64,000 nucleotides of DNA, taken from assembly GCA_965220655.1 (NCBI GenBank), contig CBDCQO010000012.1:368268-432267 (forward strand), in the 5' to 3' direction. The DNA comes from Dehalococcoidia bacterium (GTDB lineage: Bacteria; Chloroflexota; Dehalococcoidia; Lucifugimonadales; Australimonadaceae). Of the stretch, positions 1-64,000 are shown piece after piece. A program made the position numbers and the translations under genes. Numbering within the stretch: the stretch's first letter is position 1; each line of letters begins with the position of its first letter. Under the pieces are notes generated by a model that did not search any database, was not told the DNA's origin, and was given only the letters and a program-made list of their open reading frames with translations.

Positions 1-1
1 C

Positions 2-1078
2 GACGAGCTGTACGCCGTGGCCGGCGCGCTGCGCGATCTCGACACCGGCGTCATCCAGGTCGGCGACCCGACGGACCTCGAACTGACCGAGGGCATCTGC
101 ACGAGGATGTCGGAGATCAGCGGGCGCCCGGTGACCTACCTCTCCATCACGCAGAGCGTGCTCCGGCCGGACAAGTGGCGGGAGCACCTCGCTCACCTCG
201 CGGACGTCGCTGCGCTTGGCACAGCCCGCATCTACCCGCAGATCAACCCGCGCCCGGGCCTGCGCTTCTTCCAGATGGACAGCGCGGAGTTCTTCAACTT
301 CATGCCCACCTGGAAACGCATCATGAACAGCAGCACGAAGGAGCGCGTCGCAGCGTTCGCCGACGCCTCGCTGCGCCCGCAACTCGCGATGGAGGTCGCA
401 GAGCGCAGCGACACCACCGCGCTCGGATTCTCGGGGCGGTGGGACCACGTCGTCATCGTCAAGCCTGCGCTGGAGAAGAACAAGGGCCTCGCAGGCATGA
501 CCGCCGCCGAACTCGGCGCGCAGCGCGGCATCAGCGCCATGGACGCCTTCCTCGACCTCGCTGTCGAGGAGGAGATGAAGACGTGGTGCGCCCGCAACCA
601 GCAGAACAACGACGACGCGGCGATGGCCGCCATCCTCAACGACGAGCACACCCTCATCGGCCTCTCAGACTCCGGCGCGCACGTCGTGCGGGAGGGCGGT
701 TACGGCTACGGCGTGCACTTCCTGAGCCACTGGGTGCGCGACAAGGGCATCATGCCGGTAGAGGAGGGCGTGCGACGTCTCACCTCGTTCCCCGCGGACA
801 TCTTCGGCACACCGGGGCGCGGCAGGCTCACCCCCGGCAGCAAGGCCGACGTGCTCGTGATGGACTACGAGAACCTCGGTCTCGACCCGTCGGAGGAAGC
901 CTACGACCTCCCCGGCGGCTCGATGCGGCTCAAGCAGGTGGCGCACGGCATCCCGTACACCATCGTCAACGGGCAGGTGCTGCTGGAGGACGGCGTGCAT
1001 ACCGGCGCGCTTCCCGGCGAGGTCGTCCGCAACTCCCGTTACGAGAAGGGGAAGAACGGGAACGGAGCGGCGGGCTAG
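2..1078 (+). CDS. D-aminoacylase / N-acyl-D-amino-acid deacylase family amidohydrolase, C-terminal part (5' end off window)
   Basis: Frame is open to the window edge (track ORF 17..1078 begins at an internal GTG). LIGLSDSGAHV motif and tail are typical of Amidohydro_3/D-aminoacylase. High GC3. Confidence 0.7.
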   Translation, partial: DELYAVAGALRDLDTGVIQVGDPTDLELTEGICTRMSEISGRPVTYLSITQSVLRPDKWREHLAHLADVAALGTARIYPQINPRPGLRFFQMDSAEFFNFMPTWKRIMNSSTKERVAAFADASLRPQLAMEVAERSDTTALGFSGRWDHVVIVKPALEKNKGLAGMTAAELGAQRGISAMDAFLDLAVEEEMKTWCARNQQNNDDAAMAAILNDEHTLIGLSDSGAHVVREGGYGYGVHFLSHWVRDKGIMPVEEGVRRLTSFPADIFGTPGRGRLTPGSKADVLVMDYENLGLDPSEEAYDLPGGSMRLKQVAHGIPYTIVNGQVLLEDGVHTGALPGEVVRNSRYEKGKNGNGAAG

Positions 1079-1081
1079 ATC

Positions 1082-1999
1082 TTGTCCTGGGTAGTCATCG
1101 CGCTTGCGGGTGCGGCGGTCTCCGGGATCGTCAGCATCTTCGACAAGACCGTCATCTACCGCTACGCCACCACGCCTCACACGCTGCCGCTGCTCATCGG
1201 CATCGCGCAGACGTTCGTCGGGGTCGTCGTGCTCGCTGCCGTCCGCGTGCCGCCGGAAGCGACGTGGGAACCTGTGCTCTGGGCGCTCGTCTCCGGTGTG
1301 GTCTTCGGTCTCAGCGCGCAGTTCCTGATACGCGTCCTGTACTGGAATGAAGTGTCCCGCACCATCCCGGTCTTCCAGAGCTATCCCATCTTCACCGCCG
1401 TCTACGCCTTCTTCTTCCTGGGCGAGGAGTTGGGCGTGGTCGACTGGTTCGCGGTGGCGGTCGTTGTCGCAGGGGCGGTGCTGATCTCGTTCCGCCCCGG
1501 CTCCGCCTCCATCCGCGGGATCCTGCTGGACAAGGCGTTCGTGCTGCTCATGATCGGCAGCGCTATCCACGGCAGCGCGCACGTATTCGGCAAGGTCGCG
1601 GTGGACGAACTGCCGGTCCTCTTCACACACGCGCTGCGCTCCCTCGGGCTCGGAGCCGTCTTCTTCGCCTTCAACCTCCGGAGCGGCTCGGTGGACGACG
1701 TTCGAACGTTTATCCGCACCCGCAGCCCTGCGCTGCGGTTCGTCGCCATGAACGAGCTGATCATCGCGACGGTAGGGCTGCTCCTGCTCCTCTGGGCGCT
1801 GGCGCTCGGCCCCGCCGCGCTCGTTACCGCGCTGTCCGGCGCGCGCGCCTTCTTCCTCGTCGTCTACAGCACGGCGCTTGCCCTCGTCTGGAAGGGCGCG
1901 CTCGGTGAGGTCACGACGCCGGGCGTCATCGCGATCAAGCTGGTCTCGACCTCGCTCATCGTGGCCGGCGTCGCGGCGATCGCGATGGGGAGTGCATAG
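1082..1999 (+). CDS. DMT superfamily (EamA-like) 10-TM transporter, tandem paralogue 1
   Basis: 305 aa, hydrophobic throughout, two-halves architecture. TTG start 3 nt after the upstream stop. N-terminus MSWV.. is shared with the next two genes. Confidence 0.7.
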   Translation: MSWVVIALAGAAVSGIVSIFDKTVIYRYATTPHTLPLLIGIAQTFVGVVVLAAVRVPPEATWEPVLWALVSGVVFGLSAQFLIRVLYWNEVSRTIPVFQSYPIFTAVYAFFFLGEELGVVDWFAVAVVVAGAVLISFRPGSASIRGILLDKAFVLLMIGSAIHGSAHVFGKVAVDELPVLFTHALRSLGLGAVFFAFNLRSGSVDDVRTFIRTRSPALRFVAMNELIIATVGLLLLLWALALGPAALVTALSGARAFFLVVYSTALALVWKGALGEVTTPGVIAIKLVSTSLIVAGVAAIAMGSA

Positions 2000-2002
2000 C
2001 GG

Positions 2003-2917
2003 ATGTCATGGGTAGCAGTGGTGCTGGCGGGCGTGGCGCTCGCCGCGCTCCTCAGCGTTCTCGACAAGACAGTCATACACCGCTACGCCCGCATGCCATA
2101 CCTGCAGCCGCTCGTGATCGGCATCACCATGATGCTCATCGGGCTTCCGCTGCTTGCGGTGACCGGCATCCCCTCCTCGGCGACGAATGAGGCCGTCCTC
2201 TCGGCCCTTGCATCCGGCGTCTGCTACGGCCTCGGCACGCACATCCTCGTGTACACGCTCTACAGGCAGGAAGTCTCCCGCGTCATACCCGTCTACCAGA
2301 CGTACCCCATCTTCACCGCGCTCATCGCATTCTTCTTCCTTGGCGAACGACTGGACGCCGTGGAGTGGCTGGCGATGCTCGCTGTCGTGGGAGGCGCTGT
2401 GCTGCTCTCCTTCCGCCGGGACGAGTCCGGTTGCGGCTTCCTGCTGGACAGGGCCTTCCTGCTGCTGATGCTCGGCAGTGCCATAGAAGGCAGTTCCTTC
2501 GTGTTCGGCAAGTCGGCGGTGAATGACCTCCCGGTGCTGTTCACGCACGCGCTGCGGCTGCTCTCGCTCGGCAGTGTGCTGCTTGCCCTGAACCTGCGCC
2601 GGCGTTCGCTGGAACAGGTGCTCTGGTTCGTGCGTACGCGCAGCCCTGCGCTCAAGTACGTCGCCATTAATCAGCTCGTCATCTCCAACGCGACCCAGTT
2701 CCTCTTTCTCTGGGCGCTCTCACTCGGTCCTACCATCCTCGTGACGGCCCTCTCCGGTCTCCGGGCATTCTTCGTGGTCGTCTATGCCATCGTCCTTGCC
2801 AAGGTGTGGCGCGGCGCGTTGGGCGAGGTGACGACGCCCGCCACGATCACGGTTAAGCTCGTATCTTCCATCCTGATCGTTGGCGGCGTCGCCGTTATAG
2901 CCGTAGGGAGTGCGTGA
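2003..2917 (+). CDS. DMT superfamily (EamA-like) transporter, tandem paralogue 2
   Basis: 304 aa, collinear with paralogues 1 and 3 (MSWV..LDKTVIHRYA.., EVSRVIPVYQTYPIFTALIAFFFLGERL). ATG 3 nt after the previous stop. Confidence 0.75.
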   Translation: MSWVAVVLAGVALAALLSVLDKTVIHRYARMPYLQPLVIGITMMLIGLPLLAVTGIPSSATNEAVLSALASGVCYGLGTHILVYTLYRQEVSRVIPVYQTYPIFTALIAFFFLGERLDAVEWLAMLAVVGGAVLLSFRRDESGCGFLLDRAFLLLMLGSAIEGSSFVFGKSAVNDLPVLFTHALRLLSLGSVLLALNLRRRSLEQVLWFVRTRSPALKYVAINQLVISNATQFLFLWALSLGPTILVTALSGLRAFFVVVYAIVLAKVWRGALGEVTTPATITVKLVSSILIVGGVAVIAVGSA

Positions 2918-2919
2918 CG

Positions 2920-3831
2920 ATGTCCTGGGTGATCATCGTGCTGGCGGGCGCGGCGCTTGCCGCCTGCATCGGCATCCTCGACAAGACCATCATCCACAAC
3001 TACGCGCGCACGCCGAGCACGGAGCCGCTTGCCATCGGCCTCACCATGCCGCTCGTCGGGACCACGCTGCTCCTCGTCTTCGGCATCCCGGAGTCGGCCA
3101 CGTTGGAAGCCGTGCTCCTGGCGCTCGCGTCCGGCGCGTTCTATGGCCTCGGAGCGCATATCCTCATCCACTCGCTGTATACGCGGGAGGTCTCCCGCGC
3201 CATACCCGTCTACCAGACGTACCCCATCTTCACGGCGCTCATCGCGTTCTTCTTCCTCGGCGAGCGGCTGGGCGCTGTCGAATGGCTCGCCGTGCTCGCG
3301 GTGGTGGGCGGCGCGGTGCTCATCTCGTCCGGCCCCGGCGCGTCCCGCGGCTTCCTGCCTGACAGGACGTTCATGCTGCTCATGCTCGGGAGTCTCATAG
3401 AGGGCAGCTCCTTCGTTCTTGGCAAGTCGGCGGTGAACGAACTGCCCGTGCTGTTCGCGCACGCGCTGCGGATGTTCGCCCTGAGCAGCGTCCTGCTCGT
3501 ATTCAACCTGCGGCGGCCTCCGCTGGACGACCTCATCTCGTTCTTCCGCACACGCAGCCCCGCGCTCGGGTACATGGCCGTCAACCAGTTCTTCGTCGCC
3601 AACGCCAGCCTCTTCCTGCTCCTGTGGGGACTCTCGCTCGGCCCCGCGACGCTCGTGACCGCACTCTCCAGCCTGCGGACGTTCTTCCTCGTCGTCTTCA
3701 CCATCGGCCTCTCGCTCGTGTGGCGCGGCGCGCTCGGCGAGGTCACGACGCGCGGCACCGTCACGGTCAAGCTCGTCTCCACCGCCCTCATCGTGGGCGG
3801 CGCCGTCGTCATCGCGCTCGGCAGCGGGTGA
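2920..3831 (+). CDS. DMT superfamily (EamA-like) transporter, tandem paralogue 3
   Basis: Start at ATG 2920 chosen by analogy with the MSWV N-termini of the other two. The track ORF begins at GTG 2914, overlapping the previous TGA. Confidence 0.75.
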   Translation: MSWVIIVLAGAALAACIGILDKTIIHNYARTPSTEPLAIGLTMPLVGTTLLLVFGIPESATLEAVLLALASGAFYGLGAHILIHSLYTREVSRAIPVYQTYPIFTALIAFFFLGERLGAVEWLAVLAVVGGAVLISSGPGASRGFLPDRTFMLLMLGSLIEGSSFVLGKSAVNELPVLFAHALRMFALSSVLLVFNLRRPPLDDLISFFRTRSPALGYMAVNQFFVANASLFLLLWGLSLGPATLVTALSSLRTFFLVVFTIGLSLVWRGALGEVTTRGTVTVKLVSTALIVGGAVVIALGSG

Positions 3832-3865
3832 CACATCCGCAGCAACCTCCCCAACCTGTGCAAGA

Positions 3866-5161
3866 ATGGGCAGACCCCGTCCCATGAGCAGCACCGCACC
3901 CGCACGACGCATCACCCTCTACCCCTCCTTCCGGGGATGGTGGATCGTCGGCGTCTCCTTCCTTGCGCTCTTCACGCACGGCGCGGCGACCAGCTACCTG
4001 TTCGGCCTGCTCGTCGTCCCGATGGAGAACGACCTCGGGTGGAGCCGGACGACGCTCACCGGCGCGCTCACCGTCGCCACGTTCGTCTCCGCCGGGCTCG
4101 GGATGGTGCTCGGCCCGCTGTTCGACAGGAGCGGCGCGCGGCTCGGCATGACGCTCAGCGCGTTGTTCGGCGGCGCGTGCCTCCTGCTGTTGGCGTTCAC
4201 GGACGTGCCCTGGGCGTACTACGTGCTGCTCGGCGTCGGGGTCGGCGCGGCGCGGACGGGACTGGAGATCGTGGGCCCGCGCACGGCGATCGCCAACTGG
4301 TTCGTGCGACGCCGCGCTGCCGCGTTCGCCTGGTCCAGCGGAGGGCGCGCCGCATTCGGCTTCCTGATGGTCCCGGTCTTCGCCATCCTCATCGAACAGA
4401 CCTCGTGGCGTGCAGGGTGGGCCGTTCTCGGCGTCGTCGAGATATTCATCCTCGCCCCGCTCGTCTGGCTCATCGTGCGGCGCAGGCCCGAGGACCACGG
4501 GCAGTTGCCCGACGGCGACCTGCCCGGCGCGGCGCGGACCTCGGCGCGCGACCGCTCGCGCACCGTATCGGACGAGGACAGCTGGACGCTGCGGGAGGCC
4601 GTCCGCACACGAACGCTCTGGCTCATCGTTGCCTCGATCATGCTCACCGGGTTCCCCGCCACCGGCGTCATCGCGAACATGGTTCCGTACTTCGTAGACG
4701 AGGGCCTCGATTTGCAGTTCGCGTCGAGTGCGTTCGCGTTCTTCGGCTTCGGCGCGATGCTGGGGCGTCCGTTCTGGGGTTATATCGCTGCGCGCTTCGG
4801 CATTCATGCCGGCCTTACGCTCTGGGGTTTCGCCTATTCACTCTCCATCGCGCTCTACGTCTTGGCGGACACGCCCGCGACGCTCTTCGCCGCAGCGTGG
4901 CCGATAGGCCTCGTCATCGGCGGCTCGCAGCAGTTGCAGTCGCAGGCGTGGCCGGACTACTTCGGACGCAGGCACGTCGGCGCCATCACGGGCCTCACCG
5001 TCCTGCTCGTCACGCCCGCGATGGCGTTGGGCCCGGTCGTCACCGCGTTCGCTTTCGAACGCACCGGAAGCTACGAGCCCATCCACACCATCTACGTCGT
5101 GGGCGCCTTCTTCGCGGGGTTCTTCTTCCTCGCCGCCCGCCGCCCCAGACGCAAGGGTTAA
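3866..5161 (+). CDS. MFS transporter (oxalate/formate-antiporter-like subfamily)
   Basis: 431 aa, 12-TM-like. N-terminus WWIVGVSFLALF..GLLVVPMENDLGWS resembles the OFA type. Alternative start ATG 3884. Confidence 0.75.
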   Translation: MGRPRPMSSTAPARRITLYPSFRGWWIVGVSFLALFTHGAATSYLFGLLVVPMENDLGWSRTTLTGALTVATFVSAGLGMVLGPLFDRSGARLGMTLSALFGGACLLLLAFTDVPWAYYVLLGVGVGAARTGLEIVGPRTAIANWFVRRRAAAFAWSSGGRAAFGFLMVPVFAILIEQTSWRAGWAVLGVVEIFILAPLVWLIVRRRPEDHGQLPDGDLPGAARTSARDRSRTVSDEDSWTLREAVRTRTLWLIVASIMLTGFPATGVIANMVPYFVDEGLDLQFASSAFAFFGFGAMLGRPFWGYIAARFGIHAGLTLWGFAYSLSIALYVLADTPATLFAAAWPIGLVIGGSQQLQSQAWPDYFGRRHVGAITGLTVLLVTPAMALGPVVTAFAFERTGSYEPIHTIYVVGAFFAGFFFLAARRPRRKG

Positions 5162-5204
5162 TCCCCTCCCTCCGAGGAGGCCGTAACCCGTCCACCCGCG
5201 CGCC

Positions 5205-5252
5205 GGTTCACCCTCACCCTAGCCCTCTCCCCTCAAGGGAGAGGGGATCAAC
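5205..5252. repeat. Dispersed hairpin repeat, family A (copy 1)
   Basis: ggttcaccctcaccctagccctctcccctcaagggagaggggatcaac. About 44/48 nt identical to 55333..55380. Contains the hairpin TCCCCTC-aaggga-GAGGGGA. Confidence 0.8.
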
Positions 5253-5440
5253 TATGCCTGCCGCCCGCCGCGACGCCGGAGCGCCAGCACCGCTATCGCC
5301 AGCGGAATGGCGATGACCACTAGTGCGATGGCAGTGACGATCACCACCGGCCCCTGCCCGAGGATTGAGTCCAGCGTGTGGACGAGCCACTCCAGCAGTT
5401 CCGAGTCCGTCGGCTCCGAGTGATGCGCGCGTATGCCCAC
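5252..5440 (-). CDS. Possible small single-TM protein downstream of the MFS gene
   Basis: 62-aa ORF starting 3 nt after the MFS stop on the same strand. One hydrophobic helix (VVIVTAIALVVIAIPLAIAVLAL) followed by RRRGG. No homology recognised. Confidence 0.3.
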   Translation of the reverse strand: MGIRAHHSEPTDSELLEWLVHTLDSILGQGPVVIVTAIALVVIAIPLAIAVLALRRRGGRQA

Positions 5441-5443
5441 GAC

Positions 5444-6775
5444 CTACGCCTCCGCGAGTTGCATGGGCCGGTAGCGCGCCGAGACCTCCCGCTCCCGCAG
5501 CGTCCACGCCATGAGCGATGCTCCTCCCAACATCAGCACCGACACCAGCCAGAACGGGTCGTAGGAGCCGAAGTAGTCGAAGGAGAAACCCGCCGCGAGC
5601 ACGGCGACCGCTCCCGCGCACATGTGCACCATCGTGAGCATGCCGGTGATGGCGCCAACGTTGCGGACGCCGTACACCTCCGCCGTCAGCGCGCTCGTCT
5701 GGGGCACCGTCGCCAGCCATGAACTGCCCGCGACGACCGCGAACACCCAGAGCCCCACGGAGGTCGGCATCACCAGCAGCGACAGGAAACCTACCCCCCG
5801 CACTGCGTAGATGACGGTGAGCGCGTTCTTCCGCTGAACACGGTCAGAGATGAAGAACCCCATGACGAGCACGCTCGCCATGTTGGCAAAGCTGAGCAGC
5901 CCGAACGCGAGCGCCGCGGTCGTCTCGTTGATGCCCTCCGTCTTCGCGAACGAGACGAAGTGCACGGCGATGACCGCTGTCGTGACGCCGCAGACGACGT
6001 AGGTGAGCGTAAGCTGCCACATGGGGGCGGAGCGGTACGCCTGCCGCCAGTGAGATACGGTGAGCGGCCCATCGTATATCGGCGGTCGCTGCGAGCCGTC
6101 CGCATTCGTCGGCGCGTCGCCGTCCGGCCTCAGCCCCATCACCGACGGACGGTCGCGGACCACCAGTAATACCAGCGGCAACACCAGCACCAGCATTATC
6201 CCCGCGATGACTCCGAGTGCGACCCGCCAGTTGGCGAGTTCCAGCAGGTAGGCCGCGAACGGGATCAGCAGCATCGCACCGCCGGAGCCGCCGGCGGTGA
6301 TGACGCTCAGCGCCGCGCCCCGCCTGCGAACGAACCAGCGCGCGATGAGCGGCGTGAGCGGCGTGAACATCGCTCCCGCGTTGGAGAACGAGGCGAGTGT
6401 TGCGTAGAAGAACGCCAGCGCCCAGATGTTGAAGGAGAACGCCATCCCCACGGTGCTCAGGCCGAGCACGGCGATGCTTACGGCGGCCACCACCCGCGCA
6501 CCGTACCGGTCGGCCAGTCCGCCCACCACCGGCTGCGCCACGCCGTTCACCATCCAACCAACGAAGGCAACGGTGGAGAGGAACGAGACCGACACCTCGT
6601 ACTCTTCCGTCCACGACGGGAGGAAAAGCCCGAAGCTCTGCCGGAAGCCGATGGAGACGAACACCATGAAGAAGACGGCGGCCACGATGTACCAGCCGTA
6701 GAAGACGCCGCGCTGTCCCGTCGTACCCGGAGCCCCGCCTGTCGAGCCGTCTGATGCCACACCTGCTCCCTTCAC
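5444..6775 (-). CDS. MFS transporter (OFA-like)
   Basis: 443 aa. GWYIVAAVFFMVFVSIGFRQSFGLFLP N-terminus and 12 TM-like segments. GTG start. Confidence 0.8.
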   Translation of the reverse strand: MKGAGVASDGSTGGAPGTTGQRGVFYGWYIVAAVFFMVFVSIGFRQSFGLFLPSWTEEYEVSVSFLSTVAFVGWMVNGVAQPVVGGLADRYGARVVAAVSIAVLGLSTVGMAFSFNIWALAFFYATLASFSNAGAMFTPLTPLIARWFVRRRGAALSVITAGGSGGAMLLIPFAAYLLELANWRVALGVIAGIMLVLVLPLVLLVVRDRPSVMGLRPDGDAPTNADGSQRPPIYDGPLTVSHWRQAYRSAPMWQLTLTYVVCGVTTAVIAVHFVSFAKTEGINETTAALAFGLLSFANMASVLVMGFFISDRVQRKNALTVIYAVRGVGFLSLLVMPTSVGLWVFAVVAGSSWLATVPQTSALTAEVYGVRNVGAITGMLTMVHMCAGAVAVLAAGFSFDYFGSYDPFWLVSVLMLGGASLMAWTLREREVSARYRPMQLAEA

Positions 6776-6834
6776 CGCACTCTCGCGATTATACCCGCCG
6801 CTCTGCCTCTCACGTTTCGCAGGCTGGATATGCG

Positions 6835-8097
6835 CTAGAACTGCAGCCGCCGGTAGCGCGGGAACGCGACGCTGCCGATGGCGATGATCGCCAGCCCTGT
6901 GATACCGGCGATGAGGAAGGCGTTGTCAACGCCGTACCCCCTGGAGAGCGCCCCTCCGACCAGTCCCCAGAACGGCATCAGCCCTATCTCCATCTGGTAG
7001 ACGCCGATCACGCGACCGCGCAGATCGTCCGGTGTCATGGAGTGCACGATGGTCATGTTCGTCGTCATCACCACTTGCACGAACATCTGCTGGACCAGCA
7101 GCGCGAGCATCGCCATCCAGAGCGTCGTCACCTGCGACAGGACGACGACGCTGAGCGCGGAGAGGGCGAATGCAGCGGAGGCGAGCGTCCCCTTCCGGTG
7201 CGTCGACGAGAACGCTGTGAGCAGCGCCGTTCCCAGGAAGCCGCCGAGGCCCATCGCCATGAGCAGCAACCCCAGCTGGCTTCCATCGTCGTTGCCGAGT
7301 ATCTCCGCGGTGTAGACCGGCAGCTGGTTGAACACCATGGCGAGCATCGTGACCGACAGCCCGAACGTCATCGCGACCGTGATGCGTGTCGTCGGCTCGC
7401 TGATGACGCGGGCAAAGCCTTCCTTGAGGTTCTGGAGCGGTGAACTCTCCCTCGCGTGCGCCCGGTCAGCGGTGTAGTAGGGCGTTCGCATGCGGGTGAG
7501 CACCAGCAGCGCCAGAAAGAAAAGGACGCCCTGGATGAGGAAGTTGATGCCCGGGCCGAAGAAAGCGATGACGAATCCACCGACGGCAGGGCCGACGGCG
7601 CGCATGAGGTTGAACGACATCGCGAGCATCGCCGTTGCGTTCATCAGCGCCTCGCGCGGCACCGTGTTCGCGATGAGCACCTGGCGGACCGGGTTGTTCG
7701 CGGCCCACAGGGTGCCGAAGACCAGCGCGAAGACGTACAGGTGCCAGAGCTGTTGCAGGTCGTTCAGCAGCACGAGCGCGAAACCGAATACGAGCACGGT
7801 GACAAGCACCTGGTCCACGAGCAGCAGCTTCCGCCGGTCCACACGGTCGGCTATCACTCCCGTGACCGGCGAGAGCAGCAGTGGGAGCGTTCGCACCCCA
7901 ACGACGCCCGCGACCTGCAGCGGGTCCTGAGTGAGGTCGTATGCGAGCCAGCCGAGCGTTACCTGCTGGAACCAGATGCCACCGGCCACGAGCGCGGTCG
8001 TGAACCAGAGGATGCGAAAGTCCGGGTAGTGCATCGCCCGCCTGGAAACAGCGCTCTGCGCTGCGGGCGGGACTGGCTGCTGGTTGGGCGTTTGCAT
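6835..8097 (-). CDS. MFS transporter (MFS_3 / EntS-like exporter type)
   Basis: 420 aa. FRILWFTTALVAGGIWFQQVTLGWLAYDLT and VIADRVDRRKLL are typical of this subfamily. Confidence 0.8.
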   Translation of the reverse strand: MQTPNQQPVPPAAQSAVSRRAMHYPDFRILWFTTALVAGGIWFQQVTLGWLAYDLTQDPLQVAGVVGVRTLPLLLSPVTGVIADRVDRRKLLLVDQVLVTVLVFGFALVLLNDLQQLWHLYVFALVFGTLWAANNPVRQVLIANTVPREALMNATAMLAMSFNLMRAVGPAVGGFVIAFFGPGINFLIQGVLFFLALLVLTRMRTPYYTADRAHARESSPLQNLKEGFARVISEPTTRITVAMTFGLSVTMLAMVFNQLPVYTAEILGNDDGSQLGLLLMAMGLGGFLGTALLTAFSSTHRKGTLASAAFALSALSVVVLSQVTTLWMAMLALLVQQMFVQVVMTTNMTIVHSMTPDDLRGRVIGVYQMEIGLMPFWGLVGGALSRGYGVDNAFLIAGITGLAIIAIGSVAFPRYRRLQF

Positions 8098-8146
8098 GGG
8101 GCTGCCCCACTATACGCCCTGTAGCCCGCACTGTTCCGTTCGCGGT

Positions 8147-8175
8147 TTGGACTTGGCCAGGGCGGGGTCTATACT
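8147..8175 (+). promoter_or_regulatory. Candidate sigma70-type promoter (TTGGAC-17-TATACT)
   Basis: Hexamers at 8147-8152 and 8170-8175 with a 17-nt spacer. GGGAGGAAG SD follows before ATG 8214. Confidence 0.35.
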
Positions 8176-8213
8176 CCGTGCAGGAAGAAGTCCATGCGCG
8201 AGGGAGGAAGACC

Positions 8214-9284
8214 ATGAACGCGAACATCGAGCTGGTCATCGACGCTGACGGGCATGTGCAGGAGGACAACGACGCGATCAGGGAGTTCCTGCCTACCCCC
8301 TTCCTCAGGGACAGGATGCGTACCATCTTTCCGCCCTTCGACCACTTCCACCGCTATCACCTGATCCACCCGGACCCTGAGCGCGTCAAGCGCGGCGTGG
8401 TCGGGCCGGACGGGTGGGTGGCGTTCCTGGACGACGTGGGCATCGACACCACTGTGCTCTACCCGACGCAGGGGCTCGCCTACGGCAAGATCACCGCCAT
8501 CGACTGGGCGGTCGCCGCGACGCGGGCGTACAACGACTGGCTCCACGCGACCTACTGCGCCCGGGACTCGCGCTTCAAGGGTATGGCGCTGATACCGATG
8601 CAGGACCCCGTCGCCGCGGTCGAGGAACTCCGCCGAGCGGTGACCGAGCTGGGGATGGTGGGTGCGATGCTCCCCTCACGCGGGCTGATCGGGCACCTGG
8701 GGGCCAAGATGTACTGGCCCGTGTACGAGGAGGCCGACCGGCTGGGCTGTGCGGTCGCGGTCCATGGCGGGTGCCACGACGGCATGGGGTTCGACGACCT
8801 GAACCGGTACGCACCCGTCCACGCGATGGGCCACCCGATGGGCGTGATGATCGGGATGGCCAGCATCGTCTTCAACGGCGTGCTCGACCGGTTCCCCAAC
8901 ATGCGGATGAGCTTCCTGGAGGGCGGCATCGGCTGGTTCCTCATGGTGATGGAACGGTTCGACCGCTCGCACGTCACGCATATCGAGGACGACCCCGAGG
9001 GCGAGTACGGCCCGCACGGCGACGAGATACCCAGTGAGTACATCCTGCGGCACATCCGCGAGGGACGGCTGTACGTCGGGTGCGAGGGTGAAGAACCCGC
9101 GCTTGGTTTCGCGGCGACGCGCTACAGCCCTGACGCCTTCCTCTATTCCAGTGACTTCCCGCACGAGGTCACGACGGAGATGTGCAAGCGGGAGATCCAG
9201 GAAGTACGCGAGAGCGAGGAGCTGGCGGACACTGACAAGGAAGCGATCCTGAGCCGGAACGCGCTGCGCTACTACCGCCTGTGA
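8214..9284 (+). CDS. Amidohydrolase_2 (ACMSD/LigW-like) family metal-dependent hydrolase or decarboxylase
   Basis: Starts MNANIELVIDADGHV. Internal ..AVHGG.. and C-terminal ..YSSDFPHE metal-ligand motifs. Strong SD. The track ORF starts 36 nt upstream. Confidence 0.8.
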   Translation: MNANIELVIDADGHVQEDNDAIREFLPTPFLRDRMRTIFPPFDHFHRYHLIHPDPERVKRGVVGPDGWVAFLDDVGIDTTVLYPTQGLAYGKITAIDWAVAATRAYNDWLHATYCARDSRFKGMALIPMQDPVAAVEELRRAVTELGMVGAMLPSRGLIGHLGAKMYWPVYEEADRLGCAVAVHGGCHDGMGFDDLNRYAPVHAMGHPMGVMIGMASIVFNGVLDRFPNMRMSFLEGGIGWFLMVMERFDRSHVTHIEDDPEGEYGPHGDEIPSEYILRHIREGRLYVGCEGEEPALGFAATRYSPDAFLYSSDFPHEVTTEMCKREIQEVRESEELADTDKEAILSRNALRYYRL

Positions 9285-9288
9285 GACG

Positions 9289-10221
9289 TTGAACGTACTG
9301 GTAACAGGCGGGGCCGGCTTCATCGGGTCTCACATCGTGGACAGGCTCATCGCGGACGGGCATAGCGTCGTCGCCGTGGACATCCTGGCCACCGGCAAAC
9401 GCGCGAACGTCAACCCTCAGGCAGCGCTCTACGAGATCGACATCCGCAGTCCGGCGCTCGCGGCTGCGTTCGAGGCCACGCGGCCGGAGGTCGTCTTCCA
9501 CGTCGCGGCCCACGCCAGCGTCAGTGAGTCCGTTCGCGATCCGATGCACGACGCCGAAGTGAATGTGCTCGGCACGTTGAATGTCCTCCAGCAGTGCACC
9601 GCTTATGGGGTGGGGCGCTTCGTGTTCAGTTCGACGGGCGGCGCGCTCTACGGCGAACCGGAGCGGCTGCCCGCCGATGAGGAGCATCCCGTGCGTCCGC
9701 TCTCGCCGTACGGCGCGTCCAAGGATGCGGCCGAGGCGTACGTGCGGACGCTCTGCTCGCTCTCCGGTATCCGTTACACGATCCTGCGCTACGGCAACGT
9801 CTACGGCCCTCGACAGGACCCGTTCGGCGAGGCGGGGGTCGTCGCCATCTTCGCCAACGCCATGATGCGCGGGCAGCCCCCCGTCATCTTCGGCGACGGC
9901 TCGCATGAGCGGGACTACGTGTACGTGGACGACGTGGTGCACGCAAACGTGCTCGCGCTCGTGCAGACCGAGGATGGCGTATACAACATCGGAACGGGAG
10001 AGGGGACGACGGTCGCGCAGGTGTTCGACGCTCTCGCCGGGGCCACCGACTACGGTGGCAGCCCGGAACACGTAGCGGAGCGGTCGGGCGACGTGCATCG
10101 CATCTATCTGGACGTCCGCCGCGCCGAGCGAGGGCTCGGCTGGCGCGCCACTGTGCCGCTCGGCGAGGGCATCCGTCGGACCGTGGATGCGATGCGTGAG
10201 GCGGAGGCCGGTGAAGAGTGA
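9289..10221 (+). CDS. NAD-dependent epimerase/dehydratase (GalE-like extended SDR)
   Basis: VTGGAGFIGSH Rossmann motif and YGASK catalytic motif. TTG start 4 nt after the upstream stop. Confidence 0.85.
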   Translation: MNVLVTGGAGFIGSHIVDRLIADGHSVVAVDILATGKRANVNPQAALYEIDIRSPALAAAFEATRPEVVFHVAAHASVSESVRDPMHDAEVNVLGTLNVLQQCTAYGVGRFVFSSTGGALYGEPERLPADEEHPVRPLSPYGASKDAAEAYVRTLCSLSGIRYTILRYGNVYGPRQDPFGEAGVVAIFANAMMRGQPPVIFGDGSHERDYVYVDDVVHANVLALVQTEDGVYNIGTGEGTTVAQVFDALAGATDYGGSPEHVAERSGDVHRIYLDVRRAERGLGWRATVPLGEGIRRTVDAMREAEAGEE

Positions 10222-10303
10222 CGTTCGGGCTGTGACGCGTCGCGTTGACAGCGGCGCCGTCGGCCCGACTATGATGGCGCTAGTCCCACGGAGGAGTTGA
10301 TTC

Positions 10304-10429
10304 GTGAAAGACCTGATCTGGCCGTTCAGCAACGCTGAAGACATCGGTTACATCCTCTGGCCCGTAGCCGCCGGGGGCGTCATCGGCTTCGGCGCGCTGC
10401 TCATCATCCTCAGCTTCGTCTGGCCGTAG
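10304..10429 (+). CDS. Candidate 41-aa single-TM micropeptide
   Basis: GTG start 7 nt after a GGAGGAG SD. Sequence VKDLIWPFSNAEDIGYILWPVAAGGVIGFGALLIILSFVWP. Third codon positions are almost all G/C. Ends 7 nt before the next gene. Below the ORF-track size cut-off. Confidence 0.45.
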   Translation: MKDLIWPFSNAEDIGYILWPVAAGGVIGFGALLIILSFVWP

Positions 10430-10436
10430 GCGCTCC

Positions 10437-11288
10437 ATGGGCGAGGCGCAGTTCGCCACGGTCAACGGCGTACGCACGGCGTACGAAACGTCCGGGAGCG
10501 GCTTTCCACTACTGCTTCTCCACGGCTTCCCGCGCACGCGCCGCACCTGGGAGCAGATAACGCCTGCGCTGTCGGAGCGGTTCACCGTCGTTGCGCCGGA
10601 CCGCCGGGGCTACGGCGATTCCGAACGCATCGCCGACCCTGCCGCCTACGGACTCGCGGCGATGGCGGAGGACGCGGTGGCGGTGATGGACCACCTCGGG
10701 CACGAACGTTTCGTCGTCGTGGGGCATGACAAGGGCGCGCCCACCGCAAGGCGCGTCGCTGCCGACCTGCCGGAGCGTGTCGCCGGCATGGTGCAGATCG
10801 ACTCGGGGCCGCAGGGCGTCGGCGCGGAGCGCCGCGATCCGAGCGGGCGGCAGTGGTACTTCGATTTCTTCCGCCAGCGCAACGTGGCGGAACCGATCGT
10901 GAACGCGATACCGGAGCTGTTCTTCGGCCTCTTCCTCGATCGTAACCCGCACCTTTCAGCGGAGGAGCGCGCCTTCTACGTGGAGATGTTCTCCCGACCC
11001 GGCACCGCGGACGCCGTTATCTGGGACTACCGCCTTGCGCTGGAAGAGGACCCGGACTACTGGCGGGCCGAAGTGGCCGCCGGGCGGAAGATCACCGTAC
11101 CGGTGTTGTCTATCTGGGGCGGGTCCGGGCCGTCGGCGAACGCTGACGTGCTCGGCGCGTGGCGCGAGGTTGCCGACGACGTTCGCGGCTGGCCGATCGA
11201 AGGCAGCGCGCACTACGTGCAGGAGCAACAGCCGGAGGCGACGGTCGCCGCCATCCTCGGCTTCGCCGACGAGTTGGGGCTGCCTTAG
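10437..11288 (+). CDS. Alpha/beta hydrolase (epoxide hydrolase / haloacetate dehalogenase-like)
   Basis: LLLLHGFPRTRRTWEQI..APDRRGYGDS and a VVGHDKGA nucleophile elbow with Asp nucleophile, as in the epoxide-hydrolase/dehalogenase clade. Confidence 0.8.
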   Translation: MGEAQFATVNGVRTAYETSGSGFPLLLLHGFPRTRRTWEQITPALSERFTVVAPDRRGYGDSERIADPAAYGLAAMAEDAVAVMDHLGHERFVVVGHDKGAPTARRVAADLPERVAGMVQIDSGPQGVGAERRDPSGRQWYFDFFRQRNVAEPIVNAIPELFFGLFLDRNPHLSAEERAFYVEMFSRPGTADAVIWDYRLALEEDPDYWRAEVAAGRKITVPVLSIWGGSGPSANADVLGAWREVADDVRGWPIEGSAHYVQEQQPEATVAAILGFADELGLP

Positions 11289-11305
11289 GCGCGGAGAGCC
11301 CGTGC

Positions 11306-12502
11306 CTAGCGGGCTACCGCGGCTTCCTGAACCTGCCGGGCTTCGTCCGCCTTCGCGAAATCCGCCTCGCTGAAGTTGTAGAGCGTTGCGCCGCCGTAGA
11401 GGATGGCCGCTGCCGTCTCGCGCGACACACCCTGAACGAGGTTGTTCGACACGTTCGGGAAGTTGGAGTCGAAGTGCGGGTAATCGGTCGAGATGCACAT
11501 GCGGTCTGCGCCGATGAGCGAGGCGGTGGCCTCGATCTCAGGCTCGCTGCCCTCGACGGCCGCCCAGCAGTTGCGGCGGAAGTACTCCTTCGGCGTCAGC
11601 GAGAGGTAAGGCGCGTGAGTATCCAGGTACTGCGGGTAGTCCCACTCGATGCGGCTCAGAAGCCCCGGCGCCCACGAGTTCTGCGCCTCCAGGAAGCCGA
11701 CGCGCAGGTTGGGGTGGAACTCAAAGACACCGCCGATAATCATCGCTACCAGGGCCTGCTGCATCTCTATCCAGTGGCTCGCGACATGCCGGTAGAAGCG
11801 GTTCTCACCGTAGAGCGTGTTCATGTTGGAGTACCACGCGCCAGTGCCCTCGTGGAAGCCCCACGTCACGTCGAGCTCCTCGTGCAGGCTGTAGAGCGGC
11901 TCCCAGTAGTTGGAGTGCCAGAAGCGCCCGTTGACGAGGTTGGGCCGCATGAAGGAGCCGACCGCGCCGAGCTCGGTCACGCAGCGGCGCAGCTCCCGGC
12001 AGGCGAGCGTTACGTCGTGGAATGGCAGCATCGCCGCGAACTTCAGCCGGTCAGGGCTGTACTGGCAGAAGTCGTAGATCCAGTTGTTGTATGCCTGGCA
12101 GAGTGCGTTGGAGAGGAGCGGGTCCATGCCGTTCCGCGCGATGAGGCCCAGTCCCATGGTGGGGAAGAGGACGGCGATGTCAACGCCCTCCATCTCCATC
12201 CCCATCACCTGGGCGACCGGGTCGTAGTTGCGCTCGATGGCGAAGCCCAGATACGGAGCGGAGCGCGAACCGGACAGTGGCTGACGTTGATTGGAAGAGA
12301 CGTTCTTGCTGCGCTTCCGGTACTGCTGCAGGTCGTCGTCCCCGGAGCGGGAGAAGCCGTCTATCACCACCGAGGCACCGCCCGCGCGCCCGGGAGCGCT
12401 GATGACGCGGTCCTTGAACTTCGGGTCCAGGTACCGGTCGAAGATGTCCGCCGGTTCCATCACGTGCATGTCGCAGTCAACGAACCGCATGCCGTCCTTC
12501 AT
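11306..12502 (-). CDS. Amidohydrolase_2 family protein
   Basis: 398 aa. FVDCDMHVMEP N-terminal metal motif, ..GFHEG.. and ..STDYPHFD C-terminal motif. Confidence 0.8.
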   Translation of the reverse strand: MKDGMRFVDCDMHVMEPADIFDRYLDPKFKDRVISAPGRAGGASVVIDGFSRSGDDDLQQYRKRSKNVSSNQRQPLSGSRSAPYLGFAIERNYDPVAQVMGMEMEGVDIAVLFPTMGLGLIARNGMDPLLSNALCQAYNNWIYDFCQYSPDRLKFAAMLPFHDVTLACRELRRCVTELGAVGSFMRPNLVNGRFWHSNYWEPLYSLHEELDVTWGFHEGTGAWYSNMNTLYGENRFYRHVASHWIEMQQALVAMIIGGVFEFHPNLRVGFLEAQNSWAPGLLSRIEWDYPQYLDTHAPYLSLTPKEYFRRNCWAAVEGSEPEIEATASLIGADRMCISTDYPHFDSNFPNVSNNLVQGVSRETAAAILYGGATLYNFSEADFAKADEARQVQEAAVAR

Positions 12503-12577
12503 GGTGTTCTACCCTCCGTACTTCGTGACCTCGAGTCCCAAGTATAGCGTCTGCTGCAAGAGAGGGCGGGTAGTGGC

Positions 12578-13390
12578 CTACAGTGCCGCCCGCACCTTCG
12601 CGATGAACTCGCGCACGTGCGGAATCATCGTGTCTGCTACCTGGAACGCTTGTGCGTGCGTATGGTCAGGCAGCGAGAGGAACGACGCCTTGGGGGCGAG
12701 CGACGCGCACCGCTTGGCCGGTTCATGGTTGCGTATGTCCTTCGTACCCGCGTACACGAACGTGGGCAGCGTCATGTTGATGATGTCCTCGTCCGGCGCA
12801 CCCCAGTCCAGATTCGCGAGTTGCTGTGCAGCGTAAGCATCTTTGTCGTTTGCCAGCAGGCGTTCGCGCTGCTGCTCGGAGAGCGGCCCTGCGTCCATCT
12901 CCATCGCGGTGACGTACACGTCCATGCGCAGGCGCATGATCTTCGCGCGGGCCTGCCAGCGGGCGCGGTCGAACTCAGGGACGGGCAAGGGGATGACCGG
13001 ATAGGAACCGAGTACGAGGGCATGGAAGCGTTCGGGTGCAAGCATGCCAAGCGCCCAGCCGATGCTCGCGCCCATGGAGTAGCCCCAGTAGAAAGTCTTC
13101 TCGATGCCGAGGTCGTCCAGCACGGCGGTAACGTCGGAGACCTTCTGTGCGCGCCCATAGTCGGTGGGGTCGGTGAGCTTGTCGCTCTGGCCGAAGCCGC
13201 GGGAGTCGATGAGGATGAGCCGGAACTCACCGGAGAGCGCTGCGGTATAGCCTGCGTTGTGCCAGTTCTTCGTGCTGCCGCCCATGCCGTGCATGAGCAC
13301 AAGCGGGGGCGCGTCAGCCGGCGCATCGTCGTTCACCTCGTAGTGAATGCGGACGCCGTCGTTGTCGATGAAGCGGTCTTCGAACGACAT
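12578..13390 (-). CDS. Alpha/beta hydrolase, tandem array copy 1
   Basis: Start set at MSFEDRF by alignment to the other copies; the track ORF is longer. HGMGGS oxyanion motif, GYSMGAS nucleophile elbow, DHTH near the C-terminus. Confidence 0.8.
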   Translation of the reverse strand: MSFEDRFIDNDGVRIHYEVNDDAPADAPPLVLMHGMGGSTKNWHNAGYTAALSGEFRLILIDSRGFGQSDKLTDPTDYGRAQKVSDVTAVLDDLGIEKTFYWGYSMGASIGWALGMLAPERFHALVLGSYPVIPLPVPEFDRARWQARAKIMRLRMDVYVTAMEMDAGPLSEQQRERLLANDKDAYAAQQLANLDWGAPDEDIINMTLPTFVYAGTKDIRNHEPAKRCASLAPKASFLSLPDHTHAQAFQVADTMIPHVREFIAKVRAAL

Positions 13391-13430
13391 GCTGCTGCTC
13401 CCTGGTTCCGGGTTGTCCCTACGGTGCGTT

Positions 13431-14231
13431 CTAGACGCTCGCGATGAACTCGCGCACATGCGGAATCATAGTGTCCGCCGCCAGGAACGCTTCCATGTGC
13501 GTGTGGTCAGGCAACGAGAGGAACGACGCGTTGGGGGCGAGCGACGCGCACCGTTTGGCCGGTTCGTGGTTGCGCCTGTCCTTCGTGCCTGCGTAGACGA
13601 ACGTGGGGAGTGTCATCTTCACGATGTCCTCGTCCGGCACGCCCCAGTCGAGGTTCGCGAGTTGCTGCGCGGCGTAGGCGTCCTTGTCGTTCGCCAGCAG
13701 GCGTTCGCGGTCATAGTCGGGGAGCGGTCCGGCGTCCATCTCCATCGCGGCGACGTAGACGTCCATGCCGAGCCTCATGATCTTCGCGCGGGCCTCCCAC
13801 CTGGCGCGGTCGAACTCAGGGACGGGCAGGGGGATGACGGGGTAGGAGCCGAGCACGAGGGCGTGGAAGCGGTGCGGCGCGAGCATGCCGAGCGCCCAGC
13901 CGATGCTCGCACCCATCGAGTAACCCCAGTAGAACGTCTTCTCGATGCCGAGGTCGTCCAGCACGGTGGCAACGTCGGACACCTTCTGTGCGCGCCCATA
14001 GTCGGTGGGGTCGGTGAGCTTGTCGCTCTGGCCGAAGCCGCGGGAGTCGATGAGGATGAGCCGGAAATCGGCGGAGAGGGCAGACGTGTAGCCTGCGCTG
14101 TGCCAGTCCTTCGTGCTCATGCCCATGCCGTGCATGAGCACGAGCGGGGGCGCGTCAGCCGGCGCGTCGCCGTTCACCTCGTAGTGGATGCGGACGCCGT
14201 TGTTGTCGATGAACCGGTCTTCGAATGCCAT
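13431..14231 (-). CDS. Alpha/beta hydrolase, tandem array copy 2
   Basis: 266 aa. About 29 differences over about 266 aligned residues versus copy 1 (hand count). Confidence 0.85.
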   Translation of the reverse strand: MAFEDRFIDNNGVRIHYEVNGDAPADAPPLVLMHGMGMSTKDWHSAGYTSALSADFRLILIDSRGFGQSDKLTDPTDYGRAQKVSDVATVLDDLGIEKTFYWGYSMGASIGWALGMLAPHRFHALVLGSYPVIPLPVPEFDRARWEARAKIMRLGMDVYVAAMEMDAGPLPDYDRERLLANDKDAYAAQQLANLDWGVPDEDIVKMTLPTFVYAGTKDRRNHEPAKRCASLAPNASFLSLPDHTHMEAFLAADTMIPHVREFIASV

Positions 14232-14257
14232 GGTCTACGCTCCCTGTCCCCGGTCTC

Positions 14258-15079
14258 CTAGCGTGTGTCCTCCACCATAGCGACGAACTCCCGCACGTGC
14301 GGGATCATCAGGTCCGCCGCCAGGAACGCGGACATGTGCGTGTGCCCGTCCAGCGGCAGGAACCGGGCATTGGGCGCAAGCGAGGCTGAGCGCTTGGTAA
14401 GCGCGTGGTTGCGGGGCATGGGGTAGTCGTCGTCGGTGCCGGAGTAGACCAGGGCGGGCAGCGTCATGTTGACGATGTCCTCGTCTGGCGCGCCCCATTC
14501 CAGATTGGCTATCTGCTGGGCGGCGTAAGCGTCCTTGTCGTTCGACAAGAGCCTGGCCCGGCTCTCCTCCGGCAAGGGGCCCTGGTCCATCTCCATCGCG
14601 GCGACGTAGACGTCCATTCCGAGGCGCATGAGCTTCGCACGGGCCTCCCAGCGCACGCGGTCGATCTCCGGTACGTCCGGCGAGAGCACGGGGTACGCAC
14701 CGAGGACGAGGCCGTGGAAGCGTTCAGGCGCGAGCATCCCTACCGCCCAGCCGATGCTGGCGCCCATGGAGAAGCCCCAGTAGTAGGCCTTGTGCGCGCC
14801 GATGTCGTCCAGCACTGCGGTCACATCCGAGACCTTCTGAGCGCGACCGTAGTCCGCCGGGTCCTTCAGTTTGTCACTCTGTCCGAACCCACGCGAGTCG
14901 ATGAGCACGACCTTGAACTCGTTGCAGAGCTTCTCCGGGTAGCCGGCGTTCCGCCAGTCCTTCGTGCTCATGCCCATGCCGTGCACGAAGACGATGACGG
15001 GCGACTCTACGGGGCCGTCCTCTACCTCGTAGTGGATGCGGACGCCGTTGTTGTCGACGAAACAGTCCTGGTATGGCAT
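14258..15079 (-). CDS. Alpha/beta hydrolase, tandem array copy 3
   Basis: 273 aa. MPYQDCFVDNNGVRIHYEV.., GFSMGAS elbow. Confidence 0.85.
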   Translation of the reverse strand: MPYQDCFVDNNGVRIHYEVEDGPVESPVIVFVHGMGMSTKDWRNAGYPEKLCNEFKVVLIDSRGFGQSDKLKDPADYGRAQKVSDVTAVLDDIGAHKAYYWGFSMGASIGWAVGMLAPERFHGLVLGAYPVLSPDVPEIDRVRWEARAKLMRLGMDVYVAAMEMDQGPLPEESRARLLSNDKDAYAAQQIANLEWGAPDEDIVNMTLPALVYSGTDDDYPMPRNHALTKRSASLAPNARFLPLDGHTHMSAFLAADLMIPHVREFVAMVEDTR

Positions 15080-15103
15080 CTGTTGCTCCTTGTCTCCAGT
15101 GTG

Positions 15104-15925
15104 CTAGCGGGAGTCTTCGACCATCGCAATGAACTCCCGTACATGCGGGATCACCACGTCCGCCGAGGCCATCGCGGACGCGTGTGTGTGTCCCTCGAGT
15201 GGCAGGAACTTCGCGTTGGGGGCGAGCGACGCCGAGTGCTTGGTGAGCGCATGGTTGCGGGGCATCGGGTACTCGTCCTCGGTGCCGGAGTAGACGAGCG
15301 CGGGCAGGGTCATGTTGCGGATGTCCTCGTCCGGCGCGCCCCAGTAGAGGTTCGCTATCTGTTGAGCGGCGTAGGCGTCCTTGTCGTTCGCCAGCAGCCG
15401 GGCCTTGTTCTCCTCTGCAAGGGGGCCCTGGTCCATCTCCATCGCGGCGATGTAGACGTCCATGCCGAGCCGCATCAGTTTGGCGCGGGCCTCCCAGCGC
15501 ACGCGGTCGATCTCCGGCACTTCCGGTGAGAGCACGGGATACGCGCCAAGGATGAGGCCGTGGAAATGTTCGGGCGCCAGCATGCCGACCGCCCAGCCGA
15601 TGCTCGCGCCCATGGAGTAGCCCCAGTAGTACGCTTTCTCGACGCCGAGGTCGTCCAGGACGGCGACCACGTCGGATACCTTCTGCGGGCGTCCATAGTC
15701 GGCGGGGTCTTTCAGTTTGTCGCTCTGCCCGAAGCCGCGTGAGTCCATGAGCACGACCCTGTACTCGTCGCGCAGCTTCTCCGGGTAGCCATGCATCCGC
15801 CAGCCCTTCGTGCTGCCGCCCATGCCGTGCACGAAGATGATGACAGGCGACTCGGCAGAACCCTCCTCTACCTCGTAGTGGATGCGGACGCCATTGTTGT
15901 CCACGAACCGGTCTTCATATGGCAT
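15104..15925 (-). CDS. Alpha/beta hydrolase, tandem array copy 4
   Basis: Start set at ATG 15925 (MPYEDRF), giving 273 aa collinear with copy 3. The track ORF extends 300 nt further in an Arg/Ser/Pro-rich stretch that overlaps the SDR gene. Confidence 0.85.
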   Translation of the reverse strand: MPYEDRFVDNNGVRIHYEVEEGSAESPVIIFVHGMGGSTKGWRMHGYPEKLRDEYRVVLMDSRGFGQSDKLKDPADYGRPQKVSDVVAVLDDLGVEKAYYWGYSMGASIGWAVGMLAPEHFHGLILGAYPVLSPEVPEIDRVRWEARAKLMRLGMDVYIAAMEMDQGPLAEENKARLLANDKDAYAAQQIANLYWGAPDEDIRNMTLPALVYSGTEDEYPMPRNHALTKHSASLAPNAKFLPLEGHTHASAMASADVVIPHVREFIAMVEDSR

Positions 15926-15950
15926 GGCTTGCTCCTTTACGTGTGCCGGC

Positions 15951-16742
15951 CTAGCGCCTGCCGCCGTCTGCTTCGATGGCTGTGCCGGTGATGTAGCCCG
16001 CAGCATCGGAGACGAGCCAGAGGACCGTGCCCGCGTGCTCGTCCGGCGTGCCGAGCCTGCCCATGGCACTGCGGTTCGTCGTCGTGGAGCGGACGCTCTC
16101 GTGCCACATCGGGCGGTGGGGAGTCTCGATGCCTCCGAGGGCGATGGCGTTAACGCGGATCTCGGGCGCCCACTCGTAGGCCATAGACTTGGACATGTTG
16201 ATGACGCCCGCCTTGGCAGCGCCATACGCGGCCTGGCCGGTGCCGGGGTTGACGCCTGCGCCGGACGCGATGTTGACGATCGCGCCCCTGCCCTGCGCCT
16301 TCATGATGGGCTGCACCGCCTTGGAGCACATGAACGCGGTGAGCACGTTCACGCGGTAGCACTCGATGAAATCGTGTGGCTCCAGTTCCATGAGCGGCCC
16401 GGAGCGGAACGTCTCGCCCCAACTGCCACCGACGACGTTGACGAGCGCGTCGATGCGTCCGAACTCGGCCATCGTCTGCGAGACGAGGTTGTCCACCTCG
16501 TCCTGGTTGCGGACATCTGCCGTGACACCAAGCGTGCGGCTGCCGATAGCGCGTATCTCGTCCACGACGGGATGCACGGGGGCGTGAGGCCGCTCCCTGC
16601 CGACGGTCACCTGCTCCGGCTCGCGCGCCGCTACGACGACGTTCGCGCCCTGGCGTGCAAGCGCAAGCGAGATGGCCTTGCCGAATCCCTGTGAGCCTCC
16701 CGTGACGATGGCTACACGGTCTGTCAGATCGAAACTGGGCAT
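15951..16742 (-). CDS. Short-chain dehydrogenase/reductase (classical SDR)
   Basis: Start at MPSFDLTDRVAIVTGGSQGFG with an AAGGAG SD upstream. TGxxxGxG and YGAAK motifs. 263 aa. Confidence 0.85.
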   Translation of the reverse strand: MPSFDLTDRVAIVTGGSQGFGKAISLALARQGANVVVAAREPEQVTVGRERPHAPVHPVVDEIRAIGSRTLGVTADVRNQDEVDNLVSQTMAEFGRIDALVNVVGGSWGETFRSGPLMELEPHDFIECYRVNVLTAFMCSKAVQPIMKAQGRGAIVNIASGAGVNPGTGQAAYGAAKAGVINMSKSMAYEWAPEIRVNAIALGGIETPHRPMWHESVRSTTTNRSAMGRLGTPDEHAGTVLWLVSDAAGYITGTAIEADGGRR

Positions 16743-16801
16743 GGCGTCTCCTTCTCTCAGCGCGAGTGGATGATACATCCGCATCGGGTGTGGGGTGGTC
16801 G

Positions 16802-16810
16802 TGGTAGAGT
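16802..16810 (+). promoter_or_regulatory. Extended -10 box (TGgTAGAGT), 7 nt upstream of a start codon
   Basis: TG at 16802-16803 and TAGAGT at 16805-16810. ATG at 16818 has no SD, giving leaderless geometry. Confidence 0.35.
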
Positions 16811-16817
16811 TTACGCG

Positions 16818-17213
16818 ATGAGCGACGCGGACGAAGCGGCGGTTCTCGCCGCCAACAAGGCGTTCTACGATGCTTTCGGTACGCTGGACATCCGCCAGAT
16901 GGAGGAGGTCTGGTCGCGCGACGACGTAGTAACGTGCGTCCACCCCGGATGGACCGCGCTCGATGGCTGGGCCGAGGTCATGGAGAGCTGGGAGCGGATA
17001 TTCGATGGTGCGGCGATGATGACATTCACGATCACCGGCGCGCAGGCAACGGTCGAGGGCGGGGTTGCATGGGTCACGTGCACCGAAAACCTGACATCTG
17101 TGGCCGGAGGGCGAGTGATGGACGCTCACGTCGAGGCGACGAACGTCTTTCGCAGCCGGCATGGGCGGTGGCTGATGGTGCACCACCACGGCTCGCCTGT
17201 CCTCGGCGCCTAG
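16818..17213 (+). CDS. SnoaL-like / NTF2-fold protein (ketosteroid-isomerase-like)
   Basis: 131 aa. AANKAFYDAF..DIRQMEEVWS..VTCVHPGW pattern is typical of the DUF4440/SnoaL fold. Confidence 0.7.
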   Translation: MSDADEAAVLAANKAFYDAFGTLDIRQMEEVWSRDDVVTCVHPGWTALDGWAEVMESWERIFDGAAMMTFTITGAQATVEGGVAWVTCTENLTSVAGGRVMDAHVEATNVFRSRHGRWLMVHHHGSPVLGA

Positions 17214-17302
17214 GCGCCAGACGCGATTGACGGCAGGGCGCGGATGATGCAATCTTCACCCGTTGGCAGGAAGAACGGTCTGGGTACTCAGGGAGGTGAA
17301 CG

Positions 17303-18703
17303 ATGCTGACCGTAGAGCAGAACGATCGGTTGACACTGGTGGGCCCTGGCACTCCCATGGGCGAACTGATGCGGCGTTACTGGCAGCCTATCGCCGGGGT
17401 TTCCGAGTTCAATGAGAACCCCACGAAAGCGATCCGACTTCTGGGCGAAGACCTCGTGCTGTACAAGGACGAAGGCGGCACCTTCGGTCTGATCGACGCC
17501 TCGTGTGCCCATCGCAGGGTCAACATGCTTTGGGGGATCCCCGAACCTAAGGGCCTCCGCTGCTCTTACCACGGTTGGCTGTACGACGAGACTGGCCAGT
17601 GCCTGGAGATGCCGGCCGAGCCTGCGGACTCGACATTCCCCAGTCGCGTGCAGTTGAAGGCGTACCCGGTAGAGACGCTTGGCGGCCTCGTGTTCGCATA
17701 CCTTGGTCCGCAGCCTGCTCCGTTGCTCCCACACTACTACCCGTTCGTGGAAGAGGGGAGAGTGCGAAGCATCGGCTGGACGGTCGTCACCTGCAACTGG
17801 CTGCAGATCATGGAGAACTCGCTGGACCCCATCCACGCCGAGTACCTCCACGGCTACTTCTCCAAGTACGCTCTCCAGCGGGTTGGGCTGTTGAAGCACC
17901 GCGGCGACATCTACGGGAAGCGTCCGCCGGAAGAGAACGAGAACTTCGGTCCGTACTGGCGGAAGGCAGGCCGTACGATGCGGCACATCTCCGCGTCTAC
18001 CAGCAGGTTCGAGCACGGCATCCTCAAGCATCGCTGGTTGGAAGGAGAAGAAAAGGAAGAGTCTATCGGCTGGCGCTACGGGCACCCGATACTCTTCCCT
18101 AACCTCGAGTCCGGCACCGGCGGGCACGACTTTCAGATACGCGTACCGATGGATGACACGCACACCTACTACGTCTACTACCAGTCTCACTGGCCGCGCG
18201 AAGGAGAGAACCCGAACCAGCGGGAGGACGAGATCCCCGTCTACCACGTGCCCATCGCGGGAGTGGACGAGTGGGGGCAGCCCATCTGGGAGCAGTTGGA
18301 TAACAACAGCGGGCAGGACCACTTCGCGTGGACGTCGCAGGGGCCCCGTACGCGCCGCTACCTGGAGAAGCTGGGGCAGTCTGACATCGGCATCATCCTC
18401 TTCCGCCGCATGCTCCTGGAGCAGATGCAGATCATGGAGGACGGCGGCGAGCCGATGAACGTGTTCCGTGACCCCGCGAAGAACGACATCATCTGGATCC
18501 CGTTCGACCGCATGGACGATGAGATTATCGAGGGGAAGACCGCTACTCCGAAGAACCCACACCGTCAGGCTGAGGGAATGTCGACCGGCTCGTCCGGCAA
18601 GTTCAACACGTTGAACCTGGAATACGCCAAGCGTATCGGCGCTACGCTGCCGCCACCGTTCCCGAAGTCGGCCAAAACGGCAGTCGAGGTTTCTCCCGGA
18701 TAG
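17303..18703 (+). CDS. Rieske [2Fe-2S] non-haem-iron oxygenase, catalytic (alpha) subunit, phthalate/KshA-like class
   Basis: Rieske motif CAHRRVNMLWGIPEPKGLRCSYHGW. Mononuclear iron motif NSLDPIHAEYLHG. GGAGG SD. Confidence 0.85.
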   Translation: MLTVEQNDRLTLVGPGTPMGELMRRYWQPIAGVSEFNENPTKAIRLLGEDLVLYKDEGGTFGLIDASCAHRRVNMLWGIPEPKGLRCSYHGWLYDETGQCLEMPAEPADSTFPSRVQLKAYPVETLGGLVFAYLGPQPAPLLPHYYPFVEEGRVRSIGWTVVTCNWLQIMENSLDPIHAEYLHGYFSKYALQRVGLLKHRGDIYGKRPPEENENFGPYWRKAGRTMRHISASTSRFEHGILKHRWLEGEEKEESIGWRYGHPILFPNLESGTGGHDFQIRVPMDDTHTYYVYYQSHWPREGENPNQREDEIPVYHVPIAGVDEWGQPIWEQLDNNSGQDHFAWTSQGPRTRRYLEKLGQSDIGIILFRRMLLEQMQIMEDGGEPMNVFRDPAKNDIIWIPFDRMDDEIIEGKTATPKNPHRQAEGMSTGSSGKFNTLNLEYAKRIGATLPPPFPKSAKTAVEVSPG

Positions 18704-18724
18704 CATGAGATTCGGAGTCGAGGC

Positions 18725-18970
18725 ATGAACCTGGAAGGCATCGAAGCAGGCGCGCGCCTGGTAACTGTGAGCGGGGACGTTGTCGAATTGCTGAGCGTGA
18801 GCGCGGACGGCGCTACCGCGAGCGTCCGGTTCGTCGACGTTCTGGGCGGAGCGGACGTCGCCGAGGGCGACGAGGCATCGCTCCCGGCCGAGGACATCGC
18901 TACGGTCGACGGCAACCGTTTCGTGGGGCCTGGCCGCACGGCTTCCTATACCGGTGACAGCCGCGCATAG
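18725..18970 (+). CDS. Hypothetical acidic 81-aa protein
   Basis: ORF 21 nt after the oxygenase stop, with GGAG 8 nt upstream. No Cys and no recognisable family. Confidence 0.45.
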   Translation: MNLEGIEAGARLVTVSGDVVELLSVSADGATASVRFVDVLGGADVAEGDEASLPAEDIATVDGNRFVGPGRTASYTGDSRA

Positions 18971-18998
18971 GCTGTCGCCGGCATCATCGAGGAGGGTG

Positions 18999-19029
18999 TT
19001 GACCCTCACGCAGCGTCAGGCTTTACGCT
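18999..19029 (+). promoter_or_regulatory. MerR-type promoter/operator: TTGACC, 19-nt spacer with dyad, TACGCT
   Basis: -35 at 18999-19004 and -10 at 19024-19029. Spacer is exactly 19 nt and contains the dyad CCTcACGCaGCGTcAGG (19004-19020, 7/8 arm positions complementary). ATG is 9 nt after the -10 with no SD. Confidence 0.5.
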
Positions 19030-19038
19030 GATGCTGTT

Positions 19039-19788
19039 ATGAACACGGGTCCACACCTTTACCGGATCGGGGAGCTGGCTGCGCGGGTCGGCGTGTCTGT
19101 TCGGACGCTGCATCATTACGACCGCCTCGGCCTCGTGCAACCGTCGGCTCGCTCGGAGTCCGGCTATCGCCTCTATGGAGAGGCCGACTTTCTCCGCCTG
19201 CAACAGGTGCTCACTCTGCGTTGCCTGGGATTCCCCCTGCGCCGCATCCGAGACGTGCTGGATGGCGAGGACTTCGACGTATCCGCGTCGCTGCGCATCC
19301 AGCGCCACGCCCTACGGGAACGCATCGAGGAGTTGCGGCGTATCGAGTCGGCGATAGGGGACGCGCTTACTGCGCATGAGCGCGGCGGAACATGGGACTG
19401 GAACCTGGTACTGACGGCTGCGGAGGCGGCTGGGAACAGCAGCGGAGGTAACGTGATGGAGAGGTACTACACGCCGGAACAGATGGCGCAGTTCGCGGAG
19501 CTGCGCGCCGAGACGGCGCCTGAGGAGATCGAGGCCGTCGAACGCGAGTGGACGGCGCTGTTGGCGGACGTGCGAGCCTCGCGCGGGCTCGAACCTGCCA
19601 GCCCGGAGGCGAAGGCGCTCGTAGCAAGGTGGGACGCGCTGCAGGAGCGGACGATGGCGCACTTCGCGAGCAAGCCCGGGCTCGTGGAGGCGATAGGCCG
19701 CAACTACGAGGCGGGTTCGTTCGAGGGCATGGACCGCGCGCCGCAGGCGGAGGACTTCGCGTTCATCCAGCGGACGCGGGAGGCATAG
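19039..19788 (+). CDS. MerR-family transcriptional regulator with TipAS-like C-terminal domain (TipAL/Mta type)
   Basis: YRIGELAARVGVSVRTLHHYDRLGL HTH. C-terminal half ERYYTPEQMAQF.. resembles the TipAS ligand domain. Confidence 0.85.
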   Translation: MNTGPHLYRIGELAARVGVSVRTLHHYDRLGLVQPSARSESGYRLYGEADFLRLQQVLTLRCLGFPLRRIRDVLDGEDFDVSASLRIQRHALRERIEELRRIESAIGDALTAHERGGTWDWNLVLTAAEAAGNSSGGNVMERYYTPEQMAQFAELRAETAPEEIEAVEREWTALLADVRASRGLEPASPEAKALVARWDALQERTMAHFASKPGLVEAIGRNYEAGSFEGMDRAPQAEDFAFIQRTREA

Positions 19789-19795
19789 GCCAGCC

Positions 19796-20794
19796 TTACT
19801 CGGCCCCTAGGTAGCGGAGCGCGTTCTTCCAGCCGATGAGCTCGCGCTCCTCGGAGCCGAGGCCGAGCGCGTCGAACTCTTCCTCCGGCGACGGCGTCTT
19901 CGGGCCTGTGCCCTGCCAGTCCGACCCGATCATCACCTGGCTTGCGCCCACATGGTCTATCAGATAGCGCAGCGGGGCCGTACCGAACGTGATGTCGTCG
20001 TAGTAGAGCATCGAGGCGTACTCCATCGGCGCTTTGGGAAGGAGCTTGCGGACAGGCTCGCGCGAGTGCCAGTTCTCATCGCTTCGGGCGAGCAGTTGCA
20101 TGAGCACACCGCCGCCGTGGCTGATGCAGATGCGCAGGTCGGGTAGTTCCTCGAGCAGCCCGCTCCAGATGATCGACGCGCCTGCCAGCCCAGACTCGAT
20201 GGGGAAACCAAGCGGCGCATCGGCCACGATGGGCGGGATGTGCGCCAGCCTGTCCGCAAACGTGGGACGGTTCGCGTGCGGGAACACCGCGAGGCCCAGG
20301 GCGGCGGCCTCGTTGAAGAAGGGGCGGAACCGCTCCTCGCCAAGGCTGCGGCCCTCGATGTTGGAGCGTATCTCAACCCCGTGCAGGCCGAGTTCCTTGA
20401 TGACCCCCAGCTCCGCCACGGCGAGCTCGACGTCCTGCATCGGCACGGAGCCGAGGCCATAGAAGCGCTCGGGTTCGGCGGCGACCATCCCGGCGATGGT
20501 CTCGTTCAGGTGCCGGGCGAGGTCCGCCCCGTCCTTCGGGTCGAGGTGGTACATCAGCAGTTCGGGCAGGGGAGAGAGCACCTGCTTATCCGTCCCCTGG
20601 CTGCCCATCTCGGCGGCACGCTTCGGAGCATCCCAGCAGACGTCGCGCACCGTGCGGTACTCCTCCCCGCTGATCATGATAGTGGAGCGCTCGTCGTCCT
20701 TCGGAGCCATCGAGGGGAATGCATCGCCGGACGGACGGTCGGCGAGGAAAGGGAAGTCCTTCGGCACGATGTGCGTGTGCATGTCGATAATCAT
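19796..20794 (-). CDS. Amidohydrolase_2 family protein (ACMSD-like)
   Basis: Start at MIIDMHTHIVP (ATG 20794). ..ISHGGG.. and ..IGSDWQ motifs. The track ORF runs 495 nt further upstream without support. Confidence 0.8.
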   Translation of the reverse strand: MIIDMHTHIVPKDFPFLADRPSGDAFPSMAPKDDERSTIMISGEEYRTVRDVCWDAPKRAAEMGSQGTDKQVLSPLPELLMYHLDPKDGADLARHLNETIAGMVAAEPERFYGLGSVPMQDVELAVAELGVIKELGLHGVEIRSNIEGRSLGEERFRPFFNEAAALGLAVFPHANRPTFADRLAHIPPIVADAPLGFPIESGLAGASIIWSGLLEELPDLRICISHGGGVLMQLLARSDENWHSREPVRKLLPKAPMEYASMLYYDDITFGTAPLRYLIDHVGASQVMIGSDWQGTGPKTPSPEEEFDALGLGSEERELIGWKNALRYLGAE

Positions 20795-20917
20795 GGAATG
20801 TCGCCCTTCGCAGTGGTGTGCGCGCCGTAGCCTACCATCGCGCGCAGTGCCTTCGCAGAGGCTTGCCGGCGGAGTATGCTGTGGGCAGAATCCCAGGGAA
20901 GAACAAGGAGGTCGGTC

Positions 20918-21319
20918 ATGGCGCTTCAGTTGGACCACACGATCGTTCCCGCCTACGACAAGGTGAAGTCCGCCGAGTTCATCGCGCGGATGTTCGGGCT
21001 CACGTACGACGGCCCCTACGGCCACTTCGCGCCGGTGAAGATCAACGACAAGCTCACGCTGGACTTCGACGACCTGAAGCAGGGCGAGACGAAGCCGCGC
21101 TCCAACCACTATGCGTTCCTCGCCTCCGACCAGGAGTTCGACGAGATACTGGGGCGGATCAAGGACGAGGGCGTCGTGTACGGCAGCGGGCCCGGCACAC
21201 GTACGGACGGCAAAATCAACTACAAGCACCAGGGCCGCGGCTTCTACTTCGAATGCGAGAACGGCCACGTGTGGGAAGTCATCACCCACACCTACATCGC
21301 CAGCTCGCTGACCAACTGA
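20918..21319 (+). CDS. VOC (glyoxalase/bleomycin-resistance fold) family protein
   Basis: MALQLDHTIVPAYD.. with AAGGAG SD 7 nt upstream. HYAFL.. and a beta-alpha-beta-beta-beta-like pattern. Confidence 0.65.
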   Translation: MALQLDHTIVPAYDKVKSAEFIARMFGLTYDGPYGHFAPVKINDKLTLDFDDLKQGETKPRSNHYAFLASDQEFDEILGRIKDEGVVYGSGPGTRTDGKINYKHQGRGFYFECENGHVWEVITHTYIASSLTN

Positions 21320-21347
21320 TCCATCTCACCTCGAAGGAGCCACACCC

Positions 21348-21710
21348 TTGGACGACGCAGCACGCAAGGCGCTGGAGACCGACAGACTCGTCGACATCAC
21401 GACCATCGGACGGAAGAGCGGCAACCCGCACCGTAAGGAGGTGCGGCTTCGCCAACTGGACGGCCAGCCGTACCTCTCCAATAACCCCGGCACACGGGAC
21501 TGGGCGGCGAACCTGTTCGCGAACCCGGAGTTCACGTACCACCTGAAGGAGAGCGTGCAGCGCGACCTGCGAGCACGCGCCACGCTGGTGCGCGACGTCG
21601 ACGAGAAGCGCGCGCTTCTCACGCGCATCCTGGCGAAAGAGGACGCGCTGGACACTGTCGAGGCGCGCGTCGCCGGCAGCCACCTCTTCCGGGTCGAGGT
21701 GCTCGACTGA
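21348..21710 (+). CDS. Deazaflavin (F420)-dependent nitroreductase-family protein (DUF385-like)
   Basis: 120 aa. ITTIGRKSGNPHRKEV motif typical of the family. TTG start after an AAGGAG SD. Confidence 0.65.
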   Translation: MDDAARKALETDRLVDITTIGRKSGNPHRKEVRLRQLDGQPYLSNNPGTRDWAANLFANPEFTYHLKESVQRDLRARATLVRDVDEKRALLTRILAKEDALDTVEARVAGSHLFRVEVLD

Positions 21711-21722
21711 CGAGCGGAACTC

Positions 21723-22565
21723 CTAGTCCGGCAGGAAGTCGAGCAGCGCGGCGTTCAGTTCGTTCGGCGCCCCGGTCGGGATCCAGTGGTCGCAATCGAA
21801 GACCACCATCCTGGAGCCGGGGATGCCGGCGTGGGTCATCTCACCCATCTCAAGGGCGTTCGTCGAGTCGTTCCTGCCCCAGACCACGAGCGTGGGAACG
21901 GGGATGTGCGGGAAGCGGCGGACGGTGTTGTAGCGGCGCCGCGTCTCCATATTGTTCATGTGGTTCAGCACGCGCTGGTAGGCCGCGAGCCGCTCCGGGC
22001 TCTGAGTGAGCGCGTAGTGGTAGTCGGCCATCTCCTCTAGGTCTACGTCGGCATTTACCCTGATCTGGAGGCTGGAGAGGATCTGGTCGCGTGACGGGGG
22101 CTGGAACTGCACCATGCTCGGCAACTGGCGCGGCATCGCCCCGCCGCTGGCAACGAGGACGAGCTTGTTGAGCCGGTGTGGGCTCTCGTAGCCGAACAGC
22201 GACGCGATCCAACCGCCCATCGAATGGCCCACGAGGTTGGTCTTCTCCAGGCCCAGCACGTCCTGGAACTCGCGCAGGAAGTCCACGAGGTAGGCGAACG
22301 AGTACTCCTGATCGAGCCAGCCCTCGCCCTTGCCCCAGGCGAGCGCGTCCACCGCGATGACACGCAGCTTGCTGGAGAGTGGCCCGATGTTCAGCATCCA
22401 GTCGTGAGCGCCGCTCGTGAAGCCGACACCGTGCAGGAGGATGGTGGGATAGCCGTCGCCCGCCTCGATATAGCGGGTGGTGCCGTGGCTCATCTCCACG
22501 AATTTCTCTTCGGCGTTCTCGATAACCACGCTGCCCAGGTTCACGCTCATATCATCCTCCGTCAT
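21723..22565 (-). CDS. Alpha/beta hydrolase (meta-cleavage-product / C-C hydrolase-like)
   Basis: TILLHGVG oxyanion region and VGHSMGGW elbow. Start taken at ATG 22565; ATG 22550 is also possible. Confidence 0.75.
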   Translation of the reverse strand: MTEDDMSVNLGSVVIENAEEKFVEMSHGTTRYIEAGDGYPTILLHGVGFTSGAHDWMLNIGPLSSKLRVIAVDALAWGKGEGWLDQEYSFAYLVDFLREFQDVLGLEKTNLVGHSMGGWIASLFGYESPHRLNKLVLVASGGAMPRQLPSMVQFQPPSRDQILSSLQIRVNADVDLEEMADYHYALTQSPERLAAYQRVLNHMNNMETRRRYNTVRRFPHIPVPTLVVWGRNDSTNALEMGEMTHAGIPGSRMVVFDCDHWIPTGAPNELNAALLDFLPD

Positions 22566-22654
22566 GAAAATGCGCCCCTTCCGGGCGCGCCTGCGTATCG
22601 TGCGAGTGCGCGGTAGCGGTGTCAAGTGCGGGCGCAGTCGTGTACGCTTCCGGC

Positions 22655-23176
22655 ATGCAGTCGAAAACGCCGTTCCTCTTCTCCATGCCTCCGCTCTTCG
22701 CGTGGCCGCTCGCGGTTATGAGCAGCATCGCGCTGCTCCTTGCGGCCGCTTTGATGTTCGGGGGATCCGCTCAGCAGAGTGAGACCACGACACAGGATAC
22801 CGACGAGGTTACCGAGGTGACCCGGGAAGTCAGTTCGGTCGAGCAGGCCGTCTACCTCGGCCTGCTCATAGTGCCTGTCGGGCTGATCCCCATGATGGCT
22901 CGCCGCAAGCGCATGAACACCATGCGATGGTCTATCGCGGGCGTCGGCGTCGGGTTCCTGCAACTGGTTACGCAGATGATCTTCGTGCACCCGCTCATGG
23001 TGCTGCTAGCGCTCGTGTACCTCCGACCTCGGCCCCCGGCGGCGCCTGCTCCGGCGCCGGACGTGCGCTCATCCGAAGTCCAGAAGGCTGAGCCAGCGGA
23101 CGCGCTGCCCGACCAGGGGGCCGCTCCGCCTGTGCGTCGCCGCCCGCCGCGCCGCCGCAGGCGTCCCCGCTTCTAG
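22655..23176 (+). CDS. Hypothetical membrane protein with Pro/Arg-rich C-terminus
   Basis: 3-4 hydrophobic segments, then ..PRPPAAPAPAPD..RRRPPRRRRRPRF. TACGCT hexamer lies 6 nt upstream of the ATG with no SD. Confidence 0.5.
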   Translation: MQSKTPFLFSMPPLFAWPLAVMSSIALLLAAALMFGGSAQQSETTTQDTDEVTEVTREVSSVEQAVYLGLLIVPVGLIPMMARRKRMNTMRWSIAGVGVGFLQLVTQMIFVHPLMVLLALVYLRPRPPAAPAPAPDVRSSEVQKAEPADALPDQGAAPPVRRRPPRRRRRPRF

Positions 23177-23204
23177 GCAGGTGCGGTACGATAGGAGCCT
23201 CGGC

Positions 23205-23288
23205 GGGGAAGTGGCGGAACGGCAGACGCGCATGATTTAGGATCATGTGCCCTCGGGCGTGGGAGTTCGAGTCTCCCCTTCCCCACCA
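23205..23288 (+). tRNA. tRNA-Leu (anticodon TAG), type II with long variable arm, CCA encoded
   Basis: Hand-folded. Acceptor GGGGAAG/CTTCCCC, anticodon stem CATGA/TCATG with loop TTTAGGA, T-arm GGGAG-TTCGAGT-CTCCC, discriminator A plus CCA. Confidence 0.9.
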
Positions 23289-23348
23289 TGCTTACCTATC
23301 CACCGCTCACCTATCCACTGCGGAGGCACCGCCGCACCCGGTCCTCCT

Positions 23349-24089
23349 CTATCCGGCGCGGACGCCGCCGTCCACGGTGATATCGGAGCCGGTGATGAAA
23401 TCGGCCTCGTCGGAGGCGAGGAAGGCGACCGCGGCCGCAACGTCCTGCGGAGTGCCCTGCCTGCCTACGAGGTTCGTGACCTGCCAGTTTCGCGGGGGAG
23501 CACCCGGCTCGGCCTCGGTAAGTATGCGGTTGGGAGTAACCGTGTTGACCCTGATGCCGTGCGGGGCAAGCTGGATGGCGAGCGACCGGCTGAGGTTATA
23601 GACCCCGGCTTTCGCCGAGGGGTACGCGACGGCGCCCGTGCGTCCCGCGAGCCCGGAAGTCGAGCCGATGTTGATGATGCGCCCGCCATGGCCCTGGTCG
23701 ACCATGCGGTGGGCGACGTACTTGGAGACGAGGAAGACGCTCTTGAGGGAGACGTTGATGACCCGGTCCCACTCGGACTCGTCGGTCTCGAGGATGTCCT
23801 TCCGGTCGACGACGCCGACGTTGTTCACGAGGCCGTAGATGTCGCCCCAGGCGTCGACGACCCTGGCTACCATCGCCTGAACGTCGGCGCTGTCGGTGAC
23901 GTCGCAGGCGATGGGGAGCGCCGCATCGGGATGGGCGGCGTTGATGTCGCCGGCGACGGCCTCGGCGCGCTCACGGATGACGTCCACGACGGCAACGCGC
24001 GCGCCCTCGCCGGCGAGGGTATGGGCGATGCCCTCGCCGATGTTGCGTCCGGACCCGGTTACGATGATCGTCCTGTTCTGCAGGCGCAT
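23349..24089 (-). CDS. Short-chain dehydrogenase/reductase
   Basis: Start MRLQNRTIIVTGSGRNIGEG (ATG 24089). YPSAKAG catalytic motif. Confidence 0.85.
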   Translation of the reverse strand: MRLQNRTIIVTGSGRNIGEGIAHTLAGEGARVAVVDVIRERAEAVAGDINAAHPDAALPIACDVTDSADVQAMVARVVDAWGDIYGLVNNVGVVDRKDILETDESEWDRVINVSLKSVFLVSKYVAHRMVDQGHGGRIINIGSTSGLAGRTGAVAYPSAKAGVYNLSRSLAIQLAPHGIRVNTVTPNRILTEAEPGAPPRNWQVTNLVGRQGTPQDVAAAVAFLASDEADFITGSDITVDGGVRAG

Positions 24090-24127
24090 GGGCTTCCTCG
24101 CTCTGGTGGTCTGTGCGCGCTGGACGG

Positions 24128-24898
24128 CTATCGGGTCGGCTGAGGCGCAGCGGCGAGCGCGCCACGGAAGAACTGCAGGAGCAGTTGCCATGATTCCGCG
24201 GCGGGAGCAGGGGTCCAGCGCACGGGGTTGAACGGGTCGTTGAAGGCGTGGGGAGCTCCCTCGAAGCGGTGGAAGGTATGCGGGACCCCCAGGCTGTCGA
24301 GTTCGCGGTCCACCTCGTCGACGTCGGCCGGGCTGGGGTTCTGGTCCTCGCTGCCAAAGAAGCCGACGAGCGGGCAGCGGATGTCGAAGGCGAACGAGAG
24401 GGGGGCCGGATCGCCGCCGCGTCCACGGTTCATGTCGGTGCCGTAGAAGATGGCGGAGGCGGCGAACTCATCGGAGGCCCCGGCCATGTAGAGGGAGACG
24501 CGTCCGCCGAGGCAGAACCCGGTGATACCCACCGGGGAACTCCCGACCTGCGGCAGCACCCGCAGGCAGGCCAATGCAGCGAGGCAGTCGCTGTGGAGGG
24601 TTTCGAGGGTGGTGATGCTTCTCCTGACGGCCGCCTCCTCCTGCCGACGCGGATCACCGAAGGGAATGGAACTGAACTCGTGGACGCTCATGTCAGTGTT
24701 GCGATGGTAGAAGTAGGGGGCTATGGCGGCGAAACCTTCGAGGGCCAGGTCGTCGCAGAACTTACGGACGCCGGCGTCGACGCCGTAGGCGTGCATCGCA
24801 ACGACGACGCCCGGGAAGGGCCCATCGCCCGCGGGCAGGGCCAGGTACGACTCCATCGGGCTGCCATCCACGTCTATGGTGGTCCACGTCGAGGCCAT
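24128..24898 (-). CDS. Dienelactone hydrolase family protein
   Basis: Start MASTWTTIDVDG.. (ATG 24898). GFCLGG nucleophile (Cys) motif. Paralogous to 49225..49986. Confidence 0.8.
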   Translation of the reverse strand: MASTWTTIDVDGSPMESYLALPAGDGPFPGVVVAMHAYGVDAGVRKFCDDLALEGFAAIAPYFYHRNTDMSVHEFSSIPFGDPRRQEEAAVRRSITTLETLHSDCLAALACLRVLPQVGSSPVGITGFCLGGRVSLYMAGASDEFAASAIFYGTDMNRGRGGDPAPLSFAFDIRCPLVGFFGSEDQNPSPADVDEVDRELDSLGVPHTFHRFEGAPHAFNDPFNPVRWTPAPAAESWQLLLQFFRGALAAAPQPTR

Positions 24899-24936
24899 GA
24901 GCGCTCCTCCCTCCCAGAGACCTTCGCTAACCCGTC

Positions 24937-26022
24937 CTACGCATTCGGCAGGATGACGGCGACCATCGCCTCCAGCGACTCGTGCACCTCGAACGCCTCG
25001 TTCACCTGCGCGAGAGGGAACCGGTGGGTGACGAGGTCCTCGACCGGCACGTCGATCATCGAGCGCAGGGCCTCCATCGAGCGGACGATGTGGCGCGGCT
25101 CCGATGCGACGACCCCGCTGACGCGCAGCGCCTTCTTGGTGATGAGCGTGGGGTTGATGTCCTGTGTGCCGTAGTCGGTCCACGGGCCGACGAGCAGGTG
25201 CTTCCCGCCAAAGCGCACCATGCGCAGTCCCTCCTGCGTCGCGCCGACCGCGCCGGAACACTCGACGACAACGTCCGCGCCCCGGCCTCCGGTCAGGCCC
25301 ATGACGGCCTCGACCCGCTCGTCGGCGCTGGTCAGTTGCTTGATGTCGATCGTCTCGTCAGCGCCGAGGCGCGTGGCAAGCTCGAGCCGTCCCGTGGGCG
25401 CTCCGATGACGATGACGCGTCCAGCTCCCAGCAGCTTCGCCTGGAGCAGGCCGCCTATGCCCATCGGCCCCGACCCCTGGATCACCACGGTGTCGCCGAG
25501 GTTCAGCCCGCCGATGCGCTCGTAGCCGTTCAGCAGCGTGTGGGTGCCGACGACGCTGAGGAGCGCGCGCTCGTTGGAGAGGTCGTCCGGTATGCGGAGG
25601 AGCCACGGGTCAGGCGGGAGGTGCACCTGCTGGCCGAACCCGCCGTACAGGTACGGCGCCTCGTTCGACGGCGTGAAGCCGGGCTGGCGGACGTTCATGC
25701 AGAACTCGCCGATCGTGCAGTTGTAGCAGTGGCCGCACGGGGAAGCGCGGAAGGTGACGCGGTCGCCCTCCTTCAACGGCTGGCCGAGCGCGTCGGTGTC
25801 ACGTTCGAGGCGGCTCGCCGCGATGGTGCCGATGTTCTCGTGTCCGAAGATGGTGGGCGTTGGCGTGTCCGGGTGGTGGATGGCGTGGGCGTCGGTGCCG
25901 CAGATGGCGGCCATCTCCATGTGGACGACCACCGCGCCCTCCTCGGGGTCGGACTGGGGGAACTCCCATATCTCCAGCGGCTTGTTCTGGCCTGTGAAGA
26001 CAGCAGCCTGGCTGTTGCTCAT
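24937..26022 (-). CDS. Zn-dependent alcohol dehydrogenase (MDR superfamily)
   Basis: Start MSNSQAAVFTG (ATG 26022). CGTDAH and GHENIG zinc motifs, structural-Zn Cys cluster CGHCYNC, GSGPMG NAD motif. Confidence 0.85.
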   Translation of the reverse strand: MSNSQAAVFTGQNKPLEIWEFPQSDPEEGAVVVHMEMAAICGTDAHAIHHPDTPTPTIFGHENIGTIAASRLERDTDALGQPLKEGDRVTFRASPCGHCYNCTIGEFCMNVRQPGFTPSNEAPYLYGGFGQQVHLPPDPWLLRIPDDLSNERALLSVVGTHTLLNGYERIGGLNLGDTVVIQGSGPMGIGGLLQAKLLGAGRVIVIGAPTGRLELATRLGADETIDIKQLTSADERVEAVMGLTGGRGADVVVECSGAVGATQEGLRMVRFGGKHLLVGPWTDYGTQDINPTLITKKALRVSGVVASEPRHIVRSMEALRSMIDVPVEDLVTHRFPLAQVNEAFEVHESLEAMVAVILPNA

Positions 26023-26104
26023 GGTGTCGCCTCCTCCCGGTGGTGGCGCAAGCATAGCGGAGCGGGGGACAGGCGGGCGACCAAGGGGGCCAACACCCTT
26101 CGCC

Positions 26105-26133
26105 TTGACACTGTTCACACCCGCCCATGTAAG
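26105..26133 (+). promoter_or_regulatory. Weak candidate promoter for the thiolase/carboxylase operon (TTGACA-17-TGTAAG)
   Basis: Consensus -35 at 26105-26110. The -10 is poor. Confidence 0.25.
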
Positions 26134-26177
26134 GTTGCGCGCGTAGCCTGTCTGAGCGCCACGATGCGAGCGAGGCG

Positions 26178-27347
26178 ATGGCCACGAACCCCAAGGTTGC
26201 GATTGCAGGAGTCGGCGAGGCACGCGGCGGACGCGCCACCGGCAAGACGACGGTGCAGTTATACGCGGAAGCGTTCCTGGACCTGTTTGCCGACTGTCCC
26301 ATAGACCCGGCCTCCATCGACGGCGTGCTCACGTCCAGCCCCGACGCGGAGCCGCACCACATGTTCTCCACCTGGCTGGTCGAGTACCTCGGGCTTCGGC
26401 CCAGGTTCACGTCGGCTGTGCAGATGGGCGGAGCGACGCCGCACTCCAACATGGCGCTCGCCGCAGCGCTGGTCGAGTCGGGGCGCTGCAGGGCGGTGAT
26501 GGTGGCCGACGGCGATAACAGGGCGTCCAAGTTCTCGCGCCAGGACAAGGTGCAGGCGATGAGCTCGCAGGTCGGGCACCTGAGCAGCCTCGAACCGCCC
26601 CACGAGTTCGACGGGCCGTACGGGCCGACCGCCCCTGCGCTGTACGGGATGATGGCCACGCGGCACATGTACGAGTACGGCTCGACACCGGAGCAGTTCG
26701 CGCGCATCGCGGTCGCGTTCAGGGCGCACGGCGCGCTCAACGAGCGGGCGCAGCTCCGCAAACCCGTCACGGTGGACGACGTGCTTGCCAGCCCCGTTAT
26801 CGCATGGCCCCTGCACCGCGACGAGTGCGCGCTCATCTCCGACTGGGGCAGCGCCATCCTCGTGACGACGCCGGAGTACGCGAACACGCTCCGGCGCGAC
26901 CCCGCTTACCTGCTCGGCCTCGGGCAGGCGCACCAGGGGTACAACCCGTACCAAGCCCCCTCGATCACGTCGTTCCCCATCAGCGAGTCCGCGGATGAGG
27001 CGTTCGGCGCCGCGGGAATCAGGCGCGACGAGGTAGACGTGCTGGAGCTGTACGACTCGTTCACGAGCACAGCGATGGTGACGCTGGAGAACATGGGGTT
27101 CTGCGGCGCAGGCGAGGGAGGCGCGTTCGTCGAGGACGGGAACATCGACCTCGGTGGGAGCCTGCCGACGAACACGCACGGGGGACTGCTCTCGTACAAC
27201 GGCGGGCATGGGCACTTCATCGTGGAGGCGACGCGGCAGCTGCGCGGCGAGTGCGGCGAGCGGCAGGTGGCGAACGCGAAGATCGCGGTATCGCAGGGGA
27301 CGGCGGCGCTCGCGTCATCGTCCATCACGCTGGTGCTGGGGACATGA
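26178..27347 (+). CDS. Thiolase-like protein (SCP-x / non-specific lipid-transfer type thiolase)
   Basis: 389 aa. N-terminus KVAIAGVGE.., C-terminal NTHGGLLS.. and GHG motifs of the thiolase fold. Paired with a DUF35 gene. Confidence 0.8.
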   Translation: MATNPKVAIAGVGEARGGRATGKTTVQLYAEAFLDLFADCPIDPASIDGVLTSSPDAEPHHMFSTWLVEYLGLRPRFTSAVQMGGATPHSNMALAAALVESGRCRAVMVADGDNRASKFSRQDKVQAMSSQVGHLSSLEPPHEFDGPYGPTAPALYGMMATRHMYEYGSTPEQFARIAVAFRAHGALNERAQLRKPVTVDDVLASPVIAWPLHRDECALISDWGSAILVTTPEYANTLRRDPAYLLGLGQAHQGYNPYQAPSITSFPISESADEAFGAAGIRRDEVDVLELYDSFTSTAMVTLENMGFCGAGEGGAFVEDGNIDLGGSLPTNTHGGLLSYNGGHGHFIVEATRQLRGECGERQVANAKIAVSQGTAALASSSITLVLGT

Positions 27348-27742
27348 CCACGGAGCGGGTGAACACGGTTACTCAGCCGTACTGGGACGGCGTGGAGCAA
27401 GGGAAGCTCATGCTCCAGTACTGCTCCGCCTGCAACGCGTACCAGCACTACGCCCGTCCACTCTGCGCGAAGTGCCATGCCGCCGAACCGGAATGGCGCG
27501 AGGCGTCGGGCAACGCCGTGCTGTATTCGTACAGCGTCGTATACCGGGGCCCCAGCCCGGCGTTCCAGGCCATCGTCCCGTACGTGACCGCCATCGTGGA
27601 GCTGGAGGAGGGGCCGCGCATGTTCACGAATATCGTGGACGCTGAGCCCGAGTCGCTGCGCGTCGGGGAGCCGGTCCGCGTTGTATTCCGGGACGGACCC
27701 GAAGGGCTGCGGCTTCCCTATTTCACTCCGGCGGGGGGCTGA
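27344..27742 (+). CDS. DUF35 Zn-ribbon/OB-fold protein (thiolase partner subunit)
   Basis: YWDGVEQGKLMLQYCSACNAYQHYARPLCAKCH rubredoxin-like knuckle followed by an OB fold. ATGA overlap with the thiolase stop. Confidence 0.8.
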   Translation: MTTERVNTVTQPYWDGVEQGKLMLQYCSACNAYQHYARPLCAKCHAAEPEWREASGNAVLYSYSVVYRGPSPAFQAIVPYVTAIVELEEGPRMFTNIVDAEPESLRVGEPVRVVFRDGPEGLRLPYFTPAGG

Positions 27743-28086
27743 TGTTGCGCGTTCGGATCACCGAATACCTGGACATCGACCTGGAGCGGGAGCTCTGGTG
27801 CTGCAACCGGTGCGGCGGCGACCTGATCTCCGCCCGCGAGCCGTACAAGCGCGGCTGCCTGCTGCATGAGCGCGACCCGCGCGAGATACACCGGCCCATC
27901 AGCGATCACCCGGTGTTCAACTACTCGTTCGACCCGGACTGGGTCCGCATCGTCGAGTTCTACTGTCCGCACTGCGGGGTGATGGTGGAGAACGAGTACC
28001 TGCCGCCGGGACATCCGCTGACCAACGACATCCAGCCCGACATCGACGCGCTCAAACGCAAGCATGCCGGCGGAGGCGCGTCGTGA
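27742..28086 (+). CDS. Acetone/acetophenone carboxylase gamma-subunit family protein (small Zn-binding subunit)
   Basis: 114 aa. EYLDIDLERELWCCNRCGG..YKRGCLLHERDPREIH..IVEFYCPHCGVMVENEYLPPGHP matches my recollection of Acetone_carb_G. TGATG junction with DUF35. Confidence 0.75.
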   Translation: MLRVRITEYLDIDLERELWCCNRCGGDLISAREPYKRGCLLHERDPREIHRPISDHPVFNYSFDPDWVRIVEFYCPHCGVMVENEYLPPGHPLTNDIQPDIDALKRKHAGGGAS

Positions 28087-30212
28087 GCGCCCGGCTGGGA
28101 CTCGACATCGGAGGAACGTTCACGGACGCCGTCGGCGTTCTGAACGGCAACCTCGTCTGGGCGAAGGCGGAGACGACCCACCACGACCTGAAGGACTGTT
28201 TCATGGAGGCCGCCGCCCGCGCCGCCGAACGGCTGGGAGCCGACCTCGCCGACGTCGCCAGCGACGCCGAGGCGCTCATCTACTCGACGACCGTGGGAAC
28301 GAATACCCTGATCGAGCGGACGGGGCCGAAACTCGGCCTGCTGACGACGATGGGGTTCGAGGACACACTCAAGGTGGGGCGGTCGCGCAGCTGGGCGGAC
28401 GGGATGCCGCTGGAGGTGCGGTTCGCCAAGGGACGCGCCCGGAAACCGGAGCCGCTCATCCCGCGCGACGAGTTCACCGTAAGCCTGCGCGAACGCATCG
28501 ACAGCCGGGGGCAGGTGCTCATCCCGCTCGACGAGGACGAGGTGCGGGGACAGGTGCAGCGGCTCGTCGACCTCGGCGTGCGCGGGTTCGTCATCGTCCT
28601 GCTCAACTCGTTCATCAACCCGGAGCACGAGAACCGCGTCCGGGACCTGATCCACGAAGAGTACCCGGAGGTCTACCTGGGGCGGATGCCTGTCTTCCTG
28701 TCGCATGAGGTCTCGCCGCAGATGGGCGAGTACCGCCGCAGCCTGACGACCATCATCGACGCGTACCTGCGCGTGAATACCGAGGAGCACATCCTCGACA
28801 TCGGCAACGACCTGCTGGATATGGGCTATCACAGGCCGCTGTTCCTCGCGAAGTGCACCGGCGGCATCTCGTCGGTCTCGCGCACGCGCCCGGTCCACCT
28901 GCTCGGCAGCGGGCCCGTCGCCGGCGTGTTCGGCGCCCGCGCGCTCGCCGAGGCGTACGGCCTGCGCAACGTGCTGCTGACCGACATGGGCGGCACGAGT
29001 TTCGACGCGGGGCTGATCGTTGAGGCGCGGGACCGGCTGTACGAGTCCGACCCCGTGTTCGACCGGTGGCGGGTGCAAGTGCCGGTGATCGCGCACTGGT
29101 CGATCGGCGCAGGCGGCGGGAGCATCGCCTATATCGAAGACCAGAGATTGCACGTGGGGCCGCGCAGCGCGCGCTCGCGCCCCGGCCCGGCCTGCTACGG
29201 CAGGGGCGGCACGGAGCCCACCGTCACCGACGCCGACGTGGTGCTCGGCTACATAGACCCGGACTACTTCCTGGGCGGCCGGATCAAGCTCGACGCCGCG
29301 CTCGCCGCCGAGGCGGTGCGGATATGCGTCGCGGAGCCGCTCGGCATGACGGTCGATGAGGCAGCGTGGCATATCCGCCACCAGATAGACGGCATCATGG
29401 GGCAGGAGCTGTACATGCGCACGGCGCTCAACTCCGGCTCCGATCCGAGGGAGTTCACCGCGTTCGCCGTGGGCGGCGCGGGGCCGGTGCACGCGGCGGG
29501 CTACGCCGAGTTCGCCGATGTCCGGCGTATCGCGCTGCCGCCGTTCGCGGGCGCGTTCGGCGCGTTCGGCACGCTCTCCATGGACCTCGTGCAGACCTAC
29601 GAGAAGGGACGGAAAGTCGTCATCCGCATGCCGGGCAGCACCGAGTTCGAACCGGCTGCCGCCGACGTGCTCAACGGCGAGATCGAGGAGCTGCTGGTCA
29701 GCGCGCGCAGGGACATCGCGGAGGAGGGTCTCGACCCGGACGCGGTCTCGTTCATGCTGGAGTTGCAGATGAGCTACGGGATGCAGCGCCAGACGCTCGA
29801 CGTCCCGCACTCCGGCCTGCACGTCGACGGCGCGGCTGACCTCTCGGACCTTTTCGACCGCTTCCAGAGCGCATACGCCGACAGCTTCGGCGAAGGCTCG
29901 ACCTCGCCGGAGTCCGGCGCTGAGGTGCGGCTCGTGCGGCTCAACGTCATCGGCGCGTCGGAGAAGCTCTCGCTGCCGTCGTTCGAGGCTGCCTCATCCC
30001 CCGCGAGTCCCACCGGCTCGCGGCGCGTGCTCTGGGACCTGGAGCGGGGATGGGAGGAGACGCCGGTCTATCGCCTGGACGAACTCGGGCCGGGCGCCGC
30101 CATCGATGGGCCTGCGCTCATCGAGGCGGAGGACTCGGTGGGCGCCGCGCCGCGCGGGTGGAGTTTCCGGCTGGACGAACACCGCATGGGGTGGCTGGAG
30201 AAGCAGACGTGA
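28083..30212 (+). CDS. Hydantoinase A / oxoprolinase (HyuA) family subunit, copy 1
   Basis: 709 aa. LGLDIGGTFTD and LTDMGGTSFD ATPase motifs. GTGA overlap with the gamma gene. Confidence 0.85.
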   Translation: MSARLGLDIGGTFTDAVGVLNGNLVWAKAETTHHDLKDCFMEAAARAAERLGADLADVASDAEALIYSTTVGTNTLIERTGPKLGLLTTMGFEDTLKVGRSRSWADGMPLEVRFAKGRARKPEPLIPRDEFTVSLRERIDSRGQVLIPLDEDEVRGQVQRLVDLGVRGFVIVLLNSFINPEHENRVRDLIHEEYPEVYLGRMPVFLSHEVSPQMGEYRRSLTTIIDAYLRVNTEEHILDIGNDLLDMGYHRPLFLAKCTGGISSVSRTRPVHLLGSGPVAGVFGARALAEAYGLRNVLLTDMGGTSFDAGLIVEARDRLYESDPVFDRWRVQVPVIAHWSIGAGGGSIAYIEDQRLHVGPRSARSRPGPACYGRGGTEPTVTDADVVLGYIDPDYFLGGRIKLDAALAAEAVRICVAEPLGMTVDEAAWHIRHQIDGIMGQELYMRTALNSGSDPREFTAFAVGGAGPVHAAGYAEFADVRRIALPPFAGAFGAFGTLSMDLVQTYEKGRKVVIRMPGSTEFEPAAADVLNGEIEELLVSARRDIAEEGLDPDAVSFMLELQMSYGMQRQTLDVPHSGLHVDGAADLSDLFDRFQSAYADSFGEGSTSPESGAEVRLVRLNVIGASEKLSLPSFEAASSPASPTGSRRVLWDLERGWEETPVYRLDELGPGAAIDGPALIEAEDSVGAAPRGWSFRLDEHRMGWLEKQT

Positions 30213-32341
30213 CATCCCTCAAGGACCAGATCAAGCTGCACGAGGGGCTCGTGTACGACCGCCACGCCTACGGCAAGGGGCCGGGGTGGGACCCGGAGCT
30301 CATCGTGGAGAAGGCCGCTCCCCTGAGCCCGATCGAGCGGGAGGGCTACGACCTCCTGTCGGACGTGGAACTCGAAATCTTCTACCACAAGATGCTCACT
30401 ATCGTGGAGGAGGCGCGCGAGGTCTGGCAGAACCTCTCGATCTCCGACATCATCCTGGCGGGCGACATGTCCACCGCCGTCTTCACCCCCAGCGGCGATC
30501 TCGCCGTGGCGTCCACGGGCATCCACTTCCACGCGCTCCTCAACTACGCCCAGTCCAAGTTCATCCTGAAGTACTACAGGGACGACCCCACCGTGGGCCT
30601 GCGGGACGGCGACATCTTCTTCTTCAACAACCCGCTCGCGGGTTCCACACACGCGCCGGACATGTTCACGGCGATGCCGGTCTTCCACGAGGGCGAACTC
30701 GTGGCGTGGGCCGAGGTGGGAGGACACCAGGGCGACTGCGGCTCCGTCTCACCGGGCGGGTTCAACCCGTACGCCACGAGCCGGTTCGAAGAGGGCTTCC
30801 ACATGGCGGGAGTGAAGATCGGCGAGAACTTCCGCATACGGAAGGACATGCTGGACTACCTGTGCGGCTCCGTGCGCAACCCGTTCGTGTTCGCGGTCGA
30901 GTTGCGCTCGCGCGTCGCGACCTGCCTGCGGATGCGCGACCGCATCCTCCGCGAGGTCGAGCGCAGGGGCCCGGCCGCCGTGTCGGGCGGTCTGCGCCGG
31001 CTGATCGACCGTTCCAGTGAACTGGCGTCGGAGCGGCTGCGGCAGATCAACGACGGCGTCTACCGCTCCATCCTCTTCAACGACACCATCGGGGCCGAGA
31101 AGGGGCTGGTGCGGATACCGGTCACGGTCATCAAGGAAGGCGGCGAGATGACCATCCTCGTGCAGGGCGTCTCGCCGCCGAACGGCAAGGGGCCGGTGCA
31201 CGCGACGTGGCACCTCGTGCGCGCCTCGCAAGCGGTCTACCTGTTCGCGTACTTCTTCCGGGGGCTGATGCCGAACGTGGGGCTGTTCGAGCCGCTCACC
31301 TTCCTCATCGAGGGGCCGTCGGTGGCGAACTCGCCGGAGGACGTCGCCCACACGGAGGGCACGATCATCTCCGCGGCGGTGGTGCAGAGCTTCCACATCA
31401 TCGGCTCCAAGATGCTGTTCGACAGCCCGTTCCGGGAGAACGTTTCAGCACCCTTCTCGCGGAACATGGTGGCGCTCGTGTTCTACGGCTCCAACCTGTT
31501 CGGCTACCGCGCCACGGGCATCACGTCCACCGGCAACGGGGCGGGACAGGGCGCGCGTTTCGACGGCGACGGCGAGCACTCCACCGGCTTCTACTGGGCG
31601 TCGATGACCGACGCGGGCGAGGTGGAGGAGTTCGACGCGCGCTACCCGTTCACCATCATCGCCCGGGGTCTGCTCGGCACGGACTACCACGGCTTCGGCA
31701 TGTACCGCGGCGGCTCGGCGCTGATCGAGGTGAGCATGGCGTACCCGAACCCAGTCGTGATGACCTCCTGGGGGACGTCGGACGTCATCTCCCACAACCC
31801 CGGCCTGTTCGGGGGCTACTGGGGCCCGCCGAACCCGCGCCTGACCATCACGAAGAACGACGCGCTGAAACTCATGGCGGAGGGCGCACTTCCGGAACTC
31901 ACGCACCATTCGCTCGCGGCCGAGCGCCGGATCGGCGGCGACTACGCGTTCGAATCGTCCAGCGTCAACCCGAAGGAGTTCGAGATCGGCGACGTGTTCC
32001 TGTGCGATACCGGGTCGGGCGGCGGCTACGGGGACGTGCTGGAGCGCGACCCGGAAGCGGTGATGACGGACGTGCGGGAAGGCATGATCTCCGCGGACGT
32101 TGCGGGGCGCGTGTACAAGGTCGTCTACGACGAGGAGACGCTGCGGGTCGACCACGCAGCCACGGAAGCGTTGCGGAACGAGGAGCGGCAGGCGCGCATC
32201 GCACGCGGCAAGCGGTTCGACGACTTCATCGGGGGCTGGCTAGCGCAGAAACCGAAGGAGCACCTCCTCACCTACTACGGCGACTGGCCGGACCCGCGCG
32301 TCCCCGGCTACGACAAACCGTTCTGGGGAGAGCACGACTGA
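30209..32341 (+). CDS. Hydantoinase B / oxoprolinase (HyuB) family subunit
   Basis: About 710 aa from GTG 30209 (GTGA overlap with the HyuA stop). The track ORF starts 159 nt earlier, inside the HyuA gene. Confidence 0.8.
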   Translation: MTSLKDQIKLHEGLVYDRHAYGKGPGWDPELIVEKAAPLSPIEREGYDLLSDVELEIFYHKMLTIVEEAREVWQNLSISDIILAGDMSTAVFTPSGDLAVASTGIHFHALLNYAQSKFILKYYRDDPTVGLRDGDIFFFNNPLAGSTHAPDMFTAMPVFHEGELVAWAEVGGHQGDCGSVSPGGFNPYATSRFEEGFHMAGVKIGENFRIRKDMLDYLCGSVRNPFVFAVELRSRVATCLRMRDRILREVERRGPAAVSGGLRRLIDRSSELASERLRQINDGVYRSILFNDTIGAEKGLVRIPVTVIKEGGEMTILVQGVSPPNGKGPVHATWHLVRASQAVYLFAYFFRGLMPNVGLFEPLTFLIEGPSVANSPEDVAHTEGTIISAAVVQSFHIIGSKMLFDSPFRENVSAPFSRNMVALVFYGSNLFGYRATGITSTGNGAGQGARFDGDGEHSTGFYWASMTDAGEVEEFDARYPFTIIARGLLGTDYHGFGMYRGGSALIEVSMAYPNPVVMTSWGTSDVISHNPGLFGGYWGPPNPRLTITKNDALKLMAEGALPELTHHSLAAERRIGGDYAFESSSVNPKEFEIGDVFLCDTGSGGGYGDVLERDPEAVMTDVREGMISADVAGRVYKVVYDEETLRVDHAATEALRNEERQARIARGKRFDDFIGGWLAQKPKEHLLTYYGDWPDPRVPGYDKPFWGEHD

Positions 32342-34350
32342 TGTACACCATCGACCTCGACGTCGGTGGCACGTTCACCGACGGCTTCTTCTCGGACGGA
32401 CAGACCTACCGCACCGCGAAAGTGCCCACGACCGCGCACGACGTCCCCGCGTGCGTGCTGGAGTGCGTCGCGGCGGGCGCGGCGGCGTTCGGCACGGACA
32501 CCGCGGAACTGCTGCGCGAGGCGTCCGTGTTCCGGGTGGCGACGACGATCGGCACGAACATCATCGTGCAGGGGCGCGGCGCGAAGGCGGGGCTGCTCGT
32601 GAGCGCAGGCGCCGAGGAAGACCTCTACGGGGACGGTCCCGCCGGCGTCATCGGGCAGGGTTTCATCAAGCCGGAAATGATCACCGGCATCGGCGGGGCC
32701 ATGGACGAGACCGGCACCGAGACCGCGCCGGTGGACCCGGAGGAAGTGCTCGCCGCCGTCAGGGAACTGGTCCATCGGGGGGCGCGGATCATCGGCGTCT
32801 GCCTGCGCAACGCGTGGCGGAATGACGCCCACGAGGTCCGCGTGCGGGAGATCATCCACGAGCGGTACCCGGTGCACTACCTGCGCTCCGTCCCGCTGCA
32901 GCTGAGCACAGAGGTCTCACCCGTTTCCGACGACCACGCGCGGGCCAACTCGCTCATCGTCAACGAGATGCTCCACCGCGAGATGACGCGCAGCCTGTAC
33001 GACCTGGAGGACCGGCTGCGCGACGCGGGCTACCGCTGGCCGCTCCTCGTCACTCACGCGAGCGGAGGGTGCGCGCGCGTCGCGAAGACCGTCGCTGCGG
33101 AGACGTTGCAGTCCGGGCCCGCGGCGGCCGTGCTCGGGGCATGGCGCATCGCGCAGCTCACCGGCGCGGAGCACGTCGTCGCCGCGGACATGGGCGGCAC
33201 CAGCCTGGACGTGGCGTTCGCGTCCGCCGAGCAGCCGCCGTGGGACCCGCGTCCTACCGTGGAAGGGGTGCCGCTCGCCATCCCGATGCTGAGCGTCGAG
33301 TCCATCGGTGCGGGCGGGGGCAGCATCGCCCGCGTGGACGGAGACGGCACGCTCTCCGTGGGCCCTGACTCGGCGGGGGCATACCCCGGCCCCGCCTGTT
33401 ACGGCCAGGGCGGTGTCGAAGCGACCGTGACCGACGCGGACCTCATTCTTGGCTACATAGACCTCGGCCATCTCCTCGCGGGACGGATGCCGCTCGACCT
33501 CGCGGCGGCGCAAAGCGCGGTCACGGAGCGGGTCGCGACGCCATCCGGCGCATCGCTGGACGCCGCCGCGGCAACGGTGCGTGAGACGATCGACGGGGAG
33601 ATGGCGGAGGCCATACAGCACGGCATGCAGGAGCGCGGCCTCGACCCTGCGGGCGTCACCCTGCTGGCGTTCGGCGGCGCGGGGCCGCTGCACGCGGCTT
33701 CCATAGCGGAACGCGCGGGCATCCGGCGTGTGCTGGCGTTCCCGTTCGGCTCGGTGTTCAGCGCCTACGGGTCGAGCACGACGGACGTGATGCACCTCTA
33801 CCGCGACACGCATGGCACGCCTGCCGCAAGTCCCGGCCTCGCCGACGCCATCGAATCGGGGACGGAGCGCATGCGGAACGTCGCGGTCAAGGACATGCGC
33901 GGCGAGGGCTTCCGCTCCGATGAACTGGACTTCCAGACCGTGCTGGAGCTGTGGATGGGAGGCCGCCCCGCCCTGGTCTCCGCGACGAACGGCGACGGGC
34001 TGGCGGACGCGGTGCAGCGAGTGACGAACGGCGTCGAGGCCGTTCACGGCGTCGCACTCGAAGCCGCGTGGACGGTCGTGTCAGCAGGGGTGCCGCACTG
34101 GTCGCCGGAACGCGTGAACGGTTTCGGCGTGCACGAGGCCGCCGCATCGGGCTCGCGGGAGGTCACGTGGTCGGCGGAGCAAGGGCCGGTCGCTACTCCC
34201 ACGCACGAACTCACGAGTCTCTTTCCCGGAGCGGTCGTGGAAGGCCCCGCGGTGATAGACGCAGCGGATACCGGTTACGTCGTCCCTGCTGGCTGGCGGC
34301 TCGCCGTCGACGGCTACGGGTTCCTCGAGATGACGGACGCGCGGCCATGA
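32341..34350 (+). CDS. Hydantoinase A (HyuA) family subunit, copy 2 (alpha-prime-like)
   Basis: Start MYTIDLDVGGTFTD at ATG 32341 (TGATG junction). AADMGGTSLD second motif. 669 aa. The track ORF (31207..) is an out-of-gene upstream extension. Confidence 0.85.
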   Translation: MYTIDLDVGGTFTDGFFSDGQTYRTAKVPTTAHDVPACVLECVAAGAAAFGTDTAELLREASVFRVATTIGTNIIVQGRGAKAGLLVSAGAEEDLYGDGPAGVIGQGFIKPEMITGIGGAMDETGTETAPVDPEEVLAAVRELVHRGARIIGVCLRNAWRNDAHEVRVREIIHERYPVHYLRSVPLQLSTEVSPVSDDHARANSLIVNEMLHREMTRSLYDLEDRLRDAGYRWPLLVTHASGGCARVAKTVAAETLQSGPAAAVLGAWRIAQLTGAEHVVAADMGGTSLDVAFASAEQPPWDPRPTVEGVPLAIPMLSVESIGAGGGSIARVDGDGTLSVGPDSAGAYPGPACYGQGGVEATVTDADLILGYIDLGHLLAGRMPLDLAAAQSAVTERVATPSGASLDAAAATVRETIDGEMAEAIQHGMQERGLDPAGVTLLAFGGAGPLHAASIAERAGIRRVLAFPFGSVFSAYGSSTTDVMHLYRDTHGTPAASPGLADAIESGTERMRNVAVKDMRGEGFRSDELDFQTVLELWMGGRPALVSATNGDGLADAVQRVTNGVEAVHGVALEAAWTVVSAGVPHWSPERVNGFGVHEAAASGSREVTWSAEQGPVATPTHELTSLFPGAVVEGPAVIDAADTGYVVPAGWRLAVDGYGFLEMTDARP

Positions 34351-35546
34351 CCAGCAACACCGGACAGCGGCCACTGGAAGGCTTCACCATCGTCGAGATG
34401 GGCAACTTCATCGCGGGCCCGTATGCCGGGATGCTGCTGGCAGACCTCGGGGCGGAGGTCATCAAGGTGGAAGAGGTGACGTCCGGCGACCCGTTCCGCG
34501 CCTGGGGCAAGGGCCTGTACAGCCCAGCGTTCTGCGCGTTCAACCGGGGTAAGAAGAGCCTCACGCTCGACGTCCGCCAGGAGCGGGGCAGGGAAGTGTT
34601 GCTCCGCCTCGCCGACGAGGCCGACGCGCTCATCGAGAACTTCCGGCCCGGCGTCATGGCGCGGCTCGGCGCGAACTACGAGACCGTCTCCGCACGCAAT
34701 CCGCGCATCGTCTACTGCTCGCTGTCTGGGTTCGGACAGAGCGGGCCGTACCGCGACAGGCCGAGCTACGACACGGTTGGGCAGGCGATGGGCGGGCTGC
34801 TCGCGCTGCTCACCGACTCGGACGACCCGCGCCCCAGGGGCCCCGCGCTCGCGGACTCGCTCACCGGCCTCTTCGGCGCGTTCGGCGTCCTGTCGGCGCT
34901 GATGGCGCGCGAACGCACCGGCGTCGGCCAGAAGGTCGAGACGTCGCAGATGGAGTCCGTCGCTGCGTTCGTCGGCGAGACGCTGACGTTCTACGAGGCG
35001 CAGGGCATGGTGTCCAACGCGTGGACGAGGCCGAGACTCGCGCAGGTGTACGGGTTCGATACCGCCGACGGCAAGCAACTGGCCATCCACCTGTCGTCGC
35101 CGCCCAAGTTCTGGGAGGGGCTCACCGACGCCGTGGGGCGTCCCGACCTGCGGAACGACCCGCGTTTCGTCGACCGCAACGCGCGCGCCGAGCACTACAA
35201 CGAGCTGTACGAGGAGCTCGTGCCGCTCTTCAAGCAGCGCACGCGCGACGAGTGGCTCGCCCTCTTCGAGCAGCACGACGTGCCGGGCGCTCCGGCGTAC
35301 CGGGTCAACGAACTCCTCGAAGACCCGCAGTTCGCGCACCAGGGCATCCGCATCGAGCACTCCCACCCGGAGGGCGACTCCGTCACGGCGAAGAACCCGC
35401 TCAACCTGCTCGGCACGCCGCTCACGTACGACGTGCCGCCGCCCGGCCTCGGCGAGCACAACGAGGAGGTGCTCTCGCGTCTCGGTTTCACCGGGGACGA
35501 GGTTGCGGCGCTCAGGCGGGAAGGCGTCATCGGGGAACGCGGCTGA
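34347..35546 (+). CDS. Family III CoA-transferase (CaiB/BaiF/Frc type)
   Basis: Start MTSNTGQRPLEGFTIVEMGNFIAGPYAGMLLADLGAEVIKVE. ENFRPG motif. ATGA overlap with the previous stop. Confidence 0.85.
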   Translation: MTSNTGQRPLEGFTIVEMGNFIAGPYAGMLLADLGAEVIKVEEVTSGDPFRAWGKGLYSPAFCAFNRGKKSLTLDVRQERGREVLLRLADEADALIENFRPGVMARLGANYETVSARNPRIVYCSLSGFGQSGPYRDRPSYDTVGQAMGGLLALLTDSDDPRPRGPALADSLTGLFGAFGVLSALMARERTGVGQKVETSQMESVAAFVGETLTFYEAQGMVSNAWTRPRLAQVYGFDTADGKQLAIHLSSPPKFWEGLTDAVGRPDLRNDPRFVDRNARAEHYNELYEELVPLFKQRTRDEWLALFEQHDVPGAPAYRVNELLEDPQFAHQGIRIEHSHPEGDSVTAKNPLNLLGTPLTYDVPPPGLGEHNEEVLSRLGFTGDEVAALRREGVIGERG

Positions 35547-35556
35547 GCCCGGCGTC

Positions 35557-36906
35557 ATGGACGCGCTGACCGAGCATCTCAGCTCCTACGTTGCAGGGCT
35601 GGCCTACGACGACATTCCGGCGGACGCTGTGCACGGGATGAAGGTGCGGCTGGTCGACTCCATCGGGTGCGCCATCGGCGGGCAGGACGGAGAGCCGGTG
35701 GCAGTTGCTCGGGCGTTGGCGCGGGAAACCCAGGCCGCGACTCCGGCGCGGGTGTGGTTCACCGGCGAGCGCACTACGCCGGAACTCGCCGCGTTCGCCA
35801 ACGAACTGATGGTCCGCTACCTCGATTTCAACGACACGTACTTCGCAATGGACGGGGGGCACCCGAGCGACACGATCGCAGCAACGCTGACGTTGTCGGA
35901 TGCACTCGGGCTGAGCGGGCGCGACGCGCTCGTTGCGATGGTCGCGGGATACGAGGTGTTCTGCGGGCTGGGGGAAGTGCAGAAGCCTTCGACGAAGTTC
36001 ATCGACCATTCGCTGCACGTTGCGATCGGCTCGGCGGCGGGAGCGTCGAAGGCGCTTGGGCTGGATGTGCACCGCACAGCACACGCCATCTCCATCGCGC
36101 TCACGTCGAACCTGGGGCTCCGTATCTCCCGTGACGGGCGGCTGTCGATGTGGAAGGCGGGGTCGGCCGCCAACTCCGCACGGGCAGGGGTATTCTCGGC
36201 AAGGCTCGCCGAGCGGGGGATGACGGGCCCGGACGAGCCCTTCTACGCCGACAGCGGGCTCGCGGGGATGCTCGGCGCGCGGACGCCGCTGCCCGCGCTC
36301 GGCGGAGCGTCGAACCGGTTCCACACGAGCCTCAGCAGCATCAAGGCGTTCCCCGCGCAGTTCAACGCTCAGGCCGCGATATGGGCGGCGCTCGGGCTGC
36401 GCGAGCGGCTCGGAGGTGCGCTGCCGGACAGGATCGTGGTATCCAGCTACCGCCAGGCGGTCACGAGCTCCGCTGATCCTGACAAGTGGCGCGTGCACGA
36501 CCGTGAGACTGCCGATCACTCGATGCCCTACGTGGTCGCGGCGGCGCTTCTCGACGGCGAGGTCACCGTGCGGCAGTTCACGGACGAGCGCATCGCCGAC
36601 CCTGCCGTGCACGAGCTGATGGTACGCGTCGAAGTGGCTGAGGATCCGGAGATGACCGCCCTCTTTCCGCGCGCGCAGGCGGCGCGCATCGAGGCTGTCG
36701 CGGGCGGCGAGACGTACGTGGTCGAGATCGAGAACTCGAAGGGGAACGCCGCGAACCCACTCTCGGATGGGGAGGTCGAGGCCAAGTTCCGAGCGCTCGC
36801 AGAGGGCGTCATGCCGCGGGAGCAGGCCGATTCCCTACTATCGCGGTTGTGGAGGTTCGAAGAGGAGCCCTCGGCGGCGGGAGTCATCGACGCGATGGCC
36901 CTGTAG
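35557..36906 (+). CDS. MmgE/PrpD family protein (2-methylcitrate dehydratase superfamily)
   Basis: Start MDALTEHLSSYVAGLAYDDIPADAV (typical family N-terminus). 449 aa. Lies 10 nt after the CoA-transferase stop. Confidence 0.8.
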   Translation: MDALTEHLSSYVAGLAYDDIPADAVHGMKVRLVDSIGCAIGGQDGEPVAVARALARETQAATPARVWFTGERTTPELAAFANELMVRYLDFNDTYFAMDGGHPSDTIAATLTLSDALGLSGRDALVAMVAGYEVFCGLGEVQKPSTKFIDHSLHVAIGSAAGASKALGLDVHRTAHAISIALTSNLGLRISRDGRLSMWKAGSAANSARAGVFSARLAERGMTGPDEPFYADSGLAGMLGARTPLPALGGASNRFHTSLSSIKAFPAQFNAQAAIWAALGLRERLGGALPDRIVVSSYRQAVTSSADPDKWRVHDRETADHSMPYVVAAALLDGEVTVRQFTDERIADPAVHELMVRVEVAEDPEMTALFPRAQAARIEAVAGGETYVVEIENSKGNAANPLSDGEVEAKFRALAEGVMPREQADSLLSRLWRFEEEPSAAGVIDAMAL

Positions 36907-36912
36907 GGGCAT

Positions 36913-37668
36913 CTACGGCTCGTCGGGGTCGGCTCGCTGCACCTTGCCCAGGAACACTTCCGTCAGGATGTTCGTCTCGCGGACAGATGCCGGGGTCCCC
37001 TCGAAGACGATGCGCCCCGTGTCCAGGATGTAGGCGCGGTCGACGATGTCCAGGACGCCCTTGATGTTGTGCTCCACGACCATGATCGTTGTGCCCAACC
37101 GCTCGCTGATGAGCGCCACCGTCTGGAAGACCTCTTTCACGATGTTGGGGGCCAGCCCCAGGGTAGGCTCATCCAGCAGCAGCAACTCAGGGTTGGCCAT
37201 CAGGCCCCGCCCAAGCGCCAGCATCTGCTGCTGGCCGCCGGACATCTGGCTCGCGAGGGCGCGCCGCTTCTGGTGCAGAACGGGGAAGAGTTCCATGACC
37301 GAGTCCATGCGGCGCCGCACCTCGGGCCGGTCCCGGAGGTACGGGCACCCCATCTCCAGGTTCTCCTCTATGGTGAGGTGCGTGAAGAGCCGCCTGCCCT
37401 GCGGCACGAACGCGATGCCGTGCTTCACGATCTCGTGCGTGGCGGACGTCAAGCGTTCTCCTCGCCAGTACACCTGCCCGGCGACCACGGGCGCGAGGCC
37501 CATCAGCCCCTTCAAGACGGTGGACTTCCCGGCGCCGTTGGGCCCCATCACCGCCACCACCTCGCCCTTGCGAACGCCGAGGCACGCGTCCTCGAGAGCG
37601 CTGACCGCCCCGTAGCGCACGGAGACGTTGACCATCTCGAGGATGAACGATTCGTTCAGACTTGCCAT
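36913..37668 (-). CDS. ABC transporter ATP-binding protein (LivF type)
   Basis: GPNGAGKST Walker A, LSGGQQQMLALGR signature, LLLDEP Walker B. Confidence 0.85.
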   Translation of the reverse strand: MASLNESFILEMVNVSVRYGAVSALEDACLGVRKGEVVAVMGPNGAGKSTVLKGLMGLAPVVAGQVYWRGERLTSATHEIVKHGIAFVPQGRRLFTHLTIEENLEMGCPYLRDRPEVRRRMDSVMELFPVLHQKRRALASQMSGGQQQMLALGRGLMANPELLLLDEPTLGLAPNIVKEVFQTVALISERLGTTIMVVEHNIKGVLDIVDRAYILDTGRIVFEGTPASVRETNILTEVFLGKVQRADPDEP

Positions 37669-37674
37669 GCCCCG

Positions 37675-38436
37675 CTAGACCCCCAGATACGCTTCGATCA
37701 CTTCAGGCTGAGCCAGGACCTCCTCCGCGTCTCCCTCGGTGAGGAGCTTCCCGCTGTCCATCACGATCAGGTGGTCGGACAACTCCCGCACGATATCCAT
37801 GTTGTGCGAGATGAACAGGATGGTGCGCCCTTCGTTCCGCAGCTGCCGCACGATCCCTTTCACGCGCTCGAGCATCTGCGGGAAGAGTCCGGCGAACGGC
37901 TCGTCGAAGAGGTACGTATCAACGTTGAGGGCCATCGCCCGGCCTATCTCCAGCAGCTTCCGCTGACCGTAGGAAAGGTCCATCGCCAGGGAGCGCCGTT
38001 TCTCCCACATGCCCACGCTCCGCAGTATCTCCTCCGTCCGCTCTCGCTGGCCGGACTTCCCACGTTCGAGGAGCGCAGGCAGGAGGCGCCGCTCCGTCAG
38101 CACCACCATGATGTTGTCCCAGACGCTGATCTGGTCGAACAGACGAACGTCCTGGAACGTGCGGGTGATGCCCAGGCCGGGCGTCTCGTGAGGCTTCACC
38201 GCCCTGAGACGCACCCCGTCGACGACGACCACTCCTTCATCCAGCGGCAGCATCCCGCTCAGGAGGTTGATGAGCGTGGACTTGCCGGAACCGTTGGGGC
38301 CGACGACGCAGGTAATCTTGCCGCGGGGTATCGCTATGGAGAGCCCGTCAACCGCATGCACGCCGCCGAAGTGTTTCGCAACCTCGATCGTCTCCAGGGC
38401 GAAGCGCTCGCCGTCTCTCTCTGTGCGGGTGCTCAC
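37675..38436 (-). CDS. ABC transporter ATP-binding protein (LivG type)
   Basis: GPNGSGKSTL Walker A, LSYGQRKLLEIGRA signature, LFDEPFAG Walker B. 4-nt overlap with the permease stop. Confidence 0.85.
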   Translation of the reverse strand: MSTRTERDGERFALETIEVAKHFGGVHAVDGLSIAIPRGKITCVVGPNGSGKSTLINLLSGMLPLDEGVVVVDGVRLRAVKPHETPGLGITRTFQDVRLFDQISVWDNIMVVLTERRLLPALLERGKSGQRERTEEILRSVGMWEKRRSLAMDLSYGQRKLLEIGRAMALNVDTYLFDEPFAGLFPQMLERVKGIVRQLRNEGRTILFISHNMDIVRELSDHLIVMDSGKLLTEGDAEEVLAQPEVIEAYLGV

Positions 38437-39488
38437 AGCCTGTACCTCCCGAGGAGCCCCTGAGGTCTGAACAGCATCAGCAGGACCAGCAGCACTCCCA
38501 GGATGACCTGGCGCGCCTGACCGACGTACTCGTCAGGCAGGAACGGCAGGAACCGCATACCTTCTTCGAGCAGCACGAACGCCATCGCTCCGAGGATCGA
38601 GCCCCATATCGTGGCCAGGCCGCCTAGGATCACGATGGACACGAGCAGGATCGACTCCAGCAGGATGAACGAGTTGGGGTCGATGAACGTCGTCCAACTG
38701 GCGAACAGCCCGCCCGCGGCCCCGGCCATCATGGCTGAGATCACCCAGACGGTCAGCTTGAAGTGCGTTACCTGATAACCGAAGACCTCGGTCGCCCGCT
38801 CGTCCTCTCGTATCGCGGTAAGCACTCGTCCGAATGAGGAACTCACGATGAACCAGGAGATGAGGACGACGACCGCCAGGAACAGGAGGGCGAGGATGAG
38901 GAACGCCACTTCGCTGACGAAGGCCACGCCGCCTATCTCAGGCTTGGCAATCTCGTGGATGCCGAACGCTCCTCTCGTCAGCGCCCGTGAGTTCAGGAAA
39001 ACGTTGAAGCAGATGACCGCGAAACCGAAAGAGACCAGCACGAAGATGTCGTCCCTGAACCTGTTGAACACGATGCCTACCGCTATGGCAGTCAGCCCCG
39101 CGAGGACGATGCCGACAGGCAACGCGGCAAAGAACGGCCATCCGAACGTGGGGATGGCCTCTGTGCGCAATTGTTCGTACTGTGCGTTCGAGGTGAGGAT
39201 GGCCACGGCGTAGGCGCCGATGCCAAAGAAGCCGATGTGACCGACCGACAACAGCCCCGTGAACCCCACCACGAGGTTGAGACTGACCGCCAGGATCGCC
39301 CAGATGGCGAAGACGGTCCCCAGCGTGATGGCGAACCCGGACCCCTGCCATATCGCGAACACGACAGCCCACGTGATGACGACGAGGTTGGCCCACAGTT
39401 CCAGGTTGCCCCTCGCCAGCCGCGTGAACGCACCCGGCCCGCGCGCCGCTTTCACGAGGTTGCCAACTCCGCCGGAGTCCGTGGACAT
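38433..39488 (-). CDS. Branched-chain-amino-acid-type ABC permease (LivM type)
   Basis: Start taken at ATG 39488 (MSTDSGG), 5 nt after the LivH stop. The track ORF extends into the LivH gene. Confidence 0.75.
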   Translation of the reverse strand: MSTDSGGVGNLVKAARGPGAFTRLARGNLELWANLVVITWAVVFAIWQGSGFAITLGTVFAIWAILAVSLNLVVGFTGLLSVGHIGFFGIGAYAVAILTSNAQYEQLRTEAIPTFGWPFFAALPVGIVLAGLTAIAVGIVFNRFRDDIFVLVSFGFAVICFNVFLNSRALTRGAFGIHEIAKPEIGGVAFVSEVAFLILALLFLAVVVLISWFIVSSSFGRVLTAIREDERATEVFGYQVTHFKLTVWVISAMMAGAAGGLFASWTTFIDPNSFILLESILLVSIVILGGLATIWGSILGAMAFVLLEEGMRFLPFLPDEYVGQARQVILGVLLVLLMLFRPQGLLGRYRL

Positions 39489-39492
39489 AGCC

Positions 39493-40848
39493 CTATCCCC
39501 TCGGCAGCAGTCCCCGGGGCCAGAAAGACAGGAAGAGGATGAGGATGACGAATGAGATGACGTCCTTCCACTCTCCTGCGAGGTCCCAGATGCCGAACTG
39601 TTCAACCATGCCGAGCGCGAATCCGCCGACCACCGCCCCGTACAGGTTCCCCATCCCGCCTACCACGGAGGCTATCCAGCCTTTCAGCATGAGCAGCAGG
39701 CCCATCCGTGGCTGGATGGCCGTGTCGTGACCGCTCAACAGACCGGCCGCCGCCGCGAAGACCGCTCCGATGAAGAACACTATCGCGATGACGACGGTGG
39801 TGTTGATGCCCACCACCTTTGCGACTTCTTCATCGTCGCCGATGGCCCGTATCGTTCTTCCCAGCGATGTCTTCTTGAGGAGGAACAGCAACCCGAGGAA
39901 CCCGGCGATGGCCACGCCGATGGTGAAGATGTTGAACCCCTTGATGTTGCTGCCCCAGATCGTCCACGGCTCGCTCCCGAACGCTCGAGGCAGAGGACGA
40001 GGCGCACTCTCGAACACAATGGCGGTGGCTGCCGTGAGGGCGAGCAACACCCCGAGCGAGGCGACGAGCATGATGAGGGGCGACCGCGCCCGCTTGCGCA
40101 TGTACACGTACAGCCCGCGATACAGGGCTACGCCCACGGCCCCTGCGACCAGGCAGGACACTGCCCAACTCAGGTAGAGCCTCGACCCGGGAGCACCTGC
40201 AAGGAGCAGGCCGCAACACGCTCCGAACAGAGACCCCACGATGATGGAGGCCGCGAGGAGCGTCGTACGGCCGGCCTTTGAGAAGAGGCGCTGTATGACC
40301 CGGCTCACGACCCAACCCGCTACCACGGCTGCCACGGCTCCAACGGCAGGGGCCAGCAGCAGATGAAGGTGGTCCGGACCGGCCAGGACGAACCCTGTGT
40401 AGATGCCCGTGGCGCCTGTGAGCGTCCCACCGGCGATATACAGCGACTTGCGGGTGAAGCGGCTCTGCAGCCGGATAAAGAAGGCTTCGTAAAGCACCCA
40501 GGCGATCACTCCGGCTACGACGAGGGCGAACAGGGCGCTCACGTATGGATTGTTGACGTGGCTCCCGCCTATTGTCTCGGAGGTCCGCAGGTAGAAGACG
40601 CCGTACGCCCCCATCGCCGCCGCGGCGCCGTAGTACAGATCGAAGAACCATACGGTGCTGTAGACGAGAGTGAACCCCAGCGCGAGGAGGGCGTACACGG
40701 CACCCACGGACAAGCCGTTGAAAGCGAATTGCACGGCTTGATCGGGGGACTCGGTTATCTTCCAGACGACGTAGGCAGCCGCCGCCGTGGTCAGAGAGGC
40801 CGCGAGGATCCTGCCTCGGCGTTCACGATATGCGGCGGAGCGTAGCAC
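39493..40848 (-). CDS. Branched-chain-amino-acid-type ABC permease (LivH type), unusually long
   Basis: FNGLSVGAVYALLALGFTLVY and ..LGRTIRAIGDDEEVAKVVGINT.. family motifs are separated by extra hydrophobic sequence. 451 aa. GTG start is uncertain. Confidence 0.7.
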   Translation of the reverse strand: MLRSAAYRERRGRILAASLTTAAAAYVVWKITESPDQAVQFAFNGLSVGAVYALLALGFTLVYSTVWFFDLYYGAAAAMGAYGVFYLRTSETIGGSHVNNPYVSALFALVVAGVIAWVLYEAFFIRLQSRFTRKSLYIAGGTLTGATGIYTGFVLAGPDHLHLLLAPAVGAVAAVVAGWVVSRVIQRLFSKAGRTTLLAASIIVGSLFGACCGLLLAGAPGSRLYLSWAVSCLVAGAVGVALYRGLYVYMRKRARSPLIMLVASLGVLLALTAATAIVFESAPRPLPRAFGSEPWTIWGSNIKGFNIFTIGVAIAGFLGLLFLLKKTSLGRTIRAIGDDEEVAKVVGINTTVVIAIVFFIGAVFAAAAGLLSGHDTAIQPRMGLLLMLKGWIASVVGGMGNLYGAVVGGFALGMVEQFGIWDLAGEWKDVISFVILILFLSFWPRGLLPRG

Positions 40849-40859
40849 TGAGGAATCTC

Positions 40860-40888
40860 AGCCCCCGCGACCGTGGCCGGCGGGGGCT
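40860..40888 (-). promoter_or_regulatory. Intercistronic stem-loop between the binding-protein and permease genes
   Basis: AGCCCCCGC / GCGGGGGCT 9-bp GC stem with an 11-nt loop in the 53-nt gap. No U-tract. Confidence 0.4.
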
Positions 40889-40901
40889 CAGACGATGCCT
40901 C

Positions 40902-42071
40902 CTACTGTGTAGGAGCTCCACCCAGGACCTTGTAGCCCTGGTTATCGTCCGTCCTCTCGCCTACCGGCAGCACCTCAACAACTACGTTGGAGAGGCCAAC
41001 GACTTCACCCTTCTCGTCGAAGCTGAAGTTATCGCCGATAGCCCCGCTCCACGTGATCCCGTACAGGCAGTCTCGGAACCCGTCTGCGTCCTGGTCGTCG
41101 CCGGTCTGCTTAAGGCACTCTGCAGTGATGTACACGTCGTCATATGCCGACCCCAGGTACCAGGGGAGCGTGACATAGTCGTAGGTCTCCCGGAAGTTGC
41201 GGAGCACCTCCTGCGCCTTCTGGTTGGCGGGGTCGAGGTCTGCCGTGATCGCCTTCACCCCGGTCGCGGCTTCACCCGCAACCTCGAGGGCTGTAGCTCC
41301 GATGACGACGACCTCGCCGTAGATGGGCCCGTCGTAGCCGAGCTCACGGGCCTGTTTGACGATGGTGCCGCCGCTGAACTCCGCCTGGGCAGCGATATGA
41401 AGCGCGTCGGGGTTCGCGCTGAACAGCTTCGTCAGCTGGCTCCTGAAGTCGGTGATGTCTGACGGGTAGCGCTCCTCCGCCACAACCTGACCGCCTAGAC
41501 TCTCGAACTGGGCGACGGACGAGCGCCGCACGCCCTCGGCGTAGTCGGTCGCTTCCGTGATGGTGGCCAGTGTGCGGATGCCGTCGGTCCAGAGCACGTT
41601 GCCCGTGTCGATGCCGAGCTGAGCATCGCTCATGGCGGTCCTGAAGATGTAGTCGCCGGCTTCGGCGATGTCCGGGTTCGTAGCCAGTCCAGAGAAGAGT
41701 ACAACTCCGTCGGCTTCCGCCAGAGGCGCCGCCCCGAGCATCGCGCCGCTGCACGACGTGCCCAGGATGATCTTGACCCCGTCCACGTCGGTGAGCTTGT
41801 TGTACGCGGTGATCGCGTCCTGGGCGCTGCACTTCGAGTCCTGCACGATGAGCTCGATCATGCGCCCGTCAATGCCGCCGGCAGCGTTGATCTCGTCGAC
41901 CGCCAGCTGCTTGGCCTGACTGGAGACCGTTCCGTAAGTCTCGCCGGGGCCTGTGAGCGATTCCATCACTCCTATCTTGAACGACTCATCGCTCGCGTCG
42001 TCCCCGCAGGCGACGGCGAGAAGCGCCAAGACTGCCAGGAGGCACACCAACGCTATCTGCCGAATGGACAT
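40902..42071 (-). CDS. ABC substrate-binding protein, type-1 periplasmic binding fold (LivJ/LivK-like), lipoprotein-like signal
   Basis: Start MSIRQIALVCLLAVLALLAVACGDD (ATG 42071, GGAGGGAGG SD). FKIGVMESLTGPG.. is typical of Leu/Ile/Val-binding-protein family members. Confidence 0.8.
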   Translation of the reverse strand: MSIRQIALVCLLAVLALLAVACGDDASDESFKIGVMESLTGPGETYGTVSSQAKQLAVDEINAAGGIDGRMIELIVQDSKCSAQDAITAYNKLTDVDGVKIILGTSCSGAMLGAAPLAEADGVVLFSGLATNPDIAEAGDYIFRTAMSDAQLGIDTGNVLWTDGIRTLATITEATDYAEGVRRSSVAQFESLGGQVVAEERYPSDITDFRSQLTKLFSANPDALHIAAQAEFSGGTIVKQARELGYDGPIYGEVVVIGATALEVAGEAATGVKAITADLDPANQKAQEVLRNFRETYDYVTLPWYLGSAYDDVYITAECLKQTGDDQDADGFRDCLYGITWSGAIGDNFSFDEKGEVVGLSNVVVEVLPVGERTDDNQGYKVLGGAPTQ

Positions 42072-42202
42072 CACCCCTCCCTCCGGAGCCGGTAGTTGTC
42101 TACAACCTCTCACGGCGTGAGTGGTTCCCTCCGATCTGCCGTGCGGGCAGTATCCCCTACGCGAATCTCAAGCCGCAAGGCATTCCGGGGGGCCTTGAAC
42201 CT

Positions 42203-42221
42203 GTTGAGATTCAATCTCAAC
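42203..42221. promoter_or_regulatory. Perfect 19-bp palindrome (candidate operator) upstream of the ABC operon
   Basis: GTTGAGATTcAATCTCAAC, 9+1+9 perfect dyad. An extra AATCTCAA half-site lies about 40 nt closer to the gene. Confidence 0.4.
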
Positions 42222-42280
42222 GCTATGCGAGCAGGTGTTGCAACGAACGGTTGTCAGGCGAGGAAGTAGGTGGTGTGGGG

Positions 42281-42356
<76 letters not shown>

Positions 42357-42401
42357 ACGACGCGCACTCCGCCGCCAAACGGCTGCGGTGCGGCAGCCTC
42401 T

Positions 42402-42410
42402 ACTATAGCA
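42402..42410 (-). promoter_or_regulatory. Extended -10 box TGCTATAGT upstream of tRNA-Ala
   Basis: Reverse complement of actatagca. About 45 nt upstream of the mature 5' end. Confidence 0.4.
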
Positions 42411-42468
42411 CAGGGTGGTGCCCGTCCCGGGGCACAGGGACGCTCCGGCCTTGCGACTGCCTGTCGTT

Positions 42469-42477
42469 TGCTACAAT
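42469..42477 (+). promoter_or_regulatory. Extended -10 box TGCTACAAT upstream of tRNA-Asn
   Basis: TG at 42469-42470 and TACAAT at 42472-42477. TTGCGA lies 15 nt upstream. About 29 nt before the mature 5' end. Confidence 0.45.
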
Positions 42478-42505
42478 AGACCTCGCGCCGGAATGGCGCG
42501 CGCGT

Positions 42506-42581
42506 TCCCGCGTAGCTCAGTTGGTAGAGCGGTCGGCTGTTAACCGATTGGTCGTAGGTTCGAGTCCTACCGCGGGAGCCA
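42506..42581 (+). tRNA. tRNA-Asn (anticodon GTT), CCA encoded
   Basis: Hand-folded. Acceptor TCCCGCG/CGCGGGA, anticodon stem GTCGG/CCGAT with loop CTGTTAA, T-arm GTAGG-TTCGAGT-CCTAC. Confidence 0.9.
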
Positions 42582-42727
42582 ACTCCATGGGAGAATCCTG
42601 CGCTGAGGAGAGTGAAACAGAATGTGCTTGTGTTGAAGCCCAGCGGACAGAACCGAGAACGCAACCACGAGAGAATGGCCCCCGTGGTGGCGGACCACCG
42701 CGGGTGAACACAAAGGAGACGCACATC

Positions 42728-43387
42728 ATGGCGCTACGCATCAACGACACGGCCCCCGACTTCACCGCCGACACCAGCAGCGGCACCGTCAATTTCCACG
42801 ACTGGATCGGCGACGGTTGGGCCGTCCTCTTCTCCCACCCCAAGGACTTCACTCCCGTCTGCGCCACCGAACTCGGCTACGTCGCCAAGCTCAACGACGA
42901 GTTCGCCAAGCGCAACTGCAAGGTCATCGGGCTCAGCGTCGACAAGGTCGAGGACCACCAGCGCTGGGCCGACGACATCGAAGAGATCGGCGGCACCGCC
43001 CTCAACTTCCCCATCATCGCAGACGACCAACTGAACGTCGCCAAGCTGTACGACATGCTCCCCGCCGAGGAGGAGCCCGGAGAGGGCCGCACTGCGGCAA
43101 CGAACCAGACCGTGCGCACCGTCTTCCTCGTCGGCCCGGACAAGAAGATTAAGATGAACCTCACCTACCCCATGAGCACGGGGCGCAACTTCGACGAGTT
43201 GCTGCGTGTGCTGGACTCCTGCCAGCTCACCGCCGGCCACAAGGTGGCTACGCCTGCCAACTGGAACAAGGGCGAGGATGTCATCATCCTGCCTGCAGTC
43301 GACAACGAGGCTGCCAAGGAACTCTTCCCGGACGGCTGGGAGACGGTGAAGCCCTACCTTCGCAAGGTGAAGGACCCCAGCGCGTAA
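42728..43387 (+). CDS. 1-Cys peroxiredoxin (Prx6-like)
   Basis: Start MALRINDTAPDF after an AAGGAGAC SD. Peroxidatic motif HPKDFTPVCATE. No obvious resolving Cys. The track ORF is over-extended across tRNA-Asn. Confidence 0.85.
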   Translation: MALRINDTAPDFTADTSSGTVNFHDWIGDGWAVLFSHPKDFTPVCATELGYVAKLNDEFAKRNCKVIGLSVDKVEDHQRWADDIEEIGGTALNFPIIADDQLNVAKLYDMLPAEEEPGEGRTAATNQTVRTVFLVGPDKKIKMNLTYPMSTGRNFDELLRVLDSCQLTAGHKVATPANWNKGEDVIILPAVDNEAAKELFPDGWETVKPYLRKVKDPSA

Positions 43388-43410
43388 GCTACGTCGGTAT
43401 GCCCCATACG

Positions 43411-43441
43411 TAAAGCCCCCGCGCAACGTGCGCGGGGGCTT
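43411..43441. terminator. Bidirectional intrinsic terminator
   Basis: 13-bp stem AAAGCCCCCGCGC / GCGCGGGGGCTTT with A-run and T-run flanks. Sits between the convergent Prx gene and tRNA-Asp. Confidence 0.7.
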
Positions 43442-43458
43442 TACTTTCGCTGCCGCTG

Positions 43459-43537
43459 CTGGCGACCCGGACCGGATTTGAACCGGCGATCTCCGCCTTG
43501 ACAGGGCGGTGTGTTAAACCAGGCTACACCACCGGGC
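43459..43537 (-). tRNA. tRNA-Asp (anticodon GTC), CCA encoded
   Basis: Hand-folded. Acceptor GGCCCGG/CCGGGTC, anticodon stem CCGCC/GGCGG with loop CTGTCAA, T-arm GCCGG-TTCAAAT-CCGGT. Confidence 0.85.
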
Positions 43538-43548
43538 CGCGGTAGCTT

Positions 43549-43567
43549 GCCCCGGCTACACCGGGGC
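43549..43567 (-). promoter_or_regulatory. Candidate bacterial SECIS hairpin
   Basis: GCCCCGG-UGUAG-CCGGGGC. The stem starts 11 nt after the UGA at 43579-43581. Loop G and U fall at +23 and +24 counted from the U of UGA. Confidence 0.5.
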
Positions 43568-43569
43568 GG

Positions 43570-43803
43570 TCAGAACGCTCAGCCGATCCCATGATACCCC
43601 ACGATGACGAGTTCTCCCTCGACCATCACGGGAGTCACACGCTCACCGCCGGTCAGCTGTTCCAACTCCTCAACAAGTTCGGGATGCTCTTCGAGGTCGA
43701 TCTCCCGGTACTCCACTCCATCCTTCTTGAGGTCGTGGAGCAGCGCATCCGAATACGTGCAGTCGGGACGTGTATAGACGATGAGCTCAGCCTGGCTGAC
43801 CAT
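43570..43803 (-). CDS. Glutaredoxin-like small redox protein, predicted selenoprotein (in-frame UGA read as Sec; C-terminus ..GIG-U-A-F-stop)
   Basis: Thioredoxin-fold pattern ELIVYTRPDCTYSD..VTPVMV.. with CxxS instead of CxxC. The track ORF ends at TGA 43579-43581, then GCG TTC TGA follows in frame. Start ATG 43803 (GGAGG upstream); alternatives are 43827 and 43854. Confidence 0.55.
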
Positions 43804-43875
43804 TGCCTCCGCATCATACCAGCGCATGGCCTGATAGGCTAGGGAGCCATTCACTCACCCGTGCGGAGCCGGAAC

Positions 43876-44853
43876 ATGCCCATGATGCGAGCCGCCATCC
43901 TCAGAGGCCTGCGGGACATCGTCTGCGACGAAGTATCCATGCCGGAATCGGACGGTCAGAAAGCACTCGTGCGGATGCATATGGCCTCCATCTGCGGCAC
44001 GGACCTGCACTACGTCTACCATGGCTGGCCGCGCAACCGGTATCCGATGGAGCCTGGCGAACCGGGGCATGAGGGCGTGGGCACGATCGTGGAGCCAGGA
44101 GCCACGGGACTACCTGAAGGCGCTCTCGTCCTCACCGTTCCGAACATCTGGGAAGCGCGCAACTTCGCCGAGTACCAGGCAGTCTCGCCGCACTTCATCA
44201 TCGAGCTGCCGGAGGGGCGTCCCCTTGCCGAACTGATGATGGCCCAGCAGTTGGGCACCGTCATCTTCGCGGCCCGCAAACTGCCTGGGATGACGGGGAA
44301 AACCGCCGTCGTCATCGGGCAGGGGAGCGCAGGCCTCTTCCACGACTTCTATCTGCGCCGCCTCGGCGCCGAGCGCATCATCACCATCGAACCGAACGAC
44401 GACCGGCGTGCGGCAGGCGTCGCGCTCGGTGCGGACGACGCGCTCGACGTGACCGGCGATGCAGCGGTGGAAGCCGTACTGCAATTGACGGACGGGCAGG
44501 GGGCCGAGGTGGTCGTCGACGCCGTGGGCGGCCACGAGACCCTGGACCAGGCGGTGCGGATGGCGAAAGCAGAGGGGCACGTGCACGTCTTCGGATTGCC
44601 GACGGGGTTCGACCCCGTGCCGTTCGACCTGGGCACGTACTTCCTCAAACGGCTCGACATGCGCACCATATTCGGCGCTCAGGACGAGCCGGGGCTCGTG
44701 TCGTTCCGGCAGGCCCTCCGGCTCATAGCCGAAGGGGAGATCGATATGTCTCCCTACGTAACACACACCATGCCTCTGGAACGGGTAGGCGACGCCTTCG
44801 AACTGGCGCACGAACCCAGCGGCGGCGCGCTGAAGGTTTCCCTTACGATGTAG
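43876..44853 (+). CDS. Zn-dependent alcohol/threonine-dehydrogenase-like MDR oxidoreductase
   Basis: ICGTDLH and GHEGVG zinc motifs, GQGSAG dinucleotide motif. Start is ambiguous (GTG 43861; ATG 43876, 43882 or 43885). Confidence 0.8.
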   Translation: MPMMRAAILRGLRDIVCDEVSMPESDGQKALVRMHMASICGTDLHYVYHGWPRNRYPMEPGEPGHEGVGTIVEPGATGLPEGALVLTVPNIWEARNFAEYQAVSPHFIIELPEGRPLAELMMAQQLGTVIFAARKLPGMTGKTAVVIGQGSAGLFHDFYLRRLGAERIITIEPNDDRRAAGVALGADDALDVTGDAAVEAVLQLTDGQGAEVVVDAVGGHETLDQAVRMAKAEGHVHVFGLPTGFDPVPFDLGTYFLKRLDMRTIFGAQDEPGLVSFRQALRLIAEGEIDMSPYVTHTMPLERVGDAFELAHEPSGGALKVSLTM

Positions 44854-44904
44854 CTGGGTTGCGCATTCCCTGTAAAGCAAGAATCGGGTATGATTCCCTA
44901 ACGC

Positions 44905-44932
44905 TTGACACGCAGCGGCAAACCCTTATAGC
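44905..44932 (+). promoter_or_regulatory. Candidate promoter TTGACA-16-TATAGC for the secreted-paralogue operon
   Basis: Consensus -35 at 44905-44910 and -10-like at 44927-44932, about 68 nt before GTG 45000. Confidence 0.4.
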
Positions 44933-44999
44933 CTCTGCGCCGCACTCGCGGCACGCACGAGTTGTCTGGCCGTGAGCATCGGGTTGAAGGAGGAAAGCC

Positions 45000-45512
45000 G
45001 TGACTCGAACGCATTCACTACTGTCGCCGCGGTTCGCATTGGTTACATTGGCCGCTGCCGCTCTGGTGGGGCTCGCCCTCGCGGCGGCGCTTTCCACGAA
45101 TGAAGGCGCGCGCGCCGACGGTCACATCACCGGCGGGGAGACGCTTGTCGTCACGCCGAACGAAGCCGACTTCGTTCCGGGGACGCGCAGCTCTCGCACT
45201 GCGGTGTGGATCTACGGGTCCGGCTTCAACCCCGGTCAGAGCGTCCTCGTCCTGATCGCCGACCAGCGTGGCGTTGCCACGGACGTCGGTGCTCTCTCGG
45301 GCGTCGACGTGGTCGCCAACGACGACGGGGCCTTCGGGTTCGAGTGGACATTCGGCCGCTTCACCCGGACTGGCGTTGGCGGCGAGGGCATGCAGTCGGT
45401 CCGGGCTGTGGACGCCGGCTCGTTCGACGAACTGGCTACCGCTCCGCTTGCCCTCTGCAACCTCAGCGGCCGTGCCGAGGATGCGGAAGTCCCGAGCCAC
45501 TGCTCGGCGTAA
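45000..45512 (+). CDS. Secreted/anchored protein of unknown family, tandem paralogue 1
   Basis: GTG start after a GAAGGAGGA SD. N-terminal hydrophobic helix then A-R-A|DGH. Conserved GSGFxPG, NDDGAF, GRFTR, LALCNL, C-terminal HCSA. Confidence 0.75.
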   Translation: MTRTHSLLSPRFALVTLAAAALVGLALAAALSTNEGARADGHITGGETLVVTPNEADFVPGTRSSRTAVWIYGSGFNPGQSVLVLIADQRGVATDVGALSGVDVVANDDGAFGFEWTFGRFTRTGVGGEGMQSVRAVDAGSFDELATAPLALCNLSGRAEDAEVPSHCSA

Positions 45513-45550
45513 CCCCTACCCTTTGAAGATTCGTTGAGCAGGAGGACTCA

Positions 45551-46126
45551 GTGACAGCTGCTACCACAGTAACGAAACGGTCAGCGACCATCTGGATCGT
45601 TGCCGGTCTCATAGCCGGTCTGGCGCTCGCTATCGCGCTCTCTGCGTATCAGGGCGTGCGCGCGGACGGGCATGTGACGGGGACCGAAGCCATCGTGCTC
45701 GACAAGACCGAGGTCACTTTCGTACCGGGCACGAGCCGCTCAGGCGAGGAAGTCTGGATCCGCGGTTCCGGATTCACGCCGGGCAATGAGATCGAGCTCA
45801 TGGTGGCGGACTACCAGGGCGCGCTCTACATCATCAGCGCCTGCCGCTGGAACGACGAAGGTGAGTGCGACCCCGGTCGCTACCGCGACGGCGCGGGCAG
45901 TGTGTGGCCGCTCATCGTGAACGACGATGGTGCGTTCGCGACCAAGTGGCGCCTCGGACGCTTCACCCGCGCGAACGTAGGTGCAGAGCGTCTGGCGACC
46001 ATGTGGGCCGTGGAAAAGGCCAGCGGCGCTTTCCTGGCCAGCGCACCGATCGCTCTCTGCAACCTGACACGGAACGACGATCCTGAAGCGGAACCCGTAG
46101 AAGTCCCCAACTTCTGCTCGGCGTAA
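45551..46126 (+). CDS. Secreted/anchored protein of unknown family, tandem paralogue 2
   Basis: GTG start after a GCAGGAGGA SD. V-R-A|DGH. Same motif set plus an inserted Cys pair (ACRWNDEGEC). C-terminal FCSA. Confidence 0.75.
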   Translation: MTAATTVTKRSATIWIVAGLIAGLALAIALSAYQGVRADGHVTGTEAIVLDKTEVTFVPGTSRSGEEVWIRGSGFTPGNEIELMVADYQGALYIISACRWNDEGECDPGRYRDGAGSVWPLIVNDDGAFATKWRLGRFTRANVGAERLATMWAVEKASGAFLASAPIALCNLTRNDDPEAEPVEVPNFCSA

Positions 46127-46150
46127 GCGTAAGGTCCACAGGAGGTAATC

Positions 46151-46891
46151 GTGACTAAGGTAATCGCAACTCACCCCCGGGCCGTGGTTCTCACGCTTAT
46201 CGCCGCGGGGCTGCTGCTCGGCCTCATGGCGGGCAATGCCATCCTCTCCCCGAAGGCATCGGCCGACGGGCACGTCTCCGGCGTCGAGAGCGTCGTCACA
46301 GGAGACGTGGTCGTCAACCACCAATTAGGCGCGCGCTCGTCTCGTGTGCAGGTCCGCATCTGGGGCGCGGGCTTCGCTGCCGGACAGGAGGTCATCCTCC
46401 TTATCAATGACGGCCCCGGCACTCCTTCAGACATCACGAACTACGTGAGCAACAAGAGCGCCAACAATACGCTCGTTGCCAACGACCAGGGCGCATGGAC
46501 AACGGTGTGGACGCTCGGCCGCTTCACCCGCCAGCGCTCCGGCATCGGCCCCGGCGACGGCGACGTGGAGCGCGTGCGTACCCTCAGTGTCATCGATCCC
46601 GGTACGTTCGACGTCATCACCAGCACACCGTTGGCCTTCTGTCGCTTGAGCGACCGCGTCGCCCTCGCGGAGCGGATCGCCGGGATGGAGTCCGATCTGG
46701 CGCTCGTTCAGGCTGACAGGGACGAGGGACTGGGTGAGAAGCCGGTCAACGTCTCCGATGCTGCCTGGGCCCTCGCGACCGCGTTCTACCCCACCTACGA
46801 GGCACAACTCGATGCAGAGATTGCCGAACTGACGGCGGCCATAGCGTCCGCCAAGGAAGGTCAGGGCGTTCCCGACCACTGTCCTGCCTAG
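46151..46891 (+). CDS. Secreted/anchored protein of unknown family, tandem paralogue 3 (with helical insertion before the C-terminal Cys)
   Basis: GTG start after a CAGGAGG SD. A-S-A|DGH. GAGFAAG, NDQGAW, GRFTR, LAFCRL, about 70-aa Ala/Glu/Leu-rich insert, C-terminal HCPA. Confidence 0.75.
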   Translation: MTKVIATHPRAVVLTLIAAGLLLGLMAGNAILSPKASADGHVSGVESVVTGDVVVNHQLGARSSRVQVRIWGAGFAAGQEVILLINDGPGTPSDITNYVSNKSANNTLVANDQGAWTTVWTLGRFTRQRSGIGPGDGDVERVRTLSVIDPGTFDVITSTPLAFCRLSDRVALAERIAGMESDLALVQADRDEGLGEKPVNVSDAAWALATAFYPTYEAQLDAEIAELTAAIASAKEGQGVPDHCPA

Positions 46892-46918
46892 TAGGCCCCG
46901 GGACGTAAGGCGATACCC

Positions 46919-46953
46919 AGAAGCCCTCCGGTTCTCCGGAGGGCTTCTGCTTT
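46919..46953 (+). terminator. Intrinsic terminator of the secreted-paralogue operon
   Basis: 13-bp stem AGAAGCCCTCCGG / CCGGAGGGCTTCT, loop TTCT, followed by GCTTTG. Confidence 0.7.
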
Positions 46954-46963
46954 GCACCGCCAT

Positions 46964-46972
46964 TGCTAGAAT
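46964..46972 (+). promoter_or_regulatory. Extended -10 box TGCTAGAAT upstream of the acyl-CoA dehydrogenase gene
   Basis: TG at 46964-46965 and TAGAAT at 46967-46972. GAGG SD and ATG 47005 lie downstream. Confidence 0.45.
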
Positions 46973-47004
46973 GGCCCTTTCACTACTCGTACTGCGAGGC
47001 CCTC

Positions 47005-48171
47005 ATGCAACCCTACCGCGGCATAGACCTGCTGGATATCGAATCGCAACTCACCGATGACGAGCGCCAGGTGCGTGACACCGTTCGCGACTTCGTCGAG
47101 ACAGAGGCGATGCCTGCCGTCGTTCCCCACTTCCGCGAAGGCACATTCCCACTGGAACTCGTCCCGCGCATGGGCGACCTGGGCCTCTTCGGCGCCCACC
47201 TGGAGGGTTACGGCTGCGCCGGACTCGGCCCGGTGGCCTACGGCCTCGTCATGCAGGAGCTGGAGCGCGCCGACTCCGGTTACCGCTCCTTCGCGTCTGT
47301 CCAGTCCTCTCTGGCGATGACCGCCATCCATGAGTTCGGCACCGAGGAACATCGCGAGCGCTACCTGCCCGACATGGCTGCAGGCCGCGTTCTCGGCGCA
47401 TTCGGGCTCACCGAGGCCGACCACGGCTCCGATCCGGCCGGGATGGAGACGCACGCTGTCGAAACTGCGGATGGCTTCACGCTCAACGGCGGGAAGATGT
47501 GGATCACGAATGCCGGCATCGCCGATGTCGTGGTGGTCTGGGCGAAGCTGGGCGACGCGATACGAGGCTTCCTCGTGGACACGACCCTGCCGGGCGTCCG
47601 GCGGGAGGACATCCACAACAAACTCTCGATGCGGATGAGCGTAACCAGCGCACTCTTCCTGGAAGACGTGCGCGTGGGAGAAGATGCGTTGCTCCCCGGC
47701 ACGCGCGGTCTGGGCTCCGCGCTGGCTTGCCTCAACGCGGCGCGCTACAGCATCGTCTGGGGCGTCTGCGGGGCGGCTGCTGACTGCCTGCACACCGCTA
47801 TCGAATACACGAAGGAGCGGGAGCAGTTCGGACGTCCGCTTGCGTCCTTCCAGCTCGTGCAGCAGAAGCTTGCGGACATGGCCACGTCACTCTCGAAGGC
47901 GCAGTTGCTGGCGTTGCAGTTGGGGCGACTGAAGGCCGCGGGGACGCTGCACTGGTCGCACGTCAGCATGGCGAAGTACAGCAACACCCTCGCGGCGCTG
48001 GAGATCGCGCGCACCAGCCGGGACTTGCTCGGCGCGGCCGGCATCACCGACGACCTCTCCCCGATGCGCCACGCGATGAACCTGGAGACGGTGCACACCT
48101 ACGAGGGCACGCAGCACATGCACCAGCTCATCCTGGGGCGTCACCTGACCGGCATCAACGCCATCTCGTGA
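47005..48171 (+). CDS. gcdH: Glutaryl-CoA dehydrogenase-like acyl-CoA dehydrogenase
   Basis: Start MQPYRGIDLLDIESQLTDDERQVRD. GAFGLTEADHGSDPAGMET..GGKMWITNAGIADVVVVWAK closely resembles GCDH signatures. Confidence 0.8.
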   Translation: MQPYRGIDLLDIESQLTDDERQVRDTVRDFVETEAMPAVVPHFREGTFPLELVPRMGDLGLFGAHLEGYGCAGLGPVAYGLVMQELERADSGYRSFASVQSSLAMTAIHEFGTEEHRERYLPDMAAGRVLGAFGLTEADHGSDPAGMETHAVETADGFTLNGGKMWITNAGIADVVVVWAKLGDAIRGFLVDTTLPGVRREDIHNKLSMRMSVTSALFLEDVRVGEDALLPGTRGLGSALACLNAARYSIVWGVCGAAADCLHTAIEYTKEREQFGRPLASFQLVQQKLADMATSLSKAQLLALQLGRLKAAGTLHWSHVSMAKYSNTLAALEIARTSRDLLGAAGITDDLSPMRHAMNLETVHTYEGTQHMHQLILGRHLTGINAIS

Positions 48172-48237
48172 CTGGCGACAGGCAGGTTTGCCTCATGCGC
48201 TCCCCGGGCGGATAATCGATCTGCAGGAGGAGGGTCG

Positions 48238-49203
48238 ATGAAAGCGGTTCGGTTCCACGAGTTCGGCGGTCCGGAAGTGCTCCGCCTCGAAGACGTCCCC
48301 GACCCTGAACCCGGCGATGGCGATGTGCTCGTGCGGCTTGCGGCCGCCGGCGTCAACCCTACGGATGCTTCGCGGCGCGCCGGACGCATGGGTCAGGACA
48401 TCGGCTTCCCCGCCATGCTCGGCGTAGAAGGGGCGGGCGTCGTTACGCGGGTCAGCGGGGACGTGACGTCGGTGAGCGAGGGCGACCGGGTCATCGTACG
48501 TCAGCACTTGCACACGTATGCGGAACTGATCGCCGTTCCCGAGCACGCCGTGTTTCCAGTGCCGGGCAACCTCAGCCTCGTTGAAGCCTCGACGCTCGCC
48601 ATCATCTATACGACCGCATGGGCAGCGCTCTGTGTCCGCGGCGGTGCAAAAGAGGGCGACACCGTCCTCGTGCAGGCCGCCGCGAGTGGCTGCGGCATCG
48701 CCGCCATCCAGCTGGCGAAGCAGTTGGGGATGACCGTGCTTGGTACCGCAAGCAGCGCCGAGAAGCTCGAATGGGCGGCCCAGTACGGGCTGGACCACGG
48801 CATCAACTACGTTGAGCAGGACTTCGTCGAGGAGGCGAAACGGCTCACGGACGGGCGCGGCGTGGACGTCATAGTCGACGGCATCGGCGGTGACGTTCTG
48901 GCCAGAGGCCTCGGAGCCCTTGCACGCGGCGGACGGCTCACCGTGTTCGGGGCTGCGGGTGGCCGGGAAACGACGTTGCCGATCGCCAGCCTGTACCGCG
49001 GTCCGGTCTCGATAACCGGCGCTGGCGCGGCACTCACGCCGCGGGAGGACTTCGAGACGATCCTCGGTTGGTTCGCCGAGGGCAAGCTCAGGCCGACGAT
49101 GGACCGCACGTGGCCGCTCGCCGAGGCTGTCGAGGCCCACCGCTACCAGGAATCCCGCCAGATCAAGGGTAAGAGCGCGCTGGTCATCAGCGAGGACAAC
49201 TGA
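48238..49203 (+). CDS. NADPH:quinone oxidoreductase (zeta-crystallin-type MDR, Zn-free)
   Basis: MKAVRFHEFGGPEVL..AAGVNPTD and AAASGCG dinucleotide motif. No catalytic-Zn ligands. Confidence 0.8.
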   Translation: MKAVRFHEFGGPEVLRLEDVPDPEPGDGDVLVRLAAAGVNPTDASRRAGRMGQDIGFPAMLGVEGAGVVTRVSGDVTSVSEGDRVIVRQHLHTYAELIAVPEHAVFPVPGNLSLVEASTLAIIYTTAWAALCVRGGAKEGDTVLVQAAASGCGIAAIQLAKQLGMTVLGTASSAEKLEWAAQYGLDHGINYVEQDFVEEAKRLTDGRGVDVIVDGIGGDVLARGLGALARGGRLTVFGAAGGRETTLPIASLYRGPVSITGAGAALTPREDFETILGWFAEGKLRPTMDRTWPLAEAVEAHRYQESRQIKGKSALVISEDN

Positions 49204-49224
49204 CCCGCACGAAGGAGGAAGGCA

Positions 49225-49986
49225 ATGGCATCCGAGTGGGTGAGCATAGACGTTGACGGCAAGCGGGTGGACGCATACCTCGCTCTGCCGGATGCTCCCG
49301 GCCCGCACCCCGGCGTTGTCGTGGCCATGCACGTATTCGGCATCGACCGGTTCGTGCGGGAGAAGTGCGACGGGCTCGCTGAGGCGGGCTATGCCGTTAT
49401 CGCGCCGTACCTCTTCCATCGCTCCGACGTGACGAATGAACAGCTGACGGGATACGCCTTTGAGGATCCAACTCGCCGCGCGGTCGCGATGCCGCTGAAG
49501 GACAGCCTGCGCGACGACGAACTGCTGCAGGACATGCTCGCGGGGTTGGAACGCCTGCGGGGACTGCCGGACGTGTCCGGGCCGTTCGGCGTTACCGGCT
49601 TCTGCATCGGCGGGCGCATCGCCTACATGCTCGCGGTGCGGACGGATGAGTTCGCCGCATGCGCCAACTTCTACGGCGTGGACGTGGACCTTCCATGGGG
49701 AGACGGGCCCGACCCGCTGAGCCTCACGGTGAACCTCGATTGCCCGCTCATCGGCTTCTTCGGCGATCTGGACGAGAACCCTGCGCCACCCGCCGTGGAC
49801 AAGCTGGAAGGCGTGCTCCGGGCTGAGGGCAAGCCTTTTACCTTCCACCGCTACCCCGATGGTCAGCATGCCTTCAACGACCCATACAACCCGGTGCGGT
49901 ACAACCCTGAGGTATCCGCCGACTCGTGGCCGAAGCTCATCGGCTTCTTCGACAGCGCACTGAAAGCGAGGGAGCCCGTCGCATGA
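49225..49986 (+). CDS. Dienelactone hydrolase family protein (paralogue of 24128..24898)
   Basis: MASEWVSIDVDG..GVVVAMHVFG..GFCIGG. Collinear with the other DLH. Confidence 0.8.
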   Translation: MASEWVSIDVDGKRVDAYLALPDAPGPHPGVVVAMHVFGIDRFVREKCDGLAEAGYAVIAPYLFHRSDVTNEQLTGYAFEDPTRRAVAMPLKDSLRDDELLQDMLAGLERLRGLPDVSGPFGVTGFCIGGRIAYMLAVRTDEFAACANFYGVDVDLPWGDGPDPLSLTVNLDCPLIGFFGDLDENPAPPAVDKLEGVLRAEGKPFTFHRYPDGQHAFNDPYNPVRYNPEVSADSWPKLIGFFDSALKAREPVA

Positions 49987-50522
49987 CCGCCGTCGTCGGC
50001 ATATTCGAGCACCGTACGGCTGCCGTTGCCGCCGAGCAGCTGCTGGAGGAGGCCGGTTTCGGCGACCGCACGGGGGTCACCTACGTGCTGCCGGACGACA
50101 GCTCTACGCCTCCGCGCCTGAAGCGGCGGGGTGAGAGCATGCTGCGAGCGGCGATAAAGTGGGGCATCTGGGGCTCGCTCATCATCGAAGTGCCGTCGCT
50201 CATCGCACTGCTGGTCTATCCGATGGACATCAACGTGAAGATCCTGCTGGCCGCGACGGTCTGGAAGTTCGGCGCGGCGTTCGGTTCCTGGATCGGGGCC
50301 ATGTCCGCCGGCGAAGAGGGGCTCGACGACGAGCACGCTGCCGAATACGAGGCGCTCCTCGCCGCAGGGTATGCGCTCATCGCCGTTGACGTTCGAGCGC
50401 GCCATCGCCCCGGCATACGCGGAGCACTGCTGGAGAGCGGCGCACTGAGCCTGCGGGACGTGCGCGGGTCGTTCGTGCTCAAGCAGCCCCCTCGTCCTAA
50501 ACGAGTCCACGTTTCCTCATAG
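49983..50522 (+). CDS. Membrane protein with YflT/general-stress-17M-like soluble repeats
   Basis: ATGA overlap with the DLH stop. VVGIFEHRTAAVAAEQLLEEAGF N-terminal module, two TM segments, then a second similar module. Confidence 0.5.
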   Translation: MTAVVGIFEHRTAAVAAEQLLEEAGFGDRTGVTYVLPDDSSTPPRLKRRGESMLRAAIKWGIWGSLIIEVPSLIALLVYPMDINVKILLAATVWKFGAAFGSWIGAMSAGEEGLDDEHAAEYEALLAAGYALIAVDVRARHRPGIRGALLESGALSLRDVRGSFVLKQPPRPKRVHVSS

Positions 50523-50543
50523 GTCAGGACGCAGCCCCGTCGC

Positions 50544-50987
50544 TTACCGGTCGAGCCGTTTCGCCATCGGCACGTGGTCTATGCCTGCCTCCACGAACCC
50601 GGGCCCCGTAACCGCGTACCCGTGCCGCTCGTAGAGCGCCTGCACGTAGGTCTGCGAGTGCAGGCCCACCTCGGCGATGCCAAGCCTGCGAGCCTCGTAT
50701 TCCAGCGCGGCTAGCAGCAGCCCCGCGATACCGCGACGACGCCACGCGGGCAGCACTGCGACGCGCCCTATGCGCGCTTCGCCGTCCCGCGTCAGCCGCG
50801 CCGTGCCGATGACTGCCGTCCCATCTCTCGCGACGACGTGCACGGCACCGTCGTCCGCGTCGTCGCGCTCGAGTTCCGGCGGTACGCCCTGCTCGAGGAT
50901 GAAGACCTCGTGCCGCACCGCGAACGCGCCATGCATATCGTCGTCGCTCGACGCCACCCGAACCTCGATGCTCTGCTGTCCGGCCAT
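50544..50987 (-). CDS. GNAT-family N-acetyltransferase
   Basis: 147 aa. RVAVLPAWRRRGIAGLLL acetyl-CoA (Q/RxxGxG/A) motif. Confidence 0.8.
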   Translation of the reverse strand: MAGQQSIEVRVASSDDDMHGAFAVRHEVFILEQGVPPELERDDADDGAVHVVARDGTAVIGTARLTRDGEARIGRVAVLPAWRRRGIAGLLLAALEYEARRLGIAEVGLHSQTYVQALYERHGYAVTGPGFVEAGIDHVPMAKRLDR

Positions 50988-50993
50988 GCCGCG

Positions 50994-50999
50994 ATTATA
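50994..50999 (-). promoter_or_regulatory. Perfect TATAAT box 6 nt upstream of the GNAT ATG (leaderless geometry)
   Basis: Minus strand reads TATAAT cgcggc ATG. No SD is possible. Confidence 0.45.
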
Positions 51000-51009
51000 G
51001 GAGCACGGC

Positions 51010-51015
51010 TATAAT
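51010..51015 (+). promoter_or_regulatory. Perfect TATAAT box for the MetE-like gene
   Basis: TATAAT at 51010-51015. GGAG SD at about 51033 and ATG at 51044. Confidence 0.45.
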
Positions 51016-51043
51016 CCGGTTCACCCTTCCCCGGAGCGCTTCC

Positions 51044-52189
51044 ATGAAACTCTCTACAGACCGCATCCTCACGACCCACGTCGGCAGCCTGCCGCGTCCG
51101 GACGACGTCGCCGCGCTGCTCCTCAAGAAGGAGCGCGAGGAAGAGTACGACGCCGGTGAGCTGGACGGGCTCGTGCGGCAGGGGGTCGCCGATATCGTCG
51201 CGCGGCAGCACGCCGCGGGCGTCGACATCGTGAGCGACGGCGAGATGAGCAAGGTCGCCTACTCCACCTACGCCAAGGACCGGCTCACCGGCTTCGAGGG
51301 AGACAGCGCGCGCCGCCCCAACCTGGACGTGGCGCCGTACCCGGACTTCCGCGCCAAGATGGCGCGCATGACCGGCGACCAGCCGATGCGCCGCCCGCAG
51401 TGCGTCGGGCCGGTGGAGGTGAAGGACCGGGAGCCGCTGCGGAAAGACCTCGAGAACTTCAAGGCAGGGCTCGAAGGCGCGGGCGTCACCGATGCGTTCA
51501 TGACCTCGTCCTCGCCGGGCGTGGCCTCCGTCTTCATGCCTAACGCTTACTACCCGACGCACGAGGCGTACATAGATGCGCTGGGGGCGGCGATGCAGGA
51601 GGAGTACGAAGCCATCGTCGGGGCGGGGTTCGTGCTGCAGGTGGACTGCCCCGACCTCGCGATGGCGTTCCACACCGGCTTCCAGGGACTGACCGAGGAG
51701 GAGTTCCTCCGCCGTGCCGAGCACCACATCGACGTGCTGAACGGGGCGCTGGAGAACGTGCCCGCAGAGTCGGTGCGGATGCACGTCTGCTGGGGCAACT
51801 ACGAGGGGCCTCACGACTACGATATCGCCGTATCCAAGATCATGCCCATCGTCCTGCGGGCGAAGCCTTCCGCCATCCTGTTCGAGGCGTCGAACCCGCG
51901 CCACGCTCACGAGTGGAAGGAGTGGCGCGACGCCGACATCCCCGACGACAAGGTGCTGGTCCCCGGGGTGCTCGACTCCACCAGCAACTTCGTGGAGCAC
52001 CCGGAACTGGTGGCGCAGCGCATCGAGACGTTCGCCGCCATCGTGGGGCGCGAGCGGGTGCTCGCGGGGTCGGACTGCGGCTTCGGCACGTTCGCGGGCT
52101 ACGGGAAGATGGACCCGGAGATCATCTTCCGCAAGCTGGAGTCGCTGGCGGAAGGCGCCGCCATCGCCTCCGAGCGGCTGTGGGGGTAG
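51044..52189 (+). CDS. Cobalamin-independent methionine-synthase-like protein (Meth_synt_2, single catalytic domain)
   Basis: 381 aa. THVGSLPRP N-terminus, ..VCWGN.. and ..GSDCGF.. Zn-ligand-like motifs. Confidence 0.75.
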   Translation: MKLSTDRILTTHVGSLPRPDDVAALLLKKEREEEYDAGELDGLVRQGVADIVARQHAAGVDIVSDGEMSKVAYSTYAKDRLTGFEGDSARRPNLDVAPYPDFRAKMARMTGDQPMRRPQCVGPVEVKDREPLRKDLENFKAGLEGAGVTDAFMTSSSPGVASVFMPNAYYPTHEAYIDALGAAMQEEYEAIVGAGFVLQVDCPDLAMAFHTGFQGLTEEEFLRRAEHHIDVLNGALENVPAESVRMHVCWGNYEGPHDYDIAVSKIMPIVLRAKPSAILFEASNPRHAHEWKEWRDADIPDDKVLVPGVLDSTSNFVEHPELVAQRIETFAAIVGRERVLAGSDCGFGTFAGYGKMDPEIIFRKLESLAEGAAIASERLWG

Positions 52190-52193
52190 GCCA

Positions 52194-52239
52194 CCCGAGA
52201 GATGTTTCGACTCCGCCTGCGGCTACGCTCAACATGACA
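52194..52239. repeat. Dispersed repeat, family B (copy 1)
   Basis: cccgagagatgtttcgactccgcctgcggctacgctcaacatgaca. 44/46 identical to 55383..55428. Confidence 0.8.
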
Positions 52240-52320
52240 AGGGCAGCGCCTGCGGAGCCGGAAGGCCCTCACCTGCCGCGCAAGCGCGTCGACCTCTCCC
52301 TCAGGAGAGGTGGAGAGCGA

Positions 52321-52346
52321 GATTCCCGCCTTCGCGAGAATGACGG
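52321..52346. repeat. Dispersed repeat, family C (copy 1)
   Basis: gattcccgccttcgcgagaatgacgg. Similar to 55478..55503 (gattcccgccggtgcgggaatgacgg), with an internal hairpin. Confidence 0.6.
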
Positions 52347-52354
52347 GTTGAGTG

Positions 52355-52978
52355 CTAGCGCGACGCCTTCAGCAGGACGGTGCGGTCGTTGATCTCGACC
52401 GCCTCGACGGTGGGGAAGCCGGCTTCCTTCAGCCACTGGACGTGCATGTCCACGCCGCCCGCCTGCGCCGCGTAGTCCAGGTTGGCGAACATGCCGCCGT
52501 CGGTGATGAGGTCGTGGATGTCCTTGTAGATGCCGGCGATGAGGCCGTCGTCGTACATGTTGTGGATGGCGATGGCGGACATCACGAAGTCGAACGGCCC
52601 ACCGAGCCCGGACGCCCAGTCGCGCTGTGAGAAGTCGCTCTTGACGTAGGCCGTGCGGTCCGCGTAGGCCGCGAGGCGCTCCTTCGCGTGGCCGAACATC
52701 GGCTCGGAGATGTCCTGCAGCGTGACGTGGGCGTTAGGGAACTTCGCCAGCAGGTGGCCGGAGAGCAGGCCGTAGCCGGAGCCGACGTCCAGGGCGCGGA
52801 TGGCCTGATCCGTGGGGAAGGGCGCGGCATCCACGGTCGCCTGAATCATGGGCCCGCGCTGGTCCTGCCTGCCGTCATCGCGCGTGACCCAATTGTCGAC
52901 GAACTGCTGCTCCTCCCACTGCTCCGGCACGTCGTGCGTCTGCGCCCATGCAGCCTTCTGGTGGCGGTCGGTGGTCAT
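52355..52978 (-). CDS. Class I SAM-dependent methyltransferase
   Basis: ALDVGSGYGLLSG motif I and LQDISEPM motif II. Confidence 0.8.
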   Translation of the reverse strand: MTTDRHQKAAWAQTHDVPEQWEEQQFVDNWVTRDDGRQDQRGPMIQATVDAAPFPTDQAIRALDVGSGYGLLSGHLLAKFPNAHVTLQDISEPMFGHAKERLAAYADRTAYVKSDFSQRDWASGLGGPFDFVMSAIAIHNMYDDGLIAGIYKDIHDLITDGGMFANLDYAAQAGGVDMHVQWLKEAGFPTVEAVEINDRTVLLKASR

Positions 52979-53016
52979 GGTCCTGTTCTCCTTATCTGAG
53001 CACCCTCACCGGACGG

Positions 53017-54024
53017 TCAACCGAGCGGATGGGCCCCGTTGAGTATGGCTTCCAGCGTCTCGTGCAACGGCTCGCGCAGCCGCGCACCGAAACCGGTTAC
53101 GACCTTCGCGGATGCGAACGCGCCGAGCTTACCAGCATCGGTGGGGTTGAGGCCATGCGTCAGCCCGTAGAGCGCGCCCGCGGCGAAGACGTCGCCCGCG
53201 CCGGTCGTGTCGACGACGGGCACAACGTACCCCGGCACATGCGTGACGGCGCCATCGTCGAAGACCAGCGCGCCGTCCGCTCCGCAGGTCATGAACACCA
53301 GCGGGGCGTCAGCGCCAACCGCCCGCAGCCGCTGCTCCCGCGAGCCGCCGCCCCCGTATATCTCCGCCTCATGTTCGTTGCAGAAGAGGACGTCGACGTA
53401 CTGCCGGGTGACGCGCCGGAACTCGTCGATGAAGAGCGTCGCTATGGCGGGGTCGGAGAGGCTGAGCGCGACCTGCACGCCGGTGTCCGATGCAACGGCC
53501 ATGGCGCGCTCGGCAGCCTCCGCGCACGAAGGGGTGCTGAGCAGGTAGCCCTCCACGTAGACGATGCGGCTGGAGCGGAGCGCGCGCGAGGCGATGTCGC
53601 CCGGCCCCAACGTGGAGGCCGCGCCGAGGCTCGTCCGCATCGTTCGCTCGCCGTCCGGCGTGACGAGGATGACGCACGCGCCGGTGGGACCGGCGTCCGC
53701 GGGGGTCATGTCGAACTCGACTCCAGCCTCGGCGAGGCTCTCGCGGTAGAGCGCGCCGTGCATGTCGTTGCCGATCTTGCCGGTGAAGAACGCGCTGCCT
53801 CCGAAGTGGGTCACGGCGGTCACCGTGTTCGCCGCCGACCCTCCGGCGGAGCCGTGCCGGGCATGCCCGGCGAGGCTTTCCAGCAGCTCGGCCTGGGACT
53901 CGGCGGAGACGAGCGTCATGATGCCCTTGTCCAGGCCGTGGCCCGCGAGGAACGAGTCCTCCACCTCCACCTCGGTATCCACTATCGCGTTGCCGACGCC
54001 GTAGACGTCGTAGTCGTAAGTCAT
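53017..54024 (-). CDS. PfkB-family kinase, adenosine-kinase-like
   Basis: YDVYGVGNAIVD N-terminus, GGSAANT, and DTTGAGDVFAAG ATP/anion-hole motif. Confidence 0.75.
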   Translation of the reverse strand: MTYDYDVYGVGNAIVDTEVEVEDSFLAGHGLDKGIMTLVSAESQAELLESLAGHARHGSAGGSAANTVTAVTHFGGSAFFTGKIGNDMHGALYRESLAEAGVEFDMTPADAGPTGACVILVTPDGERTMRTSLGAASTLGPGDIASRALRSSRIVYVEGYLLSTPSCAEAAERAMAVASDTGVQVALSLSDPAIATLFIDEFRRVTRQYVDVLFCNEHEAEIYGGGGSREQRLRAVGADAPLVFMTCGADGALVFDDGAVTHVPGYVVPVVDTTGAGDVFAAGALYGLTHGLNPTDAGKLGAFASAKVVTGFGARLREPLHETLEAILNGAHPLG

Positions 54025-54104
54025 CGTATCGGTCGTACCTCGTTCGTTCTCGTGTCGCGCCAGGGGTTTGCGTAACGGGAGAGGGGATCAGACAGGGAGG
54101 GAAC

Positions 54105-54527
54105 CTACACCGTGCTTTCCGGAGCGTCAACGGGCGTGGCAAGGGTTGCCCAGTCGAAGAAGTCATCCCGGCCTGCGGGCCTGGGGACGGCGCAGAGGTT
54201 CCGGCGGGCGGGGCAGCGACAGGTCTTGTCGATCATGAAGCGCACCTCGGCGTGGCCGTGAACGATGGCGGTGACGATGCGCTCAGCGTCGGGCAGACGC
54301 CAGTCGTCAGCGCACCTATTGAGGTAAGCGTCGAGCGGGGCGAAAGCGAGGATGGGTATGCCGTTGTCAGCGGCAGTCTGCGCGAGTTCGAGGGGGTCAG
54401 GCAATGTCTCCCTCTCGTCCATGGCGCGTTGCCACTGCTGCAGGTAGTCGTCGACGATGGGCTCGAGCGAGACGCGCAGCAGCTGGCAGATGAGAAAGTG
54501 TTCCAGACGGCGGACGGAAGCGCGCAT
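54105..54527 (-). CDS. Hypothetical protein with His/Cys cluster (HGH..CRC..C)
   Basis: 140-aa ORF, 30 nt downstream of the HTH gene on the same strand. No family recognised. Confidence 0.4.
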   Translation of the reverse strand: MRASVRRLEHFLICQLLRVSLEPIVDDYLQQWQRAMDERETLPDPLELAQTAADNGIPILAFAPLDAYLNRCADDWRLPDAERIVTAIVHGHAEVRFMIDKTCRCPARRNLCAVPRPAGRDDFFDWATLATPVDAPESTV

Positions 54528-54557
54528 GATTCTCCTCCTACTGTTCCTTTGAGTGAC

Positions 54558-54962
54558 CTACATCTCTTTCTTGAGGAGGGTGATAGCCCTGTCCAAGAGG
54601 TCGAGGCGGTGATGGTTCTCCCGGGCCTCCTTGACCTTTACGGCATTGTGGAGTGCGGTGCGGGCAGCCATGTTGCGGACCCTGGGGCTGGGATCGTCGA
54701 GGAGGTCGGCGAGCACGGAGACGCTCTTCAAGGCGATGCCCTGGAGTTCGGCGTAGGCAAGGTTGATCGCATCCCCGCGCATACGTTCCAGCTCATCGCG
54801 GAAGACGGGGTCCTTCATCCACCGGTGGAGGGTGGAGCGGTGGACGTTTGCGGCCTGCGCGGCCTCAGCCAGGGATGCGGCGGAGGCGAGGTACGGCATG
54901 GCCATCGCTTGCCTGTGCGTCAGGCCGTCGTTAACTTCTTCGGGTGTCGCATGTAGTTCCAT
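54558..54962 (-). CDS. Phage-type helix-turn-helix protein (resembles small HTH/terminase-small-subunit-like proteins)
   Basis: SLAEAAQAANVHRSTLHRWMKDPVFRDELERMR HTH followed by a helical-repeat tail ..DPSPRVRNMAARTAL... Confidence 0.5.
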   Translation of the reverse strand: MELHATPEEVNDGLTHRQAMAMPYLASAASLAEAAQAANVHRSTLHRWMKDPVFRDELERMRGDAINLAYAELQGIALKSVSVLADLLDDPSPRVRNMAARTALHNAVKVKEARENHHRLDLLDRAITLLKKEM

Positions 54963-55283
54963 ATCGTTCCTTTCGCTCGTGATTCCGGCCAGCCGTCTGC
55001 GACCTGTCTACGCTGTTCCGCGACTCCATCGCGCCCCGTTGCGTCTCCGGCGCGGCGGAATGCGCCTTGAGCAGAGGGCGATGGCCGCCAGCCGTTTCGG
55101 GCCGTCGGAGACAGGGTAAGCAGGGGTGCATCGTTCGCACAACGGGCAGATGTCACAAATATGAAATCAACGGAGGATGGACAAGAGAGGGCTTCGCCCC
55201 GCGTTCGGGTCACGCTCACCGGCCGCTACGCGGCGACCCGTTCGACAGGCTCACCATGAGCGGGAAGGGCACCCACAAGGGGT

Positions 55284-55317
55284 GCCCCTACAGCAGGCCC
55301 GCCCCTACAGCAGGCCC
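55284..55317. repeat. Tandem duplication of a 17-nt unit
   Basis: gcccctacagcaggccc x2, perfect. Confidence 0.85.
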
Positions 55318-55332
55318 GCCCCGCTCCATGCC

Positions 55333-55380
55333 GGTTCACCCTCTCCCTGACCCTCTCCCCTCAAGGGAGAGGGGATCAAG
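55333..55380. repeat. Dispersed hairpin repeat, family A (copy 2)
   Basis: ggttcaccctctccctgaccctctcccctcaagggagaggggatcaag. See 5205..5252. A half copy (gggagaggggatca) also lies at about 54076-54089. Confidence 0.8.
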
Positions 55381-55382
55381 CC

Positions 55383-55428
55383 CCCGAGAGATGTTTCGAC
55401 TCCGCCTCCGGCTCCGCTCAACATGACA
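55383..55428. repeat. Dispersed repeat, family B (copy 2)
   Basis: cccgagagatgtttcgactccgcctccggctccgctcaacatgaca. Confidence 0.8.
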
Positions 55429-55477
55429 TGCGTCCCTACGGCGCCACCCCACCGGTGTGACCTGCCCGGTCACTCTG

Positions 55478-55503
55478 GATTCCCGCCGGTGCGGGAATGA
55501 CGG
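55478..55503. repeat. Dispersed repeat, family C (copy 2)
   Basis: gattcccgccggtgcgggaatgacgg with hairpin TCCCGC-cggt-GCGGGA. A degenerate extra unit follows. Confidence 0.6.
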
Positions 55504-55566
55504 GGAAAGGGCGGGAACGACGGGTGCGCCGGTGCGGATACGCCATCCGCACCGGCGCTGCAATCG

Positions 55567-56850
55567 CTAGTTCACTACCAGAGTGCCGACGCCACTCAGC
55601 CCAAGCGCAATATCGCGCGTCTCCTGGCTGGCGCTTCGTACGCGGTTGATGATGTCCCAGATGTCTTCTGAGGTGCCGTAGCCGTAAGAGTCCTCGTATC
55701 CGGCTATCTTGATCGCCTCGATAAAGGCAGGATCAGCCACGAGGCGGTCGAACGCCGATTGCCAGTACTGCGTCACGTCTGCCGGCACGTCCTCAGGCAT
55801 CACGAATACGCGTGAAATCTCGACAATGAGCAGGTTGAGTTCGAGCGCCTCTGCCTGCGCCGGGTTGAACGTGAGCCCCGGCAGTTCGCGGAAGGAGGGC
55901 AGCGGCTCTGTGCGTCCGAGCCTCGCCAGCCATTCGTCGTTGTACGGCTTCTTGTTGTAGAAGATGGGAATGAGGCGCCCCTGATCGATCCACTCGGGGT
56001 AGAGGCGACCTGCGGTACCCGGGCCGCAGCGGCCCGTGCCGTCGACCTCACCACGATCGAACGCTGCCATGATCTCAGAAGAGCCACCGTAGCCGTAGAT
56101 GAGCTTGAACGGACCACCGTTCTCGATCATGAACTCAATCTGAGGCTCGTTGCCCGGACCCACGGAGCCGACCCTGATGGTGAGGTCCCTGTCCAGCACC
56201 TCCTGCCAGGACGAGGCGAAGCTCTTGTCGAGACAGAAGCCACTCTCGGCGATGGTGAATGTGGGCGAGCCGAGGATGTAGATCTTGTCGAGGTCAAACC
56301 CATCGACGTCGCCGACGAGCATCTGCCGTGCGAACCAGCGCGAGTGGACGGGGCCGATGGTGTAGCCGTCCGGCTTCGAGTTCAGTACGGCGCGCAGGCC
56401 GCGCAATTGCCCTGCGCCGGGGAGGTTCTGCACGATGAAGCGCGTGCTGTCCGGGAATTGTCGCTCAGCAGCTTGAGCGACGAGCCTGCTGAATGTGTCG
56501 TAGCCGCCGCCGGGGCTGGTGCCGGTGATGATGCGGATGGTCTTGCCGCCGAAGTACTCCTCCGCGTCAAAGCCGGGAGGCGGGGGGACCGGCGTGGGGG
56601 TTGGGCGCGGGGCGGCAGTGGGGGTCGGCTGCTCCGTCATGGCCTCAGGGGTGGGAGTCGGCTTCTCCTCCATCATCGCCTCAGCGGTGGGAGTCGGCTT
56701 CTCTTCCATCATCGCCTCAGCGGTGGGGGTCGGAGTCGGCTGGGCCGCGGGACGCGGCGTTGGGGTTGGATCTTCGTCGCCGCCGCACGCCGCGAAGAGC
56801 GCCAGAACCACTGCCAGCGCGCCAAGGGCCAGGAATCGGTGCATCTTCAT
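55567..56850 (-). CDS. Tripartite tricarboxylate transporter substrate-binding protein (TctC/Bug family) with long Pro/Thr/Glu-rich linker; lipoprotein-like signal
   Basis: MKMHRFLALGALAVVLALFAACGG. GKTIRIITGTSPGGGYDTFSRLVA..VQNLPGAGQ..KPDGYTIG Bug-family core. Confidence 0.8.
   Translation of the reverse strand: MKMHRFLALGALAVVLALFAACGGDEDPTPTPRPAAQPTPTPTAEAMMEEKPTPTAEAMMEEKPTPTPEAMTEQPTPTAAPRPTPTPVPPPPGFDAEEYFGGKTIRIITGTSPGGGYDTFSRLVAQAAERQFPDSTRFIVQNLPGAGQLRGLRAVLNSKPDGYTIGPVHSRWFARQMLVGDVDGFDLDKIYILGSPTFTIAESGFCLDKSFASSWQEVLDRDLTIRVGSVGPGNEPQIEFMIENGGPFKLIYGYGGSSEIMAAFDRGEVDGTGRCGPGTAGRLYPEWIDQGRLIPIFYNKKPYNDEWLARLGRTEPLPSFRELPGLTFNPAQAEALELNLLIVEISRVFVMPEDVPADVTQYWQSAFDRLVADPAFIEAIKIAGYEDSYGYGTSEDIWDIINRVRSASQETRDIALGLSGVGTLVVN
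56635..56740 (-). repeat. In-frame tandem repeat, about 2.9 copies of a 36-nt unit
   Basis: catcatcgcctcagcggtgggagtcggcttctc(c/t)tc units encode PTPTAEAMMEEK repeats in the TctC linker. Confidence 0.85.
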
Positions 56851-57029
56851 CTTTCCCTCCTGCCTTCCACTCCCCCGGATATGCGTTGCCCGGTCTCGTA
56901 GGCGAACGGCCGGTACGTGCTGCAGTTCCGTTGCAACAGGCCGCAGGTGCTACGATTCGCTGCGGCATACTATACCCGCGCGCACGTCCGTGCAAAGTGC
57001 GTCAAGCGGGCGCGGCGGACGCCGCTTGT

Positions 57030-57058
57030 TTGACACGCTTGGGGGCGGGGGATAGACT
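57030..57058 (+). promoter_or_regulatory. Candidate promoter TTGACA-17-TAGACT upstream of hflK
   Basis: Hexamers at 57030-57035 and 57053-57058, 44 nt before ATG 57102. Confidence 0.45.
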
Positions 57059-57101
57059 CACCTGCGCCCTCTGGGGCCTCATGAGAAAGAAGTTGCGCTA
57101 G

Positions 57102-58190
57102 ATGTACGGCGAACGCCGACCCGAATTCGATCCGGACCAGGTGGTCCAGAACCTCCGACAGAGCTGGGACGGTATACGCTCACGCCTTCCGGGCGGCGGC
57201 TCCCGCCTGTTCATCCTTGGTCTCATCGTCGTTGCGCTCGCGCTTTGGCTCGGGACGGGCTTCTACACTGTGCAGCCGTCCGAGCAGGCGGCGCTGCGCC
57301 TCTTCGGGGCGTTCAGGGGCACCACGGATGAAGGGCTCCACTGGTACCCCCCCGCGCCCATCGGCACGGTGGACGTCGTTTCCGTCGAGGAGACCCGGGG
57401 CATGGAGCTCGGCTTCAGTACCACCGCCGCCGGCGTCGTCACGGACGAAGTGGTCGAGTCCAAGATGATCACGGGCGACCTGAACATCGTCACTATCGAC
57501 CTCGTCGTGCAGTACCGCATCAAGGACCTGGGGGCGTTCCTCTTCAACGTTGCCGACCCCGGCGACCCGGCCCGGCCGGAGGCCGTGGAGGGCCGCCCGG
57601 ACGGTCGCACGCTCAAAGACGCCGCGGAGGCCGCGCTCCGGCAGGTCGTCGGGCAGCGGTCGATAGACGACCCGCTGCGCGTCGGCAGGGAGGCGGTGCA
57701 GGCCGACACGCAGGCGCTGCTGCAGCAGATCGTCGACGACTACAACGCAGGCATCGAGATCCTGAGCGTGCAGTTGCAGGGGGTCCAGCCGCCTGACGAA
57801 GTGCGCGACGCCTTCGACGACGTCAACAGGGCGCGCGTCGACCGGGAGAGCCGGATCAATGAGTCGCTCGCGTACGAGCAGGACAGGCTTCCGCGGGCGC
57901 GCGGCGCGGCGGAGCAGGTGACGCAGGCGGCGCAGGCGTTCAAGGACGCCCGTATCGCCAGGGCGCAGGGTGAAGCAGCCGAGTTCACTGCGGTCTTCAC
58001 CGAGTATGCGCAGTCCCAGGAGGTGACGCGGACACGGCTGTTCCTCGAGGCGATAGAGGACATCCTGCCCGGCGTGACGCTCTTCATCCTGAACGATTCC
58101 ACCGGCGGCGCGCTGCCGCTCCTGCCGCTGACGGAAGGCGTTCTTCCGTCGGTCGCGGGTCCCGCTGCCGGCGCGGGGAACGGGGGCTGA
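57102..58190 (+). CDS. hflK: FtsH protease modulator HflK (SPFH/band-7)
   Basis: N-terminal TM then GFYTVQPSEQAALRLFG.. SPFH domain and a coiled-coil tail. Followed directly by hflC. Confidence 0.85.
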   Translation: MYGERRPEFDPDQVVQNLRQSWDGIRSRLPGGGSRLFILGLIVVALALWLGTGFYTVQPSEQAALRLFGAFRGTTDEGLHWYPPAPIGTVDVVSVEETRGMELGFSTTAAGVVTDEVVESKMITGDLNIVTIDLVVQYRIKDLGAFLFNVADPGDPARPEAVEGRPDGRTLKDAAEAALRQVVGQRSIDDPLRVGREAVQADTQALLQQIVDDYNAGIEILSVQLQGVQPPDEVRDAFDDVNRARVDRESRINESLAYEQDRLPRARGAAEQVTQAAQAFKDARIARAQGEAAEFTAVFTEYAQSQEVTRTRLFLEAIEDILPGVTLFILNDSTGGALPLLPLTEGVLPSVAGPAAGAGNGG

Positions 58191-58191
58191 T

Positions 58192-59244
58192 GTGAAACTC
58201 CTCGTTCCCCTCCTCATCCTCATCGTCGCGGCGGTCATCGTCGTTCCGCAGGCGCTGTACACGGTCGACGAGACGCAGTACGTCGTGGTCACGCGGTTCG
58301 GTGAGATACAGAACGTCGTACGCACGCCGGGCCTGAAGGTGAAGGCGCCGTTCGTTGACACGGCAAACGTGCTGGACAAGCGCATCCTGCGGATAGACGT
58401 GACGCCCACGTCCATGCCGGACCAAGACAACCAGTTCCTGGAGGTGGACGCCTACGTCCGCTACCGCATAGAGGACCCGCGCAAGTTCATCACGCGCCTG
58501 CGCACCGAAAGCACCGCCAACTCGAGGATCCAGCAGATCGTCATCGCGGCGCTGCGGGACGAGATCGGGCGCAGCACGCAGCCGGAGATCATCGGCGGAC
58601 GGCTCATCGGCATCGAGGAGGACCGCACCACCGTTGAACCGCTGCTCAACGACCAGGGCACCCCCACCCGCGCGGCCATCGTCGCCCGAGCCCTCTCGAC
58701 AGCCAACCAACAGGCCAAGTCCGCCGAGAACGATTTTGGCGTCGACATCGTCGACATCCGCATCAAGCGCGCCGATTTCCCGGGCGCGACGGAGGACAAC
58801 ATCTTCACCCGCATGCGGACGGAGCGCTCCGTACAGGCGCAGCGACTCCGCGCCGAAGGTGAGGAGCTGTACCGCCAGCGCATCGCCGACGTCGACCGGC
58901 AGGTGGAGATCATCTCCGCCCAGGCGGACGAGACCGCCAACCGGCTGCGTGGTGAAGGTGAAGGTGAGGCGATCCGCATCCTCGCCGAGGCGCTTGAACA
59001 GGACCCCGAGTTCTTCGCGTTCCGGCGCAGCCTCGCAGCCTACCGGACGGTTCTGGGCGGCCAGACGACGCTCGTCCTCTCCGCGGACTCCGATCTCTTC
59101 CGCTACCTCCAGTCGGCCAGCGGTGAGGGCGACTCGAACGGCGAGGACTTCCTGGGCGACTTCTTCGGCCTCGTCGGCGCCCTGGCGGAGAGCGGCATGA
59201 TGTCGGAGGGCAGCGAGCCATCCGGCGACACCGATGGCTCGTAG
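58192..59244 (+). CDS. hflC: FtsH protease modulator HflC (SPFH/band-7)
   Basis: GTG start 1 nt after the hflK stop. LYTVDETQYVVVTRFGE..PGLKVKAPF motif. Confidence 0.85.
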   Translation: MKLLVPLLILIVAAVIVVPQALYTVDETQYVVVTRFGEIQNVVRTPGLKVKAPFVDTANVLDKRILRIDVTPTSMPDQDNQFLEVDAYVRYRIEDPRKFITRLRTESTANSRIQQIVIAALRDEIGRSTQPEIIGGRLIGIEEDRTTVEPLLNDQGTPTRAAIVARALSTANQQAKSAENDFGVDIVDIRIKRADFPGATEDNIFTRMRTERSVQAQRLRAEGEELYRQRIADVDRQVEIISAQADETANRLRGEGEGEAIRILAEALEQDPEFFAFRRSLAAYRTVLGGQTTLVLSADSDLFRYLQSASGEGDSNGEDFLGDFFGLVGALAESGMMSEGSEPSGDTDGS

Positions 59245-59252
59245 AGCCACCC

Positions 59253-59261
59253 TGCTAGAAT
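59253..59261 (+). promoter_or_regulatory. Extended -10 box TGCTAGAAT overlapping the first ATG of the lepA ORF
   Basis: TG at 59253-59254 and TAGAAT at 59256-59261. In-frame GTG 59269 lies 7 nt downstream. Confidence 0.4.
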
Positions 59262-61110
59262 GAGGGGCGTGGACCCCGCTCTCATCCGCAACTTCTGCAT
59301 CATCGCCCATATCGATCACGGCAAGTCGACACTCGCCGACCGCATCCTGGAGATCACGGGCGCGGTCTCCGCGCGCGAGATGCATGACCAGCTGCTCGAC
59401 TCGATGGACCTCGAGCGCGAGCGCGGCATCACCATCAAGGCGCAGGCCGTCCGCATGGGGCTCGCCTACCAGGGCCGCGACTACGAGCTGAACCTGATCG
59501 ACACGCCCGGGCACGTCGACTTCTCGTACGAGGTCTCACGCTCGCTCGCGGCGTGCGAGGGCGCGCTGTTGATCGTCGACGCAGCGCAGGGCATCCAGGC
59601 GCAGACGCTTGCCAACGTCTACCTCGCGCTGGAGCACGATCTCACCATCGTCCCCGTCGTGAACAAGATCGACCTGCCTTCCGCGGAGCCCGACCGGGTC
59701 ATCGAGGAGCTGGTGACGGCGTTCGGCTTCGACGCGGACGAAGTGTTGCGAGTCTCCGCGAAGGACGGCACGGGCGTGCGCGCGCTGCTGGAGGCGGTCG
59801 TGGAACGGGTGCCGCCGCCCGAGGCGCACGAGGAGAAGCCGCTGCGTGCGCTGGTGTTCGACTCGAAGTACGACTCGTACAAGGGTGTGATGGCGTACGT
59901 TCGCGTCGTGGACGGCGCGGTGAAGGGCACGGACCGCGTTCGGATGATGGCGACGGGCACGGAGGCTGACCTGCTGGAAGTCGGAGCGTTCCGCCCGGCG
60001 ATGGCGAAGGCGGCGAACCTGTCGGCGGGCGAGGTGGGCTATCTGGCGACGGGGCTGAAGAGCGTGGGCGACTGCCGCGTCGGCGACACCATCACGCATG
60101 CCCGCGCGGGCGCAGTCGAACCGCTGCCCGGCTACGGCGAGCAGAAGCCGATGGTGTTCGCGGGCCTGTATCCGACCGACGGCAACGAGTTCCACAACCT
60201 GCGCGAGTCGCTGGAGCGTCTACAGATGAACGACGCCGCGCTCGTGTACGAACCGGAGAGTTCGCCCGCACTCGGGCCCGGCTTCCGGTGCGGATTCCTG
60301 GGCCTGCTGCACATGGAGATCGTGCAGGAGCGGCTGGAGCGCGAATACGGCATGGACCTCGTCGTCACCGCGCCGAGCGTCGTCTACCGCGTGACGATGA
60401 ACGACGACTCGATACGGGAGGTGTCCCGTCCCACGGATCTGCCGACAGGCGGCGAGTCGCAGCAGGTGGAGGAGCCGTGGCTGGACCTGTCCATCCTCAC
60501 GCCGTCGCGTTTCGTGGGGCCGATGATGGAGCTGATCAACTCGCGCCGAGGCGAGTTCAAGCGCACGGAGTACCTGGACTCCGCCACCGGCGGCGCAGGA
60601 GGCGCGGACGCCTCGCCGTCGTCCGATCCGCGCGTGCTGCTCGAAGCGTCGGCGCCGATGGCCGAGGTGCTGGTGGACTTCTACGACCAGGTGAAGACGC
60701 GCAGCCGCGGCTATGCATCGCTGGACTACTCGTTCAACGGCTACCGGGCCGCGCCGCTCGTTCGGCTGGACATCCTCGTGAACCAGTCGCCGGTCGACGC
60801 GCTGTCGCTCATCACGCACCGCGACCGCGCCTACCACCAGGGGCGGATGCTGGTCGAGCGTCTGCGGAAGCTCATCCCGCGGCAGCTGTTCGACGTGCCG
60901 ATCCAGGCGGCCATCGGGAGCAAGGTCATCGCCAGGGAGACGGTCACGGCGATGCGGAAGAACGTGCTGGCGAAGTGCTACGGCGGGGACGTGACGCGCA
61001 AGCGGAAGCTGCTGGAGAAGCAGGCCGAGGGCAAGAAGCGCATGAAGCGCATCGGGCGGGTCGAAGTGCCGCAGGAGGCGTTCCTCGCGGTCATCAAGAT
61101 GGACCGCTAG
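59260..61110 (+). CDS. lepA: Translation elongation factor 4 (LepA)
   Basis: [21 protein letters not shown]1 motif, DTPGH, NKID, and the LepA-specific C-terminal domain. The start may be GTG 59269 rather than ATG 59260. Confidence 0.9.
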
Positions 61111-61118
61111 AAGTCCCG

Positions 61119-61982
61119 TTACAGCCGCGCCGCCAGTTCCTTTAGCCACGCCCGCATCGCGTCGGCGTAGTCGGGGCGGCGCAGGGCGATCTCCACGGCG
61201 GTCTGCATCAGGCCGAGCGGCGTGCCGGCGTCGAAGCGTTCTCCCTCGAAGCGGTAGGCGTGAACGGGTTCGCGCTGTGCGAGGAGGGCGATGGCGTCGG
61301 TGAGCTGCAGTTCGCCTATCGCACCGGTGGTTATCTCTTCGAGGCAGTCGAAGATTGCAGGAGAGAAGACGTAGGGGCCGACGATGGCGAGGTTCGATGG
61401 GGCCTCGTCGCGTGGGGGTTTCTCGACGCTTCGCGTGAGCCGCGTCTCGCGGTCGGAGAGCGGGTCGCCCTCCACGACGCCGTAACGCGAGACGTCGTCC
61501 CACGGCACCTCGACGACGCCGATGGCGTTGCCGCGCCGTTCGTAGGCGTCGAGCATCTGGCGGGTCACGGAGGGTTCGCCGAGGAGTATCTCGTCCGGCA
61601 AGTAGACGATGAACGGCTCGTTGCCGACCGCCTCTTTCGCCATGAGGACGGCGTGGCCGAGGCCGAGCGGCTCCGGCTGGCGCACGGCGATGACGCGGGT
61701 CATGCGCCCGACGCGCTCGACGGGCTCGAGTTTGGCGTTTCCGCGCTCGCGGAGCGTGCGTTCGAGTTCGGGAGCGACGTCGAAGTAGTCCTCCATCGCG
61801 GTCTTGCCGCGCGAGGTGACGAGGACGACGCGCTCGATGCCGGCTTCGGCGGCCTGCTCGACGGCGTACTGCAGGACGGGACGGTCGACGAGGGGCAGCA
61901 TCTCCTTTGGGACAGACTTGGAGATGGGGAGGAAGCGGGTGCCGACTCCGGCGGCGGTGATGACGGCGGTGCGGACTGGCAT
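61119..61982 (-). CDS. galU: UTP--glucose-1-phosphate uridylyltransferase
   Basis: AAGVGTRFLPISKSVPKEMLPLVDRP signature. Confidence 0.85.
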   Translation of the reverse strand: MPVRTAVITAAGVGTRFLPISKSVPKEMLPLVDRPVLQYAVEQAAEAGIERVVLVTSRGKTAMEDYFDVAPELERTLRERGNAKLEPVERVGRMTRVIAVRQPEPLGLGHAVLMAKEAVGNEPFIVYLPDEILLGEPSVTRQMLDAYERRGNAIGVVEVPWDDVSRYGVVEGDPLSDRETRLTRSVEKPPRDEAPSNLAIVGPYVFSPAIFDCLEEITTGAIGELQLTDAIALLAQREPVHAYRFEGERFDAGTPLGLMQTAVEIALRRPDYADAMRAWLKELAARL

Positions 61983-62032
61983 GACGGAGAAAGGATAGCA
62001 GCCGGTCGAGGAGTTGGGGGAGAGCCGCCGCG

Positions 62033-62061
62033 TTGACCTGCCGCGCCTCGGCGCATAGCAT
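62033..62061 (+). promoter_or_regulatory. Promoter of the SRP RNA gene (TTGACC-17-TAGCAT)
   Basis: Hexamers at 62033-62038 and 62056-62061. The predicted start site (about 62068) coincides with the 5' strand of the SRP RNA closing helix. Confidence 0.55.
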
Positions 62062-62065
62062 GACT

Positions 62066-62340
62066 GTGGCCGTGCTAGACGGGGAGCTAGCGGTGCCCTG
62101 CACCCGAAATCCGCTTCAGCGGGGTTGAACTCCTCTCTAGAGGGCCGGTCTCGCCGTCTCTGGCTGGGAAACGGACGTTGAGAGCCAGACCCTGCGCGAC
62201 GGAGCCCTGTGAACCGCGTCAGGTCCGGAAGGAAGCAGCGCTAAGCGGAGTGCTCCGAGTGCCGCAGACCAGTCTGGTTCGAGTCCGGGTCCATGGCCAA
62301 GCGCGCGGGCTCCCGGTTCGACGAGAGGTGCACGGCCTCT
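62066..62340 (+). ncRNA. ffs: Signal recognition particle RNA, large (Bacillus-type, with Alu domain)
   Basis: Domain IV core GUCAGGUCCGGAAGGAAGCAGC at about 62218-62239. The 5' region GCCGUGCUAGACGGGGAGCUAGCGGUGCCCUGCACC resembles the B. subtilis scRNA Alu domain. 5' GGCCGUGC pairs with 3' GCACGGCC. Ends are approximate. Confidence 0.85.
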
Positions 62341-62355
62341 CCTCTGCAAACCCGG

Positions 62356-62386
62356 CGCGCCGGAGGCATCGATCGTCTCCGGCGCG
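62356..62386 (+). terminator. Stem-loop after the SRP RNA (possible terminator)
   Basis: 10-bp stem CGCGCCGGAG / CTCCGGCGCG with an 11-nt loop, followed by TGCGTTTCC (weak T-tract). Confidence 0.4.
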
Positions 62387-62405
62387 TGCGTTTCCGAGGC
62401 CAGCC

Positions 62406-63200
62406 ATGGCGTACGGCGCTCCCAGAAAGAGCCTGGGGCAGCATTTCCTGACCGACCGCAACATCCTCGGTGCTATAGCAGACGCGGCGGAGGTCGGCTC
62501 CGGCGATACGGTCATCGAGGTCGGGCCGGGGCGCGGCGCGCTCACGGCGGTGCTGGCGGAGCGGGCAGAGCGCGTCATCGCGGTCGAACTGGACAACGCA
62601 CTGGCGCGCTCACTGGCGTCTGCCATGCCGTCCAACGTGGAAGTCGTGGAGGCGGACGCCCGCACGGCCGACCCTGCCGCGCTGCTCGGCGGCTGCGCGC
62701 CGTACAAGATGCTCGGCAACCTGCCGTACTACGCCGCGATGCCCATCCTCAGGCGTTTCCTGGAGTCGGATTGCCGTCCGGAGCGCGCGGCGGTGCTGGT
62801 GCAGCGTGAGGTCGCAGAGCAGATGTGCGCCCAGCCGGGAGCGATGTCGCTGGTGTCGCTGGCGGTGCAGCTGTTCGGGACGCCGCGCATCGCCCGCATC
62901 GTACGTCCAGGGTCGTTCACGCCGCCCCCGAAGGTGACGTCGGCAGTGGTTGGCATCGTGCTGCACGACGGACCGGCGGAGGGTGTGGACGACGCGGAGC
63001 GGTTCTTCGTGCTGGCGCGTGCGGGGTTCAGCGCGCCACGGAAGCAGTTGCGGAATGCGCTGTCGGGCGGGTTGGGCGTTCCGCCGGATGAGGCTGAGCG
63101 GTTGCTTGCGGGTGCAGGGATCGAGGCGTCGCGCAGGGCGCAGACGCTGTCGATGGCAGAGTGGGCGTCGTTGTACCGCACGTGGCGGAGCGCGGCATGA
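62406..63200 (+). CDS. rsmA: 16S rRNA (adenine1518/1519-N6)-dimethyltransferase RsmA/KsgA
   Basis: Start MAYGAPRKSLGQHFL. VIEVGPGRGALT SAM motif. The track ORF 62178.. is over-extended across the SRP RNA. Confidence 0.85.
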   Translation: MAYGAPRKSLGQHFLTDRNILGAIADAAEVGSGDTVIEVGPGRGALTAVLAERAERVIAVELDNALARSLASAMPSNVEVVEADARTADPAALLGGCAPYKMLGNLPYYAAMPILRRFLESDCRPERAAVLVQREVAEQMCAQPGAMSLVSLAVQLFGTPRIARIVRPGSFTPPPKVTSAVVGIVLHDGPAEGVDDAERFFVLARAGFSAPRKQLRNALSGGLGVPPDEAERLLAGAGIEASRRAQTLSMAEWASLYRTWRSAA

Positions 63201-63400
63201 GCGTCGTGGTGAGCAGCGGCGAGGGCGGGCTGCGGATGGAGCCGCCGTGCGAGCACTGCGGGGCGTCGCGCGTTCGGGAGGTGCCGTACTCGGAGCGCGG
63301 CCAACCCCTGCTGCCGAACGAGCTCGACGAGCTGGCGTGGACGGACTACCTGTGCGATTGCGGCGTCGTGCGGTTGCGCATCGGCAAACGCCCGGAGTAG
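63197..63400 (+). CDS. Small Cys-containing (zinc-ribbon-like) hypothetical protein
   Basis: ATGA overlap with the rsmA stop. 67 aa with CEHC ... CDC. High GC3. Confidence 0.45.
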   Translation: MSVVVSSGEGGLRMEPPCEHCGASRVREVPYSERGQPLLPNELDELAWTDYLCDCGVVRLRIGKRPE

Positions 63401-63470
63401 AGGCGTCCGTGGCGGACGAGTACACTTTGCCTCAAGAGCAACAGACCCATGAGCAAGCGAGGAGGCAGCC

Positions 63471-64000
63471 ATGAGTGAGTTGGTGCTGGGAACAGACGAA
63501 GGTGTGTTCGCGTTCCACCTGGACAGCGGCAAGTTCCACGCGGAGGACGGTCCGGGAGCACGGCCACTGCTCGCGGGCGCCGGCGACACGGTGTATGCCG
63601 TCACGGACGACGCGGCGGTCTGGCGCCGGAGCGGGCACAACCACTGGGAGCTGATGAACCCTCGCGCGGTCGAGGACCTGCCCTGGACGCTGGGGGCCGA
63701 TGCCCGGGTGCCGGGGCTCGTATGGCTGGGCGTATCGCCCGCGATGGTGTACCGGAGCGCGGACGGCGGAGCGACCTGGGTCGGCTGCGATTCGTTCAAC
63801 GACATCCCCGGCCGCGAGACGTGGACGTTCCCCCCGCCGCCGCACATCCCGCACGTGCGCTCGATCTTCCCCGACCCCGCAAAGGCGGGCGGCGTCTACG
63901 TCGGCGTCGAGGAGGGCGGCGTGTTCCGCAGCGTCGACGACGGCGTGACGTGGGAGAGCCTGAACGAGGGGCTCTTCTTCGACGTCCACGAGGTGGTGGC
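63471..64000 (+). CDS. BNR/Asp-box repeat (beta-propeller, Ycf48/sialidase-like) protein, N-terminal part (3' end off window)
   Basis: ATG after a GAGGAGG SD. Two Asp-box motifs, SADGGATW and SVDDGVTW. Open to the window end. Confidence 0.65.
   Translation, partial: MSELVLGTDEGVFAFHLDSGKFHAEDGPGARPLLAGAGDTVYAVTDDAAVWRRSGHNHWELMNPRAVEDLPWTLGADARVPGLVWLGVSPAMVYRSADGGATWVGCDSFNDIPGRETWTFPPPPHIPHVRSIFPDPAKAGGVYVGVEEGGVFRSVDDGVTWESLNEGLFFDVHEVV

Follow-up and report, generated by a model that had tools for sequence, protein, structure and literature searches.

What pathway is encoded where the subunits of a putative ketone carboxylase are combined with a CoA-transferase, a thiolase-fold protein and a PrpD-like protein? 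Such a combination lies in a contig of a Dehalococcoidia bacterium (CBDCQO010000012.1), of which a stretch of 64,000 nucleotides, hereafter the window, was analysed; the host belongs to the marine SAR202 Chloroflexi and is of an aerobic type. A preliminary description had read the genes as an eight-gene operon for ketone carboxylation, CoA activation and thiolysis, and had not recognised the combination as characterised. We likewise found no characterised example of it in the literature searched.

An ORF check revealed eight co-directional, translationally coupled ORFs on the + strand at positions 26178-36906, encoding a thiolase-fold protein, a DUF35 protein, carboxylase gamma, alpha (HyuA), beta (HyuB) and alpha' (HyuA'), a family III CoA-transferase and a PrpD-like protein, in this order. 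All eight domain assignments were backed by Pfam (E-values 1e-24 to 1e-113). Seven start/stop overlaps of the ATGA, GTGA or TGATG type were counted at consecutive junctions, and the PrpD start lies 10 nt past the CoA-transferase stop. The whole block was found again in 10 other SAR202/Dehalococcoidia genomes (L006-L014 and L018) with protein identities of 85-98%, and at an eleventh locus, L015, the contig ends within the beta gene. These results confirmed the proposed operon, and the block is a real conserved unit rather than a chance arrangement. The intergenic region 26023..26177, located between a divergent Zn-alcohol dehydrogenase gene (− strand) and the operon (+ strand), contains a TTGACA hexamer and is predicted as the likely promoter region of the operon.

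The four carboxylase subunits were compared with solved structures and NCBIfam models. Gamma (27742..28086, +; 114 aa; Pfam Acetone_carb_G, E 8.7e-32) is of the short Apc type and matched the acetophenone carboxylase gamma 5l9w_C with 137 bits and 57% identity, compared with 35 bits for the acetone carboxylase gamma. Alpha (28083..30212, +; 709 aa) scored 526 bits against Apc chain 5l9w_B and 336 bits against Acx, beta (30209..32341, +; 710 aa) scored 343 bits against 5l9w_A, 133 bits against Acx and 110 bits against caprolactamase, and alpha' (32341..34350, +; 669 aa) scored 360-373 bits against the Apc alpha-type chains and at most 258 bits against other structures. The top NCBIfam matches of gamma, alpha, beta and alpha' were ApcB, ApcC, ApcD and ApcA, respectively, with alpha' closer to ApcA (432 bits) than to ApcC (382 bits). 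All these scores fell far under the Apc orthologue cut-offs, for example 560 bits for alpha against ApcC and 370 bits for beta against ApcD, each with a cut-off of 1500. The motif check bore out the ATPase motifs previously noticed in both HyuA copies (DIGGTFTD and DVGGTFTD, both of the form DxGGTxTD, and DMGGTS in each) and the Cys-rich nature of the small gamma, whose four Cys form two CxxC pairs. The alpha-specific fingerprint RERIDSRG is present in the 709-aa HyuA and absent from alpha'. Weidenweber et al. (2017, PMC5214803) proposed three marks for annotating carboxylases, all of which the operon genes display: a gene for gamma, a further HyuA copy, and R/KERiDsxG restricted to alpha.

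The closest system is thus represented by ApcABCDE of Aromatoleum aromaticum EbN1 (PDB 5L9W, PMC5214803), which supplied the best solved-structure match for each subunit, as the proposed acetophenone-type composition had implied. In both enzymes the core is made of alpha, alpha', beta and a short gamma with four Cys, and both alpha-type subunits carry ATP motifs but only one of them R/KERiDsxG; both are encoded with a CoA-activating enzyme, in EbN1 the benzoylacetate-CoA ligase Bal; and the gene orders, A-B-C-D-(E) there and B-C-D-A here, are circularly related. On the other side, the operon has a CoA-transferase instead of a ligase, the thiolase-fold/DUF35 pair and the PrpD-like gene are additions, and the EbN1 host is a denitrifying betaproteobacterium rather than a marine SAR202 Chloroflexi. 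The epsilon subunit, essential for the Aromatoleum enzyme (PMC5214803) and present in most relatives, was not detected in the window with a profile HMM of 30 epsilon homologues (best E 0.07), in line with the first reading of the locus. Acetone carboxylase AcxABC (PDB 5M45, 5SVB), which belongs to the same superfamily, carboxylates a ketone with ATP and also has a gamma subunit, is more distant, with a single alpha-type subunit, a longer gamma (168 aa) and much lower scores. Of the seven proposed acetophenone-pocket residues, one is kept in alpha and six are changed. Taken together, the Apc-best matches, the scores far under the orthologue cut-offs, the altered pocket and the missing epsilon gene identify the four subunits, at the level of sequence, as an Apc-type carboxylase for a ketone other than acetophenone, in which alpha is presumed to be the ketone kinase and alpha' the bicarbonate kinase. 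To our knowledge, the Aromatoleum enzyme is the only Apc-type enzyme whose activity is known.

The thiolase-fold protein (26178..27347, +; 389 aa; Pfam Thiolase_C_1, E 1.9e-45) was found to be devoid of both thiolase catalytic cysteines. The nucleophile position, aligned with the Cys of the true thiolase 7yvy and with that of 9vbo, is occupied by Gly85 (QMGGATP), and the motif YDSF (from Y292) stands in for HDCF, so that the acid/base Cys is replaced by Ser294. Gly instead of the nucleophilic Cys was observed in 44/44 carboxylase-linked copies and 118/118 close homologues. No alternative Cys was conserved specifically among the carboxylase-linked copies, and the two widely conserved ones, Cys217 and Cys309, occur in aldolase relatives too. 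The best PDB matches were 4u4e, 9myr (CtSal) and 6ok1 (TcLtp2). The first, a "thiolase" entry matched with 255 bits and about 42% identity, shares GG at the nucleophile position and the YDSF motif; no functional description of it was found, so that it says nothing about function. Among functionally characterised proteins, the nearest are two retro-aldolases of steroid side-chain degradation, Sal-Shy(DUF35) from Comamonas testosteroni (PDB 9MYR) and Ltp2-ChsH2(DUF35) from Thermomonospora curvata (PDB 6OK1), which share the thiolase fold, the Gly at the nucleophile position, the base Tyr of YDxF and a zinc-ribbon DUF35 partner. Residue mapping to CtSal showed that Tyr292 corresponds to the catalytic-base Tyr of Sal and Ltp2, whereas the catalytic acids of both known aldolase types are absent (Sal Cys304 is Ser294 and Ltp2 Tyr344 is Gly); the C304S variant of CtSal is inactive. 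Identity to Sal and Ltp2 is about 31-32%, and the operon differs from these systems in having no hydratase and in its neighbours, a ketone carboxylase and a CoA-transferase.

The DUF35 protein (27344..27742, +; 132 aa; Pfam zf-ChsH2 2e-10, OB_ChsH2_C 6e-24) is small and stands alone, not fused to a MaoC hydratase as in the steroid systems, and consists of a CxxC...CxxC zinc ribbon (CSAC, CAKC) and an OB fold. Its gene overlaps the thiolase-fold gene by ATGA, and it is the partner of that protein. The thiolase fold and DUF35 partner of the suggested SCP-x-type thiolase stood, with the correction that it lacks both catalytic cysteines. In CtSal, Gly at the nucleophile position rules out thiolysis (PMC12329534). 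The Gly in place of the nucleophilic Cys, YDSF in place of HDCF and the retro-aldolase relatives leave canonical thiolysis by the pair unsupported, and point to a predicted C-C lyase, akin to the Sal and Ltp2 aldolases, that works without thiolysis. Since the YDxF/HDxx motif varies among the carboxylase-linked copies (YDSF, YDCF, YDDY, HDGF and HDAC), one chemistry common to all of them is not assured. Homologues in other contexts adjoin enoyl-CoA hydratases (L085-L087), as hydratase/aldolase systems do; here the carboxylase and the CoA-transferase would fill the place of the substrate-supplying hydratase.

The family III CoA-transferase (34347..35546, +; 399 aa) matched Pfam CoA_transf_3 over its full length (E 4.8e-113), and its Asp170, in ALADSLTG, is invariant across 26 carboxylase-linked homologues. 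Carboxylase loci from Chloroflexi, Actinomycetota, Acidimicrobiia, Proteobacteria, Binataceae and Bacillota were grouped into 24 lineages at 80% beta identity. A CoA-transferase adjoins the carboxylase cluster in 12/24 lineages and is missing from the other 12, and an AMP-forming ligase adjoins it in 6/24. Because one or the other enzyme is found beside related clusters in many lineages, the suggested CoA activation of the carboxylation product is plausible, and the CoA-transferase is predicted to convert the beta-keto acid into its CoA thioester. The thiolase-fold/DUF35 pair accompanies the carboxylase in 7/24 lineages and is lacking in 17/24. Four of these seven hold the pair and a CoA-activating enzyme in one operon, namely the window clade, L002, Rubrobacter marinus (L026) and Acidimicrobiia sponge symbionts (L065-L084), to whose loci L003 is similar. 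The order thiolase-like gene, DUF35, gamma, alpha was met again around P0128, a 61%-identical homologue.

The PrpD-like protein (35557..36906, +; 449 aa), with both Pfam domains of the MmgE/PrpD family, lies at about the same distance from cis-aconitate decarboxylase (108 bits), PrpD (89 bits) and IDS epimerase (86 bits). Comparison of the eight-gene block across genomes, as had been suggested, placed this gene next to the carboxylase only in the SAR202 clade loci (L006-L014 and L018), and it is a clade-specific accessory outside the conserved module. Upstream, genes for a Zn-alcohol dehydrogenase (24937-26022), a dienelactone hydrolase (24128-24940) and an SDR (23349-24110), all on the − strand with Pfam matches and with NCBIfam matches that are only generic, are transcribed divergently from the operon. 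They may supply the ketone through secondary-alcohol oxidation or include a ketoreductase, a link that is weak because their relative position varies among the clade genomes. Downstream and convergent with the operon, a Liv-type ABC transporter identified by Pfam (36913..42113, −; two ATPases, two permeases and a Peripla_BP_6 binding protein) is kept beside it in L006-L014 and L018. The window as a whole is full of paralogous hydrolases and, like other SAR202 genomes, rich in hydrolases and dehydrogenases.

We propose, at roughly even chances, that the operon is a catabolic module acting on a ketone other than acetophenone in three steps. In the first, the gamma/alpha/beta/alpha' enzyme, with two ASKHA kinase sites recognised by family, would phosphorylate the ketone, in its enol form, on alpha and bicarbonate on alpha', and join the two into a beta-keto acid. 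In the second, the CoA-transferase would form the CoA thioester, as its conserved neighbourhood suggests, a role that an AMP-forming ligase has in other lineages and in Aromatoleum. In the third and least certain step, the thiolase-fold/DUF35 pair might cut a C-C bond of the CoA ester and release acetyl-CoA. Since the catalytic cysteines are missing, this step would have to use chemistry other than thiolysis and a covalent Cys-acyl mechanism; because the Sal/Ltp2 base Tyr is kept and Gly occupies the nucleophile position, aldolase-like fragmentation of a tetrahedral species seems likely, the candidates being a 3-hydroxyacyl-CoA after ketoreduction, or a hydrate or CoA adduct of the 3-oxo group. 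The substrate may be provided by the alcohol dehydrogenases nearby and by the ABC transporter. Several points speak against the scheme: the operon has no conserved ketoreductase or hydratase gene, the epsilon subunit is missing, the acid residue of both known aldolase types is lost, the YDxF/HDxx motif varies, no Apc-type enzyme but that of Aromatoleum has a known activity, and many lineages have the carboxylase without a CoA-transferase (12/24) or without the thiolase-fold pair (17/24). Of the carboxylation-thiolysis pathway first suggested, the carboxylation and CoA-activation steps are thus retained and thiolysis as the final step is not.

Other readings of the locus were weighed against this scheme. 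That HyuA and HyuB form an ATP-dependent lactamase, hydantoinase or oxoprolinase, or that the eight genes are mere neighbours in a paralogue-rich region, would agree with the Pfam family names (hydantoinase/oxoprolinase), the Apc equivalog cut-offs not reached and the many paralogous hydrolases of the window; but gamma and a second alpha are missing from all known hydrolase members (PMC5214803), all subunits resemble Apc far more than they do caprolactamase or N-methylhydantoinase, the genes are all linked by start/stop overlaps and their association is kept across phyla, which makes this reading very improbable. A true thiolase converting a beta-ketoacyl-CoA into acyl-CoA and acetyl-CoA has somewhat more in its favour. 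BbsAB and the archaeal thiolase/DUF35 complexes are detectable homologues that likewise pair a thiolase-fold subunit with a stand-alone DUF35 zinc finger for acyl-CoA C-C bond chemistry, the net reaction suits a module in which no reductase is conserved, and CoA attacking the 3-oxo group directly in an aldolase-like site could conceivably give the same products. However, those complexes, described as true thiolases, matched more weakly (116 and 99 bits, with BbsB aligned over its C-terminal half only), the nucleophilic Cys present in 7yvy is lost here and in every copy surveyed, with no substitute Cys conserved specifically in the carboxylase-linked copies, and the literature precludes thiolysis for such proteins (PMC12329534), so that thiolysis is improbable.

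The order of the steps is not derivable from sequence, and a reversed order, although clearly less probable than the proposed scheme, is the strongest of its rivals. The thiolase-fold/DUF35 pair would then be a retro-aldolase that makes the ketone. From a 3-hydroxy-3-substituted acyl-CoA it would release a CoA-free ketone together with acetyl- or propionyl-CoA, much as Ltp2 yields a 17-keto steroid; through the carboxylase and CoA-transferase the ketone would go back into CoA-dependent beta-oxidation, and a housekeeping thiolase would finish. Besides the retro-aldolase relatives and the retained Tyr292, this order accounts for the CoA-free ketone and the need for CoA re-attachment, and it is consistent with the repeated occurrence of the three-part module across lineages, the beta-oxidation genes close by in L003 (ECH, a true thiolase and an AMP-forming ligase) and the wealth of hydrolases and dehydrogenases in the window. 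Against it, the protein lacks the acid residue that the known aldolases use in catalysis, and neither the window operon nor the Acidimicrobiia operons contain a hydratase for a 3-hydroxyacyl-CoA, although one adjoins homologues in other contexts. If the reversed order is true, the operon would represent a bypass for branched or alicyclic carbon skeletons.

All eight plus-strand open reading frames of the operon (26178-36906) were found where the preliminary description had placed them, and each assignment was backed by Pfam. The thiolase-fold protein matched Thiolase_C_1 (1.9e-45), and its DUF35 partner comprises a zinc ribbon, with the CxxC...CxxC pattern present, and an OB fold (zf-ChsH2, OB_ChsH2_C). 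Downstream lie the gamma subunit (Acetone_carb_G, 8.7e-32), two HyuA proteins with all three domains complete on either side of HyuB (Hydantoinase_B, 7.6e-75), a full-length family III CoA-transferase (CoA_transf_3, 4.8e-113, model positions 1-366 of 366) and a PrpD-like protein with both MmgE/PrpD domains. The ATPase motifs DxGGTxTD and DMGGTS, read earlier in both HyuA copies, were present in both. ATGA, GTGA or TGATG overlaps occur at seven successive gene junctions of the operon, and the PrpD-like gene starts 10 nt past the stop of the CoA-transferase gene. The comparative genomics that had been suggested for the eight-gene block revealed that the whole block is kept in 10 sister genomes at 85-98% protein identity, with PrpD limited to this clade; in an eleventh sister locus, L015, the block is truncated inside the beta gene. 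The window has a G+C content of about 66%, and its beta gene is 95-99% identical to genes of metagenome-assembled SAR202/Dehalococcoidia genomes, which include several complete chromosomes and some sponge-derived assemblies. The remaining gene content of the window is consistent with SAR202/Dehalococcoidia genomes and also includes four Amidohydro_2, two dienelactone hydrolase and several SDR and Zn-dehydrogenase genes. Exact-sequence look-ups of the window beta subunit and of the database protein P0016 returned no match.

The relationship of the carboxylase subunits to known enzymes was judged by bit scores against PDB chains and by NCBIfam models. The genes of gamma, alpha, beta and alpha' are adjacent and overlapping (27742-34350) and were typed by Pfam and NCBIfam, the best NCBIfam models being ApcB for gamma, ApcC for the 709-aa HyuA (alpha), ApcD for HyuB (beta) and ApcA for the 669-aa HyuA (alpha'). 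By bit score, every subunit was nearer to the acetophenone carboxylase (Apc) of Aromatoleum aromaticum (5L9W) than to acetone carboxylase, caprolactamase or N-methylhydantoinase (alpha, 526 bits against 336 for the next best; alpha', 360-373 against 258; beta, 343 against 133; gamma, 137 against 35). The 114-aa gamma subunit carries CNRC and CPHC, its Cys pairs align with those of Apc gamma, and it shares 57% identity with that protein. Hallmarks of the Apc branch are the presence of two alpha-type subunits, a short gamma whose four Cys make up the Zn site, and an R/KERiDsxG motif in alpha but not in alpha' (Weidenweber et al., PMC5214803). All three features were found in the window carboxylase, with RERIDSRG confined to the 709-aa copy (aa 136-143), i.e., in alpha and not in alpha'. 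The acetophenone-type composition put forward in the preliminary description was thus borne out by scores, models and branch features alike, and so was its gamma subunit by the Acetone_carb_G domain, the sequence identity and the four aligned Cys. In gene order, the window set (gamma, alpha, beta, alpha') corresponds to apcA-B-C-D-(E) of Aromatoleum after circular permutation.

The same comparison revealed scores far under the NCBIfam equivalog cut-offs (ApcB, 156 versus 250 bits; ApcC, 561 versus 1500; ApcD, 370 versus 1500; ApcA, 432 versus 1250). Only one of the seven residues at the acetophenone pocket of Apc alpha, which is a tentative assignment in the source paper (PMC5214803), is kept, namely Pro285; the others are changed (L81 to T, F281 to L, N282 to G, I333 to F, Q344 to A, and T345 to H). 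Therefore, an acetophenone carboxylase proper, i.e., an ApcABCD orthologue, was ruled out. The gamma family is small, with 241 clusters at 50% identity at E <= 1e-3 and 106 at E <= 1e-10. Three database proteins of about 790-830 aa (P0257, P0288 and P0376) have the gamma domain at their C-terminal end, which suggests gamma-large subunit fusions in some lineages. Four related loci from other genomes (L021, L039, L042 and L055) contain two Apc-type beta genes each, and several contigs contain up to three paralogous beta genes, a sign that the carboxylase family has expanded by paralogy in some genomes.

Most related loci possess a 200-310-aa gene between beta and alpha'. It matched the ApcE model of NCBIfam (E 1e-9 to 1e-12), had a weak match to the URO-D fold, and was therefore regarded as a homologue of the epsilon subunit. 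Of 84 related loci, 52 have such an ApcE-like gene; it was absent from the window clade and from locus L002. In line with the earlier remark that no epsilon gene was in view, both tblastn (E > 0.29) and a profile HMM (best E 0.07) failed to find epsilon in the operon or the 64-kb window, and it was not found within +/-10 kb of the operon in the sister genomes. Epsilon is essential for the activity of the A. aromaticum enzyme, and some Apc-like operons are devoid of it (PMC5214803). Replacement of epsilon by the thiolase-fold/DUF35 pair was rejected because the pair co-occurs with epsilon in Acidimicrobiia and at L026, L003 and L042, and replacement by PrpD was rejected because PrpD is confined to one clade. 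Two further Dehalococcoidia loci with 74-75% beta identity (L016:14376-15209 and L017) have an ApcE-like gene after alpha' instead of between beta and alpha'. Neither the thiolase-fold pair nor a CoA-transferase adjoins these two clusters, and a gluconolactonase-like (SGL) gene follows.

For analysis of the gene neighborhoods, 81 loci with beta homologues were clustered by beta identity (80%), which gave 24 lineages, and families were counted within 8 kb of beta. Alpha and alpha' were detected in 23 of the 24 lineages, epsilon in 15 (the separate Acidimicrobiia epsilon cluster not counted), family III CoA-transferase in 12, the thiolase-fold protein in seven, AMP-forming ligase, DUF35 and SDR in six each, and PrpD in one. 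A single operon encodes the carboxylase, the thiolase-fold/DUF35 pair and a CoA-activating enzyme in L002, L003, Rubrobacter marinus (L026), the Acidimicrobiia sponge symbionts (L065-L084) and the window clade itself; in L003 and these Acidimicrobiia a ligase occupies the place of the transferase. This non-orthologous replacement provides good circumstantial evidence that the acid produced by the carboxylase becomes a CoA ester, as is the case for Apc and the benzoylacetate-CoA ligase Bal. The neighborhoods also lend circumstantial support to the earlier proposal that a CoA-transferase takes over the role of the ligase. Asp170 of the CoA-transferase, which we take to correspond to the catalytic Asp169 of formyl-CoA transferase, is invariant in 26 carboxylase-linked homologues. 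In the actinomycetotal locus L005, biotin-dependent carboxylase genes lie on both sides of the Apc-like cluster: a biotin carboxylase, a PYC_OADA-type carboxyltransferase and two biotin-lipoyl proteins on one flank (L005:116-5537), and a further biotin-lipoyl and PYC_OADA pair on the other (L005:21417-22133).

The preliminary description had assigned the first two genes of the operon to an SCP-x-type thiolase and its DUF35 partner. The fold and the partner were confirmed, but both catalytic Cys residues are missing. The best matches among solved structures were 4U4E, for which no functional description was found, CtSal (9MYR), a bile-acid aldolase of Comamonas, and the aldolase TcLtp2 (6OK1), all ahead of BbsB and the archaeal thiolases. 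In alignments with a true thiolase (7YVY, acetyl-CoA acetyltransferase) and with 9VBO, the window protein has Gly85 at the position of their nucleophilic Cys, and the HDCF loop of SCP2 thiolases reads YDSF (aa 292-295), so that the acid/base Cys is gone. Mapping of the CtSal residues reported in PMC12329534, with a numbering offset validated at 11 of 11 residues, showed that Gly89 of CtSal, at the thiolase nucleophile position, corresponds to Gly85, that its catalytic base Tyr302 (Tyr294 in TcLtp2) corresponds to Tyr292, and that its catalytic acid Cys304 corresponds to Ser294. A Gly at the nucleophile position makes thiolysis impossible, and the C304S variant of CtSal is inactive (PMC12329534). 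With Gly85, and with YDSF in place of HDCF, the canonical thiolytic cleavage proposed earlier is therefore not supported. The window protein shares the Gly and the base Tyr of YDxF with the steroid side-chain retro-aldolases, whereas their catalytic acid is missing; the acid of TcLtp2, Tyr344, aligns with a Gly. Unlike those enzymes, it has no adjoining or fused enoyl-CoA hydratase.

This feature is uniform in the family. Among the carboxylase-linked copies, GG was found at the nucleophile site in 44 of 44, with loops of YDSF, YDCF, YDDY, HDGF or HDAC, and Gly together with YD[SCAP]F was present in 118 of 118 full-length close homologues from a large protein database. Wherever members of this large Gly/YDxF family are annotated as 'thiolase', the label is probably incorrect. 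Cys217 and Cys309 were considered as alternative nucleophiles and rejected; they are conserved without being specific to carboxylase-linked copies, Cys217 being also present in 4U4E and TcLtp2, and Cys309 in 4U4E, CtSal and TcLtp2. In addition, a lone 712-aa Apc-type beta gene that lacks neighboring alpha, alpha' and gamma genes was observed in Alphaproteobacteria including Defluviicoccus sponge symbionts (L004, L048-L064), near a thiolase-fold/DUF35 pair with an HDGF motif. L004 also has genes for an aldehyde dehydrogenase and an FAD monooxygenase directly alongside, and both families turn up again in some of L048-L064. An ordinary HyuA is located on the other strand of these loci, in several of them paired with a hydantoinase-type HyuB.

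The PrpD-like protein, whose role the first description left unexplained, missed both PrpD equivalog cut-offs (165 bits versus 950, and 96 bits versus 458) and is about equidistant from cis-aconitate decarboxylase, PrpD and IDS epimerase. Its sequence supports membership of the MmgE/PrpD superfamily and nothing narrower. PrpD as a conserved pathway step was rejected, since in L001, a 93%-identical relative, and in L005/L024 the CoA-transferase gene is followed by an Amidohydro_2 gene instead (L001:6339-7331; L005:16161-17015); the PrpD-like gene is an add-on confined to this clade. Hydratases and decarboxylases that act on unsaturated or carboxylated acids occur in the MmgE/PrpD and Amidohydro_2 families alike, and the exchange may represent a non-orthologous replacement.

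The firm part of the pathway consists of the family memberships and the missing residues. On this basis, the predicted carboxylase would convert a ketone to a beta-keto acid, and the predicted CoA-transferase, with its invariant Asp170, would convert this acid to its CoA ester. With less certainty, the thiolase-fold/DUF35 pair may then cleave a C-C bond of the CoA ester in an aldolase-like, not a thiolytic, manner. Speculatively, its substrate might be a 3-hydroxyacyl-CoA formed by reduction (SDR and Zn-dehydrogenase genes lie divergently upstream), a gem-diol of the 3-oxo group, which would yield an acid and acetyl-CoA, or a CoA adduct of the 3-oxo group, which would give the same products as thiolysis. 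No aldehyde dehydrogenase, which would back an aldehyde-forming aldolase, was present in the window, and the annotated flanking genes of the Acidimicrobiia operons include no reductase or hydratase.

The main rival to this order is the reverse one, in which the pair would make the ketone from a 3-hydroxy-3-substituted acyl-CoA, and the carboxylase and the transferase would return this ketone to beta-oxidation. Ltp2, which makes a 17-keto steroid, is a precedent for such a reaction. Homologues outside carboxylase contexts (L085-L087) adjoin hydratase genes of the crotonase or MaoC type as well as additional DUF35 and thiolase genes, which is the hydratase/aldolase arrangement of steroid side-chain cleavage; the enzyme that makes the substrate of the pair is thus encoded beside it in other contexts. 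However, no hydratase was found in the operon or elsewhere in the annotated 64-kb window, nor in the self-contained Acidimicrobiia operons, and its place is taken by the carboxylase and the CoA-activating enzyme. We therefore prefer to place the pair downstream of the carboxylase. A joint reading, which we put forward tentatively and consider rather unlikely to hold as a whole, is that the Apc-type carboxylase, a CoA-activating enzyme and the cysteine-less thiolase-fold/DUF35 lyase form a widespread uncharacterized module of ketone catabolism in SAR202, Acidimicrobiia and other sponge symbionts, and Rubrobacter, with an undescribed C-C cleavage by the lyase and with the SAR202 version working without epsilon. 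The lyase of this module might fragment a 3-oxoacyl-CoA, as its hydrate or as a CoA adduct, in an aldolase-like reaction, or it might generate the ketone from branched or alicyclic acyl-CoAs.

As hints to the substrate, the NCBIfam matches of the alcohol dehydrogenase, SDR, dienelactone hydrolase, HsaD/BphD-like alpha/beta hydrolase, Rieske oxygenase and Liv-type transporter binding protein in the window were generic or very weak. Many of the related loci belong to sponge-symbiont genomes (PMC11706023), which may hint at a ketone derived from the host or from dissolved organic matter. Elsewhere in the window, the gene set at 46909-49986, with an acyl-CoA dehydrogenase before a second pair of Zn-dehydrogenase (48172-49203) and dienelactone hydrolase (49204-49986), mirrors the ADH/DLH pair (24128-26022) divergent from the operon. 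Five alpha/beta-hydrolase paralogues, one on the plus strand (10368-11288) and four in tandem on the minus strand (12578-16300), are accompanied by Amidohydro_2 genes (8004-9284 and 11306-12508) and an SDR gene (15951-17255), and the stretch 10368-16300 resembles the paralogue expansions that are typical of SAR202. Three tandem EamA-family transporters (1079-3831) are followed by three MFS transporters (3659-8109), and three consecutive plus-strand ORFs at 44988-46891 (about 175, 200 and 253 aa) score well in coding statistics but gave no Pfam match.

To our knowledge, the A. aromaticum enzyme is the only Apc-type carboxylase that has been studied biochemically, and we know of no assigned substrates for the rest of this diverse branch. 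Apc-like operons of unassigned substrate, some containing epsilon and some lacking it, had been pointed out in 2017 (PMC5214803). Our literature search retrieved no later characterized Apc-like enzyme and nothing on this gene combination or on Apc in SAR202 or sponge symbionts, in keeping with the earlier impression that the combination had no characterized example. A paper on marine Dehalococcoidia mentions acetone-carboxylase-like genes and nothing further on this subject. New here are the SAR202 variant without epsilon in the operon and the 64-kb window, the link to CoA activation across phyla, and the uniform lack of the cysteines in the linked 'thiolase'. SAR202 is an abundant ocean and sponge-associated lineage and a proposed degrader of recalcitrant organic matter, for which we know of almost no experimentally verified pathways. 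The operon poses the questions of which ketone is used, whether an Apc-type core can operate without epsilon, and how a cysteine-less thiolase-fold protein acts on the product, and it does so in a compact, conserved and expressible gene set.

Follow-up and report, generated by a model that had tools for sequence, protein, structure and literature searches.

A UGA codon three positions from the end of a glutaredoxin-like gene

Does the first in-frame UGA of a short glutaredoxin-like gene end its protein, or does it encode selenocysteine (Sec)? The gene lies on the minus strand of the window, by which we mean the whole 64-kb stretch of DNA analyzed here, and the host is a Dehalococcoidia bacterium of SAR202 type, from seawater or a sponge. 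A previous reading of the letters alone (the sequence-only reading) had placed the end of the open reading frame, ..VGYHGIG, at TGA 43579–43581 and had noted GCG TTC TGA directly behind it. These coordinates check exactly, the minus strand reading GGG ATC GGC TGA (43581–43579) GCG TTC TGA (43572–43570) CC. On the comparisons described below, the gene at 43803–43570 very probably encodes a 77-residue selenoprotein of glutaredoxin fold that belongs to UXX-star family 2, with Sec at the first UGA (Table 1). Its annotated coding sequence would then need three more codons, with Sec entered at the first UGA.

Table 1 Features of the locus, with coordinates in the window
Feature	Coordinates	Strand	Remarks
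Predicted UXX-star family 2 glutaredoxin-like selenoprotein CDS	43570–43803	−	77 codons + stop; MVSQAEL...VGYHGIG-U-A-F
Probable start codon ATG	43803–43801	−	Met common to homologues
Active-site motif C15-T-Y-S	43750–43761	−	Glutaredoxin CPYC position; single thiol
Predicted Sec codon, in-frame UGA	43579–43581	−	Residue 75, third from C-terminus, motif G-I-G-U
True stop UGA (predicted)	43570–43572	−	After Ala76 + Phe77; read from sequence
Putative bacterial SECIS hairpin	43549–43567	−	Wholly 3′ of true stop
tRNA-Asp(GTC)	43460–43538	−	ARAGORN; Rfam tRNA 63.1 bits; starts 10 nt after hairpin

Alternative in-frame starts lie farther upstream, at 43827 (ATG) and 43854 (GTG), and the residues that they would add are not conserved among homologues. 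At the active site, the dithiol CxxC (CPYC) of a classical glutaredoxin was looked for and C-T-Y-S was found (codons 43761–43750), as the sequence-only reading had proposed. All 64 kb were also scanned for other genes that an in-frame TGA splits into two parts, each with a base composition like that of coding DNA, and no convincing candidate emerged.

The contrary explanation is that TGA 43581–43579 is an ordinary stop and that the protein ends in ..GIG, which is where gene callers end it. The locus is of interest mainly as what appears to be a real selenoprotein gene, recognized from sequence alone, that standard gene callers truncate.

Membership in a curated selenoprotein family

Scored with C in place of U, the protein reached 120.5 bits for NCBIfam NF041211 (cutoff 100), which is named 'UXX-star (seleno)protein family 2', and 93.9 bits for the parent subfamily NF041212 (cutoff 66). 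The curated 'Uxx-star' family named in the sequence-only reading therefore exists, and the protein passes both cutoffs. When the form truncated at GIG was scored against NF041211, the value fell to 112.3 bits, so the C-A-F tail is worth ~8 bits. That the family HMM spans these three additional residues speaks against an ordinary stop. Members of the family carry Sec (TGA) or Cys as the third residue from the end (U-x-x-stop), within G-x-G-U, and the corresponding stretch here is GGC TGA GCG TTC TGA, or G-I-G-U-A-F-stop. A glutaredoxin/thioredoxin-like fold is indicated by a match to PF00462 (Glutaredoxin) at 42 bits (cutoff 22.9).

Compared with family 2 as curated, the protein shows no substantial difference: the fold (glutaredoxin), the motif (G-x-G-U), the lineage and the predicted Sec as third-last residue are common to both. 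Two homologues that are 77–78% identical (P0057 and P0069) carry the NCBI name 'UXX-star (seleno)protein family 2 [Chloroflexi/Chloroflexota bacterium]', and the exact protein sequence is unnamed in the ENA and Logan records that contain it. A glutaredoxin-like fold with Sec third from the end is also found in UXX-star families 1 and 3, as well as in the HUGP/GUXX-star fusion (NF041114, NF047338 and NF045501); their models detect the protein at 44–70 bits, each below its own cutoff. Family 1 has a second Sec in an N-terminal UxxT site (PMC13188914), whereas the present protein has Cys at that site, in C-T-Y-S.

The nearest solved structures are those of glutaredoxins and NrdH (2khp, 2mzc, 3ic4 and 1h75), to which the similarity is weak (E ~3e-6). 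The protein shares the thioredoxin/glutaredoxin fold with these dithiol enzymes, CPYC aligns with C-T-Y-S, and the T-P (cis-Pro) is present. Their second active-site Cys is Ser here, and in place of their C-terminal helix there is the predicted Sec tail, the chain ending soon after the last beta strand.

Family 2 is described in a 2026 review (PMC13188914) with the motif GxGU and one Sec, and is credited there to Haft & Tolstoy 2025, mSystems. Dehalococcoidia MAGs are among the most selenoprotein-rich bacteria, with 46–49 selenoproteins each (PMC13326102), and the SAR202 type is reported to have unusually many. Because the family is both curated by NCBI (NF041211) and covered by the 2026 review, the finding is already known rather than a discovery, and biology gains little from it. 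A full-text literature search returned nothing that paired a selenoprotein with SAR202.

Homologues read on past the UGA

The codons around the UGA were compared in 80 species-level loci, all of them from Dehalococcoidia, SAR202 or Chloroflexota MAGs. TGA occupies the Sec position in 80/80, and every locus reads G-TGA-x-Phe/Tyr and then stops, either at once or after one further codon. The arrangement U-x-x-stop is found in 75/80 loci, and the other 5/80 carry one extra codon (A-F-E, A-F-D or S-F-E). An ordinary stop would not lead one to expect that the first stop is TGA throughout, whereas the second is TAG in 40 loci, TGA in 28 and TAA in 12. Nor would it account for the two codons that follow, which keep both frame and identity (a small residue, then Phe or Tyr) and vary synonymously. 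The first of them encodes Ala (by all four codons), Ser (AGY or TCG), Asn, Glu, Thr or Gly; the second encodes Phe (TTC in 72, TTT in 7) or, once, Tyr. That the amino-acid pattern is fixed while its codons vary synonymously indicates that the codons past the TGA are translated.

More distant homologues point the same way, as they have Cys at the position of the TGA: P0315 ends ..GVGCAF, P0335 ends ..GIGCAF and P0316 ends ..GFGCSF. The sequence-only reading would have been undermined by homologues that merely stopped at ..GIG, and this is not what they do, as all 80 loci continue and the distant Cys forms end in G-C-x-F at the same place. Among the 120 protein homologues listed, 119 end in ..G[IV]G or run on as ..GVGWSF, and the sole exception (P0028) diverges ~12 residues before its end, apparently through a frameshift. 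At the N-terminal site, C-x-Y-S is present in 76/80 species loci, and Cys15, Tyr17 and Ser18 are invariant in the alignment of protein homologues.

A translated UGA need not be read as Sec. It might instead be decoded as Cys or Trp by a near-cognate tRNA or as Cys through the Sec pathway at low selenium, or the gene might be a relic whose Sec machinery has been partly lost. One gene caller indeed rendered the codon as W (in P0117), and the Sec machinery can place Cys at Sec codons when selenium is limiting. On the other hand, TGA is in normal use as a stop in these genomes: the gene itself truly ends at one, as do 28/80 orthologues; the organism is therefore not one that uses code 4 or code 25. 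The further evidence on this possibility comes from the hairpin and from the decoding genes, to which we return below.

A SECIS-like hairpin behind the stop

Beyond the second UGA, the strand GCCCCGG (43567–43561) can pair with CCGGGGC (43555–43549) across the loop UGUAG (43560–43556), giving a 7-bp stem and a 5-nt loop. RNAfold draws the hairpin with 8 bp and a GUA triloop, and its centroid structure holds this hairpin alone, at −17.1 kcal/mol. With the U of the Sec UGA counted as +1, the base of the stem is at +15, 11 nt past that UGA, and G and U occupy the loop positions +23 and +24. The hairpin, its start and both loop residues had all been assigned to these positions in the sequence-only reading and are found there. 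Its remark that the hairpin lacks a U-tract holds as well, and no terminator-like site was found at this point.

In the fdhF SECIS of E. coli, the SelB-binding mini-helix lies 11 nt 3′ of the UGA and its loop presents G23 and U24. The hairpin described here agrees with it in the 11 nt between UGA and helix base and in the apical-loop G at +23 and U at +24, and differs in the bulged U17 of fdhF, which is absent; this likeness and this difference had both been foreseen. Its stem is perfect, all-G/C and free of bulges, which sets it apart from the fdhF-specific type. Also unlike the fdhF SECIS, it has no lower helix spanning the UGA, and the element is entirely 3′ UTR rather than coding sequence.

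Were the TGA an ordinary stop, the hairpin would have to be an element of RNA 3′-end formation, stability or processing, or else a U-less terminator ahead of the tRNA-Asp gene. Such a reading is in keeping with a fold that is unexceptional for the local composition: the 52-nt region folds no better than dinucleotide shuffles (z = −0.26), in DNA of 66% G+C. It is also in keeping with an Rfam scan of 43300–43900, in which no SECIS model matched and the only matches were the tRNA-Asp and sub-threshold ones on a terminator-like stem at 43410–43444. Since no Rfam SECIS model matched even at E up to 10, however, the Rfam null is uninformative. The hairpin alone is weak evidence, and the comparative data bear the weight.

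The bacterial SECIS (bSECIS) model of Zhang & Gladyshev, as given in PMC13188914, specifies a loop of 3–9 nt on an upper stem of 4–16 bp, a G in the first two loop positions that is usually followed by G or U, 16–37 nt from UGA to loop and a minimum free energy no higher than −7.5 kcal/mol. By these four measures, the hairpin falls within the model, with 7 bp and a 5-nt loop or 8 bp and a 3-nt loop, G-U in the loop, 18–19 nt from the UGA and −17.1 kcal/mol. It is thus a putative bacterial SECIS, for which binding by SelB and a dependence of read-through on the hairpin are predicted.

The hairpin is conserved and covaries at a fixed distance from the UGA

Hairpins were counted if the stem had at least 6 bp, if it started between +12 and +21 and if the loop contained G. 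By this rule, one is present in 74/80 orthologous loci, compared with 5% of 6,400 random TGAs and 5% of 1,086 long-ORF ends from these genomes. The loop G is invariant in 56/56 distinct anchored hairpins, and the commonest loops among 70 are GUC (21), GUU (12) and GGA (8). Across 86 loci (the 80 species and six copies of the window protein), the loop centre falls between +21.5 and +27, with a mode of +24.

Stem sequences differ widely between loci and covary. In a loop-anchored, ungapped alignment, the covariation score was 0.793 against 0.212 ± 0.022 in shuffles and at most 0.30 in slid controls; 84% of cells were paired against 54% in shuffles, and 153 cells had changed on both sides against 54 ± 6 in shuffles. 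The random-TGA and ORF-end controls given above were added because this alignment is fitted to the per-sequence hairpins. From an unanchored MAFFT alignment of the 49 sequences outside the window's clade, RNAalifold recovered the same 7-bp triloop hairpin, with compensatory changes in 7/7 pairs. RNAalifold predicted no structure from the MAFFT alignment of all 62 sequences, because MAFFT had put the window's clade in a different register. With its compensatory changes and invariant loop G, the downstream hairpin is thus conserved in structure, as the sequence-only reading needed it to be.

Two sets of loci bear directly on whether the hairpin belongs to the UGA or to the tRNA gene behind it. 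Where an extra codon precedes the real stop, as in five loci, the hairpin overlaps that stop and keeps its start at +15 to +17, so the spacing is set by the Sec UGA. Its proximity to the tRNA-Asp gene (10 nt in the window, with the two genes adjacent in 67/80 loci) would suit an ordinary stop followed by a processing or 3′-end element, yet the hairpin is kept in 13/13 loci that lack a downstream tRNA-Asp, and its loop G does not vary. Together with the tail codons, the Cys homologues and the family model, these observations make an ordinary stop at 43581–43579 hardly credible. A modest addition to knowledge is the quantified SECIS consensus of the family in Dehalococcoidia, namely a stem of 7–9 bp with a G-U/G triloop centred at ~+24 in the 3′ UTR.

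Sec-decoding genes in the same population

The sequence-only reading had reported no selA, selB, selC or selD in the window, and this was borne out. tblastn searches of the 64 kb with E. coli probes (serving as leads only) found no selA, selB or selD, and no tRNA-Sec was found there. A match to the SelB probe at 59308–59871 (30% identity over 195 residues), within the ORF at 59260–61110, covers the N-terminal GTPase domain of a protein that is LepA/EF4-like by eye and was rejected.

At its left end, the window matches DNA flanking a selA locus, and its EamA protein is also encoded on DNA that extends into the neighboring region. On contigs 96–98% identical to the window, selA lies ~8 kb beyond the left edge of the window, and ena:ERZ25068633:ctg160006_11x_l carries selA ~52 kb from an identical Uxx-star gene on the same contig. 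The visible part of this SelA (PF03841), 271 N-terminal residues, is intact and 85% identical to a full-length SelA. A tRNA adjoining selA was considered as tRNA-Sec and rejected, as both ARAGORN and Rfam identify it as tRNA-Leu(UAA).

In two other MAGs, selA or a Sec-containing selD lies within 1–4 kb of the orthologue. In the first (L020), selA scores 508 bits against TIGR00474 and lies ~1 kb downstream of the Uxx-star orthologue; in the second (L042), whose orthologue is 80% identical, selD scores 349 bits against TIGR00476 and has an in-frame TGA of its own. For a further locus (L004), the record with its Uxx-star gene was confirmed to contain SelA as well, and another (L037) contains a match to the E. 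coli SelA probe, which is a lead only.

The Sec machinery that the sequence-only reading expected elsewhere in the genome was thus partly recovered: selA in the same population and selD in a related MAG were found, and searches of the 64-kb window and of ~1.8 Mb from related loci yielded neither selB nor tRNA-Sec. Their absence from the DNA searched would fit a UGA recoded as something other than Sec, or a relic gene. The only known role of selA is the making of Sec-tRNA(Sec). An intact selA on contigs of the same population, a selD that is itself Sec-encoded in a related MAG and a SECIS-like hairpin whose structure is under strong purifying selection all count against both of these alternatives, which, with TGA in normal use as a stop, we consider very unlikely.

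Proposed decoding and redox chemistry

The assignment of Sec accordingly rests on membership in the family, the TGA-x-F-stop layout, the covarying hairpin at fixed distance, the Cys-containing homologues and selA in the same population. In the mechanism that we propose, a ribosome would arrive at UGA 43581–43579 while SelB, carrying GTP and Sec-tRNA(Sec), is bound to the G-U apical loop of the hairpin 11 nt downstream, which would act as a bacterial SECIS. SelB would deliver Sec at this UGA, Ala and Phe would be read next, and translation would end at UGA 43572–43570. Because only two codons follow Sec, the whole of the predicted SECIS falls in the 3′ untranslated region.

For the chemistry, we favor by inference a redox pair in which Cys15 of C-T-Y-S and Sec75 on the flexible C-terminus may form a selenenylsulfide, replacing the CxxC dithiol. 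Mammalian thioredoxin reductase has a C-terminal Gly-Cys-Sec-Gly redox centre on a flexible tail. The analogy would extend to Sec in the penultimate region, a flexible tail and the shuttling of electrons through a selenenylsulfide, and the resemblance would be functional only. The Cys that pairs with Sec in thioredoxin reductase is its direct neighbor in the sequence, whereas the proposed partner in the present case, Cys15, is 60 residues distant, and the fold and size of that enzyme are unrelated to those of the present protein. The main alternative chemistry is the binding of a metal or metalloid by the Cys and the Sec; for the family, PMC13188914 suggests metal binding or other unknown substrates. 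More speculatively, the Cys15–Sec75 pair might serve a neighboring 1-Cys peroxiredoxin. As an argument for such a partnership, gene order was discarded: the peroxiredoxin gene is adjacent in only 22/80 species, all close relatives, which amounts to ordinary shared synteny.

The tRNA-Asp gene downstream

The tRNA-Asp(GTC) gene is probably co-transcribed with the selenoprotein gene, as context and not as part of the selenoprotein. A position 10 nt upstream of a tRNA gene could also mean that the hairpin has a second or a different role. One such scheme, for the window's clade, would have the mRNA and tRNA-Asp(GTC) made as one transcript, in which the SECIS first recruits SelB and then shields the 3′ end of the mRNA after RNase P has cut 10 nt downstream; the adjacency of the two genes would then reflect functional coupling rather than inherited gene order. 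We regard this scheme as speculative and rather unlikely.

Neither the adjacency to tRNA-Asp nor the SECIS statistics are mentioned in the selenoprotein papers PMC13188914 and PMC13326102. In 67/80 species loci, tRNA-Asp follows the gene directly on the same strand, and that the gene is almost always placed in this way is modest new material.

Family membership and layout of the gene

Scored with U written as C, the 77-residue product of the glutaredoxin-like gene reached 120.5 bits with the equivalog model of 'UXX-star (seleno)protein family 2', NCBIfam NF041211 (cutoff 100 bits), and 93.9 bits with its parent NF041212 (cutoff 66). The curated 'Uxx-star' family named in the sequence-only reading therefore exists, and the gene belongs to NF041211 by every testable criterion; without its last three residues, the protein scored 112.3 bits. 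Two proteins with 77–78% identity bear the NCBI name 'UXX-star (seleno)protein family 2 [Chloroflexi/Chloroflexota bacterium]', and a 2026 review lists family 2 with a GxGU motif and a single Sec, crediting Haft & Tolstoy 2025 (PMC13188914). The selenoprotein family and its name in this lineage are already known, and the gene is of a known kind, not a discovery.

The reading GIG-TGA-GCG-TTC-TGA, the C-T-Y-S active site in place of CxxC and the hairpin lacking a U-tract all held on re-examination; no U-tract terminator or sigma-70-like promoter was found in 43300–44000. Glutaredoxin was the sole Pfam domain (42 bits), and among solved structures ordinary glutaredoxins and NrdH came closest (E ~1e-6 to 1e-3), their CPYC aligning with C-T-Y-S here. 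GGAGG lies 2 nt 5′ of the probable start, unusually close, so that 43827 and 43854, also in frame, may be alternative starts.

Features of the window around the Uxx-star gene and elsewhere
Feature	Position	Strand	Remark
Predicted Sec codon and tail, GGG ATC GGC TGA GCG TTC TGA CC	TGA 43581–43579; stop TGA 43572–43570	minus	read from the sequence
Hairpin GCCCCGG UGUAG CCGGGGC	43567–43561, 43560–43556, 43555–43549	minus	read from the sequence
Active-site position C-T-Y-S	43761–43750	minus	read from the sequence
Probable start ATG	43803	minus	Met common to homologues, residues upstream unconserved
tRNA-Asp(GTC)	43538–43460	minus, same strand as Uxx-star gene	5′ end 10 nt past hairpin
1-Cys peroxiredoxin	~42728–43387	plus	C-terminal PF10417 domain, under all NCBIfam cutoffs; convergent to Uxx-star/tRNA-Asp unit
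Zinc-type alcohol dehydrogenase	43861–44853	plus	divergent from Uxx-star/tRNA-Asp unit
Inverted repeat AAAGCCCCCGCGC...GCGCGGGGGCUUU	43410–43444		between tRNA-Asp and peroxiredoxin gene
tRNA-Ala(CGC), tRNA-Asn(GTT)	42281–42581	minus, plus	just past peroxiredoxin gene
Three EamA-family transporter genes	1082–3831	plus	~305 aa each

Conserved codons beyond the TGA

A protein search returned 127 relatives, and 118 of the 120 listed end in ..G[IV]G. P0117 ends in ..GVGWSF, its gene caller having taken TGA as Trp, and P0028 departs ~12 residues from the end, apparently through a frameshift. At the DNA level, homologues do not simply end at GIG. Scanning GTDB species genomes turned up 80 loci (52–95% protein identity), each from a Dehalococcoidia/SAR202/Chloroflexota MAG, and every locus has TGA directly after G-[IVA]-G and goes on TGA-x-F/Y. 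The first codon after TGA encodes Ala in 50 loci, using all four codons, and Ser in 22 (AGC, AGT and TCG), with Asn, Glu, Thr or Gly in the rest; the second is Phe in all but one (TTC 72, TTT 7, Tyr 1). In 75 loci the next codon is a stop, and the other five first add a single Glu or Asp codon; the stop is TAG in 40, TGA in 28 and TAA in 12. An invariant TGA, a synonymously varying in-frame 'small residue, Phe' and free choice of terminator are what translation through the TGA predicts, and fit that reading and not a genuine stop. A profile search over 1.84 billion representatives found distant relatives with Cys at the Sec position, whose ends lie three or slightly more residues further on: P0315 (..GVGCAF), P0335 (..GIGCAF), P0316 (..GFGCSF) and P0313 (..GIGCNFS).

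The downstream hairpin as a probable SECIS element

Numbered from the U of the first UGA (+1), the stem begins at +15 and the loop G and U fall at +23 and +24, the geometry first proposed; it was also correctly noted that the U17 bulge known from E. coli fdhF is absent. RNAfold gave an 8-bp version of the helix with a GUA triloop (hairpin-only centroid −17.1 kcal/mol). The hairpin fits a published bacterial SECIS model on all four points: a loop of 3–9 nt with G within its first two positions then G/U, a stem of 4–16 bp, a distance of 16–37 nt from UGA and ≤ −7.5 kcal/mol (PMC13188914). The fold by itself is unremarkable for 66% G+C DNA (z = −0.26), and no Rfam model matched it.

Nearly all of 70 distinct downstream sequences contain a 7–9-bp hairpin beginning at +12 to +21, most commonly +15, with highly varied stems (GCCCCGG, UGGUGGGC, GACGGGCG, GCAGGCC, GGGGCA, GAGAGCC, CUAAACU and others), apical loops mostly G-U-x or G-G-x and the loop centre at +21.5 to +27 (mode +24). 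Aligned without gaps and anchored on the loop, 56 distinct hairpins share an invariant loop G; 84% of the cells in this alignment pair, versus 54% in shuffles, and 153 show changes on both sides, versus 54 ± 6. The covariation score was 0.793 against 0.212 ± 0.022 for shuffles and ≤0.30 for slid controls. As this alignment was fitted to individual hairpins, the same hairpin finder was run on control sites: 74 of the 80 loci pass, versus 5.3% at random TGAs (n = 6,400) and 5.0% at the ends of long ORFs (n = 1,086). When 49 sequences outside the window's clade were aligned with MAFFT, unanchored, RNAalifold recovered this hairpin with 7 bp and a triloop, and 7/7 pairs show compensatory changes. 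Where an extra codon is present (five loci), the hairpin still begins at +15 to +17 and overlaps the real stop, and it is kept in 13/13 loci without a downstream tRNA-Asp; it is thus tied to the UGA rather than to the end of the gene or to the tRNA.

Together, the comparative data support decoding of UGA 43581–43579 as Sec with the aid of this hairpin, which would sit wholly in the 3′ UTR because just two codons come after Sec. We put at about even the chance that Cys15, the single active-site thiol, and the C-terminal Sec75 form a selenenylsulfide redox pair standing in for a CxxC dithiol. The review's entry for UXX-star family 1, which has a further Sec in a UxxT active site, lends indirect support; for UXX-star chemistry the review's alternatives are metal binding or other unknown substrates (PMC13188914).

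Selenocysteine machinery

The window was said to lack selA, selB, selC and selD; a tRNA scan of it found no tRNA-Sec, and tblastn with approximate E. coli probes found no selA, selB or selD. The sole GTPase match was in an ORF whose sequence looks like LepA, not SelB. The wider search found part of the machinery, namely selA on near-identical contigs and selD in one related MAG, with selB and tRNA-Sec seen neither in the window nor in ~1.8 Mb of related loci. Look-up of the window's EamA protein (1082–1999) yielded four contigs 97–98% identical to the window; three carry selA ~8 kb beyond its left edge and the fourth ends short of there. One of the three, ena:ERZ25068633:ctg160006_11x_l, also bears an identical Uxx-star protein 52 kb off. 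In the species locus L004, SelA was placed on the record of the Uxx-star gene, 51 kb apart, and the flank of its selA locus aligns to window 1–1308. On near-identical contigs, selA comes after two MPAB_Lcp_cat genes, plsY, the hydantoinase A and B genes and an amidohydrolase gene (3′ part, window 17–1078). The tRNA adjoining selA beyond window position 1 (near-identical contigs L089 1–814, L090 1–812) is an ordinary tRNA-Leu(UAA), ruling it out as tRNA-Sec.

Among other orthologues, L020 has selA ~1 kb 3′ (508 bits against TIGR00474), and L042 (MAG OZ251500.1) has selD at 13764–14813, ~3.5 kb 3′ (349 bits against TIGR00476). This selD is a selenoprotein gene too, with an in-frame TGA in the N-terminal C-A-G-U-A-G-K where the ORF call ends early. 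BSepDB records Dehalococcoidia MAGs with 46–49 selenoproteins each (PMC13326102).

Adjacent tRNA-Asp and neighboring genes

In 67 of 80 Dehalococcoidia species the next gene 3′ of Uxx-star, in the same orientation, is tRNA-Asp(GTC); in 47 of these it starts ≤60 nt from the Sec UGA (most commonly 43 nt). In the window's clade there is space for the hairpin alone, and in the window no promoter or terminator intervenes, which suggests a shared transcript with RNase P cutting just 3′ of the SECIS. In the more divergent clade, tRNA-Asp lies 100–250 nt downstream and the spacer holds a conserved sigma-70-like promoter (TTGACA-N17-TAnAAT) just 3′ of the SECIS (L046–L050, L054, L055, L057–L059, L063, L066, L069, L071, L073 and L080; for example TTGACACGATAGCTGGCCAGGAAATACAAT, TTGACA-N17-TACAAT). 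In that clade, therefore, tRNA-Asp is served by a promoter of its own, which the window's clade apparently lacks.

The peroxiredoxin gene adjoins in 22/80 loci and the alcohol dehydrogenase gene in 24/80, both in the close clade only; the peroxiredoxin is therefore unsupported as a conserved partner. The strong G+C-rich inverted repeat separating the peroxiredoxin gene from tRNA-Asp is probably a bidirectional terminator, with sub-threshold Rfam matches on both strands (sodF sRNA, 31.5 bits versus a gathering score of 46). tRNA-Ala, tRNA-Asn and tRNA-Asp make up a small tRNA cluster kept in the close clade (L001–L016). Elsewhere in the window, the three EamA-family genes are tandem paralogues with 4-nt gaps or overlaps.
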